Assembly (NCBI GenBank): GCA_049299915.1
Contig: JBAQYG010000029.1
Coordinates: 194-64,193, forward strand
DNA length: 64,000 nucleotides
Source of the DNA: Minisyncoccia bacterium
GTDB taxonomy: Bacteria; Patescibacteriota; Minisyncoccia; UBA6257; JAVHQB01
Reading direction: 5' to 3'
Notes under the pieces: generated by a model
What the model was told of the DNA's origin: nothing
Database searches by the model: none
Seen by the model: the letters and a program-made list of their open reading frames with translations, nothing else
Position numbers and translations under genes: made by a program
In this document: one piece after another, positions 1 to 64,000 of the stretch
How positions within the stretch are numbered: position 1 is the first letter of the stretch
Layout of the letters: the number at the start of each line of letters is the position of its first letter

Positions 1-1830
1 GCTAGTATTTTGAATGTTCCAGTAATCTTTAATAAGAATTTTAGAGAATTTAATGTAGGGAGTCTCAATGGTAAATCTATTAATGAGGAACAATTTCATG
101 ATTTTAAAAAGAGCCATAAGGAGAGAGATTTCACGAGTAGCGGTGGAGAAGATTATCTAACCCTTCAAAAAAGAATGATTCAGGGATTAAAGGAGGTAAT
201 TAGCCAATATCCTCAAAAAAATGTTTTAATTGTTTCTCATGAAACCAATTTAATAGCTCTTTTGAATTCCCAGAAACAAGACTTAAAAGAGTTTAAAAAT
301 GCTGATTTAAAGAAGTTATCATGGGCTCATTTACCAATTAATACTCAAGGAGAAAGTGATCTCCATCGTCCCTATGTAGATGAAATTAAATTAAAGTGTC
401 CTAAGTGTGGTGAAGGTATGATCAGGGTACTTGATTTAATAGATGTTTGGTTTGATTCTGGGTCTATGCCCTTTGCACAATGGCACTATCCTTTTGAGAA
501 CAAGAATTTAATAGACAAAAAAATAGCCTATCCAGCAGATTATATTTGTGAAGCGGCGGATCAAACCAGGGGTTGGTTTTATACTTTATTAGCCATTTCC
601 ACATTATTAGAGAAGGGACCATCCTATAAAAATGTAATTTCAGTAGGATTGGTTTTAGACGAAAAAGGAGAGAAAATGTCTAAAACAAAGGGCAATATAG
701 TTGATCCGTGGTCTCTCTTTAATTCTTATGGTGCCGATGCTCTGCGCTGGTATTTCTTTAGGGTCAATGCTCCCGAAGAAAGCAAATTATTCTCAGAGAA
801 AGAAATGCTTCAATATTTCCGTAGGTTTATAATGCCCCTTTGGAATGTTTATCTGTTTTATGAAATGTATCGATCTAAAAGCGTGGTGACCTTACCAAAG
901 AAGGCTCCAGAAGCAAGCCATTTACGAATTTTAGATAAATGGATATTAGTAAGAACATCTGAAGTTGCCGATCAAGTTAAATTACTTCTGGATCAATATA
1001 AAATAAACGAAGCTAGCAAAGAATTGGAAAATTTTGTTGATGATTTATCCCGTTGGTATCTACGTCGTTCTCGAAAAGTTTTTCAAAAACCAAATTCTTC
1101 TAATGAATTGAAAATAAGTACTACAGTTCTCTCTTATGTTTTAGGCGAAACCGCTAAAATAATTAGTCCTTTCTGTCCATTCTTAGCTGAAACTTTATGG
1201 CAAAAATTGGGAGGTAAGAGTTTGGCAAAAAGTGTTCATCTTTGTGATTGGCCAAAAAGTAAAAAAATAACTTCTTCAAATAAGAAATTATTAGAGCAAA
1301 TGAACGTTATAAGAAATTTAGCTAGTGTTGGCTTACAAATAAGGCAAACTTCTGGAATAAAAGTACGTCAACCATTGAGTACTCTCGAGATTTCAGTTTC
1401 CACCTTCAAAAACATTAAACAAATAGAGTTTTGGGGAATCTTGAAAGATGAACTGAATATAAAAGAAATAAAAAAGGTTAATCAATTTAGTAAGAAAGAT
1501 AATTGGAAAATAGGCGAGTTAGGTAAGCTCAAAGCTAATTTGGATACCAATATCACCAAAGAGCTTTACGAAGAAGGGCTCATGAACGATCTTATCCGTG
1601 GACTGCAAGACTTAAGACAAAAAACCGGATTAAAACCAGATAAATTTATTAATCTTTGCCTAAACACAGCAAATGAAGATATAGAAAATATCTTGAGAAC
1701 CAATGAGAAGATTATAAAAGAAGCAGTTAAAGCAAAAACCCTATCTTTTGAAAAAGACCCCAAAACTAATGCACCATTAGAAATAGAAATGGGAGAAACA
1801 ATAGTTAATGCCTCTCTAAAAGAGATATAA
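1..1830 (+). CDS. ileS: Isoleucyl-tRNA synthetase, type 2-like. C-terminal about 610 aa only; the frame is open to the window edge.
   Basis: Class I aaRS motifs DVWFDSGSMPFAQ, YPADYICEAADQTRGWFYTLL and KMSKTKGN, plus a CPKCG zinc knuckle. No stop codon between position 1 and the ORF-track start at 10. Confidence 0.85.
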   Translation, partial: ASILNVPVIFNKNFREFNVGSLNGKSINEEQFHDFKKSHKERDFTSSGGEDYLTLQKRMIQGLKEVISQYPQKNVLIVSHETNLIALLNSQKQDLKEFKNADLKKLSWAHLPINTQGESDLHRPYVDEIKLKCPKCGEGMIRVLDLIDVWFDSGSMPFAQWHYPFENKNLIDKKIAYPADYICEAADQTRGWFYTLLAISTLLEKGPSYKNVISVGLVLDEKGEKMSKTKGNIVDPWSLFNSYGADALRWYFFRVNAPEESKLFSEKEMLQYFRRFIMPLWNVYLFYEMYRSKSVVTLPKKAPEASHLRILDKWILVRTSEVADQVKLLLDQYKINEASKELENFVDDLSRWYLRRSRKVFQKPNSSNELKISTTVLSYVLGETAKIISPFCPFLAETLWQKLGGKSLAKSVHLCDWPKSKKITSSNKKLLEQMNVIRNLASVGLQIRQTSGIKVRQPLSTLEISVSTFKNIKQIEFWGILKDELNIKEIKKVNQFSKKDNWKIGELGKLKANLDTNITKELYEEGLMNDLIRGLQDLRQKTGLKPDKFINLCLNTANEDIENILRTNEKIIKEAVKAKTLSFEKDPKTNAPLEIEMGETIVNASLKEI

Positions 1831-1831
1831 G

Positions 1832-1863
1832 AAAAAACCCATGCTTTCAAGCATGGGTTTTTC
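1832..1863. terminator. Bidirectional rho-independent terminator between the convergent ileS and rnj genes.
   Basis: Hairpin cccatgc/gcatggg with loop tttcaa, flanked by an A-run on the 5' side and a T-run on the 3' side. Confidence 0.7.
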
Positions 1864-1865
1864 AA

Positions 1866-3725
1866 TTAGGCTTCAATAACAATGGGTAAGACCATTGGAC
1901 GTCTCTGGGTTTTCTTAAAGAGGAAGATACCTAGCCCCTCTCTGATATTATTTCTGATGTAGGTCACATTAATCCTAGGATCTTTGACATTACCAACGCT
2001 AGTTTTAACAATTTGCGCTATTTTATCCTTAGCTTCTTTTAGTAAGTCTTGAGATTCTTTCATATAAACAAATCCTCGAGAAACAATTTCTGGTTCAGAC
2101 ATGAGTACTCCATATTTTCCTAAAACAGCGATTACCACAAAAATACCATCTTGAGAAATAGTATTTCTATCGCGTAGAACTACTTCTCCGACGTCTCCTA
2201 CACCAAGCCCGTCGATCATAACATAGTTGGCTGGTACAAACTTTTCAGTCAATGTCATTTTCTCTTTTGTGAGTTCTACGACTTGTCCATTAGAAGGTAT
2301 GGCTATATTCTCTTCGGGAATGCCCACTTCTATTGCCAAATTAGCATTAGAACGTCGCATAGAATAATGACCGTGAATAGGTAAGAGATATTTAGGATGA
2401 GTTAAACTCATCATAAGTTTAAGATCTTCTTGTTGGGCGTGTCCACTAGCATGAATATCTAACATCTTATAATGGAAAACTTTGGCTCCTTGTTTTAAGA
2501 GGGTATCTTTAAGATTTTGGACGGCTAATTCATTACCAGGGACAATAGAAGAAGAAAATATTACAGTATCTCCTTTTTCTATATGAAGTAATTTATGCTC
2601 ACGATTAGCTATCTTCATAAGAGTAGCATTATCCTCTCCTTGGGCACCAGTACATAAAATAGCCACTTCTTGAGGAGGGAGATGCAGAGCTTCAGACAGG
2701 GGAATAATAGTTCCTTTTTTAGATTTGAGGTAACCAAGCTTTTCGGAGACATCCACGTTAAACTTCATAGAGTAGCCCTCAATAGCTACTTTTCTGCCCA
2801 GTTTTTCACAAATAATGAGAGCTTCTTGCAGACGACTAATAAGGGAAGAAAAGGTAGCTAAAATGATTCTACCTTTTGCATTAGCGAATAAAACTTCAAG
2901 GTTATCCATAATCACACTTTCAGACATGGAATAACCTGGAACTTCGGCATTAGTAGAGTCAATCAGAAGCATATCTACTCCACCATCAGCCAAACGAACT
3001 ATATGATTAAGATCAGCTGGTTTATCACCGATTGGTTGTAAATCAAATTTAAAGTCACCAGTTAAAATTAATGTACCAACAGGAGTTTTTACAAAAAGAC
3101 CAAAGGCATCGGGGATATTATGATTAACATGGAAAGGCTGAACACTAAATGGTCCTAAATTGATACTCTCGTTTCCATCGGGATTAACAAGTCGAATATC
3201 CAGTTTTTTTAATTTAGGAAAATCTTCTTGTCTTCTTAAAATAATGGCTCGGGTTAAAGGAGCTGTGTAAATGGGGGGATAATCTAATTTGTCTATAAGA
3301 TAAGGGATAGCCCCCAAATGGTCGTAATGACCATGAGTAATAAAAGCCCCTAGAATCTTTTTTTCAGGATTATTAACTAGATATTCTATATTGGGCACAA
3401 TGAAATCAATGCCAGGCATTGTTTCATCCGGAAAACGAAAACCAATATCAACAACAATGATTTGATTCTGATATTCAAGAAGAAGCATGTTACGACCCAC
3501 CTCTTCAAAACCACCCAAAGCAATAATTTTTAAAACTTCATTATTTTTTGGAACGATAGGATTTGATGGTTGGGGAGCGGGGATAGTTGTAGAACTTATA
3601 ATTCTCACCCCCGGATTACCGCCCTTTAAATCAGTTCCTCGGTTGGGATTTTTGGGTGGATAGTGTTTATAATTTTGTCTGTGGGAATGAAAATTCCCAT
3701 GAGGCTGAGGTTTAGATGTTTCCAT
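1866..3725 (-). CDS. rnj: Ribonuclease J (metallo-beta-lactamase / beta-CASP RNase) with a low-complexity N-terminal extension.
   Basis: HGHYDHLGAIPYL beta-lactamase motif, beta-CASP region, and a C-terminal RNase J-like domain. The N-terminal 60 aa are Pro/Asn/Gly-rich. Confidence 0.85.
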   Translation of the reverse strand: METSKPQPHGNFHSHRQNYKHYPPKNPNRGTDLKGGNPGVRIISSTTIPAPQPSNPIVPKNNEVLKIIALGGFEEVGRNMLLLEYQNQIIVVDIGFRFPDETMPGIDFIVPNIEYLVNNPEKKILGAFITHGHYDHLGAIPYLIDKLDYPPIYTAPLTRAIILRRQEDFPKLKKLDIRLVNPDGNESINLGPFSVQPFHVNHNIPDAFGLFVKTPVGTLILTGDFKFDLQPIGDKPADLNHIVRLADGGVDMLLIDSTNAEVPGYSMSESVIMDNLEVLFANAKGRIILATFSSLISRLQEALIICEKLGRKVAIEGYSMKFNVDVSEKLGYLKSKKGTIIPLSEALHLPPQEVAILCTGAQGEDNATLMKIANREHKLLHIEKGDTVIFSSSIVPGNELAVQNLKDTLLKQGAKVFHYKMLDIHASGHAQQEDLKLMMSLTHPKYLLPIHGHYSMRRSNANLAIEVGIPEENIAIPSNGQVVELTKEKMTLTEKFVPANYVMIDGLGVGDVGEVVLRDRNTISQDGIFVVIAVLGKYGVLMSEPEIVSRGFVYMKESQDLLKEAKDKIAQIVKTSVGNVKDPRINVTYIRNNIREGLGIFLFKKTQRRPMVLPIVIEA

Positions 3726-3807
3726 AAAATTATTTTCCCATTATATTAAAAGGGATTTTTATTATTTAAATTGAATAAAGATTAAAAACGATAGTGGATA
3801 CTTAAAT

Positions 3808-3894
3808 ATGGTGCCGTCGGCCGGAGTCGAACCGGCAAGGCCAATGGCCACAGCGTTCTGAACGCTGCGCGTATACCAATTCCGCCACGACGGC
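3808..3894 (-). tRNA. tRNA-Leu(CAG), type II with a long variable arm; CCA is encoded.
   Basis: Reverse complement reads GCCGTCG...CGACGGCACCA with anticodon loop TTCAGAA. The acceptor stem pairs 7/7. Confidence 0.85.
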
Positions 3895-3901
3895 ATTTAG
3901 A

Positions 3902-5590
3902 CTAACGGCTTAAGCGAGTGTGAATATACCAATCAGCTACGTTGTTGTAACGATCAGAAAGATAGCTGCCTTCACGCAAGGTGTTTCCTATTACACTGGG
4001 ACTTAGGGCATATAATTGCAGAGGATTACCCAGGGTAAAACAAGGGCTAGCCTCTAGTAAGATATTTTGTAGTTCAATTAAATCAGCTTCTCTCTTAGAA
4101 GGATCACTAATTTGTTGAATTTCTTCTAATAAAGCATCGGCATTTTTGTCGCTAAAGTTGCTGAGATTGAGGCTACCATTAGTATGCCAAAAATTGTAAG
4201 GGTCTGGTTCTCGACCGTAAAATTCTCCAAAGAGTAAGACTTCATAATTCTTGTTAGGGATAGTATCTGATTCAAGCTCTACGAGAGAGACAATTTTAAT
4301 TGTGGTTGGAATCCCTATGGAATCCCAATTGGCTTTAATAATTTCAGCGGCAGCCGTTAATTCTGGTAAATCAGCTACGGTTAAAGTTATACCGAGTGGT
4401 TGATAGGTATCAGCTACCTTTTTTTGTTTGATGATCTTTTCCCAATTAGAAGACTCATTTAAATGGTAAGTTTCTCCTAAAATTTCTCGACTATGAGTTG
4501 GATTATACACTAATGAAGTTGTTGGAACTGAGTTATAACCAAGAAATCCTTGGCTAATTAAATTATTAGCTTCCAAAAGATTGTTTCCGAAAGCTTTTTC
4601 TTTAATCGTTTTCCTATCAATGGCTTCATTAAGTGCTAAACGATTATCGACATCACCGAGAAGAGAATTATTACTTTTTAAATTATAAAAGACAGCGTAA
4701 TAGCGGGGAAGTTCAATCGTTTCGAAATAATTTGAACGATTTTTAATAGTTTCTTTAAAAGAGATAGGAATATTACTTAAAGAAGTAACTTCCTTTTTTT
4801 GAAAAGCGGCTTTTAATTCATCATAATTTTTATAGAAGCGATAGGTAATGGTACTAATATTGGGCATCTTCTCAAAATAATAGTCATTAGCCTTTAAATC
4901 ATAGCTAATAATATTACCCAATGTATCTTTGGTTAAACTAGAAAAAATGTAGGGTCCAGTTCCCACGGGTTGTAAACTATATTTGGTAAAGGCTAAGTTT
5001 TTGACGTTAATCTGACTCCAAATATGAGAAGGAACAATTTTTACTGTTAAATTATCTTTAAAACCTACATAAGGTTTATTAAGGTGAAATTGAACTACGC
5101 TTTGATTAACCTTTTCGGTTACTACTCCCAACCAATTACTTCGCCAAGGGCTATGGAAATCAGGGTCTTGAATAGCTTCTATGGTGAAGATTACGTCATC
5201 GGCAGTAAAATCTGTACCATCTTGCCAGAGAACATTTTTGTTGAGAATAATAGTATAGGTCTTACCGTCTTCACTGACATCATATTTTTCAGCCAAAGAT
5301 GGCTTTAAATTATTTTGATCATCAATAGTGAAGAGGCTGCTATAAATCAGAGCTTCTAATTCGGTGTCAGCTTCATTGGCTTGGGTTACTATAGGATTCA
5401 AAAGATAAGGTTGGCCTACTATACCTACAGTCATTTTACCCCCAGTAGCTGGAACGACTTTTAGATATTTATGGGCTACGTTATTAACCAAAATGATTCC
5501 GGCCGTGAGAATGACAAGAATTAAAGATACCAAAACAACTTTTTCTTTTAAAGAAAAAAGGTGCCAATATTTTTTTGAAAAGGCTACCAT
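3902..5590 (-). CDS. ABC transporter substrate-binding protein, family 5 (peptide/nickel-binding OppA/DppA-like), with an N-terminal membrane anchor.
   Basis: N-terminal TM segment, then the SBP_bac_5-like core (motif SLAEKYDVSEDGKTYTIILNKNVLWQDGTDFTADDV). Confidence 0.7.
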   Translation of the reverse strand: MVAFSKKYWHLFSLKEKVVLVSLILVILTAGIILVNNVAHKYLKVVPATGGKMTVGIVGQPYLLNPIVTQANEADTELEALIYSSLFTIDDQNNLKPSLAEKYDVSEDGKTYTIILNKNVLWQDGTDFTADDVIFTIEAIQDPDFHSPWRSNWLGVVTEKVNQSVVQFHLNKPYVGFKDNLTVKIVPSHIWSQINVKNLAFTKYSLQPVGTGPYIFSSLTKDTLGNIISYDLKANDYYFEKMPNISTITYRFYKNYDELKAAFQKKEVTSLSNIPISFKETIKNRSNYFETIELPRYYAVFYNLKSNNSLLGDVDNRLALNEAIDRKTIKEKAFGNNLLEANNLISQGFLGYNSVPTTSLVYNPTHSREILGETYHLNESSNWEKIIKQKKVADTYQPLGITLTVADLPELTAAAEIIKANWDSIGIPTTIKIVSLVELESDTIPNKNYEVLLFGEFYGREPDPYNFWHTNGSLNLSNFSDKNADALLEEIQQISDPSKREADLIELQNILLEASPCFTLGNPLQLYALSPSVIGNTLREGSYLSDRYNNVADWYIHTRLSR

Positions 5591-5620
5591 AACATTTTAA
5601 TTAGATCGCAAGACTTAGGG

Positions 5621-5845
5621 TTATTTTATTTTCAACAAAGCCAAACACAGTCCTACGAAAATAATACCAATAATAACGGTTACAGTAAAAATCCATTTTT
5701 CTGCTCCACGTCGAGTGGTTAAAAAGCTACTTTGACCACCAAATGTTTCACTAAGGCCAGATTCTCCTTGTTGAAGGATAACCAAGATGGCGAGGATAAC
5801 TCCTAAAACGATTAAAGCGATTTTAATGAGAGAGACGATAGGCAT
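5621..5845 (-). CDS. secG: Preprotein translocase subunit SecG.
   Basis: A 74-aa protein with two TM helices flanking a Gly/Ser-rich loop (QQGESGLSETFGGQSSF), the typical SecG architecture. Confidence 0.65.
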   Translation of the reverse strand: MPIVSLIKIALIVLGVILAILVILQQGESGLSETFGGQSSFLTTRRGAEKWIFTVTVIIGIIFVGLCLALLKIK

Positions 5846-5848
5846 AAC

Positions 5849-6202
5849 TTATGTTTGTTTATTAACGGTAGCCAAAATATTGGCTATTCCTAATATTAAA
5901 GACGAAATTAACAAATTACTAAATCCAGTCACATTAAACTCTGGCACTAAAGCCATAGCTATCTTAAGAAGAATTAGGTTTAAAACGATGGCAAATAAGC
6001 CAAAAGTAATCCAAATTAGGGGCTTAGAAACAAATGACAGGATGGGTCTGAGGAAGATATTGATAGTCCCGATAACAGCGCTAAGCTTCAGTAATGTAAC
6101 TAAATCCCCATCAAATGTCAAGACATGAAAATGTTCTAAGGCTAAAACAGCGATAGCATTAAGAATGATTTGTAAGATGATTTTTTGCAATAGAACCCTC
6201 AT
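5849..6202 (-). CDS. Small polytopic membrane protein of the DUF360 / phage-holin-4_2-like family.
   Basis: 117 aa with four predicted hydrophobic helices. The family assignment is from overall pattern only. Confidence 0.4.
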   Translation of the reverse strand: MRVLLQKIILQIILNAIAVLALEHFHVLTFDGDLVTLLKLSAVIGTINIFLRPILSFVSKPLIWITFGLFAIVLNLILLKIAMALVPEFNVTGFSNLLISSLILGIANILATVNKQT

Positions 6203-6209
6203 TGAAAAC

Positions 6210-7829
6210 CTAATTATTTCTTTTTAATATAGGAATAAGGCTCTGACCATTCATTTCTGGTGGCTTAGAAATGCTCATTAATTCTAAAATGGTGGGAGCT
6301 ATATCTGCCAATGTACCAATAGAAAGTTTTTCTCTTTTTTGGCTTTCGGATGTAAATCGAGGGGTAGCCAATTTATACTCAGGATCTATTAACCAGAAGG
6401 GAACCGGATTTAAATTGTGTTGAGTATCAATTTCTCCAGTAGTAGGATTTATCATTTGCTCTAAATTACCATGATCAGAAGTAACTATAACAGTGTAGTT
6501 TACTGCCAGAGCCTTATTAATAATTTGATTGACTTTATCATCCATAATTTTAACAACATCTAAACCAGCTTGGAAATTGCCAGTATGAGCGATCAAATCA
6601 GAATTAGCATAATTCACCAAAATAAAGTCATAAATATTATCATCCATAGCTTGCAGGAGTCGTTCGTTAACTTCCCCAATGGCCAAAGAGGGAGATTCTT
6701 CCAAATGCCCAGTTTTAATAGAAGGTACTATTACCCAATGCTCACTAGGATATGGTTTTTCTTTAAGTCCATTGAAGAAATAAGTAACTGCAGCATATTT
6801 TTCAGATTCAGCAAGATGTAGTTGACGTTTACCACTATCAGAGAGCACGCGAGCTAAGGGATTATTAACTACATCAGGGTCATATAGATAGGGAGTAGTG
6901 AAATCTGGATGGTATTTAACCATTGAGAGTAAATGCAATCCTTCTAATTTTTTGGTTTCAAAATAATTAAAATGAGGCAAAGCAAAGGAGCTAAACAACT
7001 GTCGAGCCCTATCTTCCCTGAAATTTGTAAAAATTAAAGTATCATTACTTTGAATGGGGTGTGAGGGATTTTCTCCACCAAGAGAAACTGGATCGATGAA
7101 TTCATCGTTAATCCCTTGGTTATAATTATCTTTTAAGTATTCTTCCCAATTATTGGTTACCTTGGACCTGAGACCAGTGAGATTGTCGTAGCAAATTTTA
7201 GTCCGACCCCAATTCTGGTCTCTATCCATAGCAAAAAACCTTCCAGAGATTGTATTCACAATGCCTCCGTAAGGAGTTATTTTATCCTGTAATTCTTTCA
7301 AAAAAACAATTCCTCTTTTTGGACCAGAATCGCGACCATCTAGAAAAATATCTAAATAAGAATTTTTGATACCATTTTCAAAGGCCGCTCTAGTAGTAGC
7401 AATTAAATGATCTAAATCTCCATGAATAGGAGTATTGGTTAGGAGCCCAAGGATATGAAGAGAGCCATTATTTTTAGAGACATTTTTAAGGGTTTCCACT
7501 AGATTAGATTGTTTAAAAAATCCACCACTTCGAATGTCTGCGTTTATTTTAGTAGCATATTGTTTAACAGTTTTACCTGCACCGATAGTCATATGGCCCA
7601 CTTCACTACCACCAAGATCTTGCCATTCTAAGCCAACGGCATTACCACTTGCCTGAAGAGACCCAATAGGGTAATTGTTAAACCATTTTTCGAGTTGAGG
7701 TGTGCCAGATTGCCAAATAGGATTAGTAAAATTATTTTGTCCTATACCCCAACCGTCCAAAATTATTAAAAGTATTTTTTTAGGAGAACTCATATGATAC
7801 ATTTTAGCAGAAAATCCCTTTCCTTTCAA
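6210..7829 (-). CDS. gpmI: 2,3-bisphosphoglycerate-independent phosphoglycerate mutase.
   Basis: The ILDGWGIG N-terminal motif, the metal-binding SDHGN motif, and a length of about 540 aa. Confidence 0.9.
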   Translation of the reverse strand: MKGKGFSAKMYHMSSPKKILLIILDGWGIGQNNFTNPIWQSGTPQLEKWFNNYPIGSLQASGNAVGLEWQDLGGSEVGHMTIGAGKTVKQYATKINADIRSGGFFKQSNLVETLKNVSKNNGSLHILGLLTNTPIHGDLDHLIATTRAAFENGIKNSYLDIFLDGRDSGPKRGIVFLKELQDKITPYGGIVNTISGRFFAMDRDQNWGRTKICYDNLTGLRSKVTNNWEEYLKDNYNQGINDEFIDPVSLGGENPSHPIQSNDTLIFTNFREDRARQLFSSFALPHFNYFETKKLEGLHLLSMVKYHPDFTTPYLYDPDVVNNPLARVLSDSGKRQLHLAESEKYAAVTYFFNGLKEKPYPSEHWVIVPSIKTGHLEESPSLAIGEVNERLLQAMDDNIYDFILVNYANSDLIAHTGNFQAGLDVVKIMDDKVNQIINKALAVNYTVIVTSDHGNLEQMINPTTGEIDTQHNLNPVPFWLIDPEYKLATPRFTSESQKREKLSIGTLADIAPTILELMSISKPPEMNGQSLIPILKRNN

Positions 7830-7862
7830 AAAATATTTCTAGTTTTTGTTATTTTAATCTTT

Positions 7863-7890
7863 TTGACAAGAATTGAATTTATAGTATACT
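7863..7890 (+). promoter_or_regulatory. Candidate sigma70-type promoter (TTGACA, 16 nt spacer, TATACT) facing rny.
   Basis: Near-consensus hexamers read directly from the sequence. It lies about 210 nt upstream of the rny start. Confidence 0.35.
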
Positions 7891-8102
7891 ATAAGACAGG
7901 CTAAAATATTAGCCAGTTATAAACTTAATAGCAGAATGGCCAAGAGAAGATTGCTTTTTCCCGATATGAATTTGTTACCCACCATTTTTATCTTATTCGC
8001 TAACTCAATTTTCAGAGAAGAGGGAACTTATCCCGTCTGTTTTAGCGTCAGTATCTAGATAAAAATACTTTTAGCAATCAAAGTTGGCCATATTATACAT
8101 AT

Positions 8103-9629
8103 ATGGATATTTTATATTTTGTCTTAGGTGGAGTGGGGATAGTTTTGGGTGTCTTTATTGGTTACAAAGTTCGTCAAACCTTAGGTCAAAAACAAGCCAA
8201 TTCTATAGAAGCCAAGTTAAAGCTTAAAATAGAAGAAGTAAAAGGCGAAGCCAATAAAATTTTGTTGGAAGCAAAAACGAAATCACAACAATTAGTTGAA
8301 CAGTCTCTAGAAGAAAATTCGCAGCATAAAAAACAACTAATCGAACTGGAAAACAGGCTTATAAAAAGAGAAGAGCTTTTGGATAAGAGGACTGACGAAG
8401 TAGAAGCCAATGCTACTAAACTGGAAGCTAACTTAACTAAAGTGCAAGAAGTTCGAGCTGCTGTCGATGAACTACAAAAGCAAGAAGAAACCAAATTGGC
8501 TGAAGTAGCCGGCTTAAGCCAAGAGCAAGCTAAAGAAGCCCTTTTTGAGGAAATAAAGAAAAATCACGAAAGTGATTTGGCAGATAGCTTCAAAAAATTA
8601 GAAAAAGATCGCGAAGAGGAACTTAATATTAAGGCATCGGGTATTATAGCCACTGTTTTACAAAGATATGCCAGATCGGGAGTAAGTGAGGTCACCACTT
8701 CTTCAGTAAATATTCCTTCAGAAGATATTAAAGGTAAAATTATTGGTCGTGAGGGAAGAAATATTAGACACTTTGAACTATTAAGTGGAGTGGATGTTAT
8801 AGTAGACGAAACTCCTGATAGCATTACTATTTCTTCTTTTGATCCAGTAAGACGTGCTTTGGCTAAATTGGCTTTAGAAAAATTAATTGCCGATGGTAGA
8901 ATTCAACCAGCCAAAATAGAAGAAAAAATTCTAGAAGCTAAAAATGAAATTAACGAACAAATTAAAAAAGCAGGTGAGGAAGCTTGTTATGAGGTTGGTA
9001 TAGTGGGATTACCAAAAGAGATCATTCATTTACTTGGTCGTCTTAATTATAGAACAAGTTATGGCCAAAACGTCTTAACCCATTCTATAGAAGTAGCCAT
9101 CCTTTCAGGGATGATGGCATCAGAGTTGGGAGGTAATGTTGAATTGGCAAAAACGGCCGGGCTTCTTCACGATATTGGTAAATCAGTTGATCATGAATTA
9201 GAAGGTGCTCACCTAGAATTGGGCATTAAGATTATGCAAAAATATGGAGTAAGCCAAGATATCATCAACGCGATGAAATCTCATCATGAGGATTACCCTA
9301 TAGAAATATTAGAAGCCAACTTTGTAAACGCAGCTGACGCTCTATCTGCAGCTAGACCAGGAGCACGCAGAGAGAATATCGAAAACTACTTAAAACGTCT
9401 GGCTAATTTGGAAAAAATAGCTACAGATTTTAAGGGAGTAGAAAAAGCTTATGCCATTCAGGCAGGTAGAGAATTAAGAGTTTTTGTTACTCCTACTCAA
9501 ATAGATGATTATTCTGCCTTAAAGATGGCTAGAGACATTGCCAATAAGATAGAAACAGAAATCCATTATCCTGGAGAAGTGAAAGTGACTGTCATCAGGG
9601 AAACACGAGCTGTTGAATTTGCTAAATAA
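8103..9629 (+). CDS. rny: Ribonuclease Y.
   Basis: N-terminal TM helix, a long coiled-coil, a KH domain (IIGREGRNIRHFELLSGVDV) and an HD domain (LLHDIGK). Confidence 0.9.
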   Translation: MDILYFVLGGVGIVLGVFIGYKVRQTLGQKQANSIEAKLKLKIEEVKGEANKILLEAKTKSQQLVEQSLEENSQHKKQLIELENRLIKREELLDKRTDEVEANATKLEANLTKVQEVRAAVDELQKQEETKLAEVAGLSQEQAKEALFEEIKKNHESDLADSFKKLEKDREEELNIKASGIIATVLQRYARSGVSEVTTSSVNIPSEDIKGKIIGREGRNIRHFELLSGVDVIVDETPDSITISSFDPVRRALAKLALEKLIADGRIQPAKIEEKILEAKNEINEQIKKAGEEACYEVGIVGLPKEIIHLLGRLNYRTSYGQNVLTHSIEVAILSGMMASELGGNVELAKTAGLLHDIGKSVDHELEGAHLELGIKIMQKYGVSQDIINAMKSHHEDYPIEILEANFVNAADALSAARPGARRENIENYLKRLANLEKIATDFKGVEKAYAIQAGRELRVFVTPTQIDDYSALKMARDIANKIETEIHYPGEVKVTVIRETRAVEFAK

Positions 9630-9667
9630 ACTTGGGGCAATTCTTAAATCACGATTTGAAGCTCTTC

Positions 9668-9696
9668 TTGACATTATATTTTGCATTCCCTATACT
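9668..9696 (+). promoter_or_regulatory. Candidate sigma70 promoter (TTGACA, 17 nt spacer, TATACT) upstream of hup.
   Basis: Consensus -35 and near-consensus -10 hexamers with a 17-nt spacer, about 100 nt upstream of the hup ATG. Confidence 0.5.
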
Positions 9697-9795
9697 GAAA
9701 ATGTGTTAAATAAAGCCTTGGCGGCTTTCAATGGTCGATTCGCTAGCCTGAGGCTGAACGATAAATATTAATTAAAATTTTTATTAACTATATTT

Positions 9796-10068
9796 ATGAA
9801 CAAAGAAGATTTAATAGAAGCCATTGTTAATAAAATCAATTGCACCAAGAAAGATGCTCAGGATGCCTTAGAAACTATCATTGATTCCATTACCAAGGCT
9901 CTTTCAAAGGGTGATGATGTTGCTTTAACTGGTTTTGGTTCTTTCACTGTTAAACATAGAGCCGCCAGAAACGGTGTTAATCCTAAGACAGGAGAAAAAA
10001 TAAAGATTGCTGCTGCCAAGGTTCCGAAGTTCAAAGCTGGCAAAGGCCTTAAGGATGCCGTTAAATAA
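9796..10068 (+). CDS. hup: DNA-binding protein HU.
   Basis: A 90-aa protein with HU/IHF-family motifs (GFGSFTVKHRAARNGVNPKTGEKI). Confidence 0.85.
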   Translation: MNKEDLIEAIVNKINCTKKDAQDALETIIDSITKALSKGDDVALTGFGSFTVKHRAARNGVNPKTGEKIKIAAAKVPKFKAGKGLKDAVK

Positions 10069-10086
10069 ATAAATCAAATTAAAAAA

Positions 10087-10109
10087 CTCCCCAAGTTGGG
10101 GAGTTTTTT
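10087..10109. terminator. Bidirectional rho-independent terminator between the convergent hup and rpsA genes.
   Basis: Hairpin ctcccca/tggggag flanked by A-runs and T-runs. Confidence 0.7.
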
Positions 10110-10119
10110 GTATCTTCAC

Positions 10120-11262
10120 TTATTTAATTTCAGGTGGTACTTCAGGAGAGACTTCTTCTAAAGGAATCTCTTCAACCTTTTCTTCTTTAACAACTTTGGG
10201 TTTATCTGTTAAAGATAAGGTCATTTTTCTGCCAGTGGTATCTATACTCTTAATGAAGAATTCTTTAGTTTCTCCTAAAGTAATTTCATTTTTTATAGTC
10301 TCCCAGTTAGCAAATTCTGAAGAGGAACAGAAACCATTCACTCCTGGCTCTATTTCTATAAAGAGCCCTATAGGCAATACTTTCATAATCTTCCCAGAGA
10401 TTTTAGTGAGAAGAACATATCTTTCATTAATCTTATCCCAAGGATCAGCTTTTAAGGCTTTCAAGGATAGAGCCAAACGATCATTATCAGTGCTTATAAT
10501 CTTAGCTTGAATCTTTTGTCCTTCCTGAACATAGTCAGTAGGATTAGAAACTAGTTTGTAATCGAATTCGGAAATATGAATGAGTCCATCTACGGGTGGC
10601 TTACCGAATTGGATAAAGGCACCGAAGTCTACTATTTTAGTAATAGTTCCTTCAACCACTTCACCAACCTGATAATTAGCCATAAGGTCTTTATTCTGGT
10701 CGGATTGGATAAGCTTCTCAGAGAAGATAAGCTTATTTTCTTCGGAATTTACATCCAGAATTTTGACTTCAATTTCCTGACCTATAAATTTCTTTAATTC
10801 AACAAGAATCTTTTCCTTATCACTATTTTCTACCTTAGGATAGTGGGCAGTAGATAATTGAGAGACTGGTAAAAATCCAGTTAAGCCAACGTATTCTACC
10901 AAAAGTCCACCACGATTAGCTTCTTTTACTTTAACCTTAACACTATCTTTACTATCTTTGACGCCAGTAAGTACTCTCCAGGTCCTTTCTCTATTAACTT
11001 CTCTTAAGGAAAGTTCCATAAGCCCTTCTTCGTTAGCAAGGCTTAGGATTTTACCCGAGATAACCTCTCCGATTTTTAAATCCTTAATACTTTCACGAGC
11101 TTGAAGGAACTCGTAGCCACGCACTACTCCGATACCATAAATACCCAGGTCTAAATAAAGGACCCGGTTTTTCTGGTCTAGAACCTTACCCTCTATAACG
11201 CCGTTCTTTTGAGGGTATTTTTTTGCATCCACAGTGGATGTAAGGCTAATAACATTATCCAT
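10120..11262 (-). CDS. rpsA: 30S ribosomal protein S1, short form with about four S1 domains.
   Basis: Repeated S1-domain signatures (GxV..I...GxFV.L). Confidence 0.7.
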   Translation of the reverse strand: MDNVISLTSTVDAKKYPQKNGVIEGKVLDQKNRVLYLDLGIYGIGVVRGYEFLQARESIKDLKIGEVISGKILSLANEEGLMELSLREVNRERTWRVLTGVKDSKDSVKVKVKEANRGGLLVEYVGLTGFLPVSQLSTAHYPKVENSDKEKILVELKKFIGQEIEVKILDVNSEENKLIFSEKLIQSDQNKDLMANYQVGEVVEGTITKIVDFGAFIQFGKPPVDGLIHISEFDYKLVSNPTDYVQEGQKIQAKIISTDNDRLALSLKALKADPWDKINERYVLLTKISGKIMKVLPIGLFIEIEPGVNGFCSSSEFANWETIKNEITLGETKEFFIKSIDTTGRKMTLSLTDKPKVVKEEKVEEIPLEEVSPEVPPEIK

Positions 11263-11321
11263 GTTTGTTGTACCTTAACGTCTTTTAATTTAATTGCGTT
11301 AAGGGTTATTTTTTGGAGATG

Positions 11322-11393
11322 TGGACCCGGCGGGACTCGAACCCGCGATCTTTAGTATGCCATACTAACGCTTTTCCTCTAAGCTACGAGCCC
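11322..11393 (-). tRNA. tRNA-Ala(GGC); no CCA encoded.
   Basis: Reverse complement reads GGGCTCGTAGCTTAG...GGTTCGAGTCCCGCCGGGTCCA with a G3:U70 pair and anticodon loop ATGGCAT. Confidence 0.8.
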
Positions 11394-11513
11394 TTCCAAA
11401 ACACCTCATAATACATTAGTTTCGATTTAATTTCAAGGATGAAGAGCCTTTACCTGCTTTATTTTACCCCTTCTTTATGGTAGATTAGAAACAGATATAA
11501 GCAAAATTTCAAT

Positions 11514-11585
11514 GCCCCCATAGCTCAACGGATAGAGTAGATCCGTCCTAAGGATAAGATGAGGGTTCGATTCCTTCTGGGGGCA
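11514..11585 (+). tRNA. tRNA-Arg(CCT).
   Basis: Sequence GCCCCCATAGCTCAACGGATAGAGT...GGTTCGATTCC..TGGGGGCA with anticodon loop GTCCTAA. There is one G:A mismatch in the anticodon stem. Confidence 0.75.
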
Positions 11586-11617
11586 CTATCTGTATTATTG
11601 TGGGTATAAATTTATTT

Positions 11618-11709
11618 GGAGGGGTGTCTGAGTGGTTTAAAGAGACGGTTTCGAAAACCGTTGTCTCAGATTACTGGGACCGTGAGTTCGAATCTCACCC
11701 CCTCCGCCA
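11618..11709 (+). tRNA. tRNA-Ser(CGA), type II; CCA is encoded.
   Basis: Sequence GGAGGGGTGTCTGAGTGG...GTTCGAATCTCACCCCCTCCGCCA with anticodon loop TTCGAAA and a long variable arm. Confidence 0.85.
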
Positions 11710-11764
11710 AGTTTGGGAATAAAGTAAAATCTTAGAAAGAAGTATAGTTTATTCTATATTTAAA

Positions 11765-11790
11765 ACACTAGTGGAAGACTAGTGTTTTTA
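11765..11790. terminator. Rho-independent terminator after tRNA-Ser, also usable by dcd on the opposite strand.
   Basis: Hairpin acactag/ctagtgt with loop tggaaga, followed by a T-run and preceded by an A-run. Confidence 0.55.
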
Positions 11791-11818
11791 TATTCACGAT
11801 TATAAAAATAGGGCTTAT

Positions 11819-12529
11819 CTAACGATTGTATTTGGAGAAATGGCCAATGTCATGATCCTTATAGAGCTTGGGTAGCATATCGTCTGGGGTCCAATTCTTT
11901 TTTATTTCTTTTAAGCTCCCAAATGATTGGTATTTGTTATTACCCTTTAAATGATACTCGTCGGAAATCTCTACGGGAACAGTCGAATGGAAAATAATTT
12001 GGGCAATGCGTAAACCTACAGGTAAGGGGATAACGTTGTTACTAAAATTAGTGATTTCCATAGTCCAGCGATTTACGTAGCCAATATCTCCCCAACCAGC
12101 ACATTTGCATACAGCAATACCAATTCTTCCCAAAGAACTGCGAGCACGCATTTCGGTGGTCACTGCATCTAATTTTCCAGGGATACCATTCTTACCTCCA
12201 ATAAACTCGATAGTATGGGCCAAAATAGTTTCATTGGGTTCAAGCAAAATTACACAGTCATTTGGTTTTAAGTTATTAAAGGGGTTGAGCTTGGAACGAA
12301 GAATTTTTATGGGAACAGCTTCTTCAAGCTCTGAATACATTCTTCTGAGGGACTTGTCATAAAAAGGATTCACAGCTTGAATACGTTTTACCTGAGTTTG
12401 TCTAAAAAAATACTTTCCTAAACGGACATCATAACTAGTATTGGAAAGATTACCATTATCGAAGGGGTCGATAATAATATTTCCGGCTTTGTAATGTTTG
12501 AGGATTTCTGGTTTGGATAAAACACTCAT
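11819..12529 (-). CDS. dcd: dCTP deaminase / dUTPase-fold family protein, longer than canonical Dcd.
   Basis: N-terminal IIIDPF...SYDVRLG and central SSLGRIGIAV...GWGDIGY...WTMEITN motifs typical of Dcd. The product is 236 aa against about 190 aa for canonical Dcd. Confidence 0.65.
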   Translation of the reverse strand: MSVLSKPEILKHYKAGNIIIDPFDNGNLSNTSYDVRLGKYFFRQTQVKRIQAVNPFYDKSLRRMYSELEEAVPIKILRSKLNPFNNLKPNDCVILLEPNETILAHTIEFIGGKNGIPGKLDAVTTEMRARSSLGRIGIAVCKCAGWGDIGYVNRWTMEITNFSNNVIPLPVGLRIAQIIFHSTVPVEISDEYHLKGNNKYQSFGSLKEIKKNWTPDDMLPKLYKDHDIGHFSKYNR

Positions 12530-12585
12530 ATTTTTTATATTTTAATTAGGGCAATTGTATCATAGTTTCAGGGGATGCTCAAACG

Positions 12586-13083
12586 TTGCCGTTAGGCCTA
12601 TTTGGTGATTTAATAAGTTTAATGACTGAATCAAAACAAAAATTATTAGAGTTAGAAAAAGAAGGAATATATCTTTTTCATGGTTCACCAATCGAGAATT
12701 TAGAGGAGTTAAAACCGCATCAAGCTTATATAGTTTCGCGAGGGGGCAAAGATATGGTTAAAGACGGTGAGCCTTGCATCGCGGCTACTCCATATTTAGA
12801 AATAGCAATTTTTGCAGCCTTCATGTCAAAGAGTAAAAGTAACTTTTCTGTTTCAGCTACTAGCATGGAAGATGTTGTTATAAAATTGAAAGCAAGCGAA
12901 GAGGCCCTTGAAACTGCAAAAGGCCAAAAAGGATTTGTCTATGTTTTAGATAAAGCCGGATTTGTCCCAAGATCTGGAAATAATTATTGTATGGAATGGA
13001 GAAGTAGTGCTTCTGTTAAGCCATTATGGATGTTTGAAGTGAGCTATGAAGATTTACCAAAAAATATCGAAATCATTAAATGA
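12586..13083 (+). CDS. Hypothetical protein.
   Basis: A 165-aa ORF with a TTG start in the track (an in-frame ATG lies 12 codons downstream). No recognisable motif. Confidence 0.4.
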   Translation: MPLGLFGDLISLMTESKQKLLELEKEGIYLFHGSPIENLEELKPHQAYIVSRGGKDMVKDGEPCIAATPYLEIAIFAAFMSKSKSNFSVSATSMEDVVIKLKASEEALETAKGQKGFVYVLDKAGFVPRSGNNYCMEWRSSASVKPLWMFEVSYEDLPKNIEIIK

Positions 13084-13100
13084 TCTAGATCACCTTAATC

Positions 13101-13523
13101 ATGAAGAAAGCAATCAAAATAATTCAAAAAGATATTATCCAAATTTTTAGAAGTGGGGTAAAAAATAAACCCTTAAATTTGTGTTGCAAAGACAGTTGTA
13201 GTGAAGCTTCCCGATTGGTCGCAATTTGGATAAAAAGAAAATTTAAGAGAGCCTCAGTATTTATATTAAAAGGAGAACATAAACCTAAAAAATATCATGA
13301 CATCTTAATTACCCAGTTAGGTAATGAATTTTATTTAATAGATCCAACGGTTTGGCAATTTTTTAAGAACAAAAGAAGTATTTTGATAGGAAAATTTAAT
13401 AGTATAAATGAACTCTTATTACGTGCCAAGGAACTATATGGTGGCAAATGGGGAAACATAGAAAAATTTACAAATTTTAAAGAGGAAAAGCGATTAATTA
13501 AAATAATAAAAAGTAATTCGTGA
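13101..13523 (+). CDS. Hypothetical protein, possibly a papain-like / NlpC-P60-like fold given an ordered Cys, His, Asp pattern.
   Basis: A 140-aa protein with CCKDSC, then KYHDIL, then LIDP in that order. The fold assignment is weak. Confidence 0.4.
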   Translation: MKKAIKIIQKDIIQIFRSGVKNKPLNLCCKDSCSEASRLVAIWIKRKFKRASVFILKGEHKPKKYHDILITQLGNEFYLIDPTVWQFFKNKRSILIGKFNSINELLLRAKELYGGKWGNIEKFTNFKEEKRLIKIIKSNS

Positions 13524-13567
13524 CAAAAACTATTCTTCCGAAAGGCTATTAAAACAGTAATATAATT

Positions 13568-14215
13568 ATGCAGTTAGAGCTTTTACATAAAGAATACGAC
13601 TCATTACAGGCTTTATATGGTGACCCTTCACTAAAGTCTATTTATGGTGCAGGCTGCACTAAGAATCCCAAAATAATGTTAGTGTTTATGAATCCAACTG
13701 CTACAAACGTGTCAGCTAAAAAGAATTGGCAGGGATTAAGAGCTCCTTGGTTGGGAACTAAAAATATATGGAATATTTTCTATGAATTAAAATTATTATC
13801 CAAAGATTCATTTGATAGGATACAACATATGAGGCCCGAAGAATGGACTGCTGGTTTTGCCGATAGAGTGTATTCTGAATTAACTGATAAAGGAATATTC
13901 GTTACAAATCTAGCTAAATGTACTCAAGTAGATGCCAGACCATTAAAAAATGATATATTTAAAAATTATTTAGATTTAATACTTAAAGAAATTGATTCTA
14001 TTAATCCTAAAAATATAGTTAGTTTTGGCAATCAAGTTAGTTCAATTTTATTAGGAAAACCAATTTCTGTGGGTGATTATGTTGGTACTCAAAATGAGAT
14101 ATTGAAAATTGGCAAAAAACGATTTAAAGTTTATCCAACCTATTATCCAGTAGGGCAGGGAAGACGTAATATGCCATTAGCAGTAGGAAGAATAGAAAAG
14201 ATTTTGAAATATTAA
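13568..14215 (+). CDS. Uracil-DNA glycosylase-superfamily protein (SMUG/family-4-like).
   Basis: MLVFMNPTATN resembles the UDG-superfamily motif A (GMNPG-like), and the size fits. The C-terminal motif is not clearly recognisable. Confidence 0.4.
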   Translation: MQLELLHKEYDSLQALYGDPSLKSIYGAGCTKNPKIMLVFMNPTATNVSAKKNWQGLRAPWLGTKNIWNIFYELKLLSKDSFDRIQHMRPEEWTAGFADRVYSELTDKGIFVTNLAKCTQVDARPLKNDIFKNYLDLILKEIDSINPKNIVSFGNQVSSILLGKPISVGDYVGTQNEILKIGKKRFKVYPTYYPVGQGRRNMPLAVGRIEKILKY

Positions 14216-14261
14216 TAATTTCTAATGCAGTTCAATATTAAATATCAATTTCTTATTTTAT

Positions 14262-14963
14262 ATGAATAAATATATTTACTTAATTGGAAATCTAATATTT
14301 TTTATCATTTGGCTAGCCATTATTGTTACCAGAAAGGATCTGAGGTTTAAAATGGTAAAAACGAGCCTTATGGGTGGTGCCATGGGTATATTGTCAGAGT
14401 TCTGGTACTTTAAAGATTATTGGCGACCACCATCAATTTTAGGACAAGGAGTTACCTCTATTGAAGATTTTTTGTTCGGTTTCTTTATCACAGGAATCGC
14501 TGTTTCCATATATGACATAGTTTTTGGTTTTAAGAACATTTCAGGCGAGAAACCTCACAAATTATTATTCGGTTTATTATTTATCCTAGTAATGAGTTCT
14601 TTATTATTTTTAAGTACTTGGAAAGGAGTCAATTCAATTTTAGTAAGTGAAATAGCATTCTTACTTTGTACAGTAATAATAGTTCTAATAAGGAAAGACC
14701 TACTTAAACCCGCTCTAATATCGGGACTATTGCTGGTATTAGTTATTCTTCCGATTTATGTGCTGCTTTTCAACATTCTTTCTCCTAATTTCTGGCGCCT
14801 ATATTGGCTATTGAATCAAACTAAATTCGGTATTTTAGTTTTTGGCGACATTCCTTTAACCGAATTATTTTGGTACTTTTATTGGGGTTGTTTTTGTGGA
14901 GCAGGTCATAATTTTTATTCAGGTACTAAAAAAGTTCCTTTAATTAAGATTTCTGGGCAATAA
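14262..14963 (+). CDS. Polytopic membrane protein, possibly lycopene-cyclase-domain-like.
   Basis: About seven hydrophobic helices, and a PxxE-type motif (IPLTELFWYF) repeated weakly. The assignment is speculative. Confidence 0.45.
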   Translation: MNKYIYLIGNLIFFIIWLAIIVTRKDLRFKMVKTSLMGGAMGILSEFWYFKDYWRPPSILGQGVTSIEDFLFGFFITGIAVSIYDIVFGFKNISGEKPHKLLFGLLFILVMSSLLFLSTWKGVNSILVSEIAFLLCTVIIVLIRKDLLKPALISGLLLVLVILPIYVLLFNILSPNFWRLYWLLNQTKFGILVFGDIPLTELFWYFYWGCFCGAGHNFYSGTKKVPLIKISGQ

Positions 14964-15077
14964 GATTTCTAGTTCTTTCTACCATAAATTCCTAGCTAAT
15001 CCATATGATTATAAAAGAAATCTGAGTATAATTATAAGTAAGGTGGAGAATATTAGGTAAATTATTGTATAAATATA

Positions 15078-15701
15078 ATGATTTATAGAATTCAAAAAAT
15101 CAGTCGTTCAAAAATAGATAAAATGTATACGAAATCAATGAAAGAGTTAAATTCTTTTTTTCCAATCAATTGGACCCATAATCTCCCGAATCTAATTTTA
15201 GTTCCAGACAGAGAGACCATTAATGCTTTAAAAGGGCATAAAACAGAAGATTGGGTTGTTGGGTGGGCTGACCGCAATAAAGTGTACTTATTAGATGGTA
15301 AGAACTTTAATAAAGAAAGTAGCCATCAATATTCTGATGAGGAATTCTTTGTGTCTATAAAACATGAACTTGCACACTGTTTTTCTTATGTATTAGCCGA
15401 TTTCAGTAGAATACCTATTTGGCTTCTTGAAGGAATCGCTATATATGTTTCTGGTGAATATAAACAGCAAACGAAGCCTAAAAAATTTAAAAACTTTATT
15501 AATTATTTTGATAAAAGTGGGGAAGGAGTCTATTCAGAATCTGGTTTTGCGGTTATGTTTTTGATAGAGAAATATGGGAAAAAGAAACTTTTATCTTTAT
15601 TGAAATCGTTAAAAAAAGTTAAATCAAAAGCAGATTTTGCTAAATTGTTTAAATCTATTTATGGTTTCGAATTGTCCTATAAAAATTTTAGAGTAATTTG
15701 A
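15078..15701 (+). CDS. Putative zinc metallopeptidase-like protein (HExxH).
   Basis: An HELAH motif followed by a downstream Glu (LLEGIA), as in zincins. Confidence 0.4.
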   Translation: MIYRIQKISRSKIDKMYTKSMKELNSFFPINWTHNLPNLILVPDRETINALKGHKTEDWVVGWADRNKVYLLDGKNFNKESSHQYSDEEFFVSIKHELAHCFSYVLADFSRIPIWLLEGIAIYVSGEYKQQTKPKKFKNFINYFDKSGEGVYSESGFAVMFLIEKYGKKKLLSLLKSLKKVKSKADFAKLFKSIYGFELSYKNFRVI

Positions 15702-15846
15702 TTTTTTACCCTTCCTTTATTATCACCCATCTCCAGTAAGCTCTTATGGATGTAAAAAGAACCTAGCTATAATTTCCAAGAAGATAAGTAAAATTAAACA
15801 GATTATTAAATAAGTAAATTAACATCAATTAATAATAAATAATATT

Positions 15847-16020
15847 ATGACTATGTATTATGCAGGTCTAATGTATGTTGCAATAGCTATAGTTATATTT
15901 TTAGTTTGCCGAGTCCTGGTTCTATGGTATTGGAAGATTGATACAATAGTGTCATTGCTCCAAGATATCTCAGGCAATTTGTCTAATATAGTGCAAAAGA
16001 CAGAGCAAAAACAAGCCTAG
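15847..16020 (+). CDS. Small single-TM protein (57 aa); not in the ORF track because it is under 60 aa.
   Basis: ATG-initiated ORF MTMYYAGLMYVAIAIVIFLVCRVLVLWYW... lying in the AT-rich gap upstream of the RloC-like gene. Confidence 0.25.
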   Translation: MTMYYAGLMYVAIAIVIFLVCRVLVLWYWKIDTIVSLLQDISGNLSNIVQKTEQKQA

Positions 16021-16306
16021 TTGAATTTGAAATATTAGTATTTTGTCAGTGTTTTTATTTGCCCAAACCCTTGAGAGGGGTTATAATATAGGTGTTAAAA
16101 ATCTATAATTTTGTGGAATACAACATGCATCCTAGTGGTAATAATGAGGGTTGTTCCACTTATACTATGAGTCTGTTTTCAGAGCGTTATATTGAATTGG
16201 CCTAAATGGTCAATTTTTTTAATGCAATAATATATATAATTGACGGATTATAGTCATTATAATGAATTTAATAAATCGGTTAGAAAAATCGTAAAAAAAT
16301 AATCTT

Positions 16307-18604
16307 GTGGATAAATGGATACGATTACTGGAAATATTAAAAAACAAAATAATGAAAGTAATGATAAAAAAAATTGTAAAAATTAAAAATTATAGTGTAT
16401 TCCAAGATTTCTCTTGGAACTTGTTATTGCCTGATTTTAAAAAGGTTAATATTATTTATGGTTTTAACGGATCTGGCAAAAGCACTCTATCAGAGCTGTT
16501 TAGATTCTTAGAAATAAAAAATAAAGATTTTTTAAACACGGGAGTTGAGTTTGATATTGAAATTGACGGTGGCAATCACATAAAAAATACTGGTACTAAT
16601 TTGTTTACAAAAGATTATCAAATAAAGGTTTTTAATCAGAGTTTCGTAGGGGAAAACATTGATTTTATCCAAGGAAAAACTAAAAAAATTACCCTTTTTT
16701 TAGGAAAAGAAAATCAAGAATTACGAAATCAACTAGAAGATAAAACTAACAGAATTGATATCTTGGGTAAGGAAATAGAGGATAATCTCAATGAACAACA
16801 AGAAAAAGAAAAATCAATTGAAAAATCTTTTACGGAAATAGCTAAAACTATATCTGCCATAGAAACTGGTAATGCTAGAAGAAATTATAGGTCTCCAGAA
16901 GCTAAGCTATCTTTTAATTTATTGCAAAATAAACAAGAAATCGATGAGGCAGAATTAGAACAAAATAAAAAAATTTTAACTGCAGAAAAGAGAGAAAACA
17001 TTCCTGAATTATCTGCAAAAAAATATAAGATAGAAATCGAAACCATAAAAATAAATATAGATAGAATATTAAAAACAAAAATATTAATAAGTATTATAAA
17101 GAGATTAAAAGATAATTTTGACATCTCTCAATGGGTAGAATCCGGTCTGGCTATTCATAAAGATCATAATAGCCGAGTTTGCGAATATTGTCTTCAAAAA
17201 ATTCCAAATAAAAGGCAAAAGGAATTGGAAGAATATTTTAACGATGCAAATAAAAAATTGAAAACAGAAATTGATAGTCAAATAAAACTGATAGATGATT
17301 TATATTCAAATATAGAAAGCATTATTATACCAGACGAAAATAAATTTTATCCAGACAAAAAACAATCAATGATAACTTATAAGTCTATATTCATTAAAAA
17401 AAGAAATAATATATTATTGTTATTGGATGAATTCAAGTCTAGATTAGAAGAGAAGAAGGGTAGGCAATTTGAAAAATTGGTTTATAATCCGACTATAAAT
17501 AATGGGAACCAATTTGATGATGTATTAGATAGCATAGAAGCTTTAATCAAATCTCATAATGTTTTTAATGATAATTTGGAAAAAAATATAGATGAAGCTA
17601 GGAAAAAAATAGAAACACATTATTTATCTACCATATTTGATGAAGTGAAAAATTTTGAAGTAAATATCAAAGAATTAGAAGCAAAAGTTATAAAAGATAA
17701 GAAAAATAAAGATACAATTAGAGAAGAGGCGGACACTATTAGGGGCAAGATATCTAATGTGCACGCCTCTTGCGATGAATTAAATAGAAAAATACATCAA
17801 TTTTTAGGTAGAGATGAAATAAATTTAGAAGTTACAGCAGACCAACAGGGGTTTACCATTAAAAGGAAACTTAAGAATGCAACTAATTTAAGTGAAGGAG
17901 AAAAAACAGCTATTGCGTTTGTTTATTTTTTAGAATCTTTATCTGATAATGGATTAAATGCTAAAGACGAAATTATTGTGATAGATGACCCAGTATCAAG
18001 TTTTGATTCGAATTCATTGTTTCAAGCATTTGCTTTTATGAAAGAACTTATAGAAGACCCAAATCAAATTTTTATAATGACACATAATTTCCAATTTTTA
18101 AGATTAGTTTTAAATTGGCAAAAAGGAAATAATCGAGGAAAAGACTGCTCTAGTTATATGATAAATAACTATATGAATACCACTAATATTAGATGTGCAA
18201 GAATAGAAAAATTGGATAAATTATTAGAGTCGCATGAAACTGAGTACCATTATTTATTTAAATTATTGTATGAATTTAACACTGAGGCCGATGAAAAGAA
18301 AAATGATTTGGCCAGAGTTTATAATTTGCCTAATATTGCAAGAAAAGTATTAGAAACATATTTAATGTTCAGGGTACCAAGCAATCAAGGTACTTATGAT
18401 AAATTATATTCTTCCTATATTAAATTCGATAGAATTAAAAAGGCAGCGATTTATAAGTTTTCAAACGATCAATCGCACATAACTGGTGATGATTTTAGTC
18501 CTTCCCTTATACAAGAAACTAAAAATAATATCCGAGATTTATTGGATATGATACAACAAAATTCACAAGAGCATTATGAGATTATTGTTAGCTCGTTAGT
18601 ATAG
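16307..18604 (+). CDS. RloC/PrrC-like anticodon nuclease candidate (AAA_13 ABC-type ATPase).
   Basis: Three features support this:
- ABC ATPase motifs: Walker A GFNGSGKST, signature LSEGEKTAIAFVYFL, Walker B IIVIDDPVSSFD and H-loop MTHN.
- A CxxC zinc hook (CEYC) within the long central coiled-coil, as in RloC.
- A C-terminal nuclease-like motif NIARKVLETYLMFRVP followed by a conserved His (SHITGDD). Confidence 0.65.
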   Translation: MDKWIRLLEILKNKIMKVMIKKIVKIKNYSVFQDFSWNLLLPDFKKVNIIYGFNGSGKSTLSELFRFLEIKNKDFLNTGVEFDIEIDGGNHIKNTGTNLFTKDYQIKVFNQSFVGENIDFIQGKTKKITLFLGKENQELRNQLEDKTNRIDILGKEIEDNLNEQQEKEKSIEKSFTEIAKTISAIETGNARRNYRSPEAKLSFNLLQNKQEIDEAELEQNKKILTAEKRENIPELSAKKYKIEIETIKINIDRILKTKILISIIKRLKDNFDISQWVESGLAIHKDHNSRVCEYCLQKIPNKRQKELEEYFNDANKKLKTEIDSQIKLIDDLYSNIESIIIPDENKFYPDKKQSMITYKSIFIKKRNNILLLLDEFKSRLEEKKGRQFEKLVYNPTINNGNQFDDVLDSIEALIKSHNVFNDNLEKNIDEARKKIETHYLSTIFDEVKNFEVNIKELEAKVIKDKKNKDTIREEADTIRGKISNVHASCDELNRKIHQFLGRDEINLEVTADQQGFTIKRKLKNATNLSEGEKTAIAFVYFLESLSDNGLNAKDEIIVIDDPVSSFDSNSLFQAFAFMKELIEDPNQIFIMTHNFQFLRLVLNWQKGNNRGKDCSSYMINNYMNTTNIRCARIEKLDKLLESHETEYHYLFKLLYEFNTEADEKKNDLARVYNLPNIARKVLETYLMFRVPSNQGTYDKLYSSYIKFDRIKKAAIYKFSNDQSHITGDDFSPSLIQETKNNIRDLLDMIQQNSQEHYEIIVSSLV

Positions 18605-18772
18605 AGACATAAGTAGACAGAATTGCTTTTCTATAGAATTTGAACTTCGATGATTTCAAGAAAACATTAAAAAATCTTTCAAATTGATTGTTTTTATTGT
18701 TTCCTAATATATTATTTATTTATGCGTATCTTAAAAATTAATCCCTAATTGTTTTTGTGATACAATAGAGAC

Positions 18773-19162
18773 ATGACTTATATAGGAATACTACCGAACA
18801 TGATTTTATGGTGGTACTCTCAGGGGCTTAAGGAATGCCTCGATTTTTGTTTCGCTATTTTAGTGTTTTTAAAGAATACTTTTTCTGTTTCACTGAATCT
18901 CAAAACTTTATTTGCTCCTTGGAGAAGAACGACTAAACCATTAGAATCCAACTTAGTTGGTTTAAAGAATTTTGTTTTTGATCAAATTGTAGCTAGGGGA
19001 TTAGGGTTTCTTATTAGAACAGTCTCTTTAATCGCGTACCTTTTAATAACAGTTATTACTCTGCCAGTTCTTCTGCTAGCTATGGTGATTTGGATAACTC
19101 TACCTGTAATAGGCGTGACTTTTTTAATAGCGTGGGTTAAACATCTCTTAGAATGGATTTAA
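18773..19162 (+). CDS. Small integral membrane protein (129 aa).
   Basis: About four TM helices. Its stop overlaps the start of the downstream Clp-like gene by 10 nt. Confidence 0.5.
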   Translation: MTYIGILPNMILWWYSQGLKECLDFCFAILVFLKNTFSVSLNLKTLFAPWRRTTKPLESNLVGLKNFVFDQIVARGLGFLIRTVSLIAYLLITVITLPVLLLAMVIWITLPVIGVTFLIAWVKHLLEWI

Positions 19163-21618
19163 AAATTATAGATTTCAGACAAAACAGGTCATATATAAAG
19201 GCTGCTAGAGCAACCAGGTGGTTACTACAGCCTTGGTTTCGTTTCCTTTCGTATCTTTTAGTGATATTGGGATTTATTCTATTTTTAAATCTTTACCAAA
19301 ACGAAGATGCCGATCTTATCGCTGGCCCCATTGCTCTCTCCATTTTCTTTTTCATGCTTTTAAAATTCAGTGGCAGTTATTTTAGAAAATTGGAATTAAG
19401 AAATGTTTGCCAGAAATCTCTAGGGAACAATGTTTCTATTTTTGAGTGTACCGATTTTGAAGCTGCTTTAATTTTAGGGGAAGTAAATTTTAATAGCCCT
19501 GATTTAAAAAAGTTATTCAAAAGACTTTTAAATACAACTAAAGTTAATTTTATTGCTACCAAGCTTAATATTAATCAAAAAGATTTAATTGCTTTAGTAG
19601 ACAATATATTATTTTCTGATCCTGCCAAGGGTTTAAATTTAATTCTTAATTCAGCCTTAACCGAAGTACAAAATAGCGGAGAAGAATACCTATCTCCTGC
19701 CCATTTGTTCTATGGTTTTATAACCAACTTACCAAATAGAGAGCTCTTTTTAGCTAAATTAGAATTAAGCCTAGAAGATATAGCTAATCTTTGTTTTTGG
19801 AGCAATATTAATTTTGATAAAAGAAGAAAACTGCCTACTATAATAGAACGACTCAAAATATCCCAAGGTGGGCTCGGTAAGAACTGGGCTTTTGGTTATA
19901 CGCCCTATATGGAAAAGTATGGGGAAGAGATTACTGATAGTCGTCGCTTTCAATCTGTTTCTATGGAGGGGCGAGAAGATATCTTAGATAAAGTAAGTAT
20001 TATTTTGAGTCGAGATAGTAAAAATAGTTGCTTGATAGTAGGTCCTATTGGTGGAGGAAAAAGCAGCTTGGTCACTGCTCTAGCTGAAAAGATTTATTAC
20101 GGCAAAACTTATAAAGAAATAGCCTATAAAAGAGTGATTAGTTTGAATCTCGATAAAATTATTGCTAATACACTTGAAGAAACAAAAGAAGTACTTGTTA
20201 AGATTTTCACAGAGGCTTCAAGAGCCGGCAATATTATTCTTTTAATAGAGGACATAGAAAGAATCTTTAACAGTAATGGTCAGAATAACGAAGATGCTAT
20301 TGCTCAAGTTTTCTCATCATTCTTTAACAATTCAGATTTTAGAATAGTGGGTACGACTACGGGGAATAATTATCAAACCTACATTGCACCAAGGCCAATG
20401 TTAGCGGCGAGTTTAGAAGTTGTGCCTATGCCTCCAGCTAATTTTAGAGAAACCATTAGAGTGATGGAAGATCTGGCCCCTCATTTTGAAGGAAAATATA
20501 AAATAGCGATAACCTATGGAGCCATTGTTCAAATATACAAAGTAGCGGATAAATTTATCAGCATAAAGGATTTTCCTGGCAAAGCTTTAACTCTTATGGA
20601 TAGCATTTGTTTTGCTACCCACAATCGAGGAGAAAAAATTCTTAACAAAGACCTAGCCAATCAATTGTCCGAAGCCATTCTAAATATCCCTATTAATTCT
20701 TTTAATGCCAGCGAGAAAGAAAAACTATTACACTTAGAAGAAATTATTCATACTAGAGTAATTGGCCAAGAAGAGGCTATTAATGCTGTGGCCAATGCCT
20801 TGAGGCGAGCTCGGACTCAAATTAAAGATAGTAATAAACCCTTGGGTAGCTTTCTTTTCTTGGGCCCAACCGGTGTAGGCAAAACGGAATCTGCCAAAGC
20901 ACTAGCTTGGAGTTATTTTGGTAGTGAATCTAATATGGTACGTCTTGATATGAGCGAATACCAAACTCGTGAATCAGCTAATCGTTTATTAGGGTATAAA
21001 AATATCAATAGTAACGAATTAGTTGAAGGGAATTTCGTAAAAGCAATTAGGCAAACACCCTTCTGTGTAGTTTTATTAGATGAAATAGAAAAAGCTCACT
21101 CAGATATTTTAAATCTGTTTTTACAAGTTTTAGATGAAGGCTATTTAACGGATGGATTAGGAAATAAAGTAAACTTTAGTCAGACAATTATTATAGGGAC
21201 ATCTAACGCTGGTGCTAATCTGATTCGAGAGGAAGTAATTAAAGAAATGGCCATGGAGAAATTATCAAATGACTTATTGAATTATTTACAAAAGGAAAAT
21301 ATCTACAGGCCAGAATTTCTTAATCGTTTCGATGGCATTATAGTATTTAAACCATTAACCCAAGACCAAATACTGAAGATTGCAGATTTAATGTTTAAGA
21401 AAATTCAATCCCAAATGAAACTTAAGGGTTATATTATCTATTTAGGTGAAGGAGTAATCCAAAAATTAGCTGAATTAGGCTATCAACCAGAATTGGGGGC
21501 TAGACCTATGAATAGAGTCTTTCAAGATAAAGTAGAGAGCTTATTGGCTTTAAAGATTTTAAATGGTAGTCTTTTAAAAGGCGTTCCTTTAACCATTAAT
21601 TTGAAAGAGATCATCTAG
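19153..21618 (+). CDS. Membrane-anchored ClpB/ClpC-like double-AAA+ ATPase.
   Basis: The domain order is:
- Two N-terminal TM helices, then Clp_N-like repeats.
- A degenerate D1 AAA module (LIVGPIGGGKSSLVTALAEKI).
- A canonical D2 module (FLFLGPTGVGKTESAKALA, LDMSEYQTRES, VVLLDEIEKAHSDILNLFLQVLDEGYLTDGLGNKVNFSQTIIIGTSN). Confidence 0.7.
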   Translation: MDLKIIDFRQNRSYIKAARATRWLLQPWFRFLSYLLVILGFILFLNLYQNEDADLIAGPIALSIFFFMLLKFSGSYFRKLELRNVCQKSLGNNVSIFECTDFEAALILGEVNFNSPDLKKLFKRLLNTTKVNFIATKLNINQKDLIALVDNILFSDPAKGLNLILNSALTEVQNSGEEYLSPAHLFYGFITNLPNRELFLAKLELSLEDIANLCFWSNINFDKRRKLPTIIERLKISQGGLGKNWAFGYTPYMEKYGEEITDSRRFQSVSMEGREDILDKVSIILSRDSKNSCLIVGPIGGGKSSLVTALAEKIYYGKTYKEIAYKRVISLNLDKIIANTLEETKEVLVKIFTEASRAGNIILLIEDIERIFNSNGQNNEDAIAQVFSSFFNNSDFRIVGTTTGNNYQTYIAPRPMLAASLEVVPMPPANFRETIRVMEDLAPHFEGKYKIAITYGAIVQIYKVADKFISIKDFPGKALTLMDSICFATHNRGEKILNKDLANQLSEAILNIPINSFNASEKEKLLHLEEIIHTRVIGQEEAINAVANALRRARTQIKDSNKPLGSFLFLGPTGVGKTESAKALAWSYFGSESNMVRLDMSEYQTRESANRLLGYKNINSNELVEGNFVKAIRQTPFCVVLLDEIEKAHSDILNLFLQVLDEGYLTDGLGNKVNFSQTIIIGTSNAGANLIREEVIKEMAMEKLSNDLLNYLQKENIYRPEFLNRFDGIIVFKPLTQDQILKIADLMFKKIQSQMKLKGYIIYLGEGVIQKLAELGYQPELGARPMNRVFQDKVESLLALKILNGSLLKGVPLTINLKEII

Positions 21619-21620
21619 AT

Positions 21621-21815
21621 ATGATTACAGAAAAAATTGTTGACGGAAATACTACCATCCAATACAGCGTTAATCCTCTTAATCGCTGTCGAAAATCTTT
21701 TGGTATTGTTTTAAAAACCTTAATTAAAGCTGGACTTTTTGTTCTAGTAGTTTTTATTTATTTAGGAGTTATTTTTTTGTTAAGCTCTAAATTCAAACTT
21801 TTTAATTTACGCTAA
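21621..21815 (+). CDS. Small C-terminally anchored membrane protein (64 aa).
   Basis: It is wedged between the Clp-like and Pif1-like genes with only 2-nt and 4-nt gaps. The C-terminal 30 aa are hydrophobic. Confidence 0.35.
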   Translation: MITEKIVDGNTTIQYSVNPLNRCRKSFGIVLKTLIKAGLFVLVVFIYLGVIFLLSSKFKLFNLR

Positions 21816-21819
21816 AGCC

Positions 21820-23139
21820 ATGACCCAAGAAGAAGCTTTAGCTGTTTTAAAGTGTGGCTACAATGTTTTTATTACAGGAGCAGCTGGTTCTGGCAAAACC
21901 TATCTTTTAAGAGAGTACATAGAATATTTAAGAAAACATGGGATTGGAGTCGGAGTGACTGCTTCAACAGGCATTGCCGCTACTCATCTTGATGGTACCA
22001 CCATTCATTCCTGGTCTGGTTTAGGCATGAAAGATATTTTAGATGAAGACGATCTTAGAAAACTCAGTCGAAAACCTTATTTAAAAGAACGATTCAAAAA
22101 AACCAGTGTTTTAATTATCGACGAGATTTCTATGCTTTCTCAGGAGCAATTCGAGAGTCTGGATTTAATCTGCCAAAAGCTAAAGAAAAATGAAAGAAAT
22201 TTCGGTGGAATGCAGATAATTCTTTGCGGAGATTTTTTTCAATTGCCACCGGTAGGCAAAGAAGATGCTTTTGTCTGCGAATCTGAAGTGTGGCAAAGAA
22301 CTAATTTTAAAGTTTGCTATCTCGAAGAACAATATCGGCACCTGGACAAAAAGTTTGTTACCATTTTAGATTCAGTACGGAATAATCAAGTAATAGGGAA
22401 AACGTTGGAACTTTTAAATAAAACACTAACTAAATCAGAAGATGTCTCTAATAAAATAACTAAACTCTATACTCACAATGCAAACGTAGACGAGATAAAT
22501 AGCCAGGAGCTTAGTGCTATGCCTGGCAGGGGAACAACCTACAAAATGACTGACTATGGTGACGAGCATTTGGTTAAGAATCTAAAAAATAGTTGTTTGG
22601 CTAGCGAAGAATTAGTTCTCAAGAAAGGTGCTCTGGTTATGTTTTTAAAGAATAATTTTGAATTGGGATATGTAAACGGCACCCTAGGAACAATTTCTGA
22701 ATGTGAACCAGGGGAAAACCCTGTTGTTTTGACCAAAGATGGTAGACACATTACCGTTCCTCTAGCCAATTGGGAAATAGAAGATGAACAAGGGAAAAAT
22801 GTTTTAGCCATGGTTCAACAATATCCCTTGCGATTAGCTTGGGCTATTACTGTGCACAAAAGCCAAGGGATGACTCTCGATGAAGCCCTCGTCGATTTGT
22901 CTCATTCCTTTACTCCCGGAATGGGCTATGTAGCCCTTTCCCGTGTTAGAACACTCACTGGTCTTCATCTTTTAGGGTTTAATGATATAGCGCTCAAGGT
23001 TAGTAACAAAGCTATTAAATTAGATAAAATTTTTATAGAGCAGTCCAAAAAAATACAAAAAGAGATTTTTAAAACAGAAGATTATAAAACAAGGCAAAAA
23101 GAATATCTAGATTGGCTGCAAACTTTTAGTAATGCTTGA
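21820..23139 (+). CDS. Pif1/RecD-family 5'-3' DNA helicase.
   Basis: Walker A GAAGSGKTY, Walker B LIIDEISML, and the C-terminal VHKSQGMTLD and YVALSRV motifs typical of the Pif1 / AAA_30 / UvrD_C_2 architecture. Confidence 0.75.
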   Translation: MTQEEALAVLKCGYNVFITGAAGSGKTYLLREYIEYLRKHGIGVGVTASTGIAATHLDGTTIHSWSGLGMKDILDEDDLRKLSRKPYLKERFKKTSVLIIDEISMLSQEQFESLDLICQKLKKNERNFGGMQIILCGDFFQLPPVGKEDAFVCESEVWQRTNFKVCYLEEQYRHLDKKFVTILDSVRNNQVIGKTLELLNKTLTKSEDVSNKITKLYTHNANVDEINSQELSAMPGRGTTYKMTDYGDEHLVKNLKNSCLASEELVLKKGALVMFLKNNFELGYVNGTLGTISECEPGENPVVLTKDGRHITVPLANWEIEDEQGKNVLAMVQQYPLRLAWAITVHKSQGMTLDEALVDLSHSFTPGMGYVALSRVRTLTGLHLLGFNDIALKVSNKAIKLDKIFIEQSKKIQKEIFKTEDYKTRQKEYLDWLQTFSNA

Positions 23140-23263
23140 AAAAAATAATTAAAGTGCTATCATCTCCAAGCTGTTCTTTACAAAGCTATTAGGCAATTAA
23201 GTGAGTATCACTTGTTGACCCTTACTTAATTGCTTAGCCAAAAAATAGACAAGGAGGTGTAGA

Positions 23264-23935
23264 ATGAGAATCAATAGTGACGAACTGATTGATTGTATTT
23301 ATGAACTTCTTTCTCCAGACGAGAAGAGGATTGTTGTTTGGCAAAAACTGGGAGAGAAACATTGCCGAGTTACTTTCTTTGATAAAGAAGCTCTTGATCA
23401 AAAGAAAGAAAAAGAGCAAGAGAGAAAAAGAGACATGCTGTTCAGCATTGTTTGTAAAGCCGACAATGACTTAGTCATTGTTCACTGCAATACAGATCAC
23501 CAATTAGCACTCAGTATTTGTTTAGCCCTTTTAAAAAAGGGTTTAGATGTACGTTGTTTTGGACATGATGATCAAGGGGTGACAAAGAGAATTATCTTTG
23601 ACACTACTGTTTGCGATTTTTGTGAGTTTGTAAACAACTTACAGAATATTGCAAACGAACTTAACTTAGCCCTCAGCTTAAATGATAATCCTTTAGGAAA
23701 TTATAACGAGGGTTATCTTCTAGTTCGTATGAAAGAAGCGAATGGACGGGCTAAGATTATTGGGATTTTAATTAACCCTGGTGGTATCTTCCGAGTGACA
23801 ATACTTGATGGGTCGATTGATTTTTCTTATTTGATTTCAAAAATGAATAAGATAAACAATCGATTAATTATCAGAGAAACGATCTCAACCCACACGGGGA
23901 AAAAAGTGGTAACACGTTACAATTATTGCCACTGA
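23264..23935 (+). CDS. Hypothetical protein; first gene of the compositionally distinct island.
   Basis: A strong SD (caaggaggtg) sits 7 nt upstream of the ATG, and GC is visibly higher than in flanking genes. No known motif. Confidence 0.5.
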   Translation: MRINSDELIDCIYELLSPDEKRIVVWQKLGEKHCRVTFFDKEALDQKKEKEQERKRDMLFSIVCKADNDLVIVHCNTDHQLALSICLALLKKGLDVRCFGHDDQGVTKRIIFDTTVCDFCEFVNNLQNIANELNLALSLNDNPLGNYNEGYLLVRMKEANGRAKIIGILINPGGIFRVTILDGSIDFSYLISKMNKINNRLIIRETISTHTGKKVVTRYNYCH

Positions 23936-24108
23936 AGGCTCATTCCCTAGGCCTCAAATGCACATTAAAGCAGCTATTAAATTTATCGGTAGCTGCTTTT
24001 TCTTTGTCTTGCTATATATGATTTTATATTGTATAAATTAAGTATCTAAGCCAAAGTTTTGGCTGCTAAGTAGCACAGTAACAAGTCCAAAGCAAAGGAG
24101 GTAGGGAA

Positions 24109-25545
24109 ATGAGTGAAGAAGAATTACAGGGCCATGATATTGATTTGAGCCGTTTGGGCCCAACAACAAGTATTCGTCTGCTAGACACCAATGTTCTTCT
24201 GGACGATGCAAACGCAATGGAGACTTTTGATGACAGTTGGGTCTTTGTCGGACTTCATACACTGGCAAGTCTGAATAAAATCATTGATAACAGAAATATC
24301 TATCCAAGGACATTTGTAGACGCTAGTTTCGCTATTCAAGCACTGTCTGCATATGAATCTAAAGGCGACCTCAAAAAGGGCGTACCTATGGGCAAAAGTC
24401 TTTTGTTTGTAAACTATGATGGTGAAGATTGGGATGGATTACCTGAGGAAACAAAGAAAGACAAAAAGGATAATACCTTAATTGGTATTGCCAATGGTTT
24501 GAGAAAAAGGCTGTGCGATAATGGTTTGAAACAAAGTGTGATTATTGTTTCTAATAATATCTACCTGAGGATGCAAGCCAATGCCTGTGGTCTTATTGCT
24601 CAGCCTTATAACCAAAGCATTAGAACCATGGAACAACTCTATTCTGGAATTGTGCGAGTTAACCTCAACAAGGATGAAGAACAAAGCATTCTTCCAGACT
24701 TTCGTAGACCAAATGGAGCCATAAGCATAGACGAACTACAAAAAACCCTTCATGGTAAAAAATTGGTTCCTAACCAATTTGTTTACCTTATGGCGGGATC
24801 CAAAAGACAGGCCATTGGTATCTACAATGAAAATGATAGAAAGCTTTCCTACGTCGATTTCAGTGCCCCAAAGCTTCCTCGTAGTTTGGACAAGCCTCTG
24901 GTAGCTCTTAATCCAGAACAGGCCTGTGCAATATATGCACTGAATGATATACATAAGAAAATAGTTTCAGTTGCAGGAGTTGCTGGAACTGGTAAGACTG
25001 TTACTGCCTATGACGCTGGTCTAAGACAAGTCATTGGCAAATTATATGAAAGACTCGTTATCTTTAAGCCAATCAGGGAGGCAAGTGATGCGGAATTATG
25101 TGCTCTTCCTGGTGGTGTAGACGACAAAATGGCCCCTTGGGTAGCTCCAATTATAGCAACTCTCAAGAGGCTCTCTTCAAAAGGACCTAAGGACAAAAAC
25201 CTGGAGCAACTAATAAAAACAGGGGTGATTCAGATCCGGCCTATCAATTATGCAAGAGGTGATTCTATCGAGAACTCTTTCATAATTGTAGAAGAAGCCC
25301 AAAATCTTACACGTAATGAAATTAAGCTTATTATTACGCGGGTAGGAAATGGGTCTAAGATTGTTCTCATTGGCGATCCAACACAATGTGACAATCCACG
25401 TTTGGACTTTGGTTCAACTGGTCTCACATTGGCCATAGAGAAATTCAAAGGACACAAACTGGGTGATGATGACGGTGTTTGTCATGTTACCTTGATTGAG
25501 TCAGAGAGATCTTCGGTAGCTGCTCTTGCTGCTAAGCTTCTCTAA
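24109..25545 (+). CDS. PIN-PhoH fusion ATPase (PhoH2/YlaK-like).
   Basis: N-terminal PIN domain (IRLLDTNVLLDD ... D residues) and C-terminal PhoH P-loop ATPase (VAGVAGTGKTVTA, IIVEEAQNLT, LIGDPTQCD). A strong SD (aaaggaggtag) precedes it. Confidence 0.8.
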   Translation: MSEEELQGHDIDLSRLGPTTSIRLLDTNVLLDDANAMETFDDSWVFVGLHTLASLNKIIDNRNIYPRTFVDASFAIQALSAYESKGDLKKGVPMGKSLLFVNYDGEDWDGLPEETKKDKKDNTLIGIANGLRKRLCDNGLKQSVIIVSNNIYLRMQANACGLIAQPYNQSIRTMEQLYSGIVRVNLNKDEEQSILPDFRRPNGAISIDELQKTLHGKKLVPNQFVYLMAGSKRQAIGIYNENDRKLSYVDFSAPKLPRSLDKPLVALNPEQACAIYALNDIHKKIVSVAGVAGTGKTVTAYDAGLRQVIGKLYERLVIFKPIREASDAELCALPGGVDDKMAPWVAPIIATLKRLSSKGPKDKNLEQLIKTGVIQIRPINYARGDSIENSFIIVEEAQNLTRNEIKLIITRVGNGSKIVLIGDPTQCDNPRLDFGSTGLTLAIEKFKGHKLGDDDGVCHVTLIESERSSVAALAAKLL

Positions 25546-25575
25546 AGTACTTGTATTTATCACAGGGCCCCATGC

Positions 25576-25601
25576 AACGCATGGGGCTTTTTCATACAAT
25601 A
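25576..25601 (+). terminator. Rho-independent terminator after the PIN-PhoH gene.
   Basis: GC-rich hairpin gccccatgc/gcatggggc with loop aacg, followed by TTTTT. Confidence 0.7.
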
Positions 25602-25738
25602 TTAGTTATTGACGATATTAATTGATTATGTTACGGTATTGATGCACTTATACAATTAAAAAGGAGGTGATTAAAGTACACGGTCTGGAAGTAATATCAA
25701 GGTATTTTTTTTATACAATCCGATATAGGAGGTAAGGA

Positions 25739-26182
25739 ATGCGTGATCATGATAGGCTGGGATCTTTCAAAAGAGGTCTGGATGGACTATGTGAAAAAAA
25801 TGGTTGGCATATTGGCAAGCCTACTACCTTGCAAACGGTATCCAGGGTGGTACAGCTTGATCCTTTAGCCATAAATGACGATGATCAGTTGATCAATTAT
25901 CTCAAGAATCTTTACTCCGGAGCCATGTTGGAGTGGGAAATCTTGTGTTTCCCCGAAAGCTGTAAGGAATTATCCTTTCTAGCCTACTTCAAGCCCGGAT
26001 GTAGTGGAAAAGAGATTGCCATCGTAGAAATGACTTCACAGTTCTACGACTATTATCATGTTAGTCCTCAACAAGCGCAAGATTCTTTCTGGACTACCAT
26101 AGAGAAAGATTCTAAGCTACCCGTCTTTGGAGTAGTCTGGAAATCAGGCAGACGTCCAATCGTTTGCCATTGCGGTGATTAA
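25739..26182 (+). CDS. Hypothetical protein (147 aa) within the island.
   Basis: Strong SD (ataggaggtaagga) and higher GC. No known motif. Confidence 0.5.
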   Translation: MRDHDRLGSFKRGLDGLCEKNGWHIGKPTTLQTVSRVVQLDPLAINDDDQLINYLKNLYSGAMLEWEILCFPESCKELSFLAYFKPGCSGKEIAIVEMTSQFYDYYHVSPQQAQDSFWTTIEKDSKLPVFGVVWKSGRRPIVCHCGD

Positions 26183-26194
26183 GAGGATACATAT

Positions 26195-26602
26195 ATGGAT
26201 AATAGCGTCATCGCCAAACGCTTAGAAACATCAAGTAGGTTTGAAAACACAATGGCAACTCTGGCGAAGCGAGAAGGCTTGTTTCCTATTACTCATATAA
26301 AACAAGGAGATTGTTTGCATCAGGATGCTGCAAGCATGCCTAGTGCCGTTTACCTTGAGACGGTATATGGCCACTTGTTTTATTACAGGGAAACCTTAAC
26401 TTGTTTGAAAGTTGGCGTAATGTTTGGTTTTGGTAAAGTTCGAGATCGTTTCATGGTAGAGGTTGCCTCTCATTACGAGGGTATCTTCCGTGAAAAGTTC
26501 TTACCAACAATCAGAGCCAAATACTCAAGAAAGCAAATCCTGGTTTTTTCTAACCAGGGATCGATACTCTATCGTAGTCCTTCATTTAAGGCCCCGGGAT
26601 AA
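26195..26602 (+). CDS. Hypothetical protein (135 aa) within the island.
   Basis: SD aagagga present and higher GC. It is followed directly by a terminator hairpin. Confidence 0.5.
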   Translation: MDNSVIAKRLETSSRFENTMATLAKREGLFPITHIKQGDCLHQDAASMPSAVYLETVYGHLFYYRETLTCLKVGVMFGFGKVRDRFMVEVASHYEGIFREKFLPTIRAKYSRKQILVFSNQGSILYRSPSFKAPG

Positions 26603-26620
26603 AACTCGGGGCATTTTTGT
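26592..26620 (+). terminator. Rho-independent terminator closing the island.
   Basis: Hairpin ccccg/cgggg with loop ggataaaact, followed by a T-rich tract. It overlaps the stop codon of the 26195..26602 ORF. Confidence 0.55.
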
Positions 26621-26669
26621 TTGCCAAATAGATGTGAGAGCCTTATACTATAGTAAATTTTTAGTTTAT

Positions 26670-27245
26670 ATGAAGAAAAAGATTTTAATAATTCTAGTTT
26701 CAATCATTTTGATATCTTTGGGAGCCATCGTGGCTTATAATTTTTTTAATAATAAAATAGTTTCTTCTATGCCCCTTTCTCGTCAAGGAAAGATAGAAAC
26801 AAACTATTTTAAATTAGTGTTACCTTCTGGATGGGAGACTCAGGAACCAGCTTCAGAAAATTTTGTTTTAATAGCTTATAGAAAAGAAGACTCTAAAGAT
26901 TCTTTGGCAAGGAAAATAAACTATAAAACCAGTCTCTTTATTGCCAGAGAAGAACTGAATGGTAAAACCATTGTGGATTATGTAGCCCTTTTAAAAGAGG
27001 GTGTCCAACGAAAGAAAGAGAATGTTTTATTTCATTCTGAAAATGAAACTTCTTTCAACGGTCAAAAAGCCTATCTAATCGATGTAGAGTTAAAAGAAAA
27101 TGATATAGAATTTAAAAGTATCTTTGGTGTGATAGAGGGAAAAAATCAAGAAGTTTGGGTAATAAGTTTTAATACTCCCAAATTAGATTGGATTACAACG
27201 GCACCTCAGTTCTATAGTATTCTAAATAGCTTCTCAATTAATTAA
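26670..27245 (+). CDS. Membrane-anchored or secreted hypothetical protein (191 aa from the ATG at 26670; the ORF track extends it artificially to 26463).
   Basis: Starts MKKKILIILVSIILISLGAIVAYNFF (signal/anchor). The upstream track extension overlaps the previous gene and its terminator. Confidence 0.45.
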   Translation: MKKKILIILVSIILISLGAIVAYNFFNNKIVSSMPLSRQGKIETNYFKLVLPSGWETQEPASENFVLIAYRKEDSKDSLARKINYKTSLFIAREELNGKTIVDYVALLKEGVQRKKENVLFHSENETSFNGQKAYLIDVELKENDIEFKSIFGVIEGKNQEVWVISFNTPKLDWITTAPQFYSILNSFSIN

Positions 27246-27259
27246 TATTTAATAGTAAA

Positions 27260-27496
27260 ATGCTTCCAAATTTTTTAATGCAAAAAATGGTAGAGACTCA
27301 ATTGAAATCTTTACCCGAAGGTCAACGTGGGAAAATGATAAATCTTATACACAATAATCCAGATTTTTTTAAAGAAATGGCCGAAGACTTACAAAAAGAA
27401 TTAGCTAGTGGGAAAGATAATATGGCGGCAGCAATGATGGTCGCTCGTAAGAACGAAGCGAGGTTAAAAGAGCTACTTGAAAAGAATCCAGATTAA
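27260..27496 (+). CDS. Small hypothetical protein (78 aa).
   Basis: Open frame only, coil-like and charged. No motif. Confidence 0.3.
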   Translation: MLPNFLMQKMVETQLKSLPEGQRGKMINLIHNNPDFFKEMAEDLQKELASGKDNMAAAMMVARKNEARLKELLEKNPD

Positions 27497-27529
27497 GACT
27501 AAAGTGATATTAATAATAAATTATAAACT

Positions 27530-27733
27530 ATGAACAATTATTTAGCGCTTCTCAATAATCCCTACATTTTAGTGCCCTTGCTCCTTTGGTCATTGGTTTG
27601 GAAAGGACTAGCCCTTTGGCGTGCTGCTCGTCTTAATCAAAAAATTTGGTACGTTTGTATTTTGCCTATCAATACAATGGGTATTTTAGAGATTCTTTAT
27701 TTATATATTTTTAGTAGGCCCAAGAATCGTTAA
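27530..27733 (+). CDS. Small membrane protein (67 aa).
   Basis: Two hydrophobic helices. Confidence 0.3.
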   Translation: MNNYLALLNNPYILVPLLLWSLVWKGLALWRAARLNQKIWYVCILPINTMGILEILYLYIFSRPKNR

Positions 27734-27735
27734 AG

Positions 27736-28179
27736 ATGAAACTGCTTTTCAAAGAATCCTATCTTGCCTTTATCAAGAATAGTTGTAATACCCATTCTTT
27801 TAGAAATTTTTACGCTGAAATAGACGGCAAGACTATAGACATAGTTAAGGGCGGCAAAACAAGTTGTGCTTTTTTTGTTTCGTCCGTTCTTTTGACTTTT
27901 GGACTAATCAAAGCAAACCATTTAACGGTAGATGGTCTCCTAAAAGATATGAAAAAATCTGGTTGGTATTTAATAGACAAACCTTTACCAGGGGCAGTTC
28001 TTTTATGGGAAGAAAAAATCGGTCATGAACATACTGGTTTTTTCATAATAGATAAAAAGGCTATTAGCAATAACACGATAAAAAATTGTCCCATAATGCA
28101 TTCATTCAATTATTTAGGTAAAAGAAAAATCAAAGCTATTTATTGGCATAAACGACTAGAAAAGAATGTTTTTAATTAA
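27736..28179 (+). CDS. Hypothetical protein with an ordered Cys then His pattern (possible papain-like / NlpC-P60-like hydrolase).
   Basis: KGGKTSCAFFVSS followed by GHEHTGFF. The fold assignment is weak. Confidence 0.35.
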   Translation: MKLLFKESYLAFIKNSCNTHSFRNFYAEIDGKTIDIVKGGKTSCAFFVSSVLLTFGLIKANHLTVDGLLKDMKKSGWYLIDKPLPGAVLLWEEKIGHEHTGFFIIDKKAISNNTIKNCPIMHSFNYLGKRKIKAIYWHKRLEKNVFN

Positions 28180-28200
28180 AATACTTTTCTTATTTATTTT

Positions 28201-28839
28201 ATGATAAGAGTTCCATTCTTTAATAAAACCTTAACACGTATCTGTTATCATCTAGTCCTTTCGGACATTTTGTTTTTAGGTGCCTGGGGTATTACTAGCC
28301 CCATTATGGCTCTTTTTATAACCAGTAAAGTTTTTCAAGCTACTCCCATTACTATTGGTATTTGTACTTTTACTTATTTTTTAACCCAATCAATATTCCA
28401 AATCCCCATAGCTAATTTTTTAGACAATAAAGAAGGGGAACATGATGAATTTTACTGTCTTTTTGGAGGGGTAGTCCTTTCAGGCCTAACAGCTATTTGC
28501 TACACAGCGGTTAAAGATCCTATCGCCTTATATCTAGCAGCTTGTATGCAAGGCTTGGGTATGGCTATGTATGCACCAGCTTGGTCTTCGATCTTCTCTC
28601 ACCATTTAAATCCCAAAAAAGTAGCCGTGGCTTATGCTATAGATAATACTGCCCAAGGAGTTTCTACAGCAGTTTTCGGCCTATTAGGTGGAATAGTCTA
28701 TAAATATTATGGAGGGAATATCTTATTTATTACTATTGCCATCCTATCAATACCGGCAGCCTTTGCTATTTTACTGGCTCCCGGAATGTTGATTCCCAAA
28801 CCAGTAAAACCATCTTTTTTCTTTAAAAAATTACCGTAG
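28201..28839 (+). CDS. Six-TM membrane protein resembling half of an MFS transporter.
   Basis: About six hydrophobic helices in 212 aa. Possibly a truncated or split transporter. Confidence 0.35.
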   Translation: MIRVPFFNKTLTRICYHLVLSDILFLGAWGITSPIMALFITSKVFQATPITIGICTFTYFLTQSIFQIPIANFLDNKEGEHDEFYCLFGGVVLSGLTAICYTAVKDPIALYLAACMQGLGMAMYAPAWSSIFSHHLNPKKVAVAYAIDNTAQGVSTAVFGLLGGIVYKYYGGNILFITIAILSIPAAFAILLAPGMLIPKPVKPSFFFKKLP

Positions 28840-28930
28840 CTAATACTATTTACTAGACATTCATAGCCTTTACTTTAGGCTACTTTTAGTTCATAATAGA
28901 CAATTGTTATATCCCTCTCAGAACCCATTT

Positions 28931-30757
28931 ATGGGAATTTTTAAGTTAAAATCCAATTTCAAACCAACCGGAGATCAACCCCAGGCGATAGAGAGCCTGG
29001 TTAATGGTTTAGAGGAGAATAAATCCTTTCAAACATTATTAGGGGTGACCGGTTCGGGAAAAACCTTTACGATGGCCAATGTCATTAGTCATTTTGATAA
29101 GCCTGTTTTAGTCATGGCCCCCAATAAATCTTTAGCAGCTCAACTTTACAGAGAATACAAAAATTTCTTTCCAGAGAATTCAGTCCATTACTTCGTTTCT
29201 TATTATGATTATTATCAGCCAGAAGCTTATTTACCCACAACCGATACTTACATAGATAAAGAGGCTACTATTAATGAAGAAATAGATAAATTAAGACATA
29301 GAGCAACCTCAGCTCTACTCACTAGGAGGGATGTCATAGTAGTGGCATCTGTTTCTTGTATTTACAATTTAGGATTGCCAACTAGTTACTGGCAATCATC
29401 TCTTCATTTAGAAATTGGACAGATCTTAACTAGAGGTGATCTCCTAAAACAATTAATTAAACTTCAATTTACAAGAACTAACAGTGTTGTTAAAAGAGGT
29501 TGTTTTAGAGTAAGAGGCGATGTAGTAGAAGTTATGCCAGCTAGTGGAGAGCATATTTTTAGAATTGAACTTTTAGAACAAAAGATAACGTCTATTAGTT
29601 TGGTAGACAGTGAAAGTTTAAATATTAAAGAAGAATTAAAAGAAGCCATTATCTTTCCTTCTAAACATTTTGTGGCCACAGAACCTCAAAGAAACCAAGC
29701 CATAGAAGATGTTCAGATAGAATTAAAAGAAAGATTGAAGTACTTTAATAAAGAAAAATTATTTCTAGAAGAAGAGAGGCTTCGTAGGCGAACTACCTAT
29801 GACCTAGAAATGTTACGTTCAATTGGATATTGCCACGGCATAGAAAACTATTCTCGCCATCTAACTGGTAAAATGGCTGGCGAACCACCAGACACACTTT
29901 TAGAATATTTCCCCAAAAAGGATGGTCAACCAGATTTTATTACCATTATGGATGAATCTCATATTGGTCTACCTCAAGTAAGGGGAATGTACGAAGGAGA
30001 TAGGAGCAGAAAATTAGCACTAGTGGAATATGGCTGGCGCTTACCCTCAGCTCTCGACAATCGTCCCTTAAAATTTGATGAATTTCTTAAAAGGATTGGC
30101 AATACTATCTTTACTTCAGCTACTCCGGGAGAATGGGAATTCAGTCACAGTCAAAATATAACTGAACAAGTTATTCGCCCCACTGGTTTAATCGATCCAC
30201 CCATAGAAATTAGACCGGTCTTTGATAAGGTAAAAAATAAAAGCCAAATTAGTGATTTCATAGAAGAAGCTTCTATCTTGGCAAGTAAGAAAGAAAGATC
30301 TATTGCCAATGTTTTAACCAAGAGAATGGCTGAAGATTTAACAGAGTTTCTAAAGAAAAAGGGACACAAATGTCAGTATATGCATTCGGATACAGAAACT
30401 ATAGAAAGAACTAGAATATTAACAGATTTCAGAAAAGGTAAATACGATATTCTCATTGGTGTTAATCTTCTAAGAGAGGGATTAGACTTACCAGAAGTAA
30501 CTTTAGTAGCCATTTTTGATGCCGACAGAGAGGGATTTTTGAGAAACGATAGTTCCCTCATTCAAACTATGGGTAGGGCCAGTCGTAATGTTTCTGGTAA
30601 AGTTATTCTTTACGCAGATACTATTACCGGTTCTATAGACAGAGCCATGAAGGAAGTTGAGAGACGAAGAAAAATTCAAATAGCTTACAACAAGAAAAAT
30701 CATATTACCCCTAAGACTATAGATAAGAGAATAGAAGACTTTCTTAATTTTGATTAA
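28931..30757 (+). CDS. uvrB: Excinuclease ABC subunit B, lacking the C-terminal UVR domain (start moved to the ATG at 28931 by alignment logic).
   Basis: FKLKSNFKPTGDQPQAI at the N-terminus, Walker A GVTGSGKTFT, YYDYYQPEAY, helicase motifs, and IGRASRN near the C-terminus. It ends about 50 aa short of canonical UvrB. Confidence 0.9.
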   Translation: MGIFKLKSNFKPTGDQPQAIESLVNGLEENKSFQTLLGVTGSGKTFTMANVISHFDKPVLVMAPNKSLAAQLYREYKNFFPENSVHYFVSYYDYYQPEAYLPTTDTYIDKEATINEEIDKLRHRATSALLTRRDVIVVASVSCIYNLGLPTSYWQSSLHLEIGQILTRGDLLKQLIKLQFTRTNSVVKRGCFRVRGDVVEVMPASGEHIFRIELLEQKITSISLVDSESLNIKEELKEAIIFPSKHFVATEPQRNQAIEDVQIELKERLKYFNKEKLFLEEERLRRRTTYDLEMLRSIGYCHGIENYSRHLTGKMAGEPPDTLLEYFPKKDGQPDFITIMDESHIGLPQVRGMYEGDRSRKLALVEYGWRLPSALDNRPLKFDEFLKRIGNTIFTSATPGEWEFSHSQNITEQVIRPTGLIDPPIEIRPVFDKVKNKSQISDFIEEASILASKKERSIANVLTKRMAEDLTEFLKKKGHKCQYMHSDTETIERTRILTDFRKGKYDILIGVNLLREGLDLPEVTLVAIFDADREGFLRNDSSLIQTMGRASRNVSGKVILYADTITGSIDRAMKEVERRRKIQIAYNKKNHITPKTIDKRIEDFLNFD

Positions 30758-30763
30758 GATTTT

Positions 30764-33283
30764 ATGGATCCAGATAAAATAATTATAAAAGGTGCGCGCG
30801 TTCATAATCTGAAAGACATCAGTTTAGAAATACCAAAAAATAAATTGGTAGTTTTTACTGGTCTTTCCGGCAGTGGTAAATCATCACTAGCCTTTGATAC
30901 TATTTTTGCCGAAGGGCAGCGTCGTTATATAGAATCTCTTTCTCCTTATGCTCGTCAATTTTTGGGCCAAATGGATAGGCCCGATGTAGATGAAATCACT
31001 GGATTGTCACCAGCCATTGCCATAGATCAAAGGGCTTTAAGCCATAATCCTAGATCAACCGTAGGTACGCTTACGGAAATTTACGATTATCTGAGAGTTC
31101 TCTATGCTCGTCTCGGAGAAGTGTTTTGTCCAATTTGTGGTAGAAAAATTCAAAAATTATCACCCGAAGAAATAGTAGATATTATTTTAAATAAAGGGAG
31201 TGAACTTAAAGAAGAGATCGTTACAATAATGTCACCAGTAGTTCGTTCTAGAAAAGGAGAATATTATCAAACACTCTATGACTATTTAAATTTGGGTTAT
31301 GGTCAAGCTAGAATAGACGGCGAGCTCAGATCCTTAAGGGAACCATTAATTCTTTCTCGGTATAAGAACCATAGCATTGATATCGTTATTGATAGAGTAA
31401 TGCTTAAAGATAGCAGTCGTTTATTTGAAGCGGTAGAAAATGCTCTGGATTATAGTAAGGGGCTAGTGACGGTTATTTTTAAAGAAGGGGGTTTAAAAAA
31501 AGGAAACGATGAGACACTCCTTTCTAGTTTATGGACATGTCCAGAAGATAATTTTGCCTTCCCTGAAATAGAACCACGTCTATTTTCTTTTAATAGTCCT
31601 TCTGGAGCTTGTGAAGAATGCCATGGATTAGGAAGAGTTGGTTTTGAATTAGACAAAACTTGCCCTAAATGTGAAGGCAAAAGATTGAAGCCGGAAGCTC
31701 TTTCTATAAAAATAAGAAATAAAAATATTTATGAAGCTACATCCCTAACAATAGAAGGGGCACATGAATTTTTTAATGCTTATAAAAAAAGTTTGAACGA
31801 AAGACAATTAAAAATAGCCACTAACTTATTGAAAGAAATTATTGATAGACTTCAATTTATGTTAGAAGTTGGGTTAAATTATCTGACCCTCAATAGAGAG
31901 GCTGAAACTTTGTCGGGAGGAGAAGCTCAAAGAATAAGATTGGCGTCACAAATAGGCTCTCAATTGTCTGGCACTTTATATGTATTAGATGAGCCTACAA
32001 TCGGACTCCACGAAAGAGATACTATAAAATTGATTAATACTCTAAACGCTCTTAAAGATCAGGGAAACACCCTTGTGGTTGTAGAACATGACGAGAAAAC
32101 TATAGAAGCAGCTGATTATCTAGTAGATTTAGGACCGGGAGCGGGTAGAAACGGTGGAGAAGTAGTGGCCATAGGGGGGCGAGAAGAATTAATGAAAAAT
32201 CCTAAAAAGTTTCCCAGGTCGCTCACTCTGAAATATTTAACCGGGCAGACTAAGATTAAATTACCGAATAAACGAAGAGACAAAAAGACAGAAGAAATAA
32301 AAATCATAGGAGCTACTAAAAATAATCTTAAGAATATAGAAGTTGATTTTCCCTTGAGGAAATTTGTAGTTCTCACGGGTGTTTCGGGAAGCGGTAAATC
32401 AACTCTCCTCTACGATGTTCTGTATAAAAACTTAATTCACATTAAAAATCATTTCAATAAACCACTTGAAGGGTGCAGTAAAATAAATGGCAGTGAATAT
32501 ATAGATAAGGTGGTGGTAGTAGACCAATCTCCTATAGGCAGGAGTCCTCGGTCTAATCCAGCTACTTATACTGGTATTTGGACACCCATTAGAAAGTTTT
32601 ATGCCGAATTACCTGATGCCCGAGAAAGAGGCTATACAGCCTCACGTTTTTCCTTTAATGTGGCTGGGGGACGTTGTGAATCATGCGAAGGGGCGGGATT
32701 CAATCTTATTGAGATGCATTTTATGCCACCAATTATGGTGAAATGCGATGTTTGTGGCAGTAAGCGTTTTAATAGAGAAACTTTACAGGTGAAATACAAG
32801 GGCAAGAGTATAAGTGATATTTTAAGCTTAACCATAGAAGAAGCAGCTGATTTTTTTAAAGAGAATTGGCAAATAGCCGAAAAATTAAAAGTCTTAGAAA
32901 ATGTAGGACTCGGTTATTTACAATTAGGTCAATCGGCTACAACACTTTCGGGAGGAGAAGCACAAAGGATCAAGTTAGCCCGAGAACTTACTCAGCCACT
33001 AGGAAAGAAATCGCTTTATCTTTTAGATGAACCAACAGTAGGTCTTCATTACTATGACATTGAACTACTTTTACAAGTCATTAATAAATTAATAGAAAAG
33101 GGAAATAGTGTGATAGTAATAGAACATAATATGCAGATTATTAAATCAGCTGATTATGTGATTGATTTGGGCCCAGAGGGTGGCGATAAAGGTGGCAAAT
33201 TAGTCGCCAAAGGAACCCCCGAAGAAATAATTAAAAGCAAAAATTCATACACTGGCTTATACCTTAATGATTATTTGAAATAG
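30764..33283 (+). CDS. uvrA: Excinuclease ABC subunit A (short, 839 aa).
   Basis: Two ABC modules ([14 protein letters not shown] and [13 protein letters not shown]), signature LSGGEAQRI repeated twice, and zinc-finger Cys clusters. Confidence 0.9.
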
Positions 33284-33305
33284 TGCTTCGATATAAATAA
33301 AAAAA

Positions 33306-33333
33306 TACCCAGACTAGTAGCCTGGGTATTTTT
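33306..33333 (+). terminator. Rho-independent terminator after uvrA.
   Basis: Hairpin acccag/ctgggt followed by a T-run. Confidence 0.7.
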
Positions 33334-33410
33334 GACTTACCCCTATCAGTGTGTTATAAGCAAAGTAATTGAACGTTCTTTACATACTATATACAAAAGG
33401 AGGGAAAGAG

Positions 33411-33665
33411 ATGGATTGGGTAGAAGTAATACATCAAGCCACGAATTTGTGTGCCGGTTCGTACAAAATCATCGTAAGAGATAACAACAGCTTTGCGATG
33501 CAATCTAGACGAAGCGAAGTCCATCTGAGTATAGAAAAGGGTACCAACGACAGTATTATCATAAGGTCTGGTTACTGGATTCCAGCTACTGGAATAGAAC
33601 TACTTCTAAACTGGTTCGAAGAGAAACATTATCCCTATACTCACATTCGTGATTGGCCAGAATAG
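33411..33665 (+). CDS. Hypothetical protein (85 aa from the ATG at 33411) in a foreign-signature micro-cassette.
   Basis: Strong SD aaaggaggg 6 nt upstream and higher GC. The track start at 33369 would lack an RBS. Confidence 0.45.
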   Translation: MDWVEVIHQATNLCAGSYKIIVRDNNSFAMQSRRSEVHLSIEKGTNDSIIIRSGYWIPATGIELLLNWFEEKHYPYTHIRDWPE

Positions 33666-33683
33666 CCAAAAAAGGAGGACGAG

Positions 33684-33980
33684 ATGATAGACATTCAAGT
33701 CTTAGACCAACTTACCTTCGGGCTTTTTCCAGGTGAAAAGCTTGTGAAAAATCCAGACGGTAGCTTTACCTACTCGAAAAGAGAAGATATCAAGATTGAT
33801 GATAAAAGTGAAAAAGTTGAAGTCAGGCTGGAGCAACCAGCTTCTGAGGAGAAAACGATCCTCTTGTCTTCTAACGCCGACTTGGATGCTACAGGTCTCT
33901 TGCCATTTCTAGTATGGTTGGGAAACCATAAGTACAAGTATTCTTATTGTTCTCCCACCATGCTGTGTTTTTCATCATAG
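33684..33980 (+). CDS. Hypothetical protein (98 aa); second gene of the micro-cassette.
   Basis: Strong SD aaaaaggagga 6 nt upstream. It is followed by a terminator hairpin. Confidence 0.45.
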   Translation: MIDIQVLDQLTFGLFPGEKLVKNPDGSFTYSKREDIKIDDKSEKVEVRLEQPASEEKTILLSSNADLDATGLLPFLVWLGNHKYKYSYCSPTMLCFSS

Positions 33981-34001
33981 AAAACTGCTCTTTAACCAAA
34001 A

Positions 34002-34033
34002 GCCCCGCCATATCCATGCGGGGCTTTCTCATT
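34002..34033 (+). terminator. Rho-independent terminator after the micro-cassette.
   Basis: Hairpin gccccgc/gcggggc followed by a T-rich tract. Confidence 0.6.
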
Positions 34034-34237
34034 TAATGTAAGTATGCTGTATCTATAAAACACAAAAAGGACCCTTGCGGGACCTAATCGTGCATTGACT
34101 AGCTCTTGCGAACTAATCAACTATAAGAAGTATAACAAATAATGAGTATTTGTCAATATTGGAGAAAAAGATGAAGAAAATTGTAACTCAGAAGAGAATG
34201 TGTTAGTATCAAAATGTTAAGATATTTAATTTTAAAT

Positions 34238-34315
34238 ATGACAGCACGAAAACCCAAAAAAGTAAGATTAGCTAATAAACGAGCTGCTCTCAGAGCTAAA
34301 CTTAAGAAAAAATAA
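34238..34315 (+). CDS. Tiny, highly basic 25-aa ORF (MTARKPKKVRLANKRAALRAKLKKK); not in the ORF track.
   Basis: ATG-initiated and immediately followed by a strong terminator (34322..34344: gccct/agggc plus nine T). The identity is unknown. Confidence 0.25.
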   Translation: MTARKPKKVRLANKRAALRAKLKKK

Positions 34316-34321
34316 AAGAAT

Positions 34322-34344
34322 GCCCTCAAAAGGGCTTTTTTTTT
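34322..34344 (+). terminator. Rho-independent terminator.
   Basis: Five-bp GC-rich stem gccct/agggc followed by a nine-T run. Confidence 0.65.
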
Positions 34345-34390
34345 GTTACTTTTTTAAACATAGAGTATAATCATTTGGATATCAACTACT

Positions 34391-36154
34391 ATGAAATTTT
34401 TTAAAAATATTCCGATTTATACACTAGTTTTTGTTGGTTTATTAATTCTTTCCCCGAAAGTTACTTTAGCCGAGAGTATTCCATTGTTTTCTGGTATCTA
34501 TCAAATTAATACCGATAGTAGTGTTTCTGTTTCGGAAAGCATAGATTATGATTTTGGAGCTGAATATAAACATGGTATTTATCGGAATATAAAAGTAGAA
34601 GGGATTAAAATAAAACCTCAGGAAATTACACTCAATGTCGGAACAGATTGTCCCTATACCACATCTCTCGCTGGAGGAGTCTTCACCTTTAAAATAGGCT
34701 CTCCGAACGAAACTATTACGGGCCGCAATATCTATGGATTACGTTATTTAGCCCAAAATGCTTTGCGTTATTTTTCCGATCAAGATCAATTTTATTTCAA
34801 TGTAACGGGGAATGGGTGGACAGTGCCAATAGAAAAATCTACAGCCACAGTGGTTTTACCTGAGGGTGTTTCAAAAAGCACTATACAATTAGCTTGTTAT
34901 ACCGGAATTTATGGAAGTAAAGACAAGAATTGTACTGCAAGTCTAAATGAAGATGGAAATGCTTTTTTTGAAACGACCCAACCTTTAAATACGGGAGAAG
35001 GACTAACTATAGTTGTTGGTTGGCCCAAAGGATTTGTAAAAGTGGCTAGTAATTATTTTGAATTAGGGGATACAGTTAAGTCTTTTATTTTAGGTATAGG
35101 TTTACTCCTTTTTTTAGTAACTATTCTAGAGGGCATATTCAACTGGTCTCTAAAAGGACGAGATGCTAGTCCCAGTATAATTATTGTGCCCCAGTATGAA
35201 CCCCCTACTGGTTTTACTCCAGCCGAAATGCTCTATCTGATGTACCCCATGAATTATGGGAATTATATATCTAAGGCCATGGGGGCAACCTTAATAGACA
35301 TGGCTTACAATGGCTATATCAATATAAAAGAATTACCTAAATCTTGGTGGCAAAAACAAGATTATCTCATTAGTGAAAACGATAAAACTAAGACAAGAAA
35401 AAGAACAAGCAAAAAGTTTGAAGATGATTTTATGGATTATCTTTTTATTTTTGGAGAAACCTCTCAAACAATGATTAGACAAGTAAAAATGTCTCAAGTT
35501 GGTAAAATCCAAACCCCTAATAAGTTCCCCAGGGAATTAGAAGAAAAAATAACTCAGAGTGAAACTATTAAACCTTATTTTGAAATTTTACCAAAAGAAA
35601 TAATTAAAATTTCTCAGGTTCCAATTAGACTAGCGATAATAACGGGATTGTATTGGATAATGTTTTCCCTAATTCTCTCAAAAACATTTGAGATAATGTT
35701 GGGTTTTATGGTTCCCATCATATTGTGCCTTTCGATACTCTCTGTATTGTATGGAAAATTAATGATCAAAAGGAATTTTAAGGGATTGGAAGGTTATGAA
35801 AAATGCCTAGGTTTTAAAAAATATTTAGCAGTAGCTGAAAAAGATATTTTAGCTTTCCAAGCCAAAATGAAAGAATTAGATTATAAAAATATCTTTGAGA
35901 AATATTTACCATATGCCATTGCCCTAGGAGTAGTAAAAGAATGGGGAAAAGCCTTTGATGGTCTAATTACCGAGCCAATCGACTGGTGGCAAACTTCGAG
36001 CGGTGTTTATAATTATGCGATTTTTACTAGAAGCTTGAATTCTTTTTCTAGTAGTATTGAGCAAAATTCTGCTACCAGTTCCTCTAGTGGTTTTAGCTCG
36101 GGTGGAGGATTTTCTGGAGGAGGTGGCGGTGGAGGAGGTGGGGGAAGTTGGTAG
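34391..36154 (+). CDS. DUF2207-family membrane protein with a poly-Gly C-terminal tail.
   Basis: Signal peptide, a large extracytoplasmic N-domain, central TM helices, and the tail SSSGFSSGGGFSGGGGGGGGGGSW. This architecture is typical of DUF2207 (YciQ-like). Confidence 0.55.
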   Translation: MKFFKNIPIYTLVFVGLLILSPKVTLAESIPLFSGIYQINTDSSVSVSESIDYDFGAEYKHGIYRNIKVEGIKIKPQEITLNVGTDCPYTTSLAGGVFTFKIGSPNETITGRNIYGLRYLAQNALRYFSDQDQFYFNVTGNGWTVPIEKSTATVVLPEGVSKSTIQLACYTGIYGSKDKNCTASLNEDGNAFFETTQPLNTGEGLTIVVGWPKGFVKVASNYFELGDTVKSFILGIGLLLFLVTILEGIFNWSLKGRDASPSIIIVPQYEPPTGFTPAEMLYLMYPMNYGNYISKAMGATLIDMAYNGYINIKELPKSWWQKQDYLISENDKTKTRKRTSKKFEDDFMDYLFIFGETSQTMIRQVKMSQVGKIQTPNKFPRELEEKITQSETIKPYFEILPKEIIKISQVPIRLAIITGLYWIMFSLILSKTFEIMLGFMVPIILCLSILSVLYGKLMIKRNFKGLEGYEKCLGFKKYLAVAEKDILAFQAKMKELDYKNIFEKYLPYAIALGVVKEWGKAFDGLITEPIDWWQTSSGVYNYAIFTRSLNSFSSSIEQNSATSSSSGFSSGGGFSGGGGGGGGGGSW

Positions 36155-36259
36155 AATGTTCCAACCTCTTATATGGAAAAAGAATTAGAAAACAGAAGTA
36201 TTGGCTTATAACAAAGGGCTTATTATTAGATTTTATGAATTTAATTTAAACAAATATAT

Positions 36260-36982
36260 ATGAAATGGAATATTCTTATTAGTTTAATCATAATTGGAAT
36301 TTTAGTTATTTGGGGAGTAACTAGTGACGGATTTGAGCATAATCCTCTAGACACTTTTTATTCATTTAGTTTAGAAAATAAAACAGTAGAAGAAACTCTT
36401 CCAGATGGTTATTTAAAGATTGAATATCCTTTGACCAAATATGAGGTTTTAAATGAAGCCATAAAAACTTTTGTTGATTCTGAGCAAAAAAGTTTCAAAG
36501 AAAATATTAAAGGTCTAACAACTATCAGTAGTGCCAAGGGGAATTTAGAGATTAATTATAAGAGCTACATATCCGATAGAATAATTAGCTTACAATTTGA
36601 CGAGAGTATGGATACTGGCGGGGCTCACGGCAATTTCACTACCACTACTTTTAATTATGATATAAAACTAGGTAAGATTCTAAAAACCCAGGATCTTTTT
36701 AAAGATCCAAATCAATACCTCCAAAGTATCTCTTCAATTGTTAAACCTCGGTTAAAATTGGAATTGGAAAAAATACAATTTCAAGATGATATTTGGTTAG
36801 AAGAAGGAGCTGGCCCAAAGGAAATTAATTATAAACAATTCGTTTGTACTGCTGATGGTATTACTTTTTTCTTTAACCCTTATCAAGTAGCTCCCTATGC
36901 AGCCGGAGCTCAAGACATTACTATTACGTATCAAGAACTTGCTTCTTACTTATTGCCTGAATATTCTCAGCTCAAATTCTAG
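36260..36982 (+). CDS. DUF4163/DUF3298 (RsiV/PdaC-like) domain protein.
   Basis: N-terminal anchor and the DUF3298 signature DTGGAHGNFTTTTFNYD. Confidence 0.55.
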   Translation: MKWNILISLIIIGILVIWGVTSDGFEHNPLDTFYSFSLENKTVEETLPDGYLKIEYPLTKYEVLNEAIKTFVDSEQKSFKENIKGLTTISSAKGNLEINYKSYISDRIISLQFDESMDTGGAHGNFTTTTFNYDIKLGKILKTQDLFKDPNQYLQSISSIVKPRLKLELEKIQFQDDIWLEEGAGPKEINYKQFVCTADGITFFFNPYQVAPYAAGAQDITITYQELASYLLPEYSQLKF

Positions 36983-36987
36983 GACTT

Positions 36988-37656
36988 ATGACCGAGAAGG
37001 AAATAGTTCAATTTTTAAAGAAAAACGGTAAAACAAAGAATGTTTTGGGCATGGCTCGTTTTGGCATCCGTCCTAAAACAAAAGTATATGGATTAAGCGT
37101 AGTTCAAGTACGCCAACTAGCAAAGAAAATTGGCACAAATCATGAACTGGCCCAAGCTCTTTTTTGGAGTAACATTCACGAGTGTCGATGGTTAGCAGCC
37201 ATGATAGATGACCCTTTAGAAATTACTAGTAGTCAGATGGATGAATGGGCAAAAGATTTCGATACTTGGGATGTATGTGATTCTGCCTGCATGAATCTTT
37301 TTCGTTATTCGCCCTTGGCTATTAAAAAATGTTTTAAATGGGCTAAAGAAAAAGATGAATATTATAAGAGAGCTGGTTTTGCCCTCATGGCAGCTCTAGC
37401 TTCTAATAGGAAAAATCTTTTAGATGATAAAAAATTTGAACAATTTTTTCCTGTTATTATAGATGCTAGTAATGACGAGAGAAATTACGTAAAAAAAGCG
37501 GTTAATTGGGCCTTAAGACAAATTGGTAAAAGAAATAAGAATTTACGCACAAAGGCAATACAAATAGCTAAAAGAATAATTACTTTAGATACGCCTTCAG
37601 CTAGATTTATAGGTGGTGATGCCCTAAGAGAATTAGGTAAGACACATGTTAAATAA
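36988..37656 (+). CDS. DNA alkylation repair protein (AlkD/AlkC-like HEAT-repeat glycosylase family).
   Basis: Pattern typical of PF08713 proteins (MARFGI...G....R.LAK.IG..H.LA..LW......E.R.LA). Confidence 0.6.
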   Translation: MTEKEIVQFLKKNGKTKNVLGMARFGIRPKTKVYGLSVVQVRQLAKKIGTNHELAQALFWSNIHECRWLAAMIDDPLEITSSQMDEWAKDFDTWDVCDSACMNLFRYSPLAIKKCFKWAKEKDEYYKRAGFALMAALASNRKNLLDDKKFEQFFPVIIDASNDERNYVKKAVNWALRQIGKRNKNLRTKAIQIAKRIITLDTPSARFIGGDALRELGKTHVK

Positions 37657-38815
37657 AACTATTATTAAAAAATTACCCCCAAAATCAGGGGTTTATCAGT
37701 TTATCTCTTCAAAAGGAGTGGTTTTATATGTAGGGAAAGCAACTTCTTTAAAACAAAGAGTTTCTCATTACTTTGATAAAAAATTGGAGCCACGGCTTAA
37801 AGAAATGGTAGAAAATGCCGGTTCTTTAAAAACAATCGAAACAGAAAGTGTTTTAGAAGCAGTCATTTTAGAAGCCAATCTTATTAAAAAATATTGGCCC
37901 AAATATAATATAAAGGATAGGGACGACAGATCCTTTGTCTATATTGCTATTCCTAAAGGAGATTTTCCTAAACCAATTATAGGAAGAGAAAGAGAATTAA
38001 AAACCATCGCTCCTAAAGGACAAATATTTGGACCTTATCAAGGAATTAGGATTGTGAGAGAGGCCCTTAAAATTATCCGACGAGTATTTCCGTATAGTAC
38101 TTGCAAAGCTAACTCAGGGAAACCTTGTTTTGATTATCAAATTGGGTTATGCCCAGGATTATGTATAGGAAAAATTAGTAAGCAGGAATATGCTAAAAAC
38201 ATAAAAAACATTATTTTATTGTTAAAAGGAGAGAAAGCCAAACTGTTAAAAAAATTAGAAAAAGAAAACCCAGAGCAAGCATTGGCCCTAAAACATATTC
38301 AAGATGTGTCTTTAGTTAAAACCGATGATCTTCTTCCGCCAATCCTCTATAGAGAAGAAAGAATAGAAGGATACGATATTTCTCATTTAACGGGCAAGGA
38401 AACATACGGAGCCATGATTGTATTTAGAAACGGCGAAGCCGATACAAGAGACTATCGCTTATTTAAAATCAAGAATTCACCAGCTAGCGATGATTTAAGG
38501 GCTCTAGAAGAAGTGATCTCAAGGCGCTTGAAACATCTCGAATGGCCATACCCAGATTTATTTCTTATCGATGGTGGTCGTCCGCAAATACAGTTTATAG
38601 AAAAATTATTTAAAGCGAAGAAGATAAAAATTCCTATAATAGGATTATCTAAATATGCTGGAGATAAATTAGTTTTTGGAAACAATCTTTCTCCTGCTTT
38701 AAAAGATAATTTGATTAGCCAAAAACATCTCTTAGAAAGGGTAAGGGACGAAGCTCATCGTTTTGCGAATCGAGGTCGACAACATAGTTCGCAAAGTCAA
38801 TGGAGATTTCTTTAA
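37646..38815 (+). CDS. uvrC: Excinuclease ABC subunit C, short form (389 aa) lacking the C-terminal HhH region.
   Basis: GIY-YIG motif (GVYQFISSKGVVLYVGKATSLKQRVSHYF), a Cys cluster, and an RNase H-like UvrC endonuclease segment (IEGYDISHLTGKETYGAMIVFRNGE). Confidence 0.7.
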   Translation: MLNKTIIKKLPPKSGVYQFISSKGVVLYVGKATSLKQRVSHYFDKKLEPRLKEMVENAGSLKTIETESVLEAVILEANLIKKYWPKYNIKDRDDRSFVYIAIPKGDFPKPIIGRERELKTIAPKGQIFGPYQGIRIVREALKIIRRVFPYSTCKANSGKPCFDYQIGLCPGLCIGKISKQEYAKNIKNIILLLKGEKAKLLKKLEKENPEQALALKHIQDVSLVKTDDLLPPILYREERIEGYDISHLTGKETYGAMIVFRNGEADTRDYRLFKIKNSPASDDLRALEEVISRRLKHLEWPYPDLFLIDGGRPQIQFIEKLFKAKKIKIPIIGLSKYAGDKLVFGNNLSPALKDNLISQKHLLERVRDEAHRFANRGRQHSSQSQWRFL

Positions 38816-38818
38816 TAT

Positions 38819-39124
38819 ATGAACAAATATTCTAGATTTAATTTACCAGAAGAAGAAATCGATTATCATCTCTTTGGTTCTGGAGTTACTCGGGAAGAGC
38901 TAGAGCTTTATACAGAAGCCAATTTAGAAGATTTTAAAGATGCTGGCCTTAAAATAGTAAGATTAATTACTGGTAAGGGGTCACACTCTTCAAATGGCCC
39001 AGTTATTCGTCCGATAATTTTAGCTTACCTAGAAAAGTTAACCCTAAAACACGAAATAAAAAGTTACTCATATGAAAAGTCTACTAACGGTTTAAACGAA
39101 GGCTCAATAATAGTGCATTTATAG
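38819..39124 (+). CDS. Smr (small MutS-related) domain protein.
   Basis: Smr motif IVRLITGKGSHS in 101 aa. It lies immediately downstream of uvrC. Confidence 0.55.
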   Translation: MNKYSRFNLPEEEIDYHLFGSGVTREELELYTEANLEDFKDAGLKIVRLITGKGSHSSNGPVIRPIILAYLEKLTLKHEIKSYSYEKSTNGLNEGSIIVHL

Positions 39125-39139
39125 AAATAATTTTATTAT

Positions 39140-39817
39140 ATGAAGATCCTGCCAAGACATATAGGTTTTATTGTAGATGGCAATAGACGTTGGGCTAGAG
39201 CCAAGGGGATGTCTGTTAATGAAGGGCATAAGAGGGGTGCTAAAAATTTAGAAATAATAGCTAAAGCCTGTTTTGCTTTAGGCATTCCTTCAGTTACTTT
39301 TTATATATTTTCTACTGAAAATTGGCAAAGAAGTAAGCTTGAAGTAAATTTCTTAATGAATCTTTTCCAAAAACAAATTGCTAAGTATATAAAAGAATTT
39401 AATCAAGAAGACATAACTGTAAATATAATAGGGGAAAAGGATGGGTTGGCAGGGCCCATTAAAAAACTTATTGGTAATAATCGACAAAACTCTATAAAAC
39501 TTATCAAAGGGAATCTTAATTTAGCTTTAAATTATGGAGGTCAGGATGAAATAGTTTCGATATGCCAAAACCTTGTTAAAAATAACCAAACTATTAGTAG
39601 AGAAAATATAGAAAAGAATTTATATCTAGCTAATCAGCCTCCAGTGGATCTTATCATTCGCACTTCTGGCGAAATACGTTTGTCCGGATTTCTTTTGTGG
39701 CAATCAACTTATTCAGAACTTTATTTTAGTAAAAAGTATTGGCCGGATTTCACGCCACGAGACTTACAATTAGCAATAAGGGAATATTCTAAAAGAGTTA
39801 GGCGTTTTGGTAAATAA
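39140..39817 (+). CDS. uppS: Undecaprenyl (isoprenyl) diphosphate synthase.
   Basis: HIGFIVDGNRRWA and later IRTSGE.RLSGFLLWQSTYSELYF motifs. Confidence 0.85.
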   Translation: MKILPRHIGFIVDGNRRWARAKGMSVNEGHKRGAKNLEIIAKACFALGIPSVTFYIFSTENWQRSKLEVNFLMNLFQKQIAKYIKEFNQEDITVNIIGEKDGLAGPIKKLIGNNRQNSIKLIKGNLNLALNYGGQDEIVSICQNLVKNNQTISRENIEKNLYLANQPPVDLIIRTSGEIRLSGFLLWQSTYSELYFSKKYWPDFTPRDLQLAIREYSKRVRRFGK

Positions 39818-40061
39818 AAATGATTTAAAACTATCAAATTTACGACTTTCAATCTTTAAATAAATAGAGTAAAATAAAAGATGGATATAACCAAACAATT
39901 TTAAAACTATGAAATCCAAAATTAACTGGAAAAAAGTAATACAGAATGTAATTTATAGTTTTAGTCTTTTCTTAATTATTCTCATAGGATATCTTTTATT
40001 AATGTCTAAAGTAGTCTACGCTCCCACAATTTAAGAAAGAATTCTATACTGAAAAAATAAA

Positions 40062-40090
40062 AGAGCCCTGTAAATTAGCGGCTCTTTTTG
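40062..40090. terminator. Bidirectional terminator hairpin.
   Basis: Hairpin agagcc/ggctct with loop ctgtaaattagc, flanked by an A-run and a T-run. It is positioned 3' of the minus-strand 87-aa gene. Confidence 0.55.
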
Positions 40091-40117
40091 ATACTTGTAT
40101 TGCGAAACTTTGAAAAG

Positions 40118-40381
40118 CTATGGAACCATCGAGATGATGTCGAAGCCAAGGGTGGTTTCATTATAGACAGCCACCTCGGTTACCCTGATGCCAGGATAAT
40201 ACACATAAGGTTTTTTCCAAATCTTGTATTTGACGTTGGAAATAGCTTCTTTCGCGCTTCTCGCGTAAGTAGTCTCTTGAAACCGCCTGCCTTCAACATA
40301 GGCAGTGACTCTGTAACAAGTCAAATTGACCCTTGATTTCAAACTACGAACATCTCTCTTAAATGGATATCCTTTTGGCAT
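40118..40381 (-). CDS. Hypothetical basic 87-aa protein with foreign signature.
   Basis: Strong SD (aagagggggtg) upstream on the minus strand, higher GC, and its own terminator. No motif. Confidence 0.5.
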   Translation of the reverse strand: MPKGYPFKRDVRSLKSRVNLTCYRVTAYVEGRRFQETTYARSAKEAISNVKYKIWKKPYVYYPGIRVTEVAVYNETTLGFDIISMVP

Positions 40382-40498
40382 CTAACACCCCCTCTTTGTT
40401 GTAATGTGCAATCAATATACAATGACACGTCTAAGCGTTTTAGTCAAAGAGGTTTAAAGACTATCCTTGTTTATGCTATATTAGAGAAACTTATACTT

Positions 40499-41278
40499 AT
40501 GCAAACAAATCTATTTGATATTAAACAGTCAGAAGAAAACGAAAAGGAATTAGGAAGCAAAATTACTAAACCGCCCCTTCCTTATAGAAAAGTAAGTCGA
40601 AGTAAAATAGAACTGTATACAAACTGTCCTCGTTGTTTTTATTTTGATTTAAATAGAGGGATTATACGACCACCTGGTTTCCCTTTTACTCTCAATAATG
40701 CTGTGGACGCTCTTCTAAAAAAAGAATTTGATATTCACAGGGTCCAAGGTACCAAGCATCCTCTCATGGAAAAGTACGGTATTAATGCCGTGCCTCTAAG
40801 AGATGAACACTTAAAAGAATGGCAAGAAAATTTTAAAGGAATAAGGTTTAAATATGCACCGGCCAGTTTTGAGGTTTTTGGAGCAGTAGATGATATCTGG
40901 CTAAATTCTAAAGGAGAATTGATGGTAGTGGATTATAAGGCTACTAGTACTACCAGAAAAATTGATTTAGATGACGGACAAAATTATCACGAAGGTTACA
41001 AACGCCAAATGGAAGTATATCAATGGCTGCTAAGAAAAAATGGGTATAAAGTATCTGATACTGGCTATTTTGTTTACTGTAATGGACTAAAAGATAAACA
41101 AGCTTTTGATGCTAAGTTAGAATTTTCAGTTGAAATCATAAGCTATACGGGAAATGGTGACTGGATAGAGAAAACATTGGGAGAAATGAGAAAATGTTTA
41201 GACAGAGAAACCCCGCCTCCCCAAAATCCAGAATGTGAGTACTGTAATTATATTAGCAAGATAAAGAATTCTATTTAA
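40499..41278 (+). CDS. PD-(D/E)XK nuclease with a four-Cys cluster (Cas4/RecB-nuclease-like); start set at the ATG at 40499.
   Basis: N-terminal CPRC, a central PD-(D/E)XK pattern (VDD...GELMVVDYKAT), and a C-terminal CEYC. This arrangement is typical of Cas4 / DUF83 Fe-S nucleases. The GTG at 40406 is an alternative start. Confidence 0.55.
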   Translation: MQTNLFDIKQSEENEKELGSKITKPPLPYRKVSRSKIELYTNCPRCFYFDLNRGIIRPPGFPFTLNNAVDALLKKEFDIHRVQGTKHPLMEKYGINAVPLRDEHLKEWQENFKGIRFKYAPASFEVFGAVDDIWLNSKGELMVVDYKATSTTRKIDLDDGQNYHEGYKRQMEVYQWLLRKNGYKVSDTGYFVYCNGLKDKQAFDAKLEFSVEIISYTGNGDWIEKTLGEMRKCLDRETPPPQNPECEYCNYISKIKNSI

Positions 41279-41279
41279 A

Positions 41280-42077
41280 ATGTTTATCCTAATTGTTTTA
41301 GGTCTTGTTCAAGGAATCACCGAACTTCTGCCAATTTCTTCCTCGGCTCATTTAATGATTCTGCCCTGGCTTTTTAAAATTACTGACCCTGGATTAGCCT
41401 TCGATGTGGCTCTACATTTTGGAACTTTTCTGGCCCTTGCTATTTATTTCTTCAAAGATTGGCTTAGGATTATAAAATTGGGTTTTAATCGAAAAACTTC
41501 AATTCATTCAGACGATATTTATAACCACAAAACCTTATGGTTTTTAATCTTAGCAACGCTTCCTGTAGCTCTTGTGGGATTTGTCTTCGGAGACAAAGTA
41601 GGGGAATGGTTTCGTCATCCATTAATTACTGCTCTAAGTTTAATTCTTTTCGGGATTTTACTTTGGATAAGTGATAGATATTCAAAGAAAACTTTGGAGT
41701 TACGAGAAATGACAAATAAAGATGCTTTATTCATCGGAATAGCGCAAGTATTGGCCATAATTCCGGGGGTTTCTCGTTCAGGAGCCACCCTCACCGCAGC
41801 TTTAAATCGTAATTTTAAAAGAGTGGACGCAGCTAGATTTTCTCTATTACTTTCAATGCCCGCTATTCTCGGAGCTCTTATATTGGAGATTAAGAATTTA
41901 GTAAATCTACCGATAGTAAATATTTTAATAGCCATAGGAGTATCTGCCCTAAGCAGTTATTTGGTTATTAAATTATTTATGAATTATATAACCAAAATAG
42001 GTTATAAAGGATTTGCTATTTATAGGATAGCCCTAGCTTTGATTATAATTGTCGCATATTTTATTAGAGTTAAATAA
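41280..42077 (+). CDS. uppP: Undecaprenyl-diphosphatase (BacA/UppP).
   Basis: LPISSSAHL motif and an 8-TM profile. Confidence 0.85.
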   Translation: MFILIVLGLVQGITELLPISSSAHLMILPWLFKITDPGLAFDVALHFGTFLALAIYFFKDWLRIIKLGFNRKTSIHSDDIYNHKTLWFLILATLPVALVGFVFGDKVGEWFRHPLITALSLILFGILLWISDRYSKKTLELREMTNKDALFIGIAQVLAIIPGVSRSGATLTAALNRNFKRVDAARFSLLLSMPAILGALILEIKNLVNLPIVNILIAIGVSALSSYLVIKLFMNYITKIGYKGFAIYRIALALIIIVAYFIRVK

Positions 42078-42082
42078 ATAAA

Positions 42083-42712
42083 ATGAATTTTACTTGGGTA
42101 TTATTATTAAATGATGTTCAAACTAGTTTATCGGTGTTTTTCAAAGATTATGGAAGTAATCTTTTAAAAATTACAATAGTTTATATCATTGGAAGAGTTT
42201 TAATCGAATTAGTATTAAAAAATATAAGTCGTCTTTATATAACTAAAGAAGAAAAACAAGGAAAGCAATCTGGCCGTCGAGCAACGACTTTAGCTGGTTT
42301 AATGAACACTTTAGCCTATATATTTCTAGATATAGTAATATTAATTTCCGTGTTAAGAACCTTTGGAGTAAATTTAGTACCCATTTTAGCTGGAGCGGGT
42401 GTTTTTGGATTAGCCCTTAGTTTTGGTACCCAGAATCTTATTAAAGATTTAATTGCCGGACTTTTTATTCTCATAGAAAACCAATATAGTCTTGGCGACA
42501 GAGTAAAGATAGGTGAGTATACTGGTAGAGTACTCAAAATAACCATGCGCTCTACTATTTTAAAAGATATCGATGGTCAAATTATTTATATTCCCAATGG
42601 TACAATTACTCAAATAATAAATTTATCTCAGGCTAGTACTCCTGAAATAAAAGACATGCAACATGAAGCAGAAAAAGAAAGTATCGAAAACAAAAACTCC
42701 AAAGAGAAATAG
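42083..42712 (+). CDS. mscS: Small-conductance mechanosensitive channel family protein (short).
   Basis: TM helices followed by the MscS beta-domain motif (IENQYSLGDRVKIGEYTGRVLKITMRSTILKDIDGQIIYIPNG). Confidence 0.7.
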   Translation: MNFTWVLLLNDVQTSLSVFFKDYGSNLLKITIVYIIGRVLIELVLKNISRLYITKEEKQGKQSGRRATTLAGLMNTLAYIFLDIVILISVLRTFGVNLVPILAGAGVFGLALSFGTQNLIKDLIAGLFILIENQYSLGDRVKIGEYTGRVLKITMRSTILKDIDGQIIYIPNGTITQIINLSQASTPEIKDMQHEAEKESIENKNSKEK

Positions 42713-43772
42713 CTCTTTTTGGTATAAAACCAATAAGTCAAAATCCTATTTACTGGGTCTAGCTCCCATGGCTGGAGTTTCTGATGAACCATTTAGATTA
42801 ATAGTAGCTAAATATGGTAAGCCAGATTTTATTTATACCGAATTTATTTGGCCAGAAGCTCTTTTGTCTATGTCGGAAGAAGCTTTGAAAAATATTATTT
42901 ATTCAGAGAAAGAAAGGCCTATTATTGCTCAAATAGTTGGTAATAACCCAGAAGCTTTCTATAAAATAGCTCCTATTTTATGTGAATTAGGGTTTGATGG
43001 TATAGATATAAACATGGGTTGTCCAGATAAGCATATATTGGCTAGGGGCGCTGGAGCAGCATTGATCAAAAATCCATCTTTAGCAAAAAAATTATTTGAG
43101 GTAACTCAAAAAAGTATTAATGATTGGGCTCAAGGAAAAGATTTAAAAGATTACGGATATACTTTAAAAGAAATTAATTTTTGGAAAACTTTCCGGAAAA
43201 AATACCATTTAAAACTTCCAAAAAATAGGAAACATATTCCTATCTCATTAAAAACAAGAATTGGTTACAGAGAGCCCGATATCAAATGGTTGCGTTTTGT
43301 AATAACTAAAATTCATCCAGAAGTCTTCATTCTCCATATGAGAACCTTCAAGGAGAATAGAAAGGGTTTGGGGCAATGGGATATTATGGAAAAAATAATA
43401 CCATTGGCAGCTAAAAACAATGTAATTATAATAGGGAATGGAGGTATAAATAGTCATGCAGAGGCGTTAGATAAGATTAAAAGATATAATTTAAAAGGAC
43501 TAATGATTGCTCAGGGAGCCCTAGGGAATCCTTGGATTTTTAATGGTACAAGACCCACTACTAAGGAAAGATTAAAAATAGCTTTGGAGCATGCTAAGCT
43601 TTATAAAAGTCTTTTTGGGGAAAAGAAGTTTTTTACCATGCGCAAGCATCTTTTATGGTATACTAATGGTCTAATAAATTCCAAAGAATTACGTCGGCAA
43701 CTTTGCCAAGTTAACACTTATGCAGAGTGTCAAACAATAATTGGTAGTTATTTGAAAGAAATTAAACATTAA
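42663..43772 (+). CDS. dus: tRNA-dihydrouridine synthase.
   Basis: LAPMAGVSDEPFR, INMGCP and flavin-binding TIM-barrel motifs. The 5' end overlaps mscS, so the true start is uncertain. Confidence 0.8.
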   Translation: MKQKKKVSKTKTPKRNSSFWYKTNKSKSYLLGLAPMAGVSDEPFRLIVAKYGKPDFIYTEFIWPEALLSMSEEALKNIIYSEKERPIIAQIVGNNPEAFYKIAPILCELGFDGIDINMGCPDKHILARGAGAALIKNPSLAKKLFEVTQKSINDWAQGKDLKDYGYTLKEINFWKTFRKKYHLKLPKNRKHIPISLKTRIGYREPDIKWLRFVITKIHPEVFILHMRTFKENRKGLGQWDIMEKIIPLAAKNNVIIIGNGGINSHAEALDKIKRYNLKGLMIAQGALGNPWIFNGTRPTTKERLKIALEHAKLYKSLFGEKKFFTMRKHLLWYTNGLINSKELRRQLCQVNTYAECQTIIGSYLKEIKH

Positions 43773-43791
43773 TTTGTAAATTATCCGAGGT

Positions 43792-44598
43792 ATGTACTCT
43801 TTTGTTACTAGAAAAGTTGGCCTAGCCTTAGGGAGTGGCAGTGCACGAGGACTGGCCCATATAGGAGTAATCAAAGTTTTAGTCGAAAATAATATACCTA
43901 TCGACTATATCGCTGGTAGTAGCATTGGTTCAGTGGTCGGTGCTCTATATGCAGCTAAAAAGGATATTACCTATATAGAAAATTTGATCTATGGTCTAAA
44001 CAAAAAACAAGCTTTGTCATTAATAGATATAGCTCCACGTTATGGATTTATAAAAGGAGAAAAGATAGAAAAATATATAGAAGAAATTATAGGTAAAAAG
44101 AACTTCTACGATTTAAAAATTCCTTTCGCAGCTGTGGCTACAGACTTAAAAACAGCCGAATCAATTGTTTTTAAAAGTGGAGACTTGATTAAAGCTATCC
44201 GTTCAAGTATTTCTATCCCAGTAGCCTTTAAACCAGTAGAATACGAGGGAAGACTATTAACAGATGGGGGAACTGCTATGCCAGTGCCCGCTCAAGTAGT
44301 TCGCTCTATGGGAGCTGGACTAGTAATCGCCGTAGATCTTAATTCTGATTATGAAACAGTTCATAGTAAAAATAAATTCAATACCGGAGATATGATTAAC
44401 GTTGCCCTTGATCTAATGGTTACCAATCTATCTAATTATAATAACAGTGCAGCTGATATAATTATTAAACCAAAAGTTGGAAAAATTACTTGGAATGATA
44501 TGTTCAATCCTAAAGCGGTCATTCTTGAAGGAGAAAGAGTAATGAATGAAGCCTTACCTCAGGTCGAAAGATTTTTACATAATAGTTTGTGGATTTAA
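43792..44598 (+). CDS. Patatin-like phospholipase.
   Basis: GSGSARG oxyanion motif, the GSSIGS (GxSxG) serine nucleophile motif, and a DGG catalytic Asp. Confidence 0.75.
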   Translation: MYSFVTRKVGLALGSGSARGLAHIGVIKVLVENNIPIDYIAGSSIGSVVGALYAAKKDITYIENLIYGLNKKQALSLIDIAPRYGFIKGEKIEKYIEEIIGKKNFYDLKIPFAAVATDLKTAESIVFKSGDLIKAIRSSISIPVAFKPVEYEGRLLTDGGTAMPVPAQVVRSMGAGLVIAVDLNSDYETVHSKNKFNTGDMINVALDLMVTNLSNYNNSAADIIIKPKVGKITWNDMFNPKAVILEGERVMNEALPQVERFLHNSLWI

Positions 44599-44601
44599 AA
44601 T

Positions 44602-45582
44602 ATGCTTATAGACGAAGTAACAATCAAAATAAAAGCTGGGAATGGTGGTGATGGCAAAGCCGCCTTCAATAGTAACCTTATGAGTCTAGGACCGTCAGGA
44701 GCAAGTGGCGGTACTGGCGGTAATGTTTATGTATTAGGAGTATCCGATATGAACGCTTTAGAAAGGCTTCGTTTTACTAAAGTTATTAAGGCTAATAATG
44801 GTGGACCGGGCCAAGAGCAATTTCGTGATGGAAAAACAGGCGAGGATGCTGTCATATTAGTGCCTGCTGGTACGACAGTAGAGAATAAGCAGAATCACAT
44901 AAAATATGATGTTTTAAAAATCGGTGAGAAAATCATGGTAGCCAAAGGTGGTCATGGCGGTAAAGGTAATTTTTTATTTAGATCATCTAGAAATACTTCA
45001 CCTACTCAATTTCAAAAAGGTCTTCCTGGAGATGAAGCGGATTTTCATTTAGAGCTAAAATTAATTGCCGATGTTGGTCTGGTAGGTCTCCCTAATGCTG
45101 GGAAATCAAGTCTTCTTAATAATCTAACAAAGGCTAATGTCAGAGTAGCTGATTATCCTTTCACTACCCTCGAACCAAATCTTGGTGTTTTTTATACCAA
45201 AGAAATGCGACCCATAGTAATTGCAGATATTCCTGGTTTAATAGAAGGGGCTTCGCAAGGAAAGGGTCTGGGATATAAATTCTTAAGACACATAGAGAGA
45301 ACAAGACTCTTATGGCATCTTTTGAGCATGGAATCGGAGAATTTGTTAGAAGATTATCTTAAAATAAAAAAAGAGCTAACAAATTACAATGATACTTTGG
45401 GAGAAAAACCAGAATTGATTATTTTTACTAAAATTGATTATGAATCAAAAGAAAACAGTAAGAAATTAAAAGAAGCCGAAGCTTATTTCAAAAAGTTAGG
45501 AATTAAAACCATTGCCCTTTCGAATTTAACAGAGGAAGGCATAGATACGCTTAAAAAAGACGTACTAGAAAAACTAAATTAA
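44602..45582 (+). CDS. obg: GTPase Obg.
   Basis: Gly-rich Obg fold (AGNGGDG, GGTGGNVY, GGHGGKGN) and GTPase motifs (GLPNAGKSS, DIPGLIEGA). Confidence 0.9.
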   Translation: MLIDEVTIKIKAGNGGDGKAAFNSNLMSLGPSGASGGTGGNVYVLGVSDMNALERLRFTKVIKANNGGPGQEQFRDGKTGEDAVILVPAGTTVENKQNHIKYDVLKIGEKIMVAKGGHGGKGNFLFRSSRNTSPTQFQKGLPGDEADFHLELKLIADVGLVGLPNAGKSSLLNNLTKANVRVADYPFTTLEPNLGVFYTKEMRPIVIADIPGLIEGASQGKGLGYKFLRHIERTRLLWHLLSMESENLLEDYLKIKKELTNYNDTLGEKPELIIFTKIDYESKENSKKLKEAEAYFKKLGIKTIALSNLTEEGIDTLKKDVLEKLN

Positions 45583-45584
45583 TT

Positions 45585-45613
45585 TTGACAAAACGACGAT
45601 TATCCTTTATATT
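45585..45613 (+). promoter_or_regulatory. Candidate sigma70 promoter (TTGACA, 17 nt spacer, TATATT) upstream of tRNA-Phe.
   Basis: Consensus -35 hexamer and a good -10 hexamer, about 60 nt upstream of the tRNA. Confidence 0.4.
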
Positions 45614-45674
45614 TAGCTTTGCAAATAGGTTTTACTATGTTGTGCTACATGGTAAGATTTAATCAGATATTTTA

Positions 45675-45746
45675 GCCGAGGTAGCTCAGTGGTAGAGCGT
45701 ATGCCTGAAGAGCATAGCGTCGGGTGTCCGATTCACCCCCTCGGCA
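45675..45746 (+). tRNA. tRNA-Phe(GAA).
   Basis: Sequence GCCGAGGTAGCTCAGTGGTAGAGC...CTGAAGA...CCTCGGCA with a 7/7 acceptor stem. Confidence 0.8.
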
Positions 45747-45818
45747 CAGATTCAAAATTTAAGTATTTATTTTCTAATATATATATAAATTTATTGAATC
45801 CATATATATTCTAATCAT

Positions 45819-46217
45819 ATGAAAAACATCAAAGACAAAGGGCTGCTTATATTTATAATAGTTGTAATATTGGCTTTAACCGGACTTTTGGTTTACGTAC
45901 AAATTAAATCAAAAAAAGGAACGACAATTACTCAAGGAGAAGATCTTCTGTTTTATTCGGTGAATTGTCCTCATTGTAAAAATGTAGAAAATTTTCTTAA
46001 AGAAAACCAAGCTGAAACTAAACTAGCTTATCAAAATATAGAAGTAGATTTCAGTCAGGCCAACAAACAGTTAATTTTACAAAAACAAACTAGCTGTGGT
46101 TATACAGAAGAAAACAATTTAGGAGCCATCCCATTCCTTTATACAAAAGATGCTAAATGTCTTGTCGGAGATGTAGAAATTATTAATTACTTTAAGAAAG
46201 AACTGGGTATCAAGTAG
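45819..46217 (+). CDS. Membrane-anchored thioredoxin-fold protein (glutaredoxin-like CPHC motif).
   Basis: N-terminal TM helix, then YSVNCPHCKNVENFL. Confidence 0.5.
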   Translation: MKNIKDKGLLIFIIVVILALTGLLVYVQIKSKKGTTITQGEDLLFYSVNCPHCKNVENFLKENQAETKLAYQNIEVDFSQANKQLILQKQTSCGYTEENNLGAIPFLYTKDAKCLVGDVEIINYFKKELGIK

Positions 46218-46257
46218 TGGGTGATAGGAACAGTTGAGATTGATTTTGATTACGAAT

Positions 46258-46331
46258 GGGCAATTAGCTCAGTTGGTTAGAGCGCCTCGTTTACACCGAG
46301 GAGGTCGTGGGTTCGAATCCTACACTGCCCA
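46258..46331 (+). tRNA. tRNA-Val(TAC).
   Basis: Sequence GGGCAATTAGCTCAGTTGGTTAGAGC...TTTACAC...GGTTCGAATCC...TGCCCA. There is one mismatch in the acceptor stem. Confidence 0.8.
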
Positions 46332-46366
46332 CACTCAAAGATTGTTACAAATTTAAATTTTATTTT

Positions 46367-46579
46367 ATGTTAGAAGCATTTAAAAAACTGTTCAAAACAG
46401 AAGAAGATGTGGACTCTTACACTGCAGGTAGGGCAGATATTTCTGACGAAATGAAGGCAACTATAGAGGCTGTTTCTCATATGAAACCGCAACAAGATAT
46501 GGATGCTAGTGAAGAAGATAAGAAAGGGGATGAAGAAGGGGCAGATAAGACTCCAGGTAATAACGAACAGATTCACTAA
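46367..46579 (+). CDS. Small acidic hypothetical protein (70 aa from the ATG at 46367).
   Basis: The track ORF 46307.. overlaps tRNA-Val, so the ATG at 46367 is the first plausible start. A terminator follows. Confidence 0.3.
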   Translation: MLEAFKKLFKTEEDVDSYTAGRADISDEMKATIEAVSHMKPQQDMDASEEDKKGDEEGADKTPGNNEQIH

Positions 46580-46581
46580 AT

Positions 46582-46609
46582 AAAAAACACCCATTGCGGG
46601 TGTTTTTTA
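46582..46609. terminator. Bidirectional rho-independent terminator between this ORF and the convergent comF.
   Basis: Hairpin acaccc/gggtgt with loop attgc, flanked by an A-run and a T-run. Confidence 0.7.
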
Positions 46610-47338
46610 ATATATTTGACCAGCCAAGGTTAAACCAATTATTTGTTTAGCCCCATTTTCTTTTAGAATTCTAGCAGCTTCATTTAGAGTAGCTCCAGTA
46701 GTATAGACATCATCTATAAGAATAAAATTCTTTTGAGAGATTTCTTTTTTATCGGTAATTTTGAACGCATTTAGCATATTTTCTAACCTATCTTCAGGCG
46801 AAACGGCAAGAGCCTGGGGAGGGTTATTTTTTATCCTTATCAGATTATTATTTATAATGGGTAATTTTAATGAATTTTTATCGGGAATAATTATTTCCGC
46901 TTGATTAAATCCTCTCATTCTTTTTCGTTCATCACTCAAGGGAATGGGAATGATGCTAAAATTACCCTCGCTTAATATATTTGAATGACAATCTAGAAAA
47001 GATTCGACATAAACCTGAAATAAATTTTTTAAAGGTACTAAGTTATGATATTTAAAATTTAAAATAAGAGATTGTATCAAGGGCATTTGCCAATCAAATA
47101 AACAAGCTATGGCTTGCAGTGTTGAGTTGTGAATAGGGCAAACCATCTGATTATCTGATAGGAGTTGATGACAGATAGGACAGTATAATGAACCATTAGG
47201 TCTTAGATCCTTGGCACAACCTAGACATAAAGGAATAGAACTATTTAAAAATTTATGGCAACCCAAGCATTGATTAGGCAAAATTAAATCTAAGTATTTT
47301 TTAGAATCGAACATAGTTGCAATATTTGCTAAACCCAA
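46607..47338 (-). CDS. comF: ComF-family protein (double zinc ribbon plus phosphoribosyltransferase domain).
   Basis: N-terminal CLGC...CLGC...CPIC zinc ribbons and the C-terminal PRTase motif FILIDDVYTTGATL. Confidence 0.75.
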   Translation of the reverse strand: MGLANIATMFDSKKYLDLILPNQCLGCHKFLNSSIPLCLGCAKDLRPNGSLYCPICHQLLSDNQMVCPIHNSTLQAIACLFDWQMPLIQSLILNFKYHNLVPLKNLFQVYVESFLDCHSNILSEGNFSIIPIPLSDERKRMRGFNQAEIIIPDKNSLKLPIINNNLIRIKNNPPQALAVSPEDRLENMLNAFKITDKKEISQKNFILIDDVYTTGATLNEAARILKENGAKQIIGLTLAGQIY

Positions 47339-47398
47339 TTAGAATAAAGGGTAAGAAGCGGTTATGTGATTTGAATTATTAGTAATTATAACATTTGC

Positions 47399-48466
47399 AT
47401 GTCATTTTTTAATAAGATGTTATCTCCCAATCATTATGTTGGGATTGATATCGGAACTACTAGCATCAAAGTAGCTGAAATTGTACGTACCGATGGGACT
47501 CTTTTTCTTAAATCCTACGGTATTTTAGAAAACTATGCGCATTTAGAAAGATTAAATGAATCTATTCAAACCAGCAGCTTTAAATTAATAGAGGAACCTA
47601 CTGCTCAACTAATTTCCACCTTGCTCAAAAAAACCAATATGCATCCAGATTATGTGATTATGTCTGTACCGGCCTTTGAATCCTTTGTTGCTTTAGTGAG
47701 TTTGCCAAAAATGCCAGAAAGAGAAATAGATCAAGCCTTAGCTTATCAAGCCAAACAATATATACCCTTACCAGTTGCCGATACTATGCTTGAATGGATA
47801 AACGTGGGCGAAGATGAAAAAGGGTTGCAAGTTTTACTAATTGCTGTTCCGAAGGATGAAGTAGCTCGCTTAGTAAAAACTGCTCAATTGGCGAAATTGA
47901 ATTTAAATTCTATAGAACTTGAAAGTATAAGCGCTGCACGTATTTTCTCATCAGTAGTCAAAGAACCATATATGATAGTAGATATTGGTGGGAGGCTAAC
48001 TTCTTTCGCTTTAGTGGAAAAAGGTAAGTTAAAATTTGTAGAAAATATAGATTTAGGAGGTGGAGACTTAACTCAAGTCATTTCTACCGGTATGAATATA
48101 GATCCTTTCAGGGCTGAAGAGCTTAAAAGGACTCAAGGAATACTAGAAAATGGGGATAGCAATACTGGAGTAGCTGGTTTAATCCTTCCCATTTTAGGAA
48201 ATATTGCTGCCCAAGCTATGAAAACTAAACGTCTATACGAGAGCAATCATAATTTGACCATTGGAACCATAGTTTTAACTGGTGGGGGAGCCAATCTTCC
48301 AGGATGTTTAGAGTACTTTGCAAAAGAAACTCAGAGTAAAGTTATAAAAGGGAATCCTTTTGAAATGGGGATTATCAAATACGAAAGTAGATTAGAGCCG
48401 ATAGTAAAAGAAATAGGTTCAAGTCTTTCTATTGCTTGCGGGTTGTCGATGGTAAAATTATCCTAA
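47399..48466 (+). CDS. pilM: Type IV pilus assembly protein PilM.
   Basis: Actin-like ATPase fold beginning VGIDIGTTSIKVAEI. It heads a pilMNO-type gene order. Confidence 0.85.
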   Translation: MSFFNKMLSPNHYVGIDIGTTSIKVAEIVRTDGTLFLKSYGILENYAHLERLNESIQTSSFKLIEEPTAQLISTLLKKTNMHPDYVIMSVPAFESFVALVSLPKMPEREIDQALAYQAKQYIPLPVADTMLEWINVGEDEKGLQVLLIAVPKDEVARLVKTAQLAKLNLNSIELESISAARIFSSVVKEPYMIVDIGGRLTSFALVEKGKLKFVENIDLGGGDLTQVISTGMNIDPFRAEELKRTQGILENGDSNTGVAGLILPILGNIAAQAMKTKRLYESNHNLTIGTIVLTGGGANLPGCLEYFAKETQSKVIKGNPFEMGIIKYESRLEPIVKEIGSSLSIACGLSMVKLS

Positions 48467-48549
48467 AAAATGAGAGTAGTATTTGTTTCCCCTTGCTTTT
48501 GATTATTTAATTAGAGTATAATAAGAGAAGAGAATTTAATAATTCTTAT

Positions 48550-49119
48550 ATGGATATTGCGAACGTTAAAAGAGATGTTAGCTATACTCTAAATCATAAA
48601 GATAATAAAAATACGTGGCCGAATGGACTAGTGGCGCTTAGCGTCATAATTTTAGTGGTGGCCATTTTAGTAGCTACTGGACTTAAATTATGGAGTAGCT
48701 ATCAAACAAAAAAATTAACTTCTTTAAATACAGAAATTGAAGAGTTGAAAGCTTCTTTTCCCGGAGAGGAAGCAGATATTATTAAAACCGAGAAAACATT
48801 AAATAATATTGGTCAAATTCTCAAAGAGCATCAAAGTACCGCCAAGCTCCTGACAGTTATTGAAGAAAATACTGATCAAAATGTTTATTTCACGAATATG
48901 GGCTGGGATCCAGATACTCTTATTTTAACTTTAAGTGGAGTGGCTGATAGCTATTCTACCGTAGCTCTTCAAGTAAAGAACTTTCAACAAGCAGTTTTAA
49001 GTGGAAATAGTCAGCCGGCTTTTGGCCAAGTGATTTTAAAGGGTTCTAAAATCAATGGGACAGCTAAATATGATTTTAGTTTAGAACTTAGTGTCAATAA
49101 AGCTGTGTTAAATTTTTAA
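48550..49119 (+). CDS. pilN: PilN-like pilus assembly protein.
   Basis: Single TM helix plus coiled-coil, in a position conserved after pilM. Confidence 0.55.
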   Translation: MDIANVKRDVSYTLNHKDNKNTWPNGLVALSVIILVVAILVATGLKLWSSYQTKKLTSLNTEIEELKASFPGEEADIIKTEKTLNNIGQILKEHQSTAKLLTVIEENTDQNVYFTNMGWDPDTLILTLSGVADSYSTVALQVKNFQQAVLSGNSQPAFGQVILKGSKINGTAKYDFSLELSVNKAVLNF

Positions 49120-49124
49120 TATTT

Positions 49125-49739
49125 ATGAGAGAGAATACTAAGCAAACTTTATCAGTAGCCCTTATAACGGCTTGTGTGGCTGGAGCGGTGTTTATATTTG
49201 CCAGAATTATCTCTCCAGGAAGAGACGATTTACAAAAGATTATGGGTAATATAAAAATTGCTCAAGCAGATAAAGATGAATTAGTTAAATATAAACTGTT
49301 GGGAGAGAAACTTGTAAGTGAATCAGCTTTAATGGAATCTCAGATTAATGATGTTAAAGAAATAATGCCTTCTTCCCCGCAAACAGCAGAAATATTGGCT
49401 ACCCTAGATGTTCTGGCAAAGGAAAATGGATTAGTGCTTGATAAAATAGATTTTACTTTTGGTAGACTGACAAGACAAAATAGTGAAGAGGATTTGACCG
49501 ATTTACCATCATTAATTAATACCCAATTAACTTTAAGAGGAAATTATTTAGGCTTCAAAACGTTCTTACAAGAAGTAGAAAAAGAAAAGCGCTTGCTCAA
49601 TTTATTCGGGCTGACGATTAATAATAAGAATGTTTCACCTTCTAGTATAGTAATCGGAGGTGTTAAACCAAAAGTAACGGGTGGAGCAACAACTATTTTA
49701 GAATACCAAATTAGTCTAACAGCCTATTATCAATTATAA
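49125..49739 (+). CDS. pilO: PilO-like pilus assembly protein.
   Basis: Single TM helix plus periplasmic domain, in a position conserved after pilN. Confidence 0.5.
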   Translation: MRENTKQTLSVALITACVAGAVFIFARIISPGRDDLQKIMGNIKIAQADKDELVKYKLLGEKLVSESALMESQINDVKEIMPSSPQTAEILATLDVLAKENGLVLDKIDFTFGRLTRQNSEEDLTDLPSLINTQLTLRGNYLGFKTFLQEVEKEKRLLNLFGLTINNKNVSPSSIVIGGVKPKVTGGATTILEYQISLTAYYQL

Positions 49740-49744
49740 ATCCT

Positions 49745-50056
49745 ATGAGTATAAATATTAATCAAACTCCTACTAGGAAAAATAATTTGTGGCTTTGGAT
49801 AATTGTCATGGTCTTTTTGATTGGGGGAGGATTATTCTTCTTTCTTCAATCAGCTGTGAATCCAGAAATAGTAGTAACTAACGATATTAAAAAACTTTTA
49901 CCCAAGGGTAGTGAAATTGTTGAAGACATAGACCTCAATGCAAAGATAACAAGTATTTTTGAAAGCTATCCTTTCTTAACTCAATTGGTGAAACACACAG
50001 ATTTAGATCAGTTAGTAAGTGGTACAAAGGGGAAGACTAACCCTTTTGCTAAGTAG
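49745..50056 (+). CDS. Small membrane-anchored protein (103 aa) in the pilus locus.
   Basis: N-terminal TM helix, positioned between pilO and pilB. Confidence 0.35.
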   Translation: MSININQTPTRKNNLWLWIIVMVFLIGGGLFFFLQSAVNPEIVVTNDIKKLLPKGSEIVEDIDLNAKITSIFESYPFLTQLVKHTDLDQLVSGTKGKTNPFAK

Positions 50057-50069
50057 TATAGGTTTGATA

Positions 50070-51827
50070 ATGGATCTTAATTTTTTAAAATTCTTAGCTG
50101 AGCAAAAATTAATTACGGCCGATAAGGCCTCTCTTTTAGAGAAAGAAATTAATCCTTTGGGGAGTAATATTGAAGAGCTTCTTTTAAGCCAAAAAGTTTT
50201 AAATGAAAATGAGTTGGCAATAGTTAAGGGCAAATACTTTGGTTTACCAATCAAAACATTTTTACCCCAGGACACTATTCCCCAAGATGTTTTAGCTCTT
50301 ATTCCTGAAGATGCCGCTCGCAATTATAAAGTGATTAGTATTGCCAAAGACAAGAGTGACCTTTCAATCGGAATGCTTCATCCAGAAGATTTAAGAGCCC
50401 AGGAAGCTATTAAATATATAGCCAAGAGATTACATTTAGGAATTAAAATTTATGTAGTAACCCAAAGTGATTTGAAACGTTTGTGGACACAGTATCAGAC
50501 TTTCGCAGAAGATCTCAGAAAGATTTTAACCGATCTTCAACAAGATTTTAGCCAAAGATTTTTTAAAGATAAGGCCAAACCAACTGGTCAGGCAGTTAAT
50601 TTAAAAATACAAGGAGCAATTGCCGAAGAAGCACCTATTATAAAACTACTCTCAGCAGTTTTTACTTATGCAGTAAGAACGAGAGCTTCTGATATTCATA
50701 TAGAACCTCTAAGAGATAAATTACGTATTCGTTTAAGAGTAGATGGTAACCTCTCTTCAAACATTTTTTTACCCTTAGAAATTCATTCAGCTATTATTTC
50801 GCGTATTAAGGTTATGTCTAATTTAAAAATAGACGAAACCAGAGTTCCTCAAGACGGTAGATTTCATACTTATATTGATGAGAAAGAAATTGATTACAGA
50901 GTCTCTTCTTTTCCAACTGCTTTAGGCGAGAAAATTGCTATCAGAGTTTTAGATCCAACGATTGGTCTTAAAAGTGTTAAAGATTTGGGTGTAGATGGTC
51001 ATAATGCCGAAGTTTTGAGTAGGGCTATGATTAAGCCTTACGGTATGATTTTAATTACTGGCCCTACTGGTTCAGGAAAATCAACCACTCTTTACGCTAT
51101 GCTTCAAGAATTAAACAAAGAGGGTGTTAATATCATTAGCCTTGAAGATCCAGTTGAATATACAGTTGAAGGAGTTAATCAATCTCAAGTTTTACCTGAA
51201 ATAGGCTATACCTTTGCCAATGGATTAAGATCTATCTTACGTCAAGATCCTGATATAATTATGGTAGGAGAAATAAGAGATGATGAAACAGCTGATTTAG
51301 CTATTCACGCTGCTCTAACTGGGCATATAGTATTAGCCACTCTTCATACAAACAATGCCGTGGGAGTTATCCCGAGGCTTTTAGATATGGGAGCAGAATC
51401 GTTCCTTTTACCACCAGCTTTAAGCTTAATGATTTCCCAAAGACTAGTGAGAAGATTGTGTCCTGATTGCACAGTGCAAGTAGCGGCTAATGAAATGCAA
51501 ACTCAAATAATAGACGAGGCTCTAAGCGATTTACCTCCTAGTGCTAAAAATAGTTTAACATTTAAAAAACCTTATACTCTTTATACTTCCAAAGGTTGCC
51601 AAACTTGTAATAATAAAGGCTACTTGGGAAGAATTGGTATATTTGAAGCATTAGAAATGTCCCCAGAACTCGCACAGATTATTTATAAAAAGGGTGATAG
51701 TGAATTAATTGCCCAAGAAGCCAAGAAACAAGGTATGATAAGTTTAAGACAAGATGGAGTTCTGAAAGCCTTGAACGGTCAAACTACTTTAGAAGAAGTT
51801 ATTAAAACTACTGACGCTAAAAATTAA
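50070..51827 (+). CDS. pilB: Type IV pilus assembly ATPase PilB (GspE family); start at the ATG at 50070.
   Basis: N-terminal GSPII_E N-domain, Walker A GPTGSGKSTT, Asp and His boxes, and a tetracysteine motif (CPDC...CQTC). Confidence 0.9.
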   Translation: MDLNFLKFLAEQKLITADKASLLEKEINPLGSNIEELLLSQKVLNENELAIVKGKYFGLPIKTFLPQDTIPQDVLALIPEDAARNYKVISIAKDKSDLSIGMLHPEDLRAQEAIKYIAKRLHLGIKIYVVTQSDLKRLWTQYQTFAEDLRKILTDLQQDFSQRFFKDKAKPTGQAVNLKIQGAIAEEAPIIKLLSAVFTYAVRTRASDIHIEPLRDKLRIRLRVDGNLSSNIFLPLEIHSAIISRIKVMSNLKIDETRVPQDGRFHTYIDEKEIDYRVSSFPTALGEKIAIRVLDPTIGLKSVKDLGVDGHNAEVLSRAMIKPYGMILITGPTGSGKSTTLYAMLQELNKEGVNIISLEDPVEYTVEGVNQSQVLPEIGYTFANGLRSILRQDPDIIMVGEIRDDETADLAIHAALTGHIVLATLHTNNAVGVIPRLLDMGAESFLLPPALSLMISQRLVRRLCPDCTVQVAANEMQTQIIDEALSDLPPSAKNSLTFKKPYTLYTSKGCQTCNNKGYLGRIGIFEALEMSPELAQIIYKKGDSELIAQEAKKQGMISLRQDGVLKALNGQTTLEEVIKTTDAKN

Positions 51828-51838
51828 TAATTATTTTT

Positions 51839-52906
51839 ATGGAAGATCATCAACAGCATTTAGCCAATCTTTTAATTTTAGCTGGTCAACAAGGAGCCTC
51901 TGATATTCATTTCAGTGTCGGTCGCCGTCCCAGTATTAGAGTTGATGGAAACCTAATCGAAATAGCTAAAGAGCCTGTTTTAACTCCAGATTCAGTAGCC
52001 GCTTTAATTAGCGGACTTTTAACTCCAGAGCAACAAGATAGACTAATAAAAGAAAGGGAATTGGATTTTGCCTTTAATTACGAAGACAAGATGCGTTTCA
52101 GGGTTAATGCTTATTTCCAAAGAGGGTATTTATCTGCTTCCCTTCGTCTTATTCCTGCTGAAATTAGAAATATAGAAGAACTCAATTTACCACCCATTCT
52201 CCATGAATTAACTAACTACAACCAAGGCTTTATTTTGGCCGTTGGTCCTGCAGGTCACGGAAAAACAACCACTCTAGCAGCCCTAGTAGATGAAATAAAT
52301 CACAAAAGAATGGATCACGTGATTACCATAGAAGATCCTATAGAATATGTCTTTGTTCAAGATAGATCTCTTGTTGATCAAAGAGAAGTGGGCTCGGATA
52401 CTTTAAGTTTCCATAGAGGTTTAAAATCAATTTTACGCCAAGACCCCGATGTTATTATGATTGGAGAAATGAGAGACACAGAATCAGTTTCTATAGCTTT
52501 AACAGCTGCTGAGACTGGTCACTTAGTCTTCTCAACTCTTCATACTAATTCAGCCAGTCAAACACTAGATAGAATTATAGATAGTTTTCCTTCTAGTCAA
52601 CAGAATCAAATAAGATCACAATTGGCAGCTTCCATTGTAGCCATAGTTTCTCAAAGATTAGTTCCTAGAATAAGCGGTGGAAGAGTACCTGTTTGCGAAG
52701 TAATGTTAGCAAATTCAGCTGTAAAGAATTTAATTAGGGAAGGTAAAAATTATCAATTAGATCTAGTTATTGACACTAGCGCCCAAGAAGGTATGATTTC
52801 TATGAATAGATCTTTGGCTGAATTAGTGAAGAAAAAGATTATTTCCTTAGAAAATGCCGAGATTTATTCTTTAAATGCTAGTGAATTAAGAATGATGCTT
52901 AATTAG
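51839..52906 (+). CDS. pilT: Twitching-motility retraction ATPase PilT.
   Basis: Walker A GPAGHGKTTT and the PilT signature (IMIGEMRDTES, HLVFSTLHTN). It lacks the GspE N-domain. Confidence 0.9.
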   Translation: MEDHQQHLANLLILAGQQGASDIHFSVGRRPSIRVDGNLIEIAKEPVLTPDSVAALISGLLTPEQQDRLIKERELDFAFNYEDKMRFRVNAYFQRGYLSASLRLIPAEIRNIEELNLPPILHELTNYNQGFILAVGPAGHGKTTTLAALVDEINHKRMDHVITIEDPIEYVFVQDRSLVDQREVGSDTLSFHRGLKSILRQDPDVIMIGEMRDTESVSIALTAAETGHLVFSTLHTNSASQTLDRIIDSFPSSQQNQIRSQLAASIVAIVSQRLVPRISGGRVPVCEVMLANSAVKNLIREGKNYQLDLVIDTSAQEGMISMNRSLAELVKKKIISLENAEIYSLNASELRMMLN

Positions 52907-52909
52907 AAT

Positions 52910-54118
52910 ATGATTTTTTATTATCAAGCCAGAGACCAACAAGGACAGATTCAGGCCGGGAAATTAGAAGCCCAGTCTCTTAATTCTGCCATCTCTACCC
53001 TTCAAGGGCATGGCTTGGTAATTTTAAATGTTGAACCGGAATCTCAAAGAAATTTTTGGGAAGATTTATTTGGTAGACGCAATCGTATCAGTGGACAAGA
53101 CCTCTCATTATTTATGAGACAATTTTCTACTCTTCTTCAAGCCCATGTGCCCTTAAGTGAATCTTTAAAATCGCTTATAGCCCAAACATCTAGTGTGACC
53201 ATGAAAGACACTATTTATCAATTAAATATTGATATAGATTCTGGACTAACACTCTCCCAGTCTATGGCTAGAAATGAAGGTATTTTTTCTGAGTTTTATA
53301 TTCAAATGGTTCGTTCAGCTGAGCTCTCAGGAAGATTAGAAGAAACACTGGGTTACCTAGCTGATTATGCCGACCATGAATACAAACTCAATGCCCGAGC
53401 CAAGAGTGCATTAGTTTATCCAATATTCGTATTAGGTACCTTTGTAGTTGTAGGAGCTTTTATAACGATCTCAATAGCCCCACAGATGTCTGGAATATTT
53501 AATGAATTTAGCTCTCAACCACCTCTAGCAACAAAAATACTAATGTCAGTCGGAAGCTTCTTAGGAGATTGGGGAATAGTAGTTTTAGTTATCTTGGCAG
53601 GCATAGCTTGGATTATTAGAAATTATTTAGCCTCACCTGAGGGAGATAGATTAAAAGGTTACTGGCTTTTGAAGATTCCTATATTAGGGAAAATGTATCG
53701 CCAGATATTTTTGGCTCGTTTTGCCGAAACTTGTGGCACACTAGTCAGGGGTAGTATTCCAATAGTAACAGCCCTTGAAGTAGCCGGAGATTCTACTGGT
53801 AATTTTATTTATCAACAAATAGGTCGTGAACTAGCAGAAAGAGTAAAACAGGGAAGAAGTATTAGCCAAGCCATAGCTGAACATCCCGTAGAATTTCCCG
53901 TAATGGTTTCACAAATGGTTTCCGTAGGTGAACGTACTGGTCGGGTCGATGACTTATTATTAAGAGCTTCTAAATATTATCAAGACGAAACAGAAAGATC
54001 TTTCGCTTCTCTTTTAGACGTTTTTCAACCAGTGCTTATAGTGGTTTTAGGTATCTTTGTCGGTATCCTTGTCTGGGCCATTCTAATGCCTATTTATCAA
54101 TTAGCCCAGACGGTGTAA
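52910..54118 (+). CDS. pilC: Type IV pilus platform protein PilC (GspF family).
   Basis: Two GspF repeats and three TM segments. Confidence 0.85.
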   Translation: MIFYYQARDQQGQIQAGKLEAQSLNSAISTLQGHGLVILNVEPESQRNFWEDLFGRRNRISGQDLSLFMRQFSTLLQAHVPLSESLKSLIAQTSSVTMKDTIYQLNIDIDSGLTLSQSMARNEGIFSEFYIQMVRSAELSGRLEETLGYLADYADHEYKLNARAKSALVYPIFVLGTFVVVGAFITISIAPQMSGIFNEFSSQPPLATKILMSVGSFLGDWGIVVLVILAGIAWIIRNYLASPEGDRLKGYWLLKIPILGKMYRQIFLARFAETCGTLVRGSIPIVTALEVAGDSTGNFIYQQIGRELAERVKQGRSISQAIAEHPVEFPVMVSQMVSVGERTGRVDDLLLRASKYYQDETERSFASLLDVFQPVLIVVLGIFVGILVWAILMPIYQLAQTV

Positions 54119-54155
54119 ATATATATAATAAATTAAAAAATAATAAAAATAATTT

Positions 54156-54602
54156 ATGAAAAAATCTTTAAAAGGTTTTACTCTCGTAGAAATGCTTATA
54201 GTCATTTCTATAATTGCCATCCTTTCAGGTGCAATTTTAGCCGGTATGGGTTCTTCTCGTTCTAAAGCCAGAAATGCTAAAGTTGTTGCAAATGTTAACA
54301 CTCTCCAACTTATAATGGAAAATGCCTATACGGATGGCTCTTATCCTACAGGCCCAAATGATACGAATATCAGTGCTAGTGACATAATCAAAGCGAATGC
54401 AATAATTGCGACAGGAACCGGTGTTAGCTATTGTCCGGCCGACGCCGATGTTAATGGTAATATTACTTCTTATAGGATTCAGGGAGTATTAGAAGCAGGT
54501 AAAGATGCTGATGATATTTTAAAAAGCAGTCTTACTAGCGCAATAAATTCTTGCACTTGTGATAAAGCTGCCGATTCCCCTGAATTTTGTGTAGGAGAAT
54601 AA
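54156..54602 (+). CDS. pilA: Type IV pilin (major pilin candidate).
   Basis: Class III signal KGFTLVEMLIVISIIAILS (G/F cleavage, Glu at position 5), and a C-terminal Cys pair. Confidence 0.75.
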   Translation: MKKSLKGFTLVEMLIVISIIAILSGAILAGMGSSRSKARNAKVVANVNTLQLIMENAYTDGSYPTGPNDTNISASDIIKANAIIATGTGVSYCPADADVNGNITSYRIQGVLEAGKDADDILKSSLTSAINSCTCDKAADSPEFCVGE

Positions 54603-54612
54603 TATACAAATA

Positions 54613-55527
54613 ATGTCCAATTTCTTTTGGCTTATTGTTAGCTTTGTTTTTGGTACTATCATAGGTAGTTTTGTTAACGTTGCCATACTCAGAGGAGAAA
54701 AAGAAGAAAGTCTTAACGGGCGCTCTCATTGTCCCACTTGCGGCCATAACTTAAGCCCTTGGGACTTGGTGCCCGTTTTTAGTTATTTGTTGCTTAAAAG
54801 GAGGTGTCGTTATTGTCATCAGCCCATAAGCTCATTCTATTTTTGGAATGAGATTCTGATGGGGAGTGTTTTTGCTTTAATTCTGAATAGAATTTTAAGT
54901 TTTTCCTTCACTAATGCTATTTTAAAATATGCATTCATTGGATTGGGAGAAAAAATAATGTTCTTTAGTCAATTAGCTTTTTGGTTAATTTTCTTTAGTG
55001 CTTTGATAGCCATTGCTATATTTGATTTACGAAATTATCTTATTCCAGATACTTTCATTTATACAGCTTCAGGAATTTTAGGTTTAAACCTTATTACTCA
55101 GTTTGTTTTATCTCTTACAAAAACGAAGTGGTTCTATTTAAGCTCTGGATTTAAATTTCTAGGCCAAAATGAAGGCGTGTTTTTTGCAGGTAATAATTGG
55201 TTGGGAATATTAATCGGCGGACTTATTGGATTTATTGTTTTGGGTCTATTAGCTTATGGTTCTCATGGTAAAGCTATGGGATATGGTGATCCTATTTTAG
55301 GATTACTCTTAGGAATAACTTTTGGACCGGTGGGTATAGTTTTAGTTTTAGCCCTAGCCTTTCTTTTAGGAGGATTTATAGGAGGGATTTTGATGTGTTT
55401 CAAGAAAAAGGGATTCAAAAGCCTTTTGCCCTTTGCTCCCTTCCTAGTTACTAGTAGTTTGATAATATTTTTGTTAGGCGATCATATTTTAAATTTTTAT
55501 GTTAGAATATTTGGGATGATTGTTTAA
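54613..55527 (+). CDS. pilD: Prepilin peptidase (A24) with an N-terminal zinc-finger.
   Basis: CPTCGH...CRYCHQ tetracysteine and a polytopic membrane domain with catalytic Asp residues. Confidence 0.85.
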   Translation: MSNFFWLIVSFVFGTIIGSFVNVAILRGEKEESLNGRSHCPTCGHNLSPWDLVPVFSYLLLKRRCRYCHQPISSFYFWNEILMGSVFALILNRILSFSFTNAILKYAFIGLGEKIMFFSQLAFWLIFFSALIAIAIFDLRNYLIPDTFIYTASGILGLNLITQFVLSLTKTKWFYLSSGFKFLGQNEGVFFAGNNWLGILIGGLIGFIVLGLLAYGSHGKAMGYGDPILGLLLGITFGPVGIVLVLALAFLLGGFIGGILMCFKKKGFKSLLPFAPFLVTSSLIIFLLGDHILNFYVRIFGMIV

Positions 55528-55529
55528 TT

Positions 55530-56087
55530 ATGTCCAAATCCCAAAGGGGCTTTACCCTAGTAGAATTACTCGTTACCATCTCCATGATGGCTATAATAAC
55601 AGCCGGTGTTTTTAGCTACTCTCGTAATAGTGAAAATAGAAATAATTTAAATAGAGCAAAAGAGAGATTAATGTTTGAAATCCAGAGGGCAGAAAGTTTG
55701 GCTATGAGTAATTCTCAAAATCCTACAGATACTCGTACCGATAAAGGAAAATGGATACAATGGGGAGTTGCTATTAATGACGGTGGAAGTTATAGAATAG
55801 AATCAAGAACTTGTCCTAGTGGGGCAACAGATATAGATAAGGGGGCATGCGGATCTAAAACAGTTATAAAACTTGAAGATATAAAACTTCCTGCTGGGAT
55901 AAATCTTGATACAAATTCTTCGGACTCAGGTATTTATTTTTTAGCACCAGAACCAGCAGTTTATCAAGAGAGCGGTAGTAAATTAAGCGGTTCCTCAGTA
56001 GCAACTTTCGTCTTGCAATATAACAATGATTCTAATAAACAGATTATAATAAAAGTAAATGCAATTGGGCAAGTTAATTCAAATTAA
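55530..56087 (+). CDS. Minor (pseudo)pilin.
   Basis: Prepilin signal QRGFTLVELLVTISMMAII. Confidence 0.6.
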   Translation: MSKSQRGFTLVELLVTISMMAIITAGVFSYSRNSENRNNLNRAKERLMFEIQRAESLAMSNSQNPTDTRTDKGKWIQWGVAINDGGSYRIESRTCPSGATDIDKGACGSKTVIKLEDIKLPAGINLDTNSSDSGIYFLAPEPAVYQESGSKLSGSSVATFVLQYNNDSNKQIIIKVNAIGQVNSN

Positions 56088-56611
56088 TGATAATAAATCA
56101 TTACAAATTGAAAAATGGTTTTAGCCTGATAGAGGCATTAATTGCTATAGCTATTTTAATAGTAGGAATACTTAGTGCCTTTTTGCTTCTTATTAGGACT
56201 ACGGCAACCATTCCGTCTATGCAAGCTCGCCTAACGGCAGTGAATTTAGCTCAAGAAGGTATAGAAGAAATAAGAGCACTGAGAGATACCGATTTTTTAA
56301 ACGATACGAAAGGTTTTAAAAGCTTCTTAAATGGTCATTCTTGTGGAACTGGTTGCCATATCGCTGTCAATAACGAAAATGGCAGTATAGAATTGTTTGA
56401 TGGGCAAGGTGAGCCATTGAAACTCAATGAAAGCACCCACTTGTATACTTATAATCCTGATGATCCAGATAGTATTTTTTCGCGTAGTATTATAATTGAT
56501 AGTACCCCAACGGATTTCATAAATGTAACCGTAAATGTTATCTATAATATTAAAGACAAAACTCAAACAGTAGAAGCTTCTGACCGTCTTTATAATTGGT
56601 TAAATCCCTAA
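56087..56611 (+). CDS. Minor pilin (PilV-like).
   Basis: Prepilin signal NGFSLIEALIAIAIL. Confidence 0.55.
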   Translation: MIINHYKLKNGFSLIEALIAIAILIVGILSAFLLLIRTTATIPSMQARLTAVNLAQEGIEEIRALRDTDFLNDTKGFKSFLNGHSCGTGCHIAVNNENGSIELFDGQGEPLKLNESTHLYTYNPDDPDSIFSRSIIIDSTPTDFINVTVNVIYNIKDKTQTVEASDRLYNWLNP

Positions 56612-56612
56612 T

Positions 56613-57170
56613 ATGCTTAGAAAATTATCTAAAAGTAAATTAGGATTTACATTAGTAGAGTCATTAGTGGCTATAACTATTTTTTTGGTAGTGGTGACAA
56701 TGGTTGGTTCTATCTATATTAGCTTTGTGCGTCAGGAAAGAAGACTTTATGAGTTTTTAAAAACAGAGAATAATATTCGGTTTGCTTTAGAGTATATAGG
56801 AAGAGATATTAGAATGGCTCATGATTTTAATTTTGAGAATAATTTTTCAGTTTTTGATACAGATTCTGGTACAGAGACCTTAACTTTTAATGATTACACT
56901 AGCAAAAACGGAGAGTCTCATCCAGTAACTTACACTTTTCTTAATAAAAATATTCAAGTTACAAGATATAATAGTGTGTCAGCCATAGATCTTTTGGAAG
57001 AAAATGTTGAAGTCAATTCATTCAAATTTTATATTACTGAGGGAAGACAATTGGTTCCACCGAATAAACAGCCAACAGTAATAATTGTTTTAGAAGCTGT
57101 TGATCAATATGGTAATGAATATAATCTGGAAACAGCAGTGACTCCACGCAATCTAAACTTTTCTCCATAG
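56613..57170 (+). CDS. Minor pilin (PilW-like).
   Basis: Prepilin signal KLGFTLVESLVAITIFLVV. Confidence 0.55.
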   Translation: MLRKLSKSKLGFTLVESLVAITIFLVVVTMVGSIYISFVRQERRLYEFLKTENNIRFALEYIGRDIRMAHDFNFENNFSVFDTDSGTETLTFNDYTSKNGESHPVTYTFLNKNIQVTRYNSVSAIDLLEENVEVNSFKFYITEGRQLVPPNKQPTVIIVLEAVDQYGNEYNLETAVTPRNLNFSP

Positions 57171-57173
57171 CTT

Positions 57174-57560
57174 ATGTTTACTTATGTAAAACACAATTTA
57201 AAAGGACAAGTCTTGCTTTTTAGTTTACTCCTTCTAAGCGCAGCTGTTATAATCGCTTTTAGTTTAAGTACTATTTTTATTAGAGATATAAAATTATCCA
57301 ATGATTCAGTAGCATCTTTAAAAGCTTTCTATTTAGCTGATTGGGCTAGCGAAGGCAATCTTTATAATTATATAAAAGATGGAGAAGATAGTAATAATAA
57401 TTGTGTTACTCCTTATGTACCCAATGGAGACAAAAATGAATGCTCGGGAATATGCGATACAAAAATATGCTGTAAAACAATTCAATGCAATAGTACGGGA
57501 ATAATTACTGTTGGACAATCTGGTTCGACATCACGTTCTATAGAAGTGAATTTTGAATAA
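57174..57560 (+). CDS. PilX-like minor pilin with a Cys-rich C-terminus.
   Basis: Noncanonical pilin-like N-terminus (GQVLLFSLLLLSAAVIIAFSL) and eight Cys in the last 50 aa. Confidence 0.4.
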   Translation: MFTYVKHNLKGQVLLFSLLLLSAAVIIAFSLSTIFIRDIKLSNDSVASLKAFYLADWASEGNLYNYIKDGEDSNNNCVTPYVPNGDKNECSGICDTKICCKTIQCNSTGIITVGQSGSTSRSIEVNFE

Positions 57561-59685
57561 TATGGATAGTCTAGAAAAGGTTAAAGAAAGATTAACCAAA
57601 CTCAGAAAAGCTATAAACGAATATCGCTATAGCTATCATGTTTTAGATCAGGATCTTGTGGACCCTGAGGTTTTAGATTCTTTAAAAAAAGAGCTATTTG
57701 ATTTAGAAGCTCAATATCCAGAGTTAATTACCCCTGACTCTCCAACCCAACGTGTAGCTGGCAAACCTTTGGCTGAATTTAAGAAAATAAAGCATTCTCA
57801 AAGGATGCTTTCTTTAAATGATGCTTTTAGTCAAAAAGATATGGAGGATTGGTACGCTAGCATTATTAAACTTTTGCCTGGAGAGCCTACTTTAGATTTT
57901 TATTGTGAACAAAAGTTTGACGGACTAGCCATGTCCTTTATTTATAAAAAGGGTTTATTTATAGAAGGTTCTACCCGTGGAGATGGTTATGTAGGAGAAG
58001 ATGTCACTCAAAATTTAAAAACCATAGAAGCTATCCCTCTTAAGTTGAATGACAAGGAAACTTCTGTTAAAGAATTAAAAAAGATGGGGCTGGGTTATAT
58101 TGCAGAGAATTTAGAGAAGACTTGGCCAGAGATAATAGAAATTAGAGGAGAGGTGTTTTTAGCTAAAAAAGAATTTGAACGCATTAACAAAGAAAGACAT
58201 TTAGATAATTTACCTCTTTATGCAAATCCCAGAAATCTTGTAGCTGGATCCATTCGTCAATTAGACTCACAAGTAACAGCTGCCAGAAAGCTTGATTCTT
58301 ATGGTTATATTTTAGTAACTAATTTGGGTCAAACAACTCACGAAGAAGAGCATCTAATAATGAAGTCTTTGGGATTCAAAACTAATCCTCATAACAGTTT
58401 GAAACATGGTTTAGAGGGCGTATATACCTTTTATAAACAACTAGAAAAAGAAAGAGAGTCTCTAGAATATGAAATAGATGGCTCAGTTATCAATGTAAAC
58501 GAAATAAAATATCAAAAGATTTTAGGTGTAGTTGGCAAAGCTCCAAAATGGGCTATTGCTTATAAATTTGCCCCACGCCAAGCAACTACAATAGTAGAGG
58601 ATATCACCGTCCAAGTCGGGCGAACCGGTGTCATTACCCCTGTAGCCCATTTAAAACCGGTTTTAGTAGGTGGGACTGTTATTACTCGTTCTACTTTGCA
58701 CAACAAAGAAGAAATAAAAAGATTAGATCTTAAAATAGGCGATACAGTCATTATTACTAGGGCCGGTGATGTGATCCCTAAAATTACAGCAGTTTTGAAA
58801 GATTTAAGAACTGGTAAGGAGAAAAATTTCATTATGCCAGTTCGTTGCCCAGAATGCCAAACACAAGTGATCCTAAGCACTGACAATATTTTAACCATTT
58901 GTCCGAATAAGGCATGTCCAGCTAGAGATAGACATCGCTTGTATCATTTTACTTCCAAGGCAGCTTTCGATATAAAAGGATTGGGAAGAAAAATTTTAGA
59001 TAAATTAATTAATACCGGACTCATAGAAGATGCAGCAGATATTTTCACCCTCAGTACTGATAGCTTAAAAAGTTTACCAGGATTAGGAGACTTATCAGCT
59101 TTTAATTTAGTAGATGCAATTACCAAAAAAAGAAACGTAACTCTAGAAAAGTTTTTGGTTGCTCTAAGTATTAATCACATAGGCGATCAAAATGCATACC
59201 TAGTTGCTGACTATTTAATTAAAATAGCGAAATCTCTAGACTTGTCTTTAAAAACGCCTAGAGATCTTTGGCTAATTGGCTCACGAATAGATCAAACATC
59301 TTGGCAAACTATCAATGCTTTCGGTCCTAAAATAGGGGAAAGCTTAGAAGACTATTTTTCTCACAAAGAGAATAAAGAACTTTTAGAGAAGCTTAGTTCC
59401 AATGGGGTCTCTTTAATTTTGAAACCTATTAGCCATCATTTACCTTGGCATAATTTCACTTTCGTTTTTACAGGAACTTTAAAAAACCTTAGTCGGGAGC
59501 AAGCAGAAAATGAAGTTAAAATTCTGGGGGGCAAAGCTAGCGGAAGCGTTACTAGTAAAACTAATTACTTAGTAATAGGAGATAATCCGGGTAGCAAATA
59601 TAATAAAGCCCAAGAATTAAATGTTAAGATTCTTAAGGAAGATGAGTTTACAAGTCTTCTAGATAAAGCGAAAAAGCTATCTTAA
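57553..59685 (+). CDS. ligA: NAD-dependent DNA ligase.
   Basis: Adenylation KxDG motif (EQKFDGLA), OB fold, Zn-finger Cys cluster, HhH and C-terminal BRCT. Confidence 0.9.
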   Translation: MNNMDSLEKVKERLTKLRKAINEYRYSYHVLDQDLVDPEVLDSLKKELFDLEAQYPELITPDSPTQRVAGKPLAEFKKIKHSQRMLSLNDAFSQKDMEDWYASIIKLLPGEPTLDFYCEQKFDGLAMSFIYKKGLFIEGSTRGDGYVGEDVTQNLKTIEAIPLKLNDKETSVKELKKMGLGYIAENLEKTWPEIIEIRGEVFLAKKEFERINKERHLDNLPLYANPRNLVAGSIRQLDSQVTAARKLDSYGYILVTNLGQTTHEEEHLIMKSLGFKTNPHNSLKHGLEGVYTFYKQLEKERESLEYEIDGSVINVNEIKYQKILGVVGKAPKWAIAYKFAPRQATTIVEDITVQVGRTGVITPVAHLKPVLVGGTVITRSTLHNKEEIKRLDLKIGDTVIITRAGDVIPKITAVLKDLRTGKEKNFIMPVRCPECQTQVILSTDNILTICPNKACPARDRHRLYHFTSKAAFDIKGLGRKILDKLINTGLIEDAADIFTLSTDSLKSLPGLGDLSAFNLVDAITKKRNVTLEKFLVALSINHIGDQNAYLVADYLIKIAKSLDLSLKTPRDLWLIGSRIDQTSWQTINAFGPKIGESLEDYFSHKENKELLEKLSSNGVSLILKPISHHLPWHNFTFVFTGTLKNLSREQAENEVKILGGKASGSVTSKTNYLVIGDNPGSKYNKAQELNVKILKEDEFTSLLDKAKKLS

Positions 59686-59742
59686 TTAGATTGCAAAGAA
59701 GCTTCAATTATAGTAAGCTGACTCTATTTAAAACACTTTTCT

Positions 59743-60027
59743 ATGTTAGATAAAAGAAATATAGACCATTTAGCCGAATTAGCACGCTTACGTCTTACAG
59801 ACGAAGAAAATTCGATATTGGGTAATGATTTAGAAGGGATTTTGAACTATGTTAACCAATTAGCAGAAGCCAAAATAGATGATTTGCCTGATGCTTCTTC
59901 AGGATTAATTCAGAACGTAGTTAGAGAAGATTCTAACCCCATTGTTGATAGCTCTTTGAGCGAAGCTATTATTAAACATTTTCCTAATCAAGAGGGGCGA
60001 AACCTTAAAATTCCTCCAGTATTTTAA
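59743..60027 (+). CDS. gatC: Asp/Glu-tRNA amidotransferase subunit C.
   Basis: A 94-aa protein with the HLAELARLRLTDEE motif. Confidence 0.8.
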   Translation: MLDKRNIDHLAELARLRLTDEENSILGNDLEGILNYVNQLAEAKIDDLPDASSGLIQNVVREDSNPIVDSSLSEAIIKHFPNQEGRNLKIPPVF

Positions 60028-60031
60028 ATCC

Positions 60032-61447
60032 ATGATAAAAGATATTCATTCTAAATTAGTCAGCCAAAAAATAAAGGTCACAGACCTCATTACTTCTTAT
60101 AAAAGTAATATTAATAGTCGAAATAGCGAATTAAATGCTTACTTATCTATTAATGAGGGCGACTCTTTAAAAGAAGATATAGAAAGAGCAGAAACAATTT
60201 TAAAAAATGATCCAAATGAGCTTTTGGCAGGTATTCCGATCGCTATAAAAGATAATATTTTAGTTAACGGATTAAAAGCTACTGCTGGTTCCAAGATTCT
60301 AGAAAATTATGTGGCAATAGAAGATGCCACTGTTATCAAAAAATTAAAAAGTAGAGGAGCTATTATTTTGGGCAAAACTAATTTGGATGAATTTGCCATG
60401 GGCTCCTCAACTGAACATTCTGCTTTTGGCCCAACTCATAATCCTTATAATCTTAATTTAGTACCTGGAGGTTCTTCGGGTGGTTCAGCTGCAGCCGTAG
60501 CAGCTGATTTAGCTGTAGCAGCTTTAGGTTCGGATACTGGCGGGTCTATTAGGCAGCCAGCTGCCTTTTGTGGAATAGTAGGTTTTAAACCTAGTTACGG
60601 AGCAGTTTCACGTTATGGCCTATTAGCCCTATCTTCATCCCTAGACCAAATTGGTCCACTGACAAAAGATGTAGAAGATTGCAAGATTATTTTTCAAGCC
60701 ATCGTAGGCAAAGATGAAAAAGATGCCACTACCACAGAGATAGAAAAGAGTAGCAATCTTTCTGATTTAAAATCTATTAAAATAGGCTTGCCAAAAGAAT
60801 ACTTTGTTGAAGGTACTGATGGTGAAATACAGAATAAACTTAAGGTTTTAATAGAGAAGTTAAAAACACTAGGGGTAACTATAGTAGAAGTCAGTTTGCC
60901 TTTAACTAAACTAGCTTTGCCCTGTTATTATATTATTATGCCAGCCGAGGCCAGTTCTAACTTAGGACGTTATGATGGTATTCGTTATGCTAATGCAAAT
61001 GGGTTTAAAGAAAATGAAGGACTCCTCGATTATTATTTAAGAAATAAAGGGGAAGGGTTTGGGGCAGAAACTCGAAGACGAATCTTGCTCGGTACTTATG
61101 TTTTATCAGCAGGCTATTACGATACTTATTATAAAAAAGCCTTACAAGTACAAGCAGCTATTCGCAGAGATTTTGATAATGTGTTTAAACAAGTTGATTA
61201 TTTATTAACTCCGACAACCCCTACAGCTGCCTTTCCTTTGGGTGCGAAGACAAACGATCCTGTCTCCATGTATTTGGCAGATATCTTTACTGTTTCTGCT
61301 AATTTAGCAGGTGTGCCAGCTATTAGCTTAAATTTAGGTAATAATAAGGATGGTCTGCCTTTAGGGGTACAATTAATAGCCAGTCGCTATCACGACCTAG
61401 ATCTTTTGGATGTAAGTGAAAAAATAGAGGGTATTATTAAAGAATAG
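60032..61447 (+). CDS. gatA: Asp/Glu-tRNA amidotransferase subunit A (amidase).
   Basis: Amidase signature GGSSGGSAAAVAA and the catalytic region KDN...S. Confidence 0.9.
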   Translation: MIKDIHSKLVSQKIKVTDLITSYKSNINSRNSELNAYLSINEGDSLKEDIERAETILKNDPNELLAGIPIAIKDNILVNGLKATAGSKILENYVAIEDATVIKKLKSRGAIILGKTNLDEFAMGSSTEHSAFGPTHNPYNLNLVPGGSSGGSAAAVAADLAVAALGSDTGGSIRQPAAFCGIVGFKPSYGAVSRYGLLALSSSLDQIGPLTKDVEDCKIIFQAIVGKDEKDATTTEIEKSSNLSDLKSIKIGLPKEYFVEGTDGEIQNKLKVLIEKLKTLGVTIVEVSLPLTKLALPCYYIIMPAEASSNLGRYDGIRYANANGFKENEGLLDYYLRNKGEGFGAETRRRILLGTYVLSAGYYDTYYKKALQVQAAIRRDFDNVFKQVDYLLTPTTPTAAFPLGAKTNDPVSMYLADIFTVSANLAGVPAISLNLGNNKDGLPLGVQLIASRYHDLDLLDVSEKIEGIIKE

Positions 61448-61458
61448 ATTAAGCACTC

Positions 61459-61941
61459 ATGAAAAATACTTTTTTCGCCATCCTTAAAATATTTAGTCTT
61501 CTATTATCCATTTTTCTTATTTGGAGAATCTTTGCTTACTATAAAAAATTAGATTTGTGGAAGAAAAAGATTGGCAATTGGAAAGAAATCTTTTGGTTAA
61601 ATAAAACACCCCTTTTTATTCTAAAACGTAGATATAAGAAAATAGAAGAATTGTTAATGTCTCAAAATAGGGGAGCTTGGCAAATAGCAGTTTTAAAAGC
61701 CGATGCCCTCGTAAAGTCAGTTCTTCTAGAAATGGGTTACAAAGGAAAAGATGTGGGTGATATGGCAGGGCAATTATTACCTGAAATAGTTCCCGAAGAA
61801 ATTAAATTTAATTTAAAGTTAGCCAATGAAGTTTGCCATCAGATAGTAGAAAGACAGGGTATACTTTCTCAAGAAGATGCTAAAAAGTATGTTGTTTCTT
61901 ACAGGAACGCATTAGAAGTATTGGGAATTAAAATATCCTAG
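61459..61941 (+). CDS. Membrane-anchored hypothetical protein (160 aa) where gatB would be expected.
   Basis: N-terminal TM helix and no GatB motifs. Confidence 0.4.
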   Translation: MKNTFFAILKIFSLLLSIFLIWRIFAYYKKLDLWKKKIGNWKEIFWLNKTPLFILKRRYKKIEELLMSQNRGAWQIAVLKADALVKSVLLEMGYKGKDVGDMAGQLLPEIVPEEIKFNLKLANEVCHQIVERQGILSQEDAKKYVVSYRNALEVLGIKIS

Positions 61942-61958
61942 CATTGCTAGGATATTTT
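61935..61958. terminator. Bidirectional terminator-like hairpin between this gene and the convergent tyrS.
   Basis: Hairpin tcctagc/gctagga with loop att, followed by TATTTT. It overlaps the stop codon. Confidence 0.45.
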
Positions 61959-61967
61959 AGTAGTAGT

Positions 61968-63200
61968 TTATTTGATTCTCCAGAAATCATGTTTACCAAT
62001 CTTTAAAACATCGCCAGCTTTGTAGGCATAGATCTTATCCCATTCTTTACAAGCTACATCTTCTAGACTAACTCCGCCCTGTTCTATTAATCTTCTGGCA
62101 AAGCTTTTGCTCATATCTGGCTTAGCTATTAAAACTAGATCGATAAGTTTTAGCTCTGACCCTACTGTTATAATGGCGTAATCAGAAAGAGATATAGATT
62201 CTTCTAAATTCAACTCATAAGATTTTTTACCAAATAATCTTTCGAAACGGCCCTCTGCAGATTCAGCTTCTTTCTTACCGTAATTTATTTCTGTGATAAG
62301 AAAGGCTAATTTCTTTTTCAAATCCTTAGGATTAGTACCTTGAGTAAGCTTTTCTTTTATTTCAAGCAATTCATTTTCGCTAATATTAGTACAGAGTTCG
62401 AAACCACTGAGAATCAATGAATCTGACCAGGCCATAACCTGTCCATACATATCCGCGGGAGTTACATCGAGGCTTATAATATTACCCTCGGTTTTACCCA
62501 TTTTTTTACCAGAAGGATCAGCTAACAACTTTAAAGTAAGAACAAATTTTTCCTTATGTTTTAAGGCTTTTAAAAGACTTCGCCCACAAAGCATATTAAA
62601 AGTTTGGTCGTTACCACCAACCTCTACATCTACATTCATAAAAACGCTGTCATAAGCTTGGGCTAGGGGATAGAAAAATTCATGTAAATAAATAGGCTTT
62701 TCTTCACTTAAACGTTTTTGGAACATATCCCTTTCAAGCATTTGTTGCACTGTAAAATTCGAGGCTAGGGTAACCAAATCTTTAAAAGTCAATTTGTCAT
62801 GCCAGGAGTGATTGTATTTTAAAATAGCGGGATTGGATCCAGAAAATTTTAAATAACGGCTTGCCTGTTTTTTAAATACGCGACTATTTCTTAAGACCTC
62901 TTTGCGAGTTAATTGTATTCTAGCAGCAGTTTTATCCGTAGGATCACCTATCATGCCTGTAAAAGAACCGATAAGAAATATAATTTGGTGTCCCAATTTC
63001 TGAAATTGAGATAATTTGTTTAAGACAATCGCATTTCCTATGTGTAAAGAATTTGCACTGGGATCAAAACCCGCATAAATACGTAATTTTTTACCACTCA
63101 AAAGTAAGGCTTTAAAAGCATCTGAAGTAGGATAAATATTTTCTACCCCTCTATTTAAAACAAAATCGATATCCTTGGAATTAGTATTGAGAGAAGTCAT
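61968..63200 (-). CDS. tyrS: Tyrosyl-tRNA synthetase.
   Basis: HIGH-class motif (LHIGNAI), KMSKS variant KMGKTEGN, and a C-terminal S4-like domain. Confidence 0.9.
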   Translation of the reverse strand: MTSLNTNSKDIDFVLNRGVENIYPTSDAFKALLLSGKKLRIYAGFDPSANSLHIGNAIVLNKLSQFQKLGHQIIFLIGSFTGMIGDPTDKTAARIQLTRKEVLRNSRVFKKQASRYLKFSGSNPAILKYNHSWHDKLTFKDLVTLASNFTVQQMLERDMFQKRLSEEKPIYLHEFFYPLAQAYDSVFMNVDVEVGGNDQTFNMLCGRSLLKALKHKEKFVLTLKLLADPSGKKMGKTEGNIISLDVTPADMYGQVMAWSDSLILSGFELCTNISENELLEIKEKLTQGTNPKDLKKKLAFLITEINYGKKEAESAEGRFERLFGKKSYELNLEESISLSDYAIITVGSELKLIDLVLIAKPDMSKSFARRLIEQGGVSLEDVACKEWDKIYAYKAGDVLKIGKHDFWRIK

Positions 63201-63336
63201 ATAAACTGAATATTAATGATTACAGTTTAACTTAAAAAATTTTAAAAGACAAAGATCGATCAGAATTATTATAGGAAACTTAAAATCACCATATTGGTGA
63301 TCAGTAAATAGTTTACTTAAACAAAAAAACAAGGGG

Positions 63337-63412
63337 CGCAGTGAACGGGATTCGGACCCGTGATCTCCTCCGTGACAGGGAGGCGCTTTAAGCCAGGCTA
63401 AGCTACCACTGC
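63337..63412 (-). tRNA. tRNA-Asp(GTC).
   Basis: Reverse complement reads GCAGTGGTAGCTTAGCCTGG...CTGTCAC...GGGTCCGAATCCCGT TCACTGC G, with discriminator G73. Confidence 0.8.
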
Positions 63413-63459
63413 AATAGATTTTGATTATACCAAAAAACTATTTGAAAACAAATCTCCGG

Positions 63460-63532
63460 TGACAGGGGTGGGGATCGGACCCACGACCTTGGGTTTATGA
63501 GTCCCATGCTCTACCAACTGAGCTACCCTGCC
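63460..63532 (-). tRNA. Elongator-type tRNA with CAT anticodon (Met, or lysidine-modified Ile2).
   Basis: Reverse complement reads GGCAGGGTAGCTCAGTTGGTAGAGC...CTCATAA...GGGTCCGATCCCCAC CCCTGTC A. The 1:72 pair is Watson-Crick, so it is not the initiator. Confidence 0.7.
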
Positions 63533-63600
63533 ATATTCTTAAAGTGGGATAGAATCTTACTATTTATTCGTTTCACATTCCAGCACCTCTCCAGTCTAAT

Positions 63601-63674
63601 TGGTTGCGGGGACAGGATTTGCACCTGTGTCTTGAGGTTATGGGCCTCACGAGATACTACTTCTCCACCCCGCG
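63601..63674 (-). tRNA. Initiator tRNA-fMet(CAT); CCA is encoded.
   Basis: Reverse complement reads CGCGGGGTGGAG...CCCATAA...CCCCGCAACCA. It has the C1:A72 mismatch and an anticodon-stem G:C pair pattern close to the E. coli initiator. Confidence 0.75.
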
Positions 63675-63846
63675 AAAAAACGAACTTTATTATTATATCA
63701 GAAAACGACCAAATAGCAAGATTGTAGATTTTATCACCGATTTAGCCATATTTTTATACCATTATAGAGCCATTTTGTAAACATTTTTACTTGAAAAAAA
63801 TAGGAATTTTTGTTACAATAAGATGTGATTTTTAATAACTAATCAT

Positions 63847-64000
63847 ATGGAATTTGATATAGAAAGCTATAGAAATGAAGCTCTTAAATCTCTGAAAGCC
63901 ATTAATGACAACAAAGCTCTTGATGCTTGGCACAATCATTACTTGGGGAAGCAGAGTCAATTAGGAATCCTCAATAAAGAGTTAAAAGACAAAAAGGCAG
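63847..64000 (+). CDS. pheS: Phenylalanyl-tRNA synthetase alpha subunit, N-terminal fragment running off the window.
   Basis: N-terminal coiled region (...AWHNHYLGKQSQLGILNKELK) typical of PheS. Only 51 codons are visible. Confidence 0.5.
   Translation, partial: MEFDIESYRNEALKSLKAINDNKALDAWHNHYLGKQSQLGILNKELKDKKA

Follow-up and report, generated by a model that had tools for sequence, protein, structure and literature searches.

RloC proteins are defined by ABC-ATPase motifs, a CX2C motif in a helical insert, and a C-terminal Arg-X3-Glu-X36-52-His triad whose His is often preceded by Ser (PMC2610378). The characterized members are GkaRloC of Geobacillus kaustophilus and ACIAD0152 of Acinetobacter baylyi, and their family's biochemistry comprises a wobble nucleotide-excising tRNase, activation by a DNA-dependent ATPase, and responsiveness to Zn (PMC2610378, PMC3458546, PMC3874168). 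In GkaRloC, residues K44, C291, D572, R692, E696, and H737 have been tested experimentally (PMC2610378). The RloC papers cited here report tRNase activity and activation by DNA damage; no direct anti-phage protection is shown in them, and no phage infecting A. baylyi ADP1 was known.

Several other systems resemble RloC in part. PrrC, the tRNA-Lys anticodon nuclease of Escherichia coli, shares an abortive-infection logic with RloC. The APECO1_4465 and ERFG_01251 groups, found in prophages and defense islands and treated as separate clades by Anantharaman et al. (2013), fuse an ABC ATPase to a C-terminal HEPN domain. In Rad50/SbcC/SMC proteins, LmuB, and retron-associated ATPases, a long helical insert divides the ABC head, but these proteins lack a C-terminal HEPN domain and use separate nuclease or kleisin partners instead.

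Here, we analyzed a 64-kb stretch of DNA (the window) from a Minisyncoccia (CPR) MAG, a host unlike those of the characterized RloC proteins. Profiles, motifs, and fold place one of its gene products in the RloC family, and we assign a probability of roughly 0.85 to the reading, made from sequence, that it is an intact single-gene abortive-infection/stress module consisting of an ABC head, a CxxC insert, and a HEPN anticodon nuclease. A sequence-only reading of this DNA had proposed such a standalone ABC-ATPase/zinc-hook/anticodon-nuclease protein in an AT-rich accessory region, and full-length profile matches, C-terminal matches, a HEPN fold, and an indel between strains all support that proposal.

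Domain architecture of the RloC-type protein

The open reading frame at 16307..18604 on the + strand, 765 aa from a GTG codon, is present exactly as described earlier. The real start is most likely the ATG at 16361, which gives 747 aa, because profile matches open at residue 19 of the GTG-numbered protein, the identical protein in NCBI ("AAA family ATPase [Minisyncoccia bacterium]") is 747 aa long, and nucleotide homology to the nearest relative opens at 16346. Two numberings are therefore in use, one from GTG 16307 and one from ATG 16361 (M19), offset by 18 residues; M19 applies below unless stated otherwise. The features of the gene are as follows.

16361..18604, + strand: RloC-family gene, 747 aa from ATG 16361 (maximal ORF from GTG 16307)
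16361..16705, + strand: ATPase head, N-lobe, residues 1-115, with Walker A G34..G39-K40-S41
16706..17806, + strand: helical (coiled-coil type) insert, residues ~116-482, ~365 aa, from the AF2 model
17180..17191, + strand: CxxC zinc-hook motif, C274-E-Y-C277 (C292/C295 in GTG numbering), both Cys invariant in 44/44 homologues
17807..18211, + strand: ATPase head, C-lobe, with signature LSEGE (S511, E514), Walker B D542-D543, and H-loop H575, all invariant in 44/44 homologues
18212..18601, + strand: predicted C-terminal HEPN-type anticodon-nuclease domain, residues ~618-747
18341-18343, 18353-18355, and 18476-18478, + strand: putative catalytic residues R661, E665, and H706 (the last within S705-H706)

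A search with Pfam AAA_13, the profile named in the sequence-only reading, gave a full-length match (profile positions 2-712 of 713; E = 1.3e-131; 441 bits, the cut-off being 36). The PADLOC profile PDC-S06 also matched over its full length (E = 2.2e-214; 712 bits), and proteins labeled PDC-S06 by PADLOC are those labeled RloC by DefenseFinder (PMC11811056, supplementary file 6). The earlier reading had staked the RloC assignment on the nuclease region, and the C-terminal 152 aa alone match the PDC-S06 profiles (8e-49) and AAA_13 (6e-20), in each case in the C-terminal part of the profile, which bears the assignment out. All JGI-named homologues are labeled "wobble nucleotide-excising tRNase." A sequence search of the PDB retrieved only ABC transporters with the whole protein and nothing significant with the C-terminal profile. 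For the deposit, named only "AAA family ATPase," these results supply a family name, that of the RloC-type anticodon nucleases.

The ABC-head, CEYC, and R-K-x-L-E motifs and the downstream His listed previously were all found. In GTG numbering, they are Walker A G52-FNGSGKST, the signature LSEGEKT at 528, Walker B IIVIDDP at 556, the H-loop T-H593-N, the zinc-hook motif C292-EY-C295, and the ACNase motif NIA-R679-KVL-E683 with S723-H724 further downstream. We aligned 44 homologues with identities to the query down to 20%. Invariant in all 44 are G34, G39, and K40 of Walker A (G/G/K), the two Cys residues, S and E of the signature, DD of Walker B, His of the H-loop, and the Arg and His of the triad. 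The acidic residue of the triad is E or D throughout (44/44), and in 43 homologues the triad His is preceded by Ser. On sequence grounds, these motifs are not due to chance because they are invariant or nearly so across homologues as distant as 20% identity.

All three defining features of RloC are thus present: the ABC-ATPase motifs, a CX2C motif between Walker A and the signature, and a C-terminal triad (R661-x3-E665-x40-S705-H706) that fits R-X3-E-X36-52-(S)H. The domain order is also that of RloC, with an ABC-ATPase head, a helical insert carrying the CxxC, and a C-terminal ACNase. The tested GkaRloC residues K44, C291, D572, R692, E696, and H737 are colinear with K40, C274, D542, R661, E665, and H706 of the query; the R-to-E (4) and E-to-H (41) spacings are the same, and the D-to-R spacing is 120 in GkaRloC versus 119 here. 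The query is shorter than GkaRloC (747 versus 804 aa). This comparison uses published residue numbers, and the link to RloC rests on them together with the profiles and third-party labels.

In the AF2 model, the N-lobe is beta-rich and matches Rad50/SMC heads, and Foldseek matches comprise Rad50, cohesin, Smc5/6, LmuB, and retron SMC-like ATPases. Weak ABC-transporter matches span exactly the C-lobe segment, 17807..18211. The C-terminal domain has a confident HEPN fold, the RNase fold of the RloC family. The insert (pLDDT 87) contains long helices at residues 116-167, 295-319, 331-367, 382-404, 406-424, 426-464, and 467-482, and the CxxC, reminiscent of the Rad50 zinc hook, lies in a nonhelical loop between helices 253-269 and 283-292. 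Since many separate helices make up the insert and the CxxC lies away from its exact midpoint, a Rad50-style two-helix hook remains putative.

The description of the C terminus as PrrC-type holds in part. Kinship with PrrC exists at the level of motif and fold: both proteins combine an N-terminal ABC-ATPase domain with a C-terminal HEPN-type RNase and an Arg-x3-Glu...His triad, and some members of the query family lie between hsd genes, as prrC does. In profile searches, however, neither the C-terminal 152 aa alone nor 23 homologous slices matched PrrC at E ≤ 0.01, and the whole protein matched the PADLOC PrrC profile only at 1.9e-7, through a stretch opening in the ABC C-lobe. PrrC architecture and R-M linkage also differ from those of the query. 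PrrC is ~400 aa long without an insert of the coiled-coil/zinc-hook type, whereas the query has 747 aa with an insert of ~365 aa, and the PrrC Walker A ends in Arg and is accompanied by a PrrC box (PMC3458546), whereas the query reads GFNGSGKST followed by Leu. The prrC gene is always located within a type Ic hsd locus, by which PrrC is silenced, whereas the query has no hsdM, hsdS, or hsdR in the window and its neighbors are unrelated. The APECO1_4465 and ERFG_01251 groups resemble the query in the fusion of an ABC ATPase to HEPN; the ERFG_01251 group is described as having a classical Rx4-6H HEPN domain. A Phytobacter homologue used as a DNA bridge into E. coli reached four genomes, annotated "AAA family ATPase," and APEC O1 was not among them.

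Relatives and restriction-modification linkage

The two closest relatives share 63% and 50% identity with the query, members that fall outside the query's 50%-identity cluster share 25 to 42%, and any named or cultivated-organism homologue shares only 25 to 34%. The family is a known one: it is large, with ~1,300 clusters at the 50% identity level, occurs promiscuously across the phylogeny, and has a place in defense-system catalogues already. The query is otherwise an ordinary member of it. Relatives occur on 147 viral or prophage contigs. Neither Geobacillus nor Acinetobacter is found among the best 80 related loci or among the profile-search matches listed. An RloC homologue had been expected to be unusual in a small-genome CPR bacterium. 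This expectation is not supported: of the best 80 species-representative loci, at least 8 belong to other CPR lineages (Saccharibacteria, Absconditabacterales, Gracilibacteria, Paceibacterota, Nomurabacteria, and unclassified Patescibacteria).

No homologue of type I R-M subunits (Hsd) or of RhuM was found by tblastn in the 64-kb window. The earlier statement that no R-M genes are linked to the locus is thereby confirmed for type I subunits and RhuM over 64 kb and, by Pfam, for the immediate neighbors, and its confirmation is limited to these. Among the best 80 related loci, 16 are type I linked, in the order hsdM-hsdS-gene-hsdR, and RhuM and recombinases recur nearby; linkage of RloC to R-M in the literature is 8/72 (PMC2610378). 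The query and its relatives thus show the RloC pattern of usually being unlinked to R-M, with occasional insertion into type I/III loci, and the query is like RloC in being a single-gene, laterally mobile, AT-rich module. The nearest relative of the query, at 63% identity, is part of an operon of the order hsdM-rloC-hsdS, and the 50%-identity relative lies in a defense island. The solitary copy in the query genome, set beside a nearest relative inside an R-M operon, fits the published idea that an internal switch makes RloC independent of an R-M partner and easier to transfer laterally.

A strain-variable block of AT-rich DNA

Comparison with related contigs defined the following features around the gene.

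15790..18738, no strand assigned: block of ~2.95 kb that varies between strains and comprises the mini-ORF, the upstream spacer, and the RloC gene; contigs of ~95% identity lack it
14204..18752, no strand assigned: larger block absent from contig L087 (GCA_026395635.1), a more distant syntenic relative
15701..15790, + strand: 3'-terminal relic of a UDG-family gene, frameshifted, 75.7% nucleotide identity to positions 194-266 of contig L084
15847..16020, + strand: 57-aa hydrophobic mini-ORF, no Pfam match

In contigs L084 and L086, blastn homology jumps from ~15774 to 18739 of the window, with 94.9% identity over 5.4 kb downstream. In L087, homology covers 13559-14203 and resumes from 18753, and the gene order is DCD-UDG-small membrane protein-ClpB-like-PIF1; by neighbor domains, the larger block also encodes an MA-type peptidase and a membrane protein with a lycopene-cyclase domain. 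The GC content of the RloC gene and strain-variable block is 26.7%, versus 34.4% for the window. The accessory status suggested earlier is borne out by the indel against near-identical strains, the low GC content, and the synteny of related contigs, and we conclude that this genome acquired the gene horizontally, as an insertion that varies between strains. Single-gene, putatively self-regulated modules of the abortive-infection type do occur in ultra-small CPR/Patescibacteria genomes and are gained and lost between near-identical strains.

The spacer at 15702-16306 had been described as AT-rich and containing only a mini-ORF. It is AT-rich (28% GC), but it also contains the UDG-family relic: L084 194-266 encodes ...FFILPLYHPSPASPYG..., and the counterpart in the window is FFTLPLLSPISSKLLWM followed by a stop, with a 1-nt indel. 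No Rfam family or tRNA was found in the spacer, its promoter-like matches are at the level of shuffled sequence, and it has one terminator-like hairpin (16194-16216). We considered the 57-aa ORF as a conserved partner and rejected it because no homologue lies beside related loci (no tblastn match near any of 88), and it is missing from the nearest relatives' operons; the mini-ORF is probably not a functional partner.

Neither hsdM nor hsdS of the operon around the nearest relative has left a relic in the flanks, and no integrase is present as a signature of integration. The sole candidate for such a signature is an imperfect direct repeat of 17 nt, at 15939-15955 and 18758-18774, whose second copy lies at the indel junction; repeats this good occur often in this AT-rich DNA (11 families in 8.4 kb).

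Proposed mechanism and alternative readings

Unlike GkaRloC and ACIAD0152, which have been characterized, the query has a predicted activity, trigger, and target, and we infer its enzymatic activity, tRNA target, trigger, and anti-phage role by analogy with these G. kaustophilus and A. baylyi enzymes. The protein would dimerize, and zinc-hook contacts would hold the RNase silent. DNA ends, possibly from phage-induced breakage, would bind the ATPase heads, and ATP hydrolysis would then free the nuclease. The Arg-Glu-His site (R661/E665/H706) would next cut tRNA anticodon loops, by which GkaRloC excises the wobble nucleotide; translation would halt, and infection would be aborted. As the window contains no type I R-M partner, the protein would depend on its internal switch.

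It is unlikely that this RloC-like ABC-HEPN protein acts on another RNA (a different tRNA, rRNA, or mRNA) or cleaves in another mode, such as a single incision. CPR bacteria may have a differing set of tRNA modifications, and the cut site of GkaRloC itself depends on modification of the wobble base. In the same direction point the identity of 25 to 34% to named or cultivated homologues and the wide variation in targets of HEPN RNases (PMC3710099). The catalytic residues and their spacing are nevertheless those of GkaRloC, and the entire C-terminal domain strongly matches RloC-type profiles. The chance that the protein is instead a Rad50/SbcC/SMC-type ATPase of DNA repair or chromosome maintenance, and not a nuclease toxin, seems next to negligible. 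Its head does find its best solved Foldseek matches in the heads of cohesin, Rad50, and Smc5/6, NCBIfam gives only generic ABC and SMC-related matches, and genes with DNA-metabolism domains surround the locus (UDG and dCTP deaminase upstream and a PIF1 helicase downstream). However, sequence similarity to Rad50/SMC-like ATPases is confined to the ABC motifs, Rad50/SbcC proteins lack the HEPN fold with invariant R/E/H residues that forms the C terminus of the query, neighbor domains reveal no adjoining Mre11/SbcD-type partner, and the relatives lie in R-M and defense-island settings. The gene is also missing from near-identical strains, unlike a core repair gene.

We also weighed whether the query might be the ATPase part of a multigene defense system (Lamassu LmuB, PARIS AriA, or a PrrC-like protein silenced by R-M) with its partner elsewhere in the genome. 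Weaker PADLOC matches to LmuB (1.3e-12), PrrC (1.9e-7), and AriA (3.4e-4), the type I R-M operon around the nearest relative, and the room left in the literature for R-M regulation in trans speak for this arrangement, which we nonetheless consider highly improbable. Those matches are 100 to 200 orders of magnitude below that of PDC-S06 and map to the ABC head, whereas the query has an effector domain of its own. Neighbor domains show no adjoining LmuA/AriB-type partner gene, no neighbor is common to all 80 of the best related loci, no type I subunit lies within 64 kb, and hsd deletions in A. baylyi left RloC behavior unchanged. A self-contained RloC-type anticodon nuclease thus remains our preferred reading.

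Two separate ideas, both doubtful, concern the regulation and role of such an RloC-type protein. In an episymbiotic CPR cell with a minimal genome, an RloC that stands alone might serve as a DNA damage/persistence switch instead of a phage defense. The other concerns a conserved W258-x3-G262-x3-H266 just upstream of the CxxC, for which we found no discussion in the RloC papers cited here. Together with the CxxC, it might form a zinc knuckle with a His ligand in cis, differing from the Rad50-style hook, which consists of two CxxC pairs only. If so, the published model of RloC switching between intramolecular and intermolecular hooks would need revision.

Family membership and predicted fold

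The sequence-only reading, which saw here a standalone RloC-type gene, proved essentially right on the evidence of profiles, motifs, a C-terminal test and synteny: this is an intact RloC-family anticodon nuclease gene in a Minisyncoccia (CPR) genome. Its supposition of a CPR-like host was also borne out, as Minisyncoccia is a class within Minisyncoccota, the new name of Patescibacteria/CPR (PMC12281837). The open reading frame and every motif that it listed (ABC ATPase, CxxC, R-K-x-L-E-x-Y and downstream His) were found in place.

Features of the RloC-family gene and protein (residues in GTG numbering)
16307..18604, + strand: maximal RloC-family open reading frame, 765 aa from GTG
Residues 52-60: Walker A, GFNGSGKST
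C292-E-Y-C295: CxxC
Residue 528: LSEGEKT
Residue 556: IIVIDDP
T-H593-N: H-loop
NIA-R679-KVL-E683-TYLMF: R-K-x-L-E-x-Y motif
S723-H724: downstream Ser-His

The true start is probably the ATG at 16361, giving 747 aa, because the Pfam and PADLOC profile alignments open at residue 19 (GTG numbering), nucleotide similarity to the closest relative begins at 16346, and the identical NCBI protein ("MAG: AAA family ATPase [Minisyncoccia bacterium]", on a 64,660-bp contig) also has 747 aa. Hereafter, we use M19 numbering (GTG numbering minus 18).

In the HMM check that had been proposed, Pfam AAA_13 covered the protein end to end (profile positions 2-712/713; 441 bits; E = 1.3e-131), as did PADLOC PDC-S06, a candidate single-gene defence family (712 bits; E = 2.2e-214). 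Since identical proteins (EJR26746.1, EJR26942.1 and others) are called PDC-S06 by PADLOC and RloC by DefenseFinder (PMC11811056, supplementary file 6), PDC-S06 is the RloC family under another label. The NCBIfam profiles gave no specific family match; the JGI-named homologues (∼20, mostly 34-40% identical to the query) are all annotated as "wobble nucleotide-excising tRNase."

The three criteria that define RloC include PrrC-like ABC-ATPase motifs and a C-proximal Arg-X3-Glu-X36-52-His triad, in which Ser frequently precedes the His (PMC2610378). The query triad is R661-x3-E665-x40-S705-H706. The residues mutated experimentally in Geobacillus kaustophilus RloC (GkaRloC), K44, C291, D572, R692, E696 and H737 (PMC2610378 and later Kaufmann laboratory work), are colinear with K40, C274, D542, R661, E665 and H706 of the query, with the same R-to-E (4) and E-to-H (41) distances and a D-to-R distance of 119 versus 120 in GkaRloC. 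An alignment of 44 homologues, down to 20% identity, shows no variation in the Gly/Gly/Lys of Walker A, the two hook cysteines, the Ser and Glu of the signature, the Asp-Asp of Walker B, the His of the H-loop, R661 or H706; the triad acid is Glu in 32 and Asp in 12, and Ser precedes the triad His in 43 of the 44. The ATP-binding and ATP-hydrolysis residues, those of the hook and those for RNA cleavage are all intact and conserved.

An AlphaFold2 model built on the 44-homologue alignment was confident (mean pLDDT, 87). In it, a helical insert of ∼365 residues (∼116-482) splits a beta-rich ABC head, the CxxC lies in a short nonhelical loop between helices 253-269 and 283-292, and an all-helical domain follows the head. 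Foldseek searches of the PDB matched the head and insert to cohesin, Rad50, Smc5/6, Lamassu LmuB and retron-associated SMC-like ATPases (E values of 1e-6 to 1e-3), and found no close solved structure over the full length. The C-terminal 152 residues, modeled separately (pLDDT, 91; pTM, 0.85), agree with published work that places the nuclease domains of RloC and PrrC in the HEPN superfamily (PMC3710099).

The C-terminal test named beforehand came out in favor of RloC. The isolated domain matched the C-terminal part of PDC-S06 (E = 8e-49) and AAA_13 positions 593-712 (E = 6e-20), and both profiles were matched by all 24 C-terminal slices tested, whereas the PADLOC PrrC profile gave no match at E ≤ 0.01. 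The weak PrrC match of the full protein (1.9e-7), whose aligned stretch opens in the ABC C-lobe, is therefore unsupported by the nuclease domain alone. This outcome fits the original discovery of the triad common to RloC and PrrC through "manual adjustment" (PMC2610378). The evidence for membership in RloC is good; the kinship with PrrC extends to motif and fold only, and the query fails the architectural and genomic criteria of PrrC.

Eight residues ahead of the invariant C274-x2-C277 lies W258-x3-G262-x3-H266 (window 17132-17191, residues 258-277), with G262 invariant, W258 present in 43 and H266 in 38 of the 44 homologues. H266 may be an extra zinc ligand or a structural knuckle. This motif, the sole mildly new detail, might bear on zinc binding by the hook.

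Genomic setting and strain variability

Neighboring genes in the window, in order
Minus strand: dCTP deaminase-like protein
Two unknown ORFs
UDG-superfamily protein
Lycopene-cyclase-domain membrane protein
MA-type peptidase
57-aa ORF, followed by the RloC gene
129-aa membrane protein, after the RloC gene
ClpB-like AAA+ protein
PIF1 helicase

The sequence-only reading saw no linked restriction-modification genes, and this was confirmed for type I subunits and RhuM: homologues of HsdM, HsdS, HsdR and RhuM were absent across the 64 kb. The GC content is 26-30% over 13-19 kb (26.7% in the RloC gene) versus a window mean of 34.4%. The gene was also AT-richer than its flanks in all six relatives checked (L082, L081, L001, L003, L004 and L007), for example, 41% versus 51% GC in L004 and 31% versus 42% in L007.

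The Parcubacteria MAG L087 (GCA_026395635.1), whose ClpB-like protein is 81% identical to that of the window, has the gene order DCD - UDG - small membrane protein - ClpB-like - PIF1; compared with it, two additional blocks (∼12658-13558 and ∼14204-18752) are present in the window. Across up to 5.4 kb downstream, DNA identity is ∼95% in four short contigs of other samples. Two of them, L084 and L086, reach upstream; in these, homology skips from window ∼15774 to 18739, and the 3′ end (...LYHPSPASPYG..., FFILPLYHPSPASPYG) of an intact UDG-family gene directly precedes the small membrane-protein gene. Window 15701-15790 is a frameshifted relic of that 3′ end and forms the left edge of the indel. 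The homology jump and the retained relic show that near-identical strains differ by an indel of ∼2.95 kb, which comprises the mini-ORF and the RloC gene. The gene is horizontally acquired and strain variable, and the synteny check upheld the accessory location.

The upstream spacer (15702-16306) is AT-rich as described; the claim that it contains only a mini-ORF gave way to the UDG relic. No Rfam families or tRNAs were found in it. No related locus has an equivalent of the 57-aa ORF next to it, and this ORF is unlikely to be a partner of RloC.

A 17-nt imperfect direct repeat (TGATACAATAGTGTCAT / TGATACAATAGAGACAT) flanks the RloC gene at 15939-15955 and 18758-18774, the second copy sitting exactly at the indel junction. 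Such repeats being frequent in the surrounding AT-rich DNA, this one may be a scar of recombination or may have arisen by chance. The block at 12658-13558 holds most of two ORFs (12586-13083, 165 aa; 13101-13523, 140 aa) that had no Pfam match. A three-tRNA cluster (Ala-GGC, Arg-CCT and Ser-CGA; 11321-11709) lies ∼1 kb upstream of this block (12658), the first variable one, and ∼1.3 kb before the GC drop at ∼13 kb; no integrase or att-like repeat tying it to the insertions was found. Farther downstream, a PIN_4/PhoH-type ATPase gene (24120-25605) resembles an allelic replacement: contigs (L083) that are ∼95% identical in DNA on either side lose nucleotide similarity within. Their protein is only 32% identical to that of the window, and the L083 and L087 alleles share 96% identity with each other.

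Alternative readings and probable mode of action

An RloC-like protein with a different RNA target or cleavage mode is an unlikely but real alternative, since the query is only 25-34% identical to any named or cultivated-organism homologue. Far less probable is a component of a multigene system (LmuB, AriA or a PrrC-like protein with a restriction-modification silencer in trans): LmuB/AriA/PrrC-type profiles score far more weakly, no neighbor is universally conserved, and the effector is built into the protein. A plain Rad50/SMC-type repair ATPase is the least credible: the HEPN domain is conserved, there is no adjacent Mre11/SbcD partner, and sister strains lack the gene, all of which contradict it.

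RloC is usually interpreted as an anti-phage protein and appears in catalogues of abortive-infection systems. The Kaufmann laboratory papers propose this role rather than demonstrate it. In them, GkaRloC is a tRNase whose first cut falls 3′, and whose second falls 5′, of the wobble nucleotide; R692A, E696A and H737A in the triad abolish activity and toxicity, and Walker A and Walker B mutants lose activation. The nuclease is switched on by ATP hydrolysis and DNA, preferably linear, and the zinc-hook mutation C291G makes it constitutive and independent of both. An inducer of DNA double-strand breaks activates native RloC of Acinetobacter baylyi, with no dependence on the unlinked hsd genes, and the same authors argue that an internal switch makes a restriction-modification silencer unnecessary and eases lateral transfer. 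By analogy, we infer the activity, substrate and trigger of the window protein, which would work like the characterized enzymes with an internal switch in place of the silencer. The solitary window copy, with its nearest relative still within an hsd operon, fits this picture.

Relatives of the gene

Searched exhaustively with HMMER, 1.84 billion cluster representatives yielded 1,291 clusters at E ≤ 1e-30, and relatives were present in at least 353 species when one genome per species was scanned. Type I restriction-modification subunits lie within 8 kb of the gene in 16 of the best 80 species-level loci (of at least 353 species), usually in the order hsdM-hsdS-gene-hsdR, a placement known for rlo ("restriction-linked ORF") genes and prrC. 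Other repeated finds near these best 80 loci are RhuM, serine recombinases and tyrosine integrases. Among the matches listed, the closest relative (63% identity) is flanked by hsdM and hsdS, with a gap of 3 bp. The next (50%), L081, is on a very AT-rich 631-kb contig (flanks, 24% GC) in a dense defence island (307-7698 and 10255-17010) that holds an SNF2/PLD helicase, an MmeI-type methylase, an NYN-domain protein, RhuM/Fic, a HigB-like toxin, Bro-N and two N6/N4 methylases. Relatives on IMG/VR viral or prophage contigs (n = 147) all have ≤32% identity. The mix of taxa among the top matches (Saccharibacteria, Verrucomicrobiota, Endomicrobiales, Acidobacteriota, Nitrospirota and others) indicates frequent lateral transfer.

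The expectation that RloC would be unusual in CPR did not hold, as at least 8 of the best 80 species-level loci are in CPR genomes; one Saccharibacteria copy has an hsdR-hsdM-376-aa ORF-gene arrangement, and another copy adjoins a serine recombinase. Our literature search found no paper on RloC in Patescibacteria. The find is unsurprising to a specialist; the identification is useful for annotation, and the locus is a neat case of a single-gene defence module gained or lost in ultrasmall bacteria.

In L007 (Absconditabacterales; 4792-6972) and L063 (Gracilibacteria; 8001-10142), the homologues are broken into short ORFs under translation table 11, and tblastn matches span nearly the whole query. 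This fragmentation fits a reassignment of UGA (code 25) in the two lineages.

Follow-up and report, generated by a model that had tools for sequence, protein, structure and literature searches.

The 64,000-nt stretch of Minisyncoccia DNA analysed here (the window) contains four adjoining genes, g1 to g4 (Table 1), encoding a small membrane protein, a membrane-anchored Clp-like ATPase, a second small membrane protein and a Pif1 helicase. Which of these genes belong together, and how might their products work? The genes had been described as joined by overlaps or gaps of at most 10 nt, and the reading frame coordinates and spacing within 18773-23139 are exactly so: g1 shares 10 nt with g2, g2 and g3 are separated by 2 nt, and g3 and g4 by 4 nt. 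This spacing is tight enough for co-transcription, and the four genes probably constitute one transcription unit. Its promoter is probably the extended −10-like box TGaTACAAT read from the sequence before g1. The box is kept in the related loci L091, L002 and L092, where the DNA farther upstream diverges; a generic promoter scan gave it no above-background score. If the box is the promoter, the g1 mRNA would be leaderless or near-leaderless. An inverted repeat behind g4 possibly marks the 3' boundary of the unit; no T-run follows it, and it is not among the terminators called by the scan.

Table 1. Features of the g1-g4 locus (window coordinates).
Feature	Position	Strand	Description or basis
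Extended −10-like box TGaTACAAT	18758..18766	+	Read from sequence; 6 nt ahead of g1 start codon
g1	18773-19162	+	129 aa ORF; small membrane protein
g2	19153-21618	+	821 aa ORF; membrane-anchored class-I Clp/Hsp100-like AAA+ ATPase
g2 two-helix hydrophobic hairpin, predicted membrane anchor	19222..19371	+	Residues 24-73; hydropathy and AlphaFold2
g2 divergent eight-helix Clp_N-like domain	19450..19818	+	Residues 100-222; hhalign, AlphaFold2
g2 family-specific motif GGLGKNWAFGYTP	19867..19905	+	Residues 239-251, just ahead of D1
g2 degenerate D1 module	19906..20652	+	Residue alignments to E. coli ClpB
g2 D2 module and D2-small domain	20710..21582	+	ATPase site intact, pore loop non-canonical
g3	21621-21815	+	64 aa ORF; predicted single-pass membrane protein
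g4	21820-23139	+	439 aa ORF; Pif1-family SF1B helicase
21-nt inverted repeat	23190..23236	+	After g4; arms 81% complementary, 5-nt loop

Membrane segments were assigned from Kyte-Doolittle peaks of at least 1.6 together with predicted helices. By this measure g2 has peaks of 2.13 and 1.99 at residues 24-47 and 55-73, and residues 27-49 and 57-82 are helical in its AlphaFold2 model, in agreement with the two N-terminal transmembrane helices predicted earlier. A hydrophobic segment lies within the first 200 residues of all 97 full-length g2-family representatives. The Clp_N-like region also proposed for the N-terminus is beyond Pfam's detection (no Clp_N match in g2) and is supported by hhalign profile-profile alignment of the family's N-domain with canonical Clp_N (probability 97.5%, E 8e-12); the corresponding part of the model consists of eight helices. 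The motif that follows is conserved as giG..wayG.t..L over 99 g2-family sequences, with G240 and G242 invariant in one family alignment (A4). Pfam further detects AAA (294-403), AAA_lid_9, AAA_2 (562-727) and ClpB_D2-small. The best Foldseek matches to the g2 model (pLDDT 78.5; all AlphaFold2 models are of monomers) are ClpC and ClpB, and TM-scores to ClpB/ClpC-like folds are 0.73-0.79, normalised to the target and covering the AAA core. These comparisons place g2 among the class-I Clp/Hsp100 proteins. NCBIfam scores are far under cut-off for ClpB (421 vs 1232) and ClpA (376 vs 993), and g2 is no housekeeping ClpB, ClpC or ClpA. The view of g2 as an unusual, membrane-tethered Clp protein with a degenerate D1 holds.

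Residue alignments also bear out the description of D1 as degenerate and D2 as intact. D1 of g2 keeps Walker A (GPIGGGKS), has ED for DE in Walker B and AS for RR at the arginine fingers, and has lost the KYRGEF pore loop; its Walker A lysine is found in 50 of 99 g2-family sequences and the next Ser/Thr in about 10 of the 99. The D2 catalytic residues K577, T578, D643, E644, N685, R725 and R784 are invariant in 99/99, and the GYVG pore loop of this ring is replaced by NINSNELVE in g2. The pore-loop tyrosine is thus missing from both rings, a point that goes beyond the initial annotation. Two elements whose presence had been left to be checked, a ClpP-binding IGF/VGF loop and an M-domain, are both absent: the docking loop [ILVM]G[FL] occurs in 0/91 family members (ClpC-type controls show LGF/VGF), and the alignment contains no M-domain in g2.

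The gene most closely tied to g2 is g1, which has no Pfam, NCBIfam or PADLOC match. Hydropathy peaks of at least 1.6 at residues of about 72-126 agree with its earlier description as a 129-aa transmembrane protein. Its layout (AlphaFold2 pLDDT 92) begins with an N-terminal helix and continues through an invariant F-S...P-W-R-R loop and an R..GF..R motif to one or more hydrophobic C-terminal helices; the invariant residues are W13, Y15, F37, S38, P49, R52, R75, G78, R82, W107 and P111. None of the 596 clusters retrieved by a profile search with g1 carries a protein name other than 'hypothetical', and where an organism is given, in a few of them, it belongs to Patescibacteria. At 25 of 25 assessable loci a g1 homologue is located immediately upstream of the Clp-like gene (gap −97 to +10 nt) or is fused to it. 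Such fusions were seen in 11 of 149 representatives, two of which (L020 and L026) were checked in the DNA. When the search was begun from g1, a Clp-like gene adjoined in 4/4 long contigs. The true conserved partner of g2 is the 129-aa g1, fused to it in some lineages and missed as such by the initial annotation, and the conserved unit of the locus consists of g1 and g2 only. We infer that g1 is an obligate small integral-membrane partner of the ATPase.

This uncharacterised pair is found across the Candidate Phyla Radiation (CPR, Patescibacteria). The membrane anchor and N-domain region of g2 define a family (884 clusters at a 50% identity threshold) whose named members are all from CPR. L022 and L059 carry a canonical ClpB gene next to the pair, which makes the Clp-like protein a paralogue with a role of its own. 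Of 26 g1-g2 loci, nine are located within the dcw cell-wall cluster (mraZ, rsmH, mraY) or next to it, in arrangements of three kinds. This association covers about a third of the loci, which are not phylogenetically independent, and does not extend to the window's own locus. In Southlakia epibionticum, SEML1_0701 (127 aa) overlaps SEML1_0700, annotated as an AAA family ATPase (PMC10633639). These two genes are divergent from murT/gatD and share the architecture of g1-g2; SEML1_0700 has no Clp_N match, and orthology to g1-g2 is probable from architecture and gene order, not from sequence. Both genes were scored NE, NE, GD by Tn-seq (PMC10633639, Tables S1, S2), which is suggestive of concordant late growth defects; polarity on SEML1_0700 could account for the SEML1_0701 phenotype. 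Table S1 of the same study labels the probable ATPase counterpart 'core family'. Taken together, these neighbourhoods are a weak pointer to a role of g1-g2 in the cell envelope or in division.

The remaining two genes had been identified as encoding a 64-aa transmembrane protein and a Pif1-like helicase, and both assignments stand: g3 shows a hydrophobic peak (2.74) at residues 37-55, and g4 exceeds the Pfam cut-offs for PIF1 (139 bits) and Pif1_2B_dom (33 bits). All four genes could be one module, combining a membrane Clp-like ATPase with Pif1, perhaps to take up or process DNA at the membrane. Their gaps and overlaps leave no promoter room at any of the three junctions, and the g1-g2-g3-Pif1 block is whole in L001, L002, L091 and L092 and partial in L093. 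However, these relatives are 76-99% identical to the window and syntenic with it downstream as far as UvrB, so the conservation of the block reflects recent common descent. g3 homologues were found only in the four relatives with a whole block, where they invariably separate the Clp-like gene from Pif1. Pif1 occurs in 3/26 g2-family loci, all at least 76% identical to the window, and within 8 kb in none of the other 23; it adjoins a Clp-like gene only at a Pif1 identity of at least 83% or a Clp identity of at least 76%. In the reverse survey, neither g1 nor Clp nor g3 accompanies about 20 Pif1 orthologues of 47-56% identity, eight of which have a PD-(D/E)XK nuclease upstream. These neighbourhood data largely refute the four-gene reading, which we regard as quite improbable. 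The translationally coupled, dedicated Clp-Pif1 module first envisaged thus fails: Clp-like and Pif1 genes occur independently of each other elsewhere, and the link to g3 and Pif1 is limited to close relatives. Pif1 is a recent neighbour, and g3 and g4 are lineage-specific genes outside the conserved module. The helicase most probably has a separate role in DNA maintenance, although the g2-g3-g4 spacing may indicate a lineage-specific functional link with Pif1. An anti-phage defence system, among the roles first considered, is prompted by the gene directly upstream (16307-18604, initially called RloC-like), which matches Pfam AAA_13 with 441 bits and PADLOC PDC-S06 with 712 bits. The D2 module of g2 also partly matches DolB (ClpB-like, Dodola system; 113 bits), and g4 matches generic SF1 helicase models of defence systems in PADLOC. 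Yet g1 and g3 have no PADLOC match and those of g2 are limited to the generic AAA module; the PDC-S06 gene sits in a low-GC block that is missing from the 81%-identical relative L002 and is therefore an insertion separate from g1-g4. In every lineage examined g1-g2 lies among housekeeping genes, not in variable islands, and its wide conservation is that of a core gene pair, as its family size and the 'core family' label of its counterpart illustrate. A defence function is accordingly the least credible of the readings considered, with hardly any probability left to it.

We consider it likely that g1 and g2 constitute a two-component membrane AAA+ machine, CPR-wide, that works by remodelling rather than threading, with g3 and Pif1 as lineage-specific neighbours. 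A g2 hexamer would sit at the cytoplasmic membrane face, held there by its anchors and by g1; D1 would chiefly provide a ring for assembly or nucleotide binding, and D2 would hydrolyse ATP. With no tyrosine grip in its central channel, g2 would probably remodel a membrane-embedded partner or client, which may be envelope-related, and g3 and the Pif1 gene would probably have come to share the g1-g2 transcription unit that starts at the −10 box. Alternatively, g2 could be a conventional threading unfoldase on a membrane tether, extracting or disaggregating membrane proteins through its pore, with protease-free FtsH or Msp1 as the functional analogue. The ClpB/ClpC-like overall fold, the invariant D2 ATPase site and the combination of an anchor with a Clp_N-like domain, which binds substrates or adaptors in other Clp proteins, would all fit such an enzyme. 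Against it, KYRGEF is absent from D1 in 97/97 representatives and G[YFW][VIL]G from D2 in 96/97. The D2 loop is shortened across the family (median 9 residues) and mostly polar or acidic, with any aromatic in 24/99 sequences and no conserved aromatic or aliphatic position, and g2 has neither an M-domain for DnaK coupling nor a ClpP loop. Membrane protein extraction, suggested at the outset, is thus made less likely where threading is meant, because the pore-loop tyrosines are lost in both rings, and we judge the threading reading unlikely. Because conserved aromatic residues are missing from its pore loops, the g1-g2 machine is probably non-threading, although it may have a grip of some other kind.

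Among known systems, g4 resembles Pif1-family SF1B helicases, with Walker A GAAGSGKT and DEISM motifs, and has nothing unusual for that family; related CPR Pif1 genes are usually accompanied by a PD-(D/E)XK nuclease, not by a Clp-like gene. The best sequence and structure matches of g2, ClpB, ClpC and ClpA, share its order of Clp_N-like domain, D1, D2 and D2-small and its intact D2 Walker A and B, sensor-1, arginine finger and sensor-2. Unlike them, g2 has an N-terminal two-helix membrane anchor, a catalytically degenerate D1, no tyrosine in either pore loop, an obligate small membrane partner gene and NCBIfam scores of about a third of the cut-offs; it also lacks the M-domain of ClpB and ClpC and the IGF/VGF ClpP loop of ClpA and ClpC. 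With FtsH and Msp1 it shares an N-terminal transmembrane anchor and, if the proposed hexamer is correct, a hexameric AAA+ ring at the membrane surface. In contrast to g2, each of these threading enzymes has one AAA ring, with aromatic residues in its pore loops, and FtsH carries a protease domain. Torsins are eukaryotic, Clp/Hsp100-related proteins with a single AAA ring, which act in the ER lumen and receive an arginine finger from a cofactor. g2 differs from them in its two rings, its cytoplasmic side and its intrinsic D2 arginine finger (R725), and no homology was detected between g1 and LAP1. From general background and the abstracts of PMC5425593 and PMC4999309, Torsin with LAP1/LULL1 is, like g1-g2, a membrane-associated Clp-D2-related AAA+ protein without aromatic pore-loop residues that works with a small membrane-spanning partner. 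By this analogy, and in working principle only, g1-g2 would stand closer to Torsin and its membrane cofactors than to ClpB.

The window is chromosomal DNA of a CPR/Parcubacteria bacterium, with nine tRNAs and, among its genes, those for RNase J, RNase Y, UvrA, UvrB, LigA and a type IV pilus ATPase. The 81%-identical homologue of g2 comes from a Candidatus Parcubacteria MAG, and a related 545-kb metagenome contig (L091) carries the block from g1 to Pif1, with a Pif1 99% identical to g4. The initial annotation described four packed same-strand genes for a small membrane protein (g1), a membrane-anchored Clp-like AAA+ ATPase (g2), a second small membrane protein (g3) and a Pif1 helicase (g4). This layout was reproduced: the coordinates in our ORF list were identical, and neighbouring genes overlapped by 10 nt (g1/g2) or were separated by 2 nt (g2/g3) and 4 nt (g3/g4), so that no overlap or gap exceeded 10 nt. 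Hydropathy peaks lay at residues 24-47 and 55-73 of g2, where helices of the AlphaFold2 model coincided with them, in the C-terminal 55 residues of g1 and at residues 37-55 of g3.

Table. Window positions of the four-gene block and of features around it
Feature	Position	Size or composition	Remarks
Upstream nucleic-acid maintenance gene (UDG)	13568-14215		
Low-GC block	14262-18604	GC 0.27-0.30 vs ~0.34 elsewhere	Absent from the 81%-identical relative L002
Extended -10-like box	18758-18766	TGaTACAAT	Ends 6 nt before the g1 ATG; read from sequence
g1	18773-19162	129 aa	ORF list
g2	19153-21618	821 aa	ORF list
g3	21621-21815	64 aa	ORF list
g4 (Pif1)	21820-23139	439 aa	ORF list
Downstream nucleic-acid maintenance genes (Pif1 to UvrA)	21820-33283		
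Inverted repeat	23190-23236	21 nt, 81% complementary, 5-nt loop	Between Pif1 and the 223-aa gene; no T-run after
223-aa ORF	23264-23935	223 aa	Directly 3' of Pif1
PIN-PhoH (PhoH2-like) gene	24109-25545		After the 223-aa ORF
UvrB gene	28904-30757		
UvrA gene	30764-33283		

The -10-like box is kept in three to four related genomes although the DNA upstream of it diverges, and its conservation fits a promoter that would serve g1 and the genes behind it independently of the inserted candidate defence gene upstream. The position of the box suggests that the g1 mRNA is leaderless or nearly so. Consensus scans of the window did not rise above shuffled background, either for promoters (25 promoter-like sites vs 20 expected) or for terminators (6 terminator-like sites vs 3.3). 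In this genus the four genes probably do form one transcription unit, as the term 'operon' implies.

Whether the four genes also form a conserved functional unit was judged from their neighbourhoods in related genomes. We examined 26 g2-family loci, 25 of which have upstream sequence (21 ascertained via the ATPase, 4 via g1). All 25 have a g1 homologue, which is either fused in frame to the g2 homologue or sits immediately upstream of it in the same orientation, at a spacing of -97 to +10 nt. Eleven residues are invariant in the g1 family, which comprises at least 596 clusters, and g1 itself gave no match in Pfam, NCBIfam or PADLOC. Fusions of g1 to the Clp-like protein made up 11 of 149 representatives; some retain the hairpin of the ATPase, and in others the hydrophobic helices of g1 take its place. 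Strict adjacency combined with gene fusion is the pattern by which physically interacting subunits are commonly recognised in genomes, and g1 and g2 are probably partners in one complex.

Conservation of this kind did not extend to the rest of the block. Both g3 and Pif1, as well as the 223-aa gene, join g1-g2 only in the window and its close relatives (at least 76% Clp or at least 83% Pif1 identity), which are syntenic over the whole region up to UvrB. The helicase belongs to the Pif1 family, with PIF1 core and 2B domains (PF05970, 139 bits against a cut-off of 25.9; PF21530, 33 bits against 23.9), and it scored far under the cut-offs of the RecD2 and RecD equivalogs. Some 20 of its orthologues (47-56% identity) stand without g1, Clp or g3 in their vicinity, and eight of these have a PD-(D/E)XK nuclease directly upstream instead. 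The dedicated Clp-Pif1 module that had been proposed is thus contradicted by ~20 orthologues standing apart and by a linkage confined to close relatives; g1 and g2 make up the functional core of the block, to which Pif1 is most likely a bystander. A conserved partnership of g3 with either the Clp-like gene or Pif1 was likewise ruled out, as g3 occurs only in close relatives.

The nuclease was found at L098, L099, L102, L103, L105, L106, L113 and L116, loci of Pif1 homologues at ~50% identity, as a protein of ~283 aa (PF12705, weak Cas4 match). In other CPR lineages such a nuclease may be the usual partner of this Pif1. In the window, nucleic-acid maintenance genes cluster around the block, with UDG upstream and, downstream, Pif1 followed by PIN-PhoH, UvrB and UvrA; Pif1 fits this context better than the Clp-like pair does. 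The 223-aa ORF gave no Pfam, NCBIfam or PADLOC match and keeps its position in all close relatives (L001, L002, L091-L093 and L120).

A role in defence had also been considered. The gene upstream of g1 encodes a 765-aa protein with an AAA_13 match that scored 712 bits against PDC-S06, a candidate defence family of PADLOC. It belongs to the low-GC block, together with genes for a lycopene-cyclase-like (233 aa) and a peptidase-MA-like (207 aa) protein. Since this block is missing from L002, in which UDG directly precedes g1, it is a variable island inserted separately from the four-gene block. We searched PADLOC-DB 2.0 for full-length component matches and a co-located set of system genes. Neither g1 nor g3 gave a match, g4 gave only generic SF1 matches, and g2 matched only partially through D2, its second AAA+ module (DolB, 113 bits over residues 488-686). 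The Dodola system was ruled out for g2, as the match is confined to the AAA module and DolA is lacking. In other lineages the neighbours of g1-g2 are housekeeping genes. Taken together, these results speak against the suggested defence function.

We then asked what kind of Clp protein g2 is. All its Pfam matches exceeded the cut-offs (AAA, 79 bits; AAA_lid_9, 33 bits; AAA_2, 161 bits; ClpB_D2-small, 60 bits), and the order of tandem AAA+ modules (D1, AAA and AAA_lid_9; D2, AAA_2) followed by ClpB_D2-small is that of class-I Clp/Hsp100 proteins. The top Foldseek matches of the g2 model (pLDDT 78.5) were subunits of ClpC and ClpB hexamers (E 1e-49 to 1e-39). Models of ClpB, ClpA, ClpK/G and ClpV ranked highest in NCBIfam, yet g2 reached only about one third of their cut-offs: 421 bits against 1232 for the ClpB equivalog TIGR03346, 376 against 993 for ClpA (TIGR02639) and 306 against 885 for ClpV/TssH (TIGR03345). 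No T6SS genes were present in any g2-family neighbourhood examined. For the Clp_N-like repeats of the initial annotation the picture was mixed. Pfam gave no Clp_N match at E 0.01 or better; in a profile-profile comparison with the family N-domain profile, hhalign matched residues ~114-215 to canonical Clp_N over about one and a half repeats (97.5% probability, E 8e-12). The AlphaFold2 model has eight helices in this N-domain.

Residue states were read from alignments of g2 to E. coli ClpB and to relatives. In D1, Walker A is present (GPIGGGKS), the DE of Walker B is inverted to ED and the RR of the arginine fingers is replaced by AS, whereas in D2 the Walker A and B motifs, sensor-1 Asn, arginine finger and GAR sensor-2 are all intact. 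Hydropathy, AlphaFold2 and these alignments thus bear out a membrane anchor, a degenerate D1 and an intact D2. To this description the alignments add that the pore-loop tyrosine is absent from both rings. We found neither of the canonical aromatic loops (D1 KYRGEFE, D2 GYVG) in g2: AGAKYRGEFEE of E. coli ClpB is replaced by ANTL--EETKE in D1, and GAPPGYVGYEEGG by GYKNINSNELVEG in D2. An IGF/VGF loop and an M-domain, which had been suggested as features to look for, were both absent. The IGF/IGL/VGF loop is the ClpP-docking site of ClpA and ClpC; the corresponding [ILVM]G[FL] motif between D2 sensor-1 and arginine finger occurred in 0 of 91 family members. The segment concerned is ClpB-like in length (32 residues), compared with 36-47 residues including LGF/VGF in ClpC-type controls. 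The columns of the coiled-coil M-domain were wholly gapped in g2 and all aligned family members.

An exhaustive search of 1.84 billion representatives, using a profile built from the first 300 residues, which are specific to the family, placed g2 in a family of 884 clusters (E ≤ 0.001), of which 411 reached E ≤ 1e-10; most are 800-850 aa long. The best matches in the GTDB species set were Parcubacteria, Saccharibacteria, Magasanikbacteria, Moranbacteria and 'Patescibacteria group', and the g1-g2 pair was present in every CPR lineage sampled. A locus search with the full-length family alignment also drew many canonical ClpB/ClpC loci, and these were used as controls. All full-length representatives have the N-terminal hydrophobic segment. 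KYRGE occurred in 0 of 97 and G[YFW][VIL]G in 1 of 97; neither pore loop holds a conserved position across the family, and that of D2 is usually shortened to ~9 polar residues. In D1, the Walker A lysine is kept in 50 of 99 sequences and its Ser/Thr in ~10 of 99. A decaying ClpB or pseudogene was ruled out because every one of 99 diverse sequences keeps the D2 catalytic residues (K577, T578, D643, E644, N685, R725 and R784) unchanged. At the level of sequence, the pattern is one of purifying selection on one ATPase site and loss of the threading apparatus. Existing labels read only 'AAA family ATPase' or, automatically, 'ClpC', and our full-text literature search found no description of the g1-g2 family; g2 is a Clp/Hsp100 variant whose family is undescribed in the literature searched.

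Seven loci (L014, L018, L020, L022, L029, L032 and L059) come from GTDB records titled 'uncultured Gammaproteobacteria'. All encode a TM-anchored Clp-like ATPase without KYRGE in the D1 pore loop, and GYVG is missing from the D2 pore loop of all except L020. In L020, L022, L032 and L059 a g1 homologue was found, either upstream or fused, and the gene order of L014, L022, L032 and L059 matches that of the Magasanikbacteria loci L011 and L013. The taxonomic label of these seven records looks doubtful.

Several genomic contexts bear on function. At L022 (4016-6703, minus strand) and L059 (4381-7020, minus strand), a divergently oriented gene next to the g1-Clp pair encodes a canonical ClpB that has Clp_N, both Walker motifs and KFRG (at L059 also GYIG), and Southlakia has separate ClpC and ClpP. 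The pair is therefore a paralogue rather than a replacement, and is not the cell's general disaggregase. Nine of the 26 g2-family loci lie inside or adjacent to the dcw cluster, in three arrangements: mraZ-rsmH-ftsL?-g1-Clp-mraY, g1-Clp-mraZ-rsmH-...-PBP and g1-Clp-mraY. In Southlakia epibionticum, SEML1_0700 encodes an AAA family ATPase whose AAA_2, D2-small, AAA and lid domains lie at positions matching g2, with no Clp_N match; SEML1_0701, a hypothetical protein of 127 aa predicted to form a helical hairpin, overlaps it, and the two are divergent from murT/gatD (PMC10633639). By Tn-seq both genes were non-essential at T0 and T1 and scored as 'growth defect' at T2, with falling read counts for both SEML1_0700 (4124 to 1638) and SEML1_0701 (258 to 51) (PMC10633639). 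With a Saccharibacteria member of the family as query, homology searching returned no match labelled Southlakia or Nanosynbacter, so the link rests on architecture, by which SEML1_0700/0701 are the probable counterparts of g2/g1. The dcw linkage and the Southlakia data point weakly to envelope or division biology.

Alongside the architecture of g2, its conservation pattern, its linkage and fusions to g1 and its independence from Pif1, all observed here, we propose a mechanism. A g2 hexamer would sit on the inner side of the membrane and include g1 as an integral subunit, D1 acting as assembly ring and D2 as motor. Lacking the M-domain, g2 would not couple to DnaK, and lacking the ClpP loop it would not serve proteolysis; as the aromatic grip is missing too, its task is probably not the threading of polypeptides but the remodelling of a client embedded in the membrane, or of its own partner. 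The full proposal is tentative, and we regard it as possible but not likely: a CPR-wide, undescribed membrane AAA+ machine, derived from Hsp100 but non-threading, in which D2 ATP hydrolysis and the obligate g1 subunit remodel a membrane-embedded client of the envelope or division machinery.

In textbooks, Clp/Hsp100 proteins are machines that thread polypeptides. The known capabilities of the fold would be extended by a large conserved branch that has kept the motor, lost the grip in both rings, is membrane-anchored and is accompanied by an obligate, sometimes fused, small membrane subunit. The CPR makes up much of bacterial diversity, and no function is known for most of the genes conserved in it. 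The four-gene finding as initially framed holds for the ORF block and its unusual membrane Clp and fails for the coupling to Pif1; beneath it lies an AAA+ machine that is widespread, uncharacterised and odd in its mechanism. Adjacency to Pif1 should accordingly not be taken as functional coupling, and g2-family genes should not carry the ClpC/ClpB label given by JGI pipelines. Southlakia epibionticum is a genetically manipulable Saccharibacterium, and the late fitness defect of both probable counterparts makes the function of g1-g2 experimentally addressable.

Torsin with LAP1/LULL1 provides the closest working analogy for g1-g2. Unlike Torsins, g2 has two rings, is cytoplasmic and carries an intrinsic arginine finger, and is therefore not a member of that family. 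By analogy, the loss of the pore loops together with an obligate membrane partner may indicate a Torsin-like, cofactor-dependent and non-threading action. If this is true, the g1-g2 machine would be a bacterial counterpart of the Torsin-plus-cofactor principle.

Follow-up and report, generated by a model that had tools for sequence, protein, structure and literature searches.

Within the window (the whole 64,000-nucleotide stretch of DNA that was analysed), a block of four genes lies between the core genes Pif1 and PsbP-like, at a site characteristic of a small group of ultra-small Minisyncoccia (Paceibacterota, CPR). Its gene content is as the earlier note had described it, a PhoH2-type PIN-PhoH fusion accompanied by three unknown proteins (223, 147 and 135 aa), and the extent proposed there (23150-26630) is close to the boundaries found by strain comparison (23272/23273 and 26613/26614), the right-hand one of which falls inside the closing terminator (Table 1). 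The PIN-PhoH protein consists of a PIN domain (approximately residues 25-167) and a PhoH P-loop ATPase domain (approximately residues 266-450) with Walker A and Walker B motifs at G290-T297 and F391-N399; it matches PDB entry 3b85 (5.8e-22). Allele identity ranges from 35% to 83%, and 94 residues are invariant in five alleles, including D26, D104, GxAGTGKT and EExQN. ORF1 has five invariant residues over eight alleles (H33, C34, C75, C86 and C98), and its family comprises only three clusters among 1.84 billion representative proteins, with every located member at this locus. ORF3 (allele identity 25-93%), which is found in every haplotype with a contig reaching slot 3, has a conserved C-terminus (...VVWK...P.VCHCGD) and an AF2 model with a pLDDT of 32. 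Neither ORF3 nor ORF4 (allele identity 22-96%) has family or PDB matches; the relatives of both come from a word-indexed search only, and their true distribution may be wider.

Table 1. Features of the four-gene block and its linkers (positions in the window).
Feature	Position	Strand	Evidence or remark
ORF1 upstream region	23136..23263	+	promoter scan, inverted repeat, sequence; part of conserved left flank
ORF1, 223-aa orphan, cassette slot 1	23264..23935	+	
Terminator-like hairpin and T-run behind ORF1	23967..24004	+	fold -14.5 kcal/mol, z -3.3
Conserved linker 1	24005..24108	+	71-78% nt identity even where the coding sequences of the alleles cannot be aligned
PIN-PhoH (PhoH2-type), 478 aa, cassette slot 2	24109..25545	+	Pfam PhoH 1.5e-42, PIN_4 7.7e-10
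GC-rich terminator hairpin and T-run behind PIN-PhoH	25564..25592	+	hairpin 25564-25590, fold -18.5 kcal/mol, z -4.5
Conserved linker 2	25607..25738	+	allele alignment
ORF3, 147-aa orphan, cassette slot 3	25739..26182	+	
ORF4, 135-aa orphan, cassette slot 4	26195..26602	+	
GC-rich terminator hairpin and T-run closing the block	26591..26620	+	terminator scan; hairpin 26591-26612, fold -16.4 kcal/mol

The block is predicted to form three transcription units (ORF1, PIN-PhoH and ORF3-ORF4) separated by conserved non-coding linkers that would supply a promoter, a 5' untranslated region with a strong Shine-Dalgarno (SD) sequence and a terminator, the coding parts acting as four exchangeable cassettes. 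Upstream of ORF1, the promoter scan gives a promoter-like TTGAAA-16-TATCAT with TG, and an imperfect inverted repeat (23190-23236) precedes the SD sequence AAGGAGG (23251-23257); the hairpin 3' of ORF1 (23967-23999) is kept in all alleles of the alignment. Linker 1, which has recombination breakpoints at both ends, carries the PIN-PhoH promoter with an extended -10 element (TTGTATAAAT) and a 5' untranslated region containing a small hairpin (GCCAAA..TTTGGC, for which no covariation was seen among alleles) followed by the SD sequence AAGGAGG at 24095-24101. Linker 2 consists of the ORF3 promoter and leader (TTGACGATATTAAT...GTTACGGTAT...TATACAAT), in which an extra SD-like AAGGAGG (25661-25667) followed by GTG lies upstream of the true ORF3 SD sequence (AGGAGG, 25727-25732), and it is kept even where ORF3 lies directly behind Pif1 (L011) or behind ORF1 (L056). 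ORF4 starts 12 nt past ORF3, with its SD sequence (AAGAGGA, 26181-26187) within the ORF3 end, and the two genes appear to be translationally coupled. Both of the GC-rich terminator hairpins said earlier to delimit the block are present, but the position given for the first was shifted by about 10 nt, and this hairpin lies within the block instead of bounding it; a third hairpin, the one behind ORF1, had been missed.

In composition the block stands apart from the rest of the window, as the earlier note had claimed. It is the highest-GC stretch of its size (23273-26613, 0.396 versus 0.344 for the whole window, a value reached by 0.1% of windows), and the GC content of 24109-26613 (0.409) is equalled by no same-size window. 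Compared with 64 other ORFs, the four genes are higher in GC (Mann-Whitney p=0.0016) and in GC3 (p=0.0009), and none of the 58 other four-gene blocks (maximum 4.31) comes up to the codon-usage distance of 4.97 found here; ORF1 by itself is without GC enrichment in the window (0.356). Anti-SD duplex energies are -12.7, -12.9, -11.5 and -5.8 kcal/mol for the four block ORFs, against a median of +0.35 for other ORFs (p=0.0009). The block thus holds three of the few strong AGGAGG ribosome-binding sites of the window, comparable sites outside it being found only at 33684, at 40118 on the minus strand and before a spurious ORF over tRNA-Val; strength had been ascribed to all four genes, but the ORF4 site is moderate. 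In the loci of relatives, 15 of the 16 strong-SD genes among 102 belong to the block. All block alleles are higher in GC than their flanks, and AAGGAGG-type SD sequences precede the ORF1, PhoH and ORF3 alleles (those of ORF4 being weaker), so that the composition, shared by deeply diverged alleles, is a lasting feature of the module and not a sign of recent arrival. The block genes may therefore constitute a separate expression class in an otherwise SD-poor genome.

The same composition, together with sharp borders against a sister strain, is what a recently acquired foreign island (donor a phage, plasmid or host organism) would display before amelioration. Acquisition from such a donor was first proposed, but a recent island of this kind is now highly improbable. 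The gene order ClpB-like, 64-aa gene, Pif1, block, PsbP-like, DUF5652 recurs (L003, L004-9, L010, L011, L027, L028, L062 and L063), all ten haplotypes recovered carry the block, complete or in part, at the same Pif1/PsbP-like site, and the site holds in clade members down to approximately 74-83% flank protein identity. The block borders lack an integrase, a tRNA or direct repeats, no att repeats or flanking repeats were found, and no viral relatives were found in 2.9 million viral contigs. The PIN-PhoH protein does resemble the phage PIN-PhoH and PhoH proteins of PHROG 2765 and PHROG 170, matching the phrog_2765 profile over its full length (8e-74), but its identity to the best phage proteins does not exceed 28%, and its neighbours in the window are chromosomal core genes. 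An outside donor is likewise unsupported for ORF1, which has no relatives beyond the locus. The foreign island is thus largely refuted by the fixed site, the stable composition and the lack of mobile or viral traces. The position is conserved in the lineage, as that of core genes would be, but the genes themselves are not conserved and are lacking in part from some haplotypes. The sample amounts to about ten haplotypes, all from metagenome assemblies, in which mosaics other than that of the window could include strain-switch assembly errors; the haplotype of the window was found again in five independent assemblies at 98.4-100% nucleotide identity with every junction covered, and is therefore not an assembly artefact.

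Horizontal transfer, which the earlier note had also proposed, is borne out as exchange between strains by alleles that differ by more than 50% within flanks that are 95-96% identical. Between the window and L027, flanking DNA is 94.9% identical up to 23272 and 96.2% identical from 26614 (flank proteins 97-100%), versus 39%, 48%, 37% and 38% identity for the ORF1, PhoH, ORF3 and ORF4 proteins. Each of the four cassettes assorts on its own, and the breakpoints lie at the conserved promoter/terminator linkers. The window and L003 share ORF1 at 91% but PhoH at 44%; L027 and L063 have similar ORF1, ORF3 and ORF4 (86%, 93% and 96%) but PhoH proteins only 39% identical, and their DNA alignment is lost exactly between the PhoH start codon and the ORF3 promoter; L027 and L062 have PhoH at 83% and ORF1 at 32%; and ORF4 has been replaced independently of ORF3 between the window and L011 (22% and 81%). 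The trees of the block genes are incongruent, and each sampled genome has a different combination of alleles, which homologous recombination within the population, breaking at the linkers, would reshuffle gene by gene. ORF1 and PhoH are missing from L011 and L012 (junction 23157|25583), PhoH from L056 (junction 24019|25607), and in L005-7 PhoH is interrupted by an element bearing a serine recombinase. Such losses and disruptions, the incongruent trees and the presence of 39-48% identical alleles between flanks of 95-96% identity, a contrast that uniform fast evolution could not produce, largely refute a housekeeping operon of RNA metabolism, in which a general PhoH2 RNA helicase/RNase evolves fast in this lineage; although PhoH2 proteins are widespread and modulate a regulon in mycobacteria, and the catalytic motifs are kept in all alleles under purifying selection, this explanation is very unlikely.

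The earlier suggestion of a toxin-antitoxin-like module with a small upstream partner fares poorly. A classic type II system would have PIN-PhoH as toxin and ORF1 as antitoxin, with ORF3-ORF4 as a second pair, after the model of mycobacterial PhoAT-PhoH2, in which PhoH2 has an upstream partner (Andrews & Arcus, PMC7390352). The likeness extends to an N-terminal PIN_4 and a C-terminal PhoH P-loop ATPase domain, co-linear over the full length, with the Walker A/B motifs and PIN acidic residues kept and an unrelated gene directly upstream. PhoH-carrying loci always have ORF1 upstream, and ORF1 stays where PhoH is deleted (L056) or disrupted (L005-7) while both are lost together in L011, an asymmetry predicted for a toxin/antitoxin pair; the restriction of ORF1 to this locus and the spacing and apparent coupling of ORF3 and ORF4 would also fit. 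However, the match to the NCBIfam PhoH2 model is 185 bits, under the equivalog cut-off of 680, two more orphans follow downstream in the window, and the cited PhoH2 literature reports no hypervariability between strains such as that of this locus. Whereas phoAT is short, co-transcribed with phoH2 and overlapped by it, ORF1 encodes 223 aa without overlap, and the 173 bp between it and PIN-PhoH hold its own terminator hairpin and the conserved PhoH promoter, so that the two genes are apparently not bicistronic; ORF1 also contains neither a DNA-binding domain nor one known from antitoxins. Nor do the alleles co-vary: one ORF1 class accompanies PhoH alleles 39-44% identical, one PhoH class accompanies ORF1 alleles 32% identical, and ORF3 and ORF4 assort apart. 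Proteins bound in tight physical partnerships would not be expected to assort so independently, and a pairing of PIN-PhoH with ORF1 as toxin and antitoxin is poorly supported and unlikely.

The cassette alleles are old and deeply diverged (22-48% amino acid identity between allele classes), and all are under purifying selection. Values of dN/dS are 0.09-0.17 in the block (0.12-0.17 in ORF3), which indicates that its genes are functional, versus 0.01-0.07 in the flanks, and being well below 1 they give no sign of gene-wide positive selection; from the pattern of alleles we infer diversifying selection. For the ORF1 allele that the window has in common with L003, dS is 0.46, versus 3.1 for the adjacent Pif1, which implies transfer of the allele between lineages. 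A single recombination hot spot may house four genes that have no functional connection, in which case relaxed constraint and local recombination, and not a coordinated system, would explain the hypervariability, and the functions need not be defensive (for example, in the niche or host interactions of an episymbiont). The separate assortment of each gene, the haplotypes missing PIN-PhoH with or without ORF1, the dN/dS ratios 2-4 times those of the flanks and a second slot at 33.3-34.2 kb, filled by unrelated small ORFs that share the SD and GC signature of the block, agree with this possibility. It is nevertheless improbable, as slot order and linkers are conserved in every haplotype with a contig spanning all four slots, the allele classes are much older than the core divergence of the clade and need active maintenance, ORF1 exists nowhere else, and the four protein sequences contain neither a signal peptide nor a transmembrane segment, which makes direct roles at the host surface unlikely.

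We favour, with a probability of roughly 0.55, a lineage-specific hypervariable conflict locus, probably defensive and under balancing selection, with PIN-PhoH as its putative RNA-targeting effector. Allele swapping between near-identical strains is typical of conflict genes such as those of phage defence, and a role in conflict or defence, the latter suggested in the earlier note, is the most plausible reading. Phages or other genetic parasites would impose a negative frequency-dependent selection that keeps the polymorphism. In mycobacteria, PhoH2 is both a sequence-specific RNase and an ATP-dependent RNA helicase (PMC7390352); from its homology to PhoH2 proteins that have been characterised, PIN-PhoH may be an ATP-driven helicase that feeds RNA to its own PIN RNase, degrading RNA of the invader or of the host. 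The three orphans might serve as sensors, as regulators or as partners acting independently, and not as cognate inhibitors specific to an allele; they have no recognisable domain, and adjacency and restricted co-occurrence are what suggest a tie to PIN-PhoH.

A precedent for a defence-type role without phoAT is the SYNW1946 operon of Synechococcus WH8102 (Fedida & Lindell 2017, PMC5490813), which likewise has a host-encoded PIN-PhoH and an adjacent small partner gene: the operon restrains cyanophage Syn9, and inactivation of the host PIN-PhoH leads to more cyanophage DNA replication and progeny, a phenotype consistent with anti-phage activity. The likeness is one of architecture and not of compared sequences; Synechococcus is an unrelated organism with an unrelated partner gene, and no gene-by-gene allele swapping is reported in that study. 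The block differs from defence islands and hot spots in that gene families and architecture are constant and alleles alone change, exchanged slot by slot by homologous recombination at intergenic linkers, with no replacement by unrelated systems, no insertion by mobile elements and no match to a known defence family; in PADLOC, none of the four proteins matched a full-length defence model, the only hits being partial helicase-motif matches (Nhi and AbiO). It resembles them in its fixed core-gene flanks, strain-specific content, presence/absence, composition unlike that of the core genome and proximity to PDC-S06 (2e-214), a defence gene candidate of PADLOC situated 4.7 kb upstream, within a further stretch that varies between strains.

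Four genes occupy the block between the Pif1 gene and a PsbP-like lipoprotein-type gene, preceded by a ClpB-like AAA+ gene, a 64-aa ORF and Pif1 (whose best genome match is a Candidatus Paceibacterota MAG, which places the organism among the CPR/Patescibacteria), and followed by the PsbP-like gene, a DUF5652 gene, an MFS fragment, UvrB and UvrA. A hairpin and T-run after ORF1, after PIN-PhoH and after ORF4 indicate that the block comprises three transcription units. An earlier note on this DNA had described the block as compositionally distinct, with strong Shine-Dalgarno (SD) sequences that are scarce elsewhere, and computation against the window background bears this out. The GC content of 23273-26613 is 39.6% versus 34.4% for the window, a value reached by 0.1% of windows of the same size, and from PIN-PhoH onward it is 40.9%, the highest for any stretch of that size within the window. 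GC and GC3 of the block genes exceed those of the 64 other window ORFs (p = 0.0016 and 0.0009, respectively), and none of the 58 other four-gene blocks is as distant from the rest in codon usage. Pairing with the anti-SD, the complementary 3' end of 16S rRNA, has duplex energies of -12.7, -12.9, -11.5 and -5.8 kcal/mol for ORF1, PIN-PhoH, ORF3 and ORF4 (ORF4 being the weakest of the four) versus a median of +0.35 kcal/mol for other genes; comparable sites occur elsewhere in the window only at 33684, at 40118 (- strand) and before a spurious ORF over tRNA-Val. The GC-rich terminator hairpins that the earlier note took to delimit the block are real, but the first is internal to it and had been placed about 10 nt off.

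Genes, terminators and recombination breakpoints of the block (window coordinates)
Feature	Position	Strand	Size or location
ORF1	23264-23935	same strand as other three	223 aa
PIN-PhoH	24109-25545	same strand as other three	478 aa
ORF3	25739-26182	same strand as other three	147 aa
ORF4	26195-26602	same strand as other three	135 aa
Terminator-like hairpin + T-run	23967-23999		3' of ORF1
Terminator-like hairpin + T-run	25564-25590		3' of PIN-PhoH
Terminator-like hairpin + T-run	26591-26612		3' of ORF4
Breakpoint			ORF1 start codon
Breakpoint	24120		PhoH start codon
Breakpoint	about 25583-25607		ORF3 promoter
Breakpoint	26180		ORF3 stop
Breakpoint	26603-26614		final terminator

Comparison with a related locus on a 545-kb contig (L027) places the recombination boundaries of the block where the earlier note had drawn its limits, because DNA identity is 94.9% up to 23272, stops there, and resumes at 26614, being 96.2% from that point on. 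The flanking proteins of the two loci are 97-100% identical, whereas ORF1, PIN-PhoH, ORF3 and ORF4 are 39, 48, 37 and 38% identical. Further loci were recruited with Pif1 as the anchor. All relatives whose Pif1 is at least 79% identical share the block architecture at the same site, and the block is therefore not an insertion; none of the four genes was found within 8 kb at about 45 loci recruited through more distant Pif1 genes (46-56% identity). Nothing points to an integrative mobile island: none of the four genes encodes a recombinase, and there is no att-like flanking repeat beyond chance, no tRNA near the block, and no variable insertion site, all relatives carrying the block at one site; scans of viral contigs with profiles of PhoH, ORF3 and ORF1 found no relatives. 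The proposal that the block was acquired as a foreign island, perhaps from a host, phage or plasmid, is not supported, given its constant position 3' of Pif1, and a recent arrival is largely excluded by the fixed site together with a composition that is stable in all alleles.

At this fixed site, the genes of the block are mosaic. In identity matrices for ten haplotypes, the block genes are incongruent with the flanks and among themselves. The window and the related locus L003 have 72-91% identical flank proteins, with ORF1 91%, PhoH 44%, ORF3 35% and ORF4 26% identical; L027 and L063 share ORF1 (86%), ORF3 (93%) and ORF4 (96%), with PhoH at 39%; L027 and L062 have PhoH at 83% and ORF1 at 32%; the window and L011 have ORF3 at 81% and ORF4 at 22%; and L003 and L005 have PhoH at 82% and ORF1 at 65%. 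DNA alignments show that the breakpoints fall on gene borders. Gene content varies as well: two loci (L011 and L012) pass directly from Pif1 to ORF3 (junction 23157|25583), and one (L056) has lost PhoH, so that ORF1 is followed by an ORF3-like gene (junction 24019|25607). In three JGI samples with one and the same junction (L005-L007; L005 6014-7681), PhoH is interrupted near codon 394 by an element of 54% GC. At the start of the element is a large serine recombinase (domains Resolvase, Recombinase, Zn_ribbon_recom and DUF4368). A prophage or an integrative element aimed at PIN-PhoH, or inactivating it, would be one explanation; ORF1 of this lineage is 64% identical to that of the window. The presence/absence, divergence and incongruence data largely exclude a fast-evolving housekeeping operon.

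Non-coding segments are conserved between coding cassettes that do not align. The first linker (alignment A7) runs from the ORF1 terminator through an extended -10 promoter (TTGTATAAAT) and a 5' untranslated region with a small GCCAAA/TTTGGC hairpin, which lacks covariation support, to AAGGAGG before PhoH. The second (alignment A8) comprises the promoter and leader 5' of ORF3 and is kept even where ORF3 directly follows Pif1 or ORF1. Rfam has no match in these intergenic linkers. The C-termini of PhoH and ORF3 are also relatively conserved, and together with the linkers they would provide homology anchors for cassette exchange. The ORF3 leader (25661-25738) contains an additional SD-like AAGGAGG followed by GTG or ATG: in the window, GTG opens a candidate leader ORF of 22 codons whose end lies within the real SD, and in leaders of the type found at L027, L003 and L063 there is ATG-TGA instead, plus two hairpins. 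This leader may encode a leader peptide, form a start-stop element or be a structured 5' untranslated region. An imperfect inverted repeat in the conserved left flank (23190-23236, GCAATTAAGT...ACTTAATTGC), between the putative promoter and the SD of ORF1, could be an operator or a 5' untranslated hairpin.

Within allele classes, dN/dS is 0.09-0.17 for the block and 0.01-0.07 for the flanks, which indicates purifying selection on the block genes with somewhat weaker constraint than on the flanks. Between allele classes, synonymous sites are saturated (PhoH dN is 0.43 between the window and L027), and this divergence is so far above that of the core genes of the clade that the alleles must be older than the clade or else have entered it from unsampled relatives. 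That alleles are transferred is shown directly by the ORF1 allele common to the window and L003, which is younger than its flanks (dS 0.46 versus 3.1 for Pif1). Allele divergence far exceeding that of the flanks, incongruent gene trees and purifying selection within classes, all of them observed here, are together the marks of a hypervariable locus under balancing selection. The window haplotype is present in five independent assemblies at 98.4-100% nucleotide identity with all junctions spanned, so an assembly chimera is rejected for this haplotype. One of the independent contigs with this haplotype (L064, JGI 3300037067; 3,724 bp, equivalent to window 23080-26803) holds the block with about 200 bp on each side, an extent to be expected if the assembly graph forks at both borders owing to different cassettes in co-occurring strains. 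Taken on its own, this population-genetic description of the locus is very probably correct.

The earlier note was right that the block encodes a PIN-PhoH fusion with the architecture of PhoH2. The PIN domain (Pfam PIN_4, 7.7e-10, aa 25-167; 5e-13 to 6e-18 in other alleles) has acidic residues D26, E38 and D104 that are invariant across five alleles, and a fourth acidic position that is N in some alleles according to a by-eye assignment in the alignment. The PhoH P-loop ATPase domain (Pfam PhoH, 1.5e-42, aa 266-450; PDB 3b85, 5.8e-22) has Walker A (G290-x-AGTGKT297) and Walker B (E395-E396-x-Q-N) motifs that are likewise invariant in the five alleles, among 94 invariant residues in all. PHROG 2765 matches over the full length (8e-74), and the curated model for the RNA 5'-3' helicase PhoH2 (NCBIfam NF053827) aligns nearly end to end (protein 24-478, model 5-423 of 427), but its score of 185.3 bits is below the equivalog cut-off of 680. 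Judged from its sequence, the protein is a distant branch with PhoH2 architecture, and ATP-dependent RNA unwinding and RNase activity are predicted for it from conserved motifs. No system model in PADLOC-DB v2 matches it over its full length; its Walker B region is partially matched by Nhi (1.9e-9, aa 364-427) and AbiO.

The other three proteins, which the earlier note had called unknown, indeed belong to no recognisable family: ORF1, ORF3 and ORF4 of the window and of ten divergent alleles gave nothing significant in Pfam, PHROGs, NCBIfam or the known anti-phage systems of PADLOC-DB v2, and searches of PDB sequences with their profiles returned noise only. In profile-profile comparisons, ORF3 is unrelated to ORF4 and ORF1 to ORF3. 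ORF1 is confidently modelled (pLDDT 82) as a series of repeated alpha/beta units, in which H33, C34, C75, C86 and C98 are invariant, and no fold match was found for this model; the AF2 model of ORF3 has a pLDDT of 32. An Ssu72/DUSP-like identity of ORF1 was rejected, the matches being weak (E ~0.1) and the CX5R motif absent. A word index gave only six homologues of ORF1, and searching 1.84 billion representative proteins exhaustively with its profile gave only three clusters; every member on a readable contig lies directly 3' of Pif1.

In its hypervariability at a fixed site, its presence/absence variation and its old alleles reshuffled between strains, the block resembles immune-type loci under balancing selection and recombination, as it does in having a strain-variable candidate defence gene nearby and a PhoH disrupted by a mobile element in one lineage. 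Precedents exist for PIN-PhoH proteins: the mycobacterial protein couples ATP-driven RNA helicase activity to a PIN RNase (PMC7390352), and a PIN-PhoH of the Synechococcus host holds back cyanophage replication (PMC5490813). On account of the immune-locus features and these precedents, the favoured reading, with a probability of roughly 0.55, is a conflict or defence locus in which PIN-PhoH would be the RNA-degrading effector, acting as an ATP-driven RNA helicase and RNase by homology with the mycobacterial proteins. That the site is instead a recombination hot spot housing unrelated accessory genes is improbable. The candidate defence gene (16307-18604) encodes a 765-aa AAA_13 ATPase with a full-length match (2e-214) to PDC-S06, a candidate single-gene defence system of PADLOC; it sits in a stretch of 26-30% GC (about 12500-18700) that does not align with the near-identical strain L027, and so marks a further region that differs between strains, 4.7 kb before the block.

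The earlier note suggested a toxin-antitoxin-like module, in which ORF1 would neutralise PIN-PhoH much as proposed for the type II PhoAT-PhoH2 pair of mycobacteria. Speaking for this, PhoH is always accompanied by ORF1, ORF1 stays where PhoH is lost or broken, and joint loss also occurs. Unlike PhoAT, however, ORF1 is neither short nor overlapping or co-transcribed: it has 223 residues and ends 173 bp before PhoH, with its terminator hairpin and the conserved PhoH promoter in between. Nor are the two inherited as a cognate pair, since their alleles assort independently (in the comparisons of the window with L003 and of L027 with L063 and L062, one is similar where the other is not); ORF3 and ORF4 alleles likewise do not co-vary. 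The size of ORF1, the terminator, the promoter and the lack of co-variation fit poorly with a cognate neutralising pair, unless the surface that is bound is a conserved one, and a toxin-antitoxin pairing is accordingly quite unlikely; natural allele swaps at the locus speak against any simple cognate model of this kind for PIN-PhoH.

The CPR/Patescibacteria, for the most part uncultured and with tiny genomes, account for a large part of bacterial diversity; to our knowledge, little is known of their phage resistance. PIN-PhoH proteins are already known, as are variable defence hot spots, but the literature searched does not describe a constant architecture of four slots whose alleles are exchanged one slot at a time at conserved linkers, the three orphan families that occur only at this locus, or the signature of SD and GC within a CPR genome otherwise poor in SDs. 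A genome of about 0.5 Mb maintains a dedicated slot of about 3.3 kb, with as much polymorphism as would be expected of immune genes, and its genes are reshuffled singly among co-occurring strains. If the locus serves conflict or defence, its three new protein families and diverged PhoH2 branch are candidates for RNA-targeting defence.

The composition of the block is a stable trait and not a sign of recent arrival: all alleles in all relatives are richer in GC than the flanks (about 0.40-0.43 for PhoH, ORF3 and ORF4 and 0.35-0.45 for ORF1, versus about 0.30-0.39), and ORF1, PhoH and ORF3 alleles have SDs of the AAGGAGG type. Among 102 genes at six relatives' loci, 15 of the 16 with a strong SD are block genes, and the remaining one, a GC-rich accessory ORF, has its homologues in the other SD-led pair of the window, at 33.4-34.0 kb. 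A strong SD combined with higher GC and GC-rich terminator hairpins therefore marks the flexible gene pool of the lineage, and this signature could be used to find further conflict genes in these lineages. The SDs are arguably functional, being kept across alleles whose proteins are down to 35% identical. Almost none of the core genes of the window and the relatives' loci has a recognisable SD (window median +0.35 kcal/mol), which prompts one to ask how genes led by an SD are translated in an SD-poor lineage. A subgroup of the Parcubacteria, about half of them, is reported to lack the anti-SD motif in 16S rRNA (PMC9297842); the window contains no rRNA gene and hence no 16S. A joint reading, in which the locus is an undescribed multi-component RNA-targeting CPR defence system (a PIN-PhoH effector and three new families, exchanged as cassettes between linkers) and the strong SDs define a class of conflict genes set apart by conditional translation amid core genes that start without an SD, is conceivable but doubtful; if true, SD-led translation would be a gate that switches the block genes on only in a particular state of the ribosome or cell, such as infection.

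A second accessory slot of the window (33278-34210), between UvrA and DUF2207, shows the signature of the block, with AAGGAGG SDs, a terminator in the form of a GC-rich hairpin and a GC content of about 0.40. The slot contains two paralogous ORFs (33411-33665 and 33684-33980, about 84 and 98 aa) that have no Pfam or PADLOC match and are absent from L003, and L011 has at the equivalent position an SD-led, fused 150-aa homologue of the pair (10797-11249, 39% identity). Another candidate for this class of SD-led accessory genes is an 87-aa ORF at 40118-40381 (- strand; GC 0.42); it too has no match in Pfam or PADLOC, and the SD-like site before it, AGAGGGGGTG, is strong at -12.4 kcal/mol.
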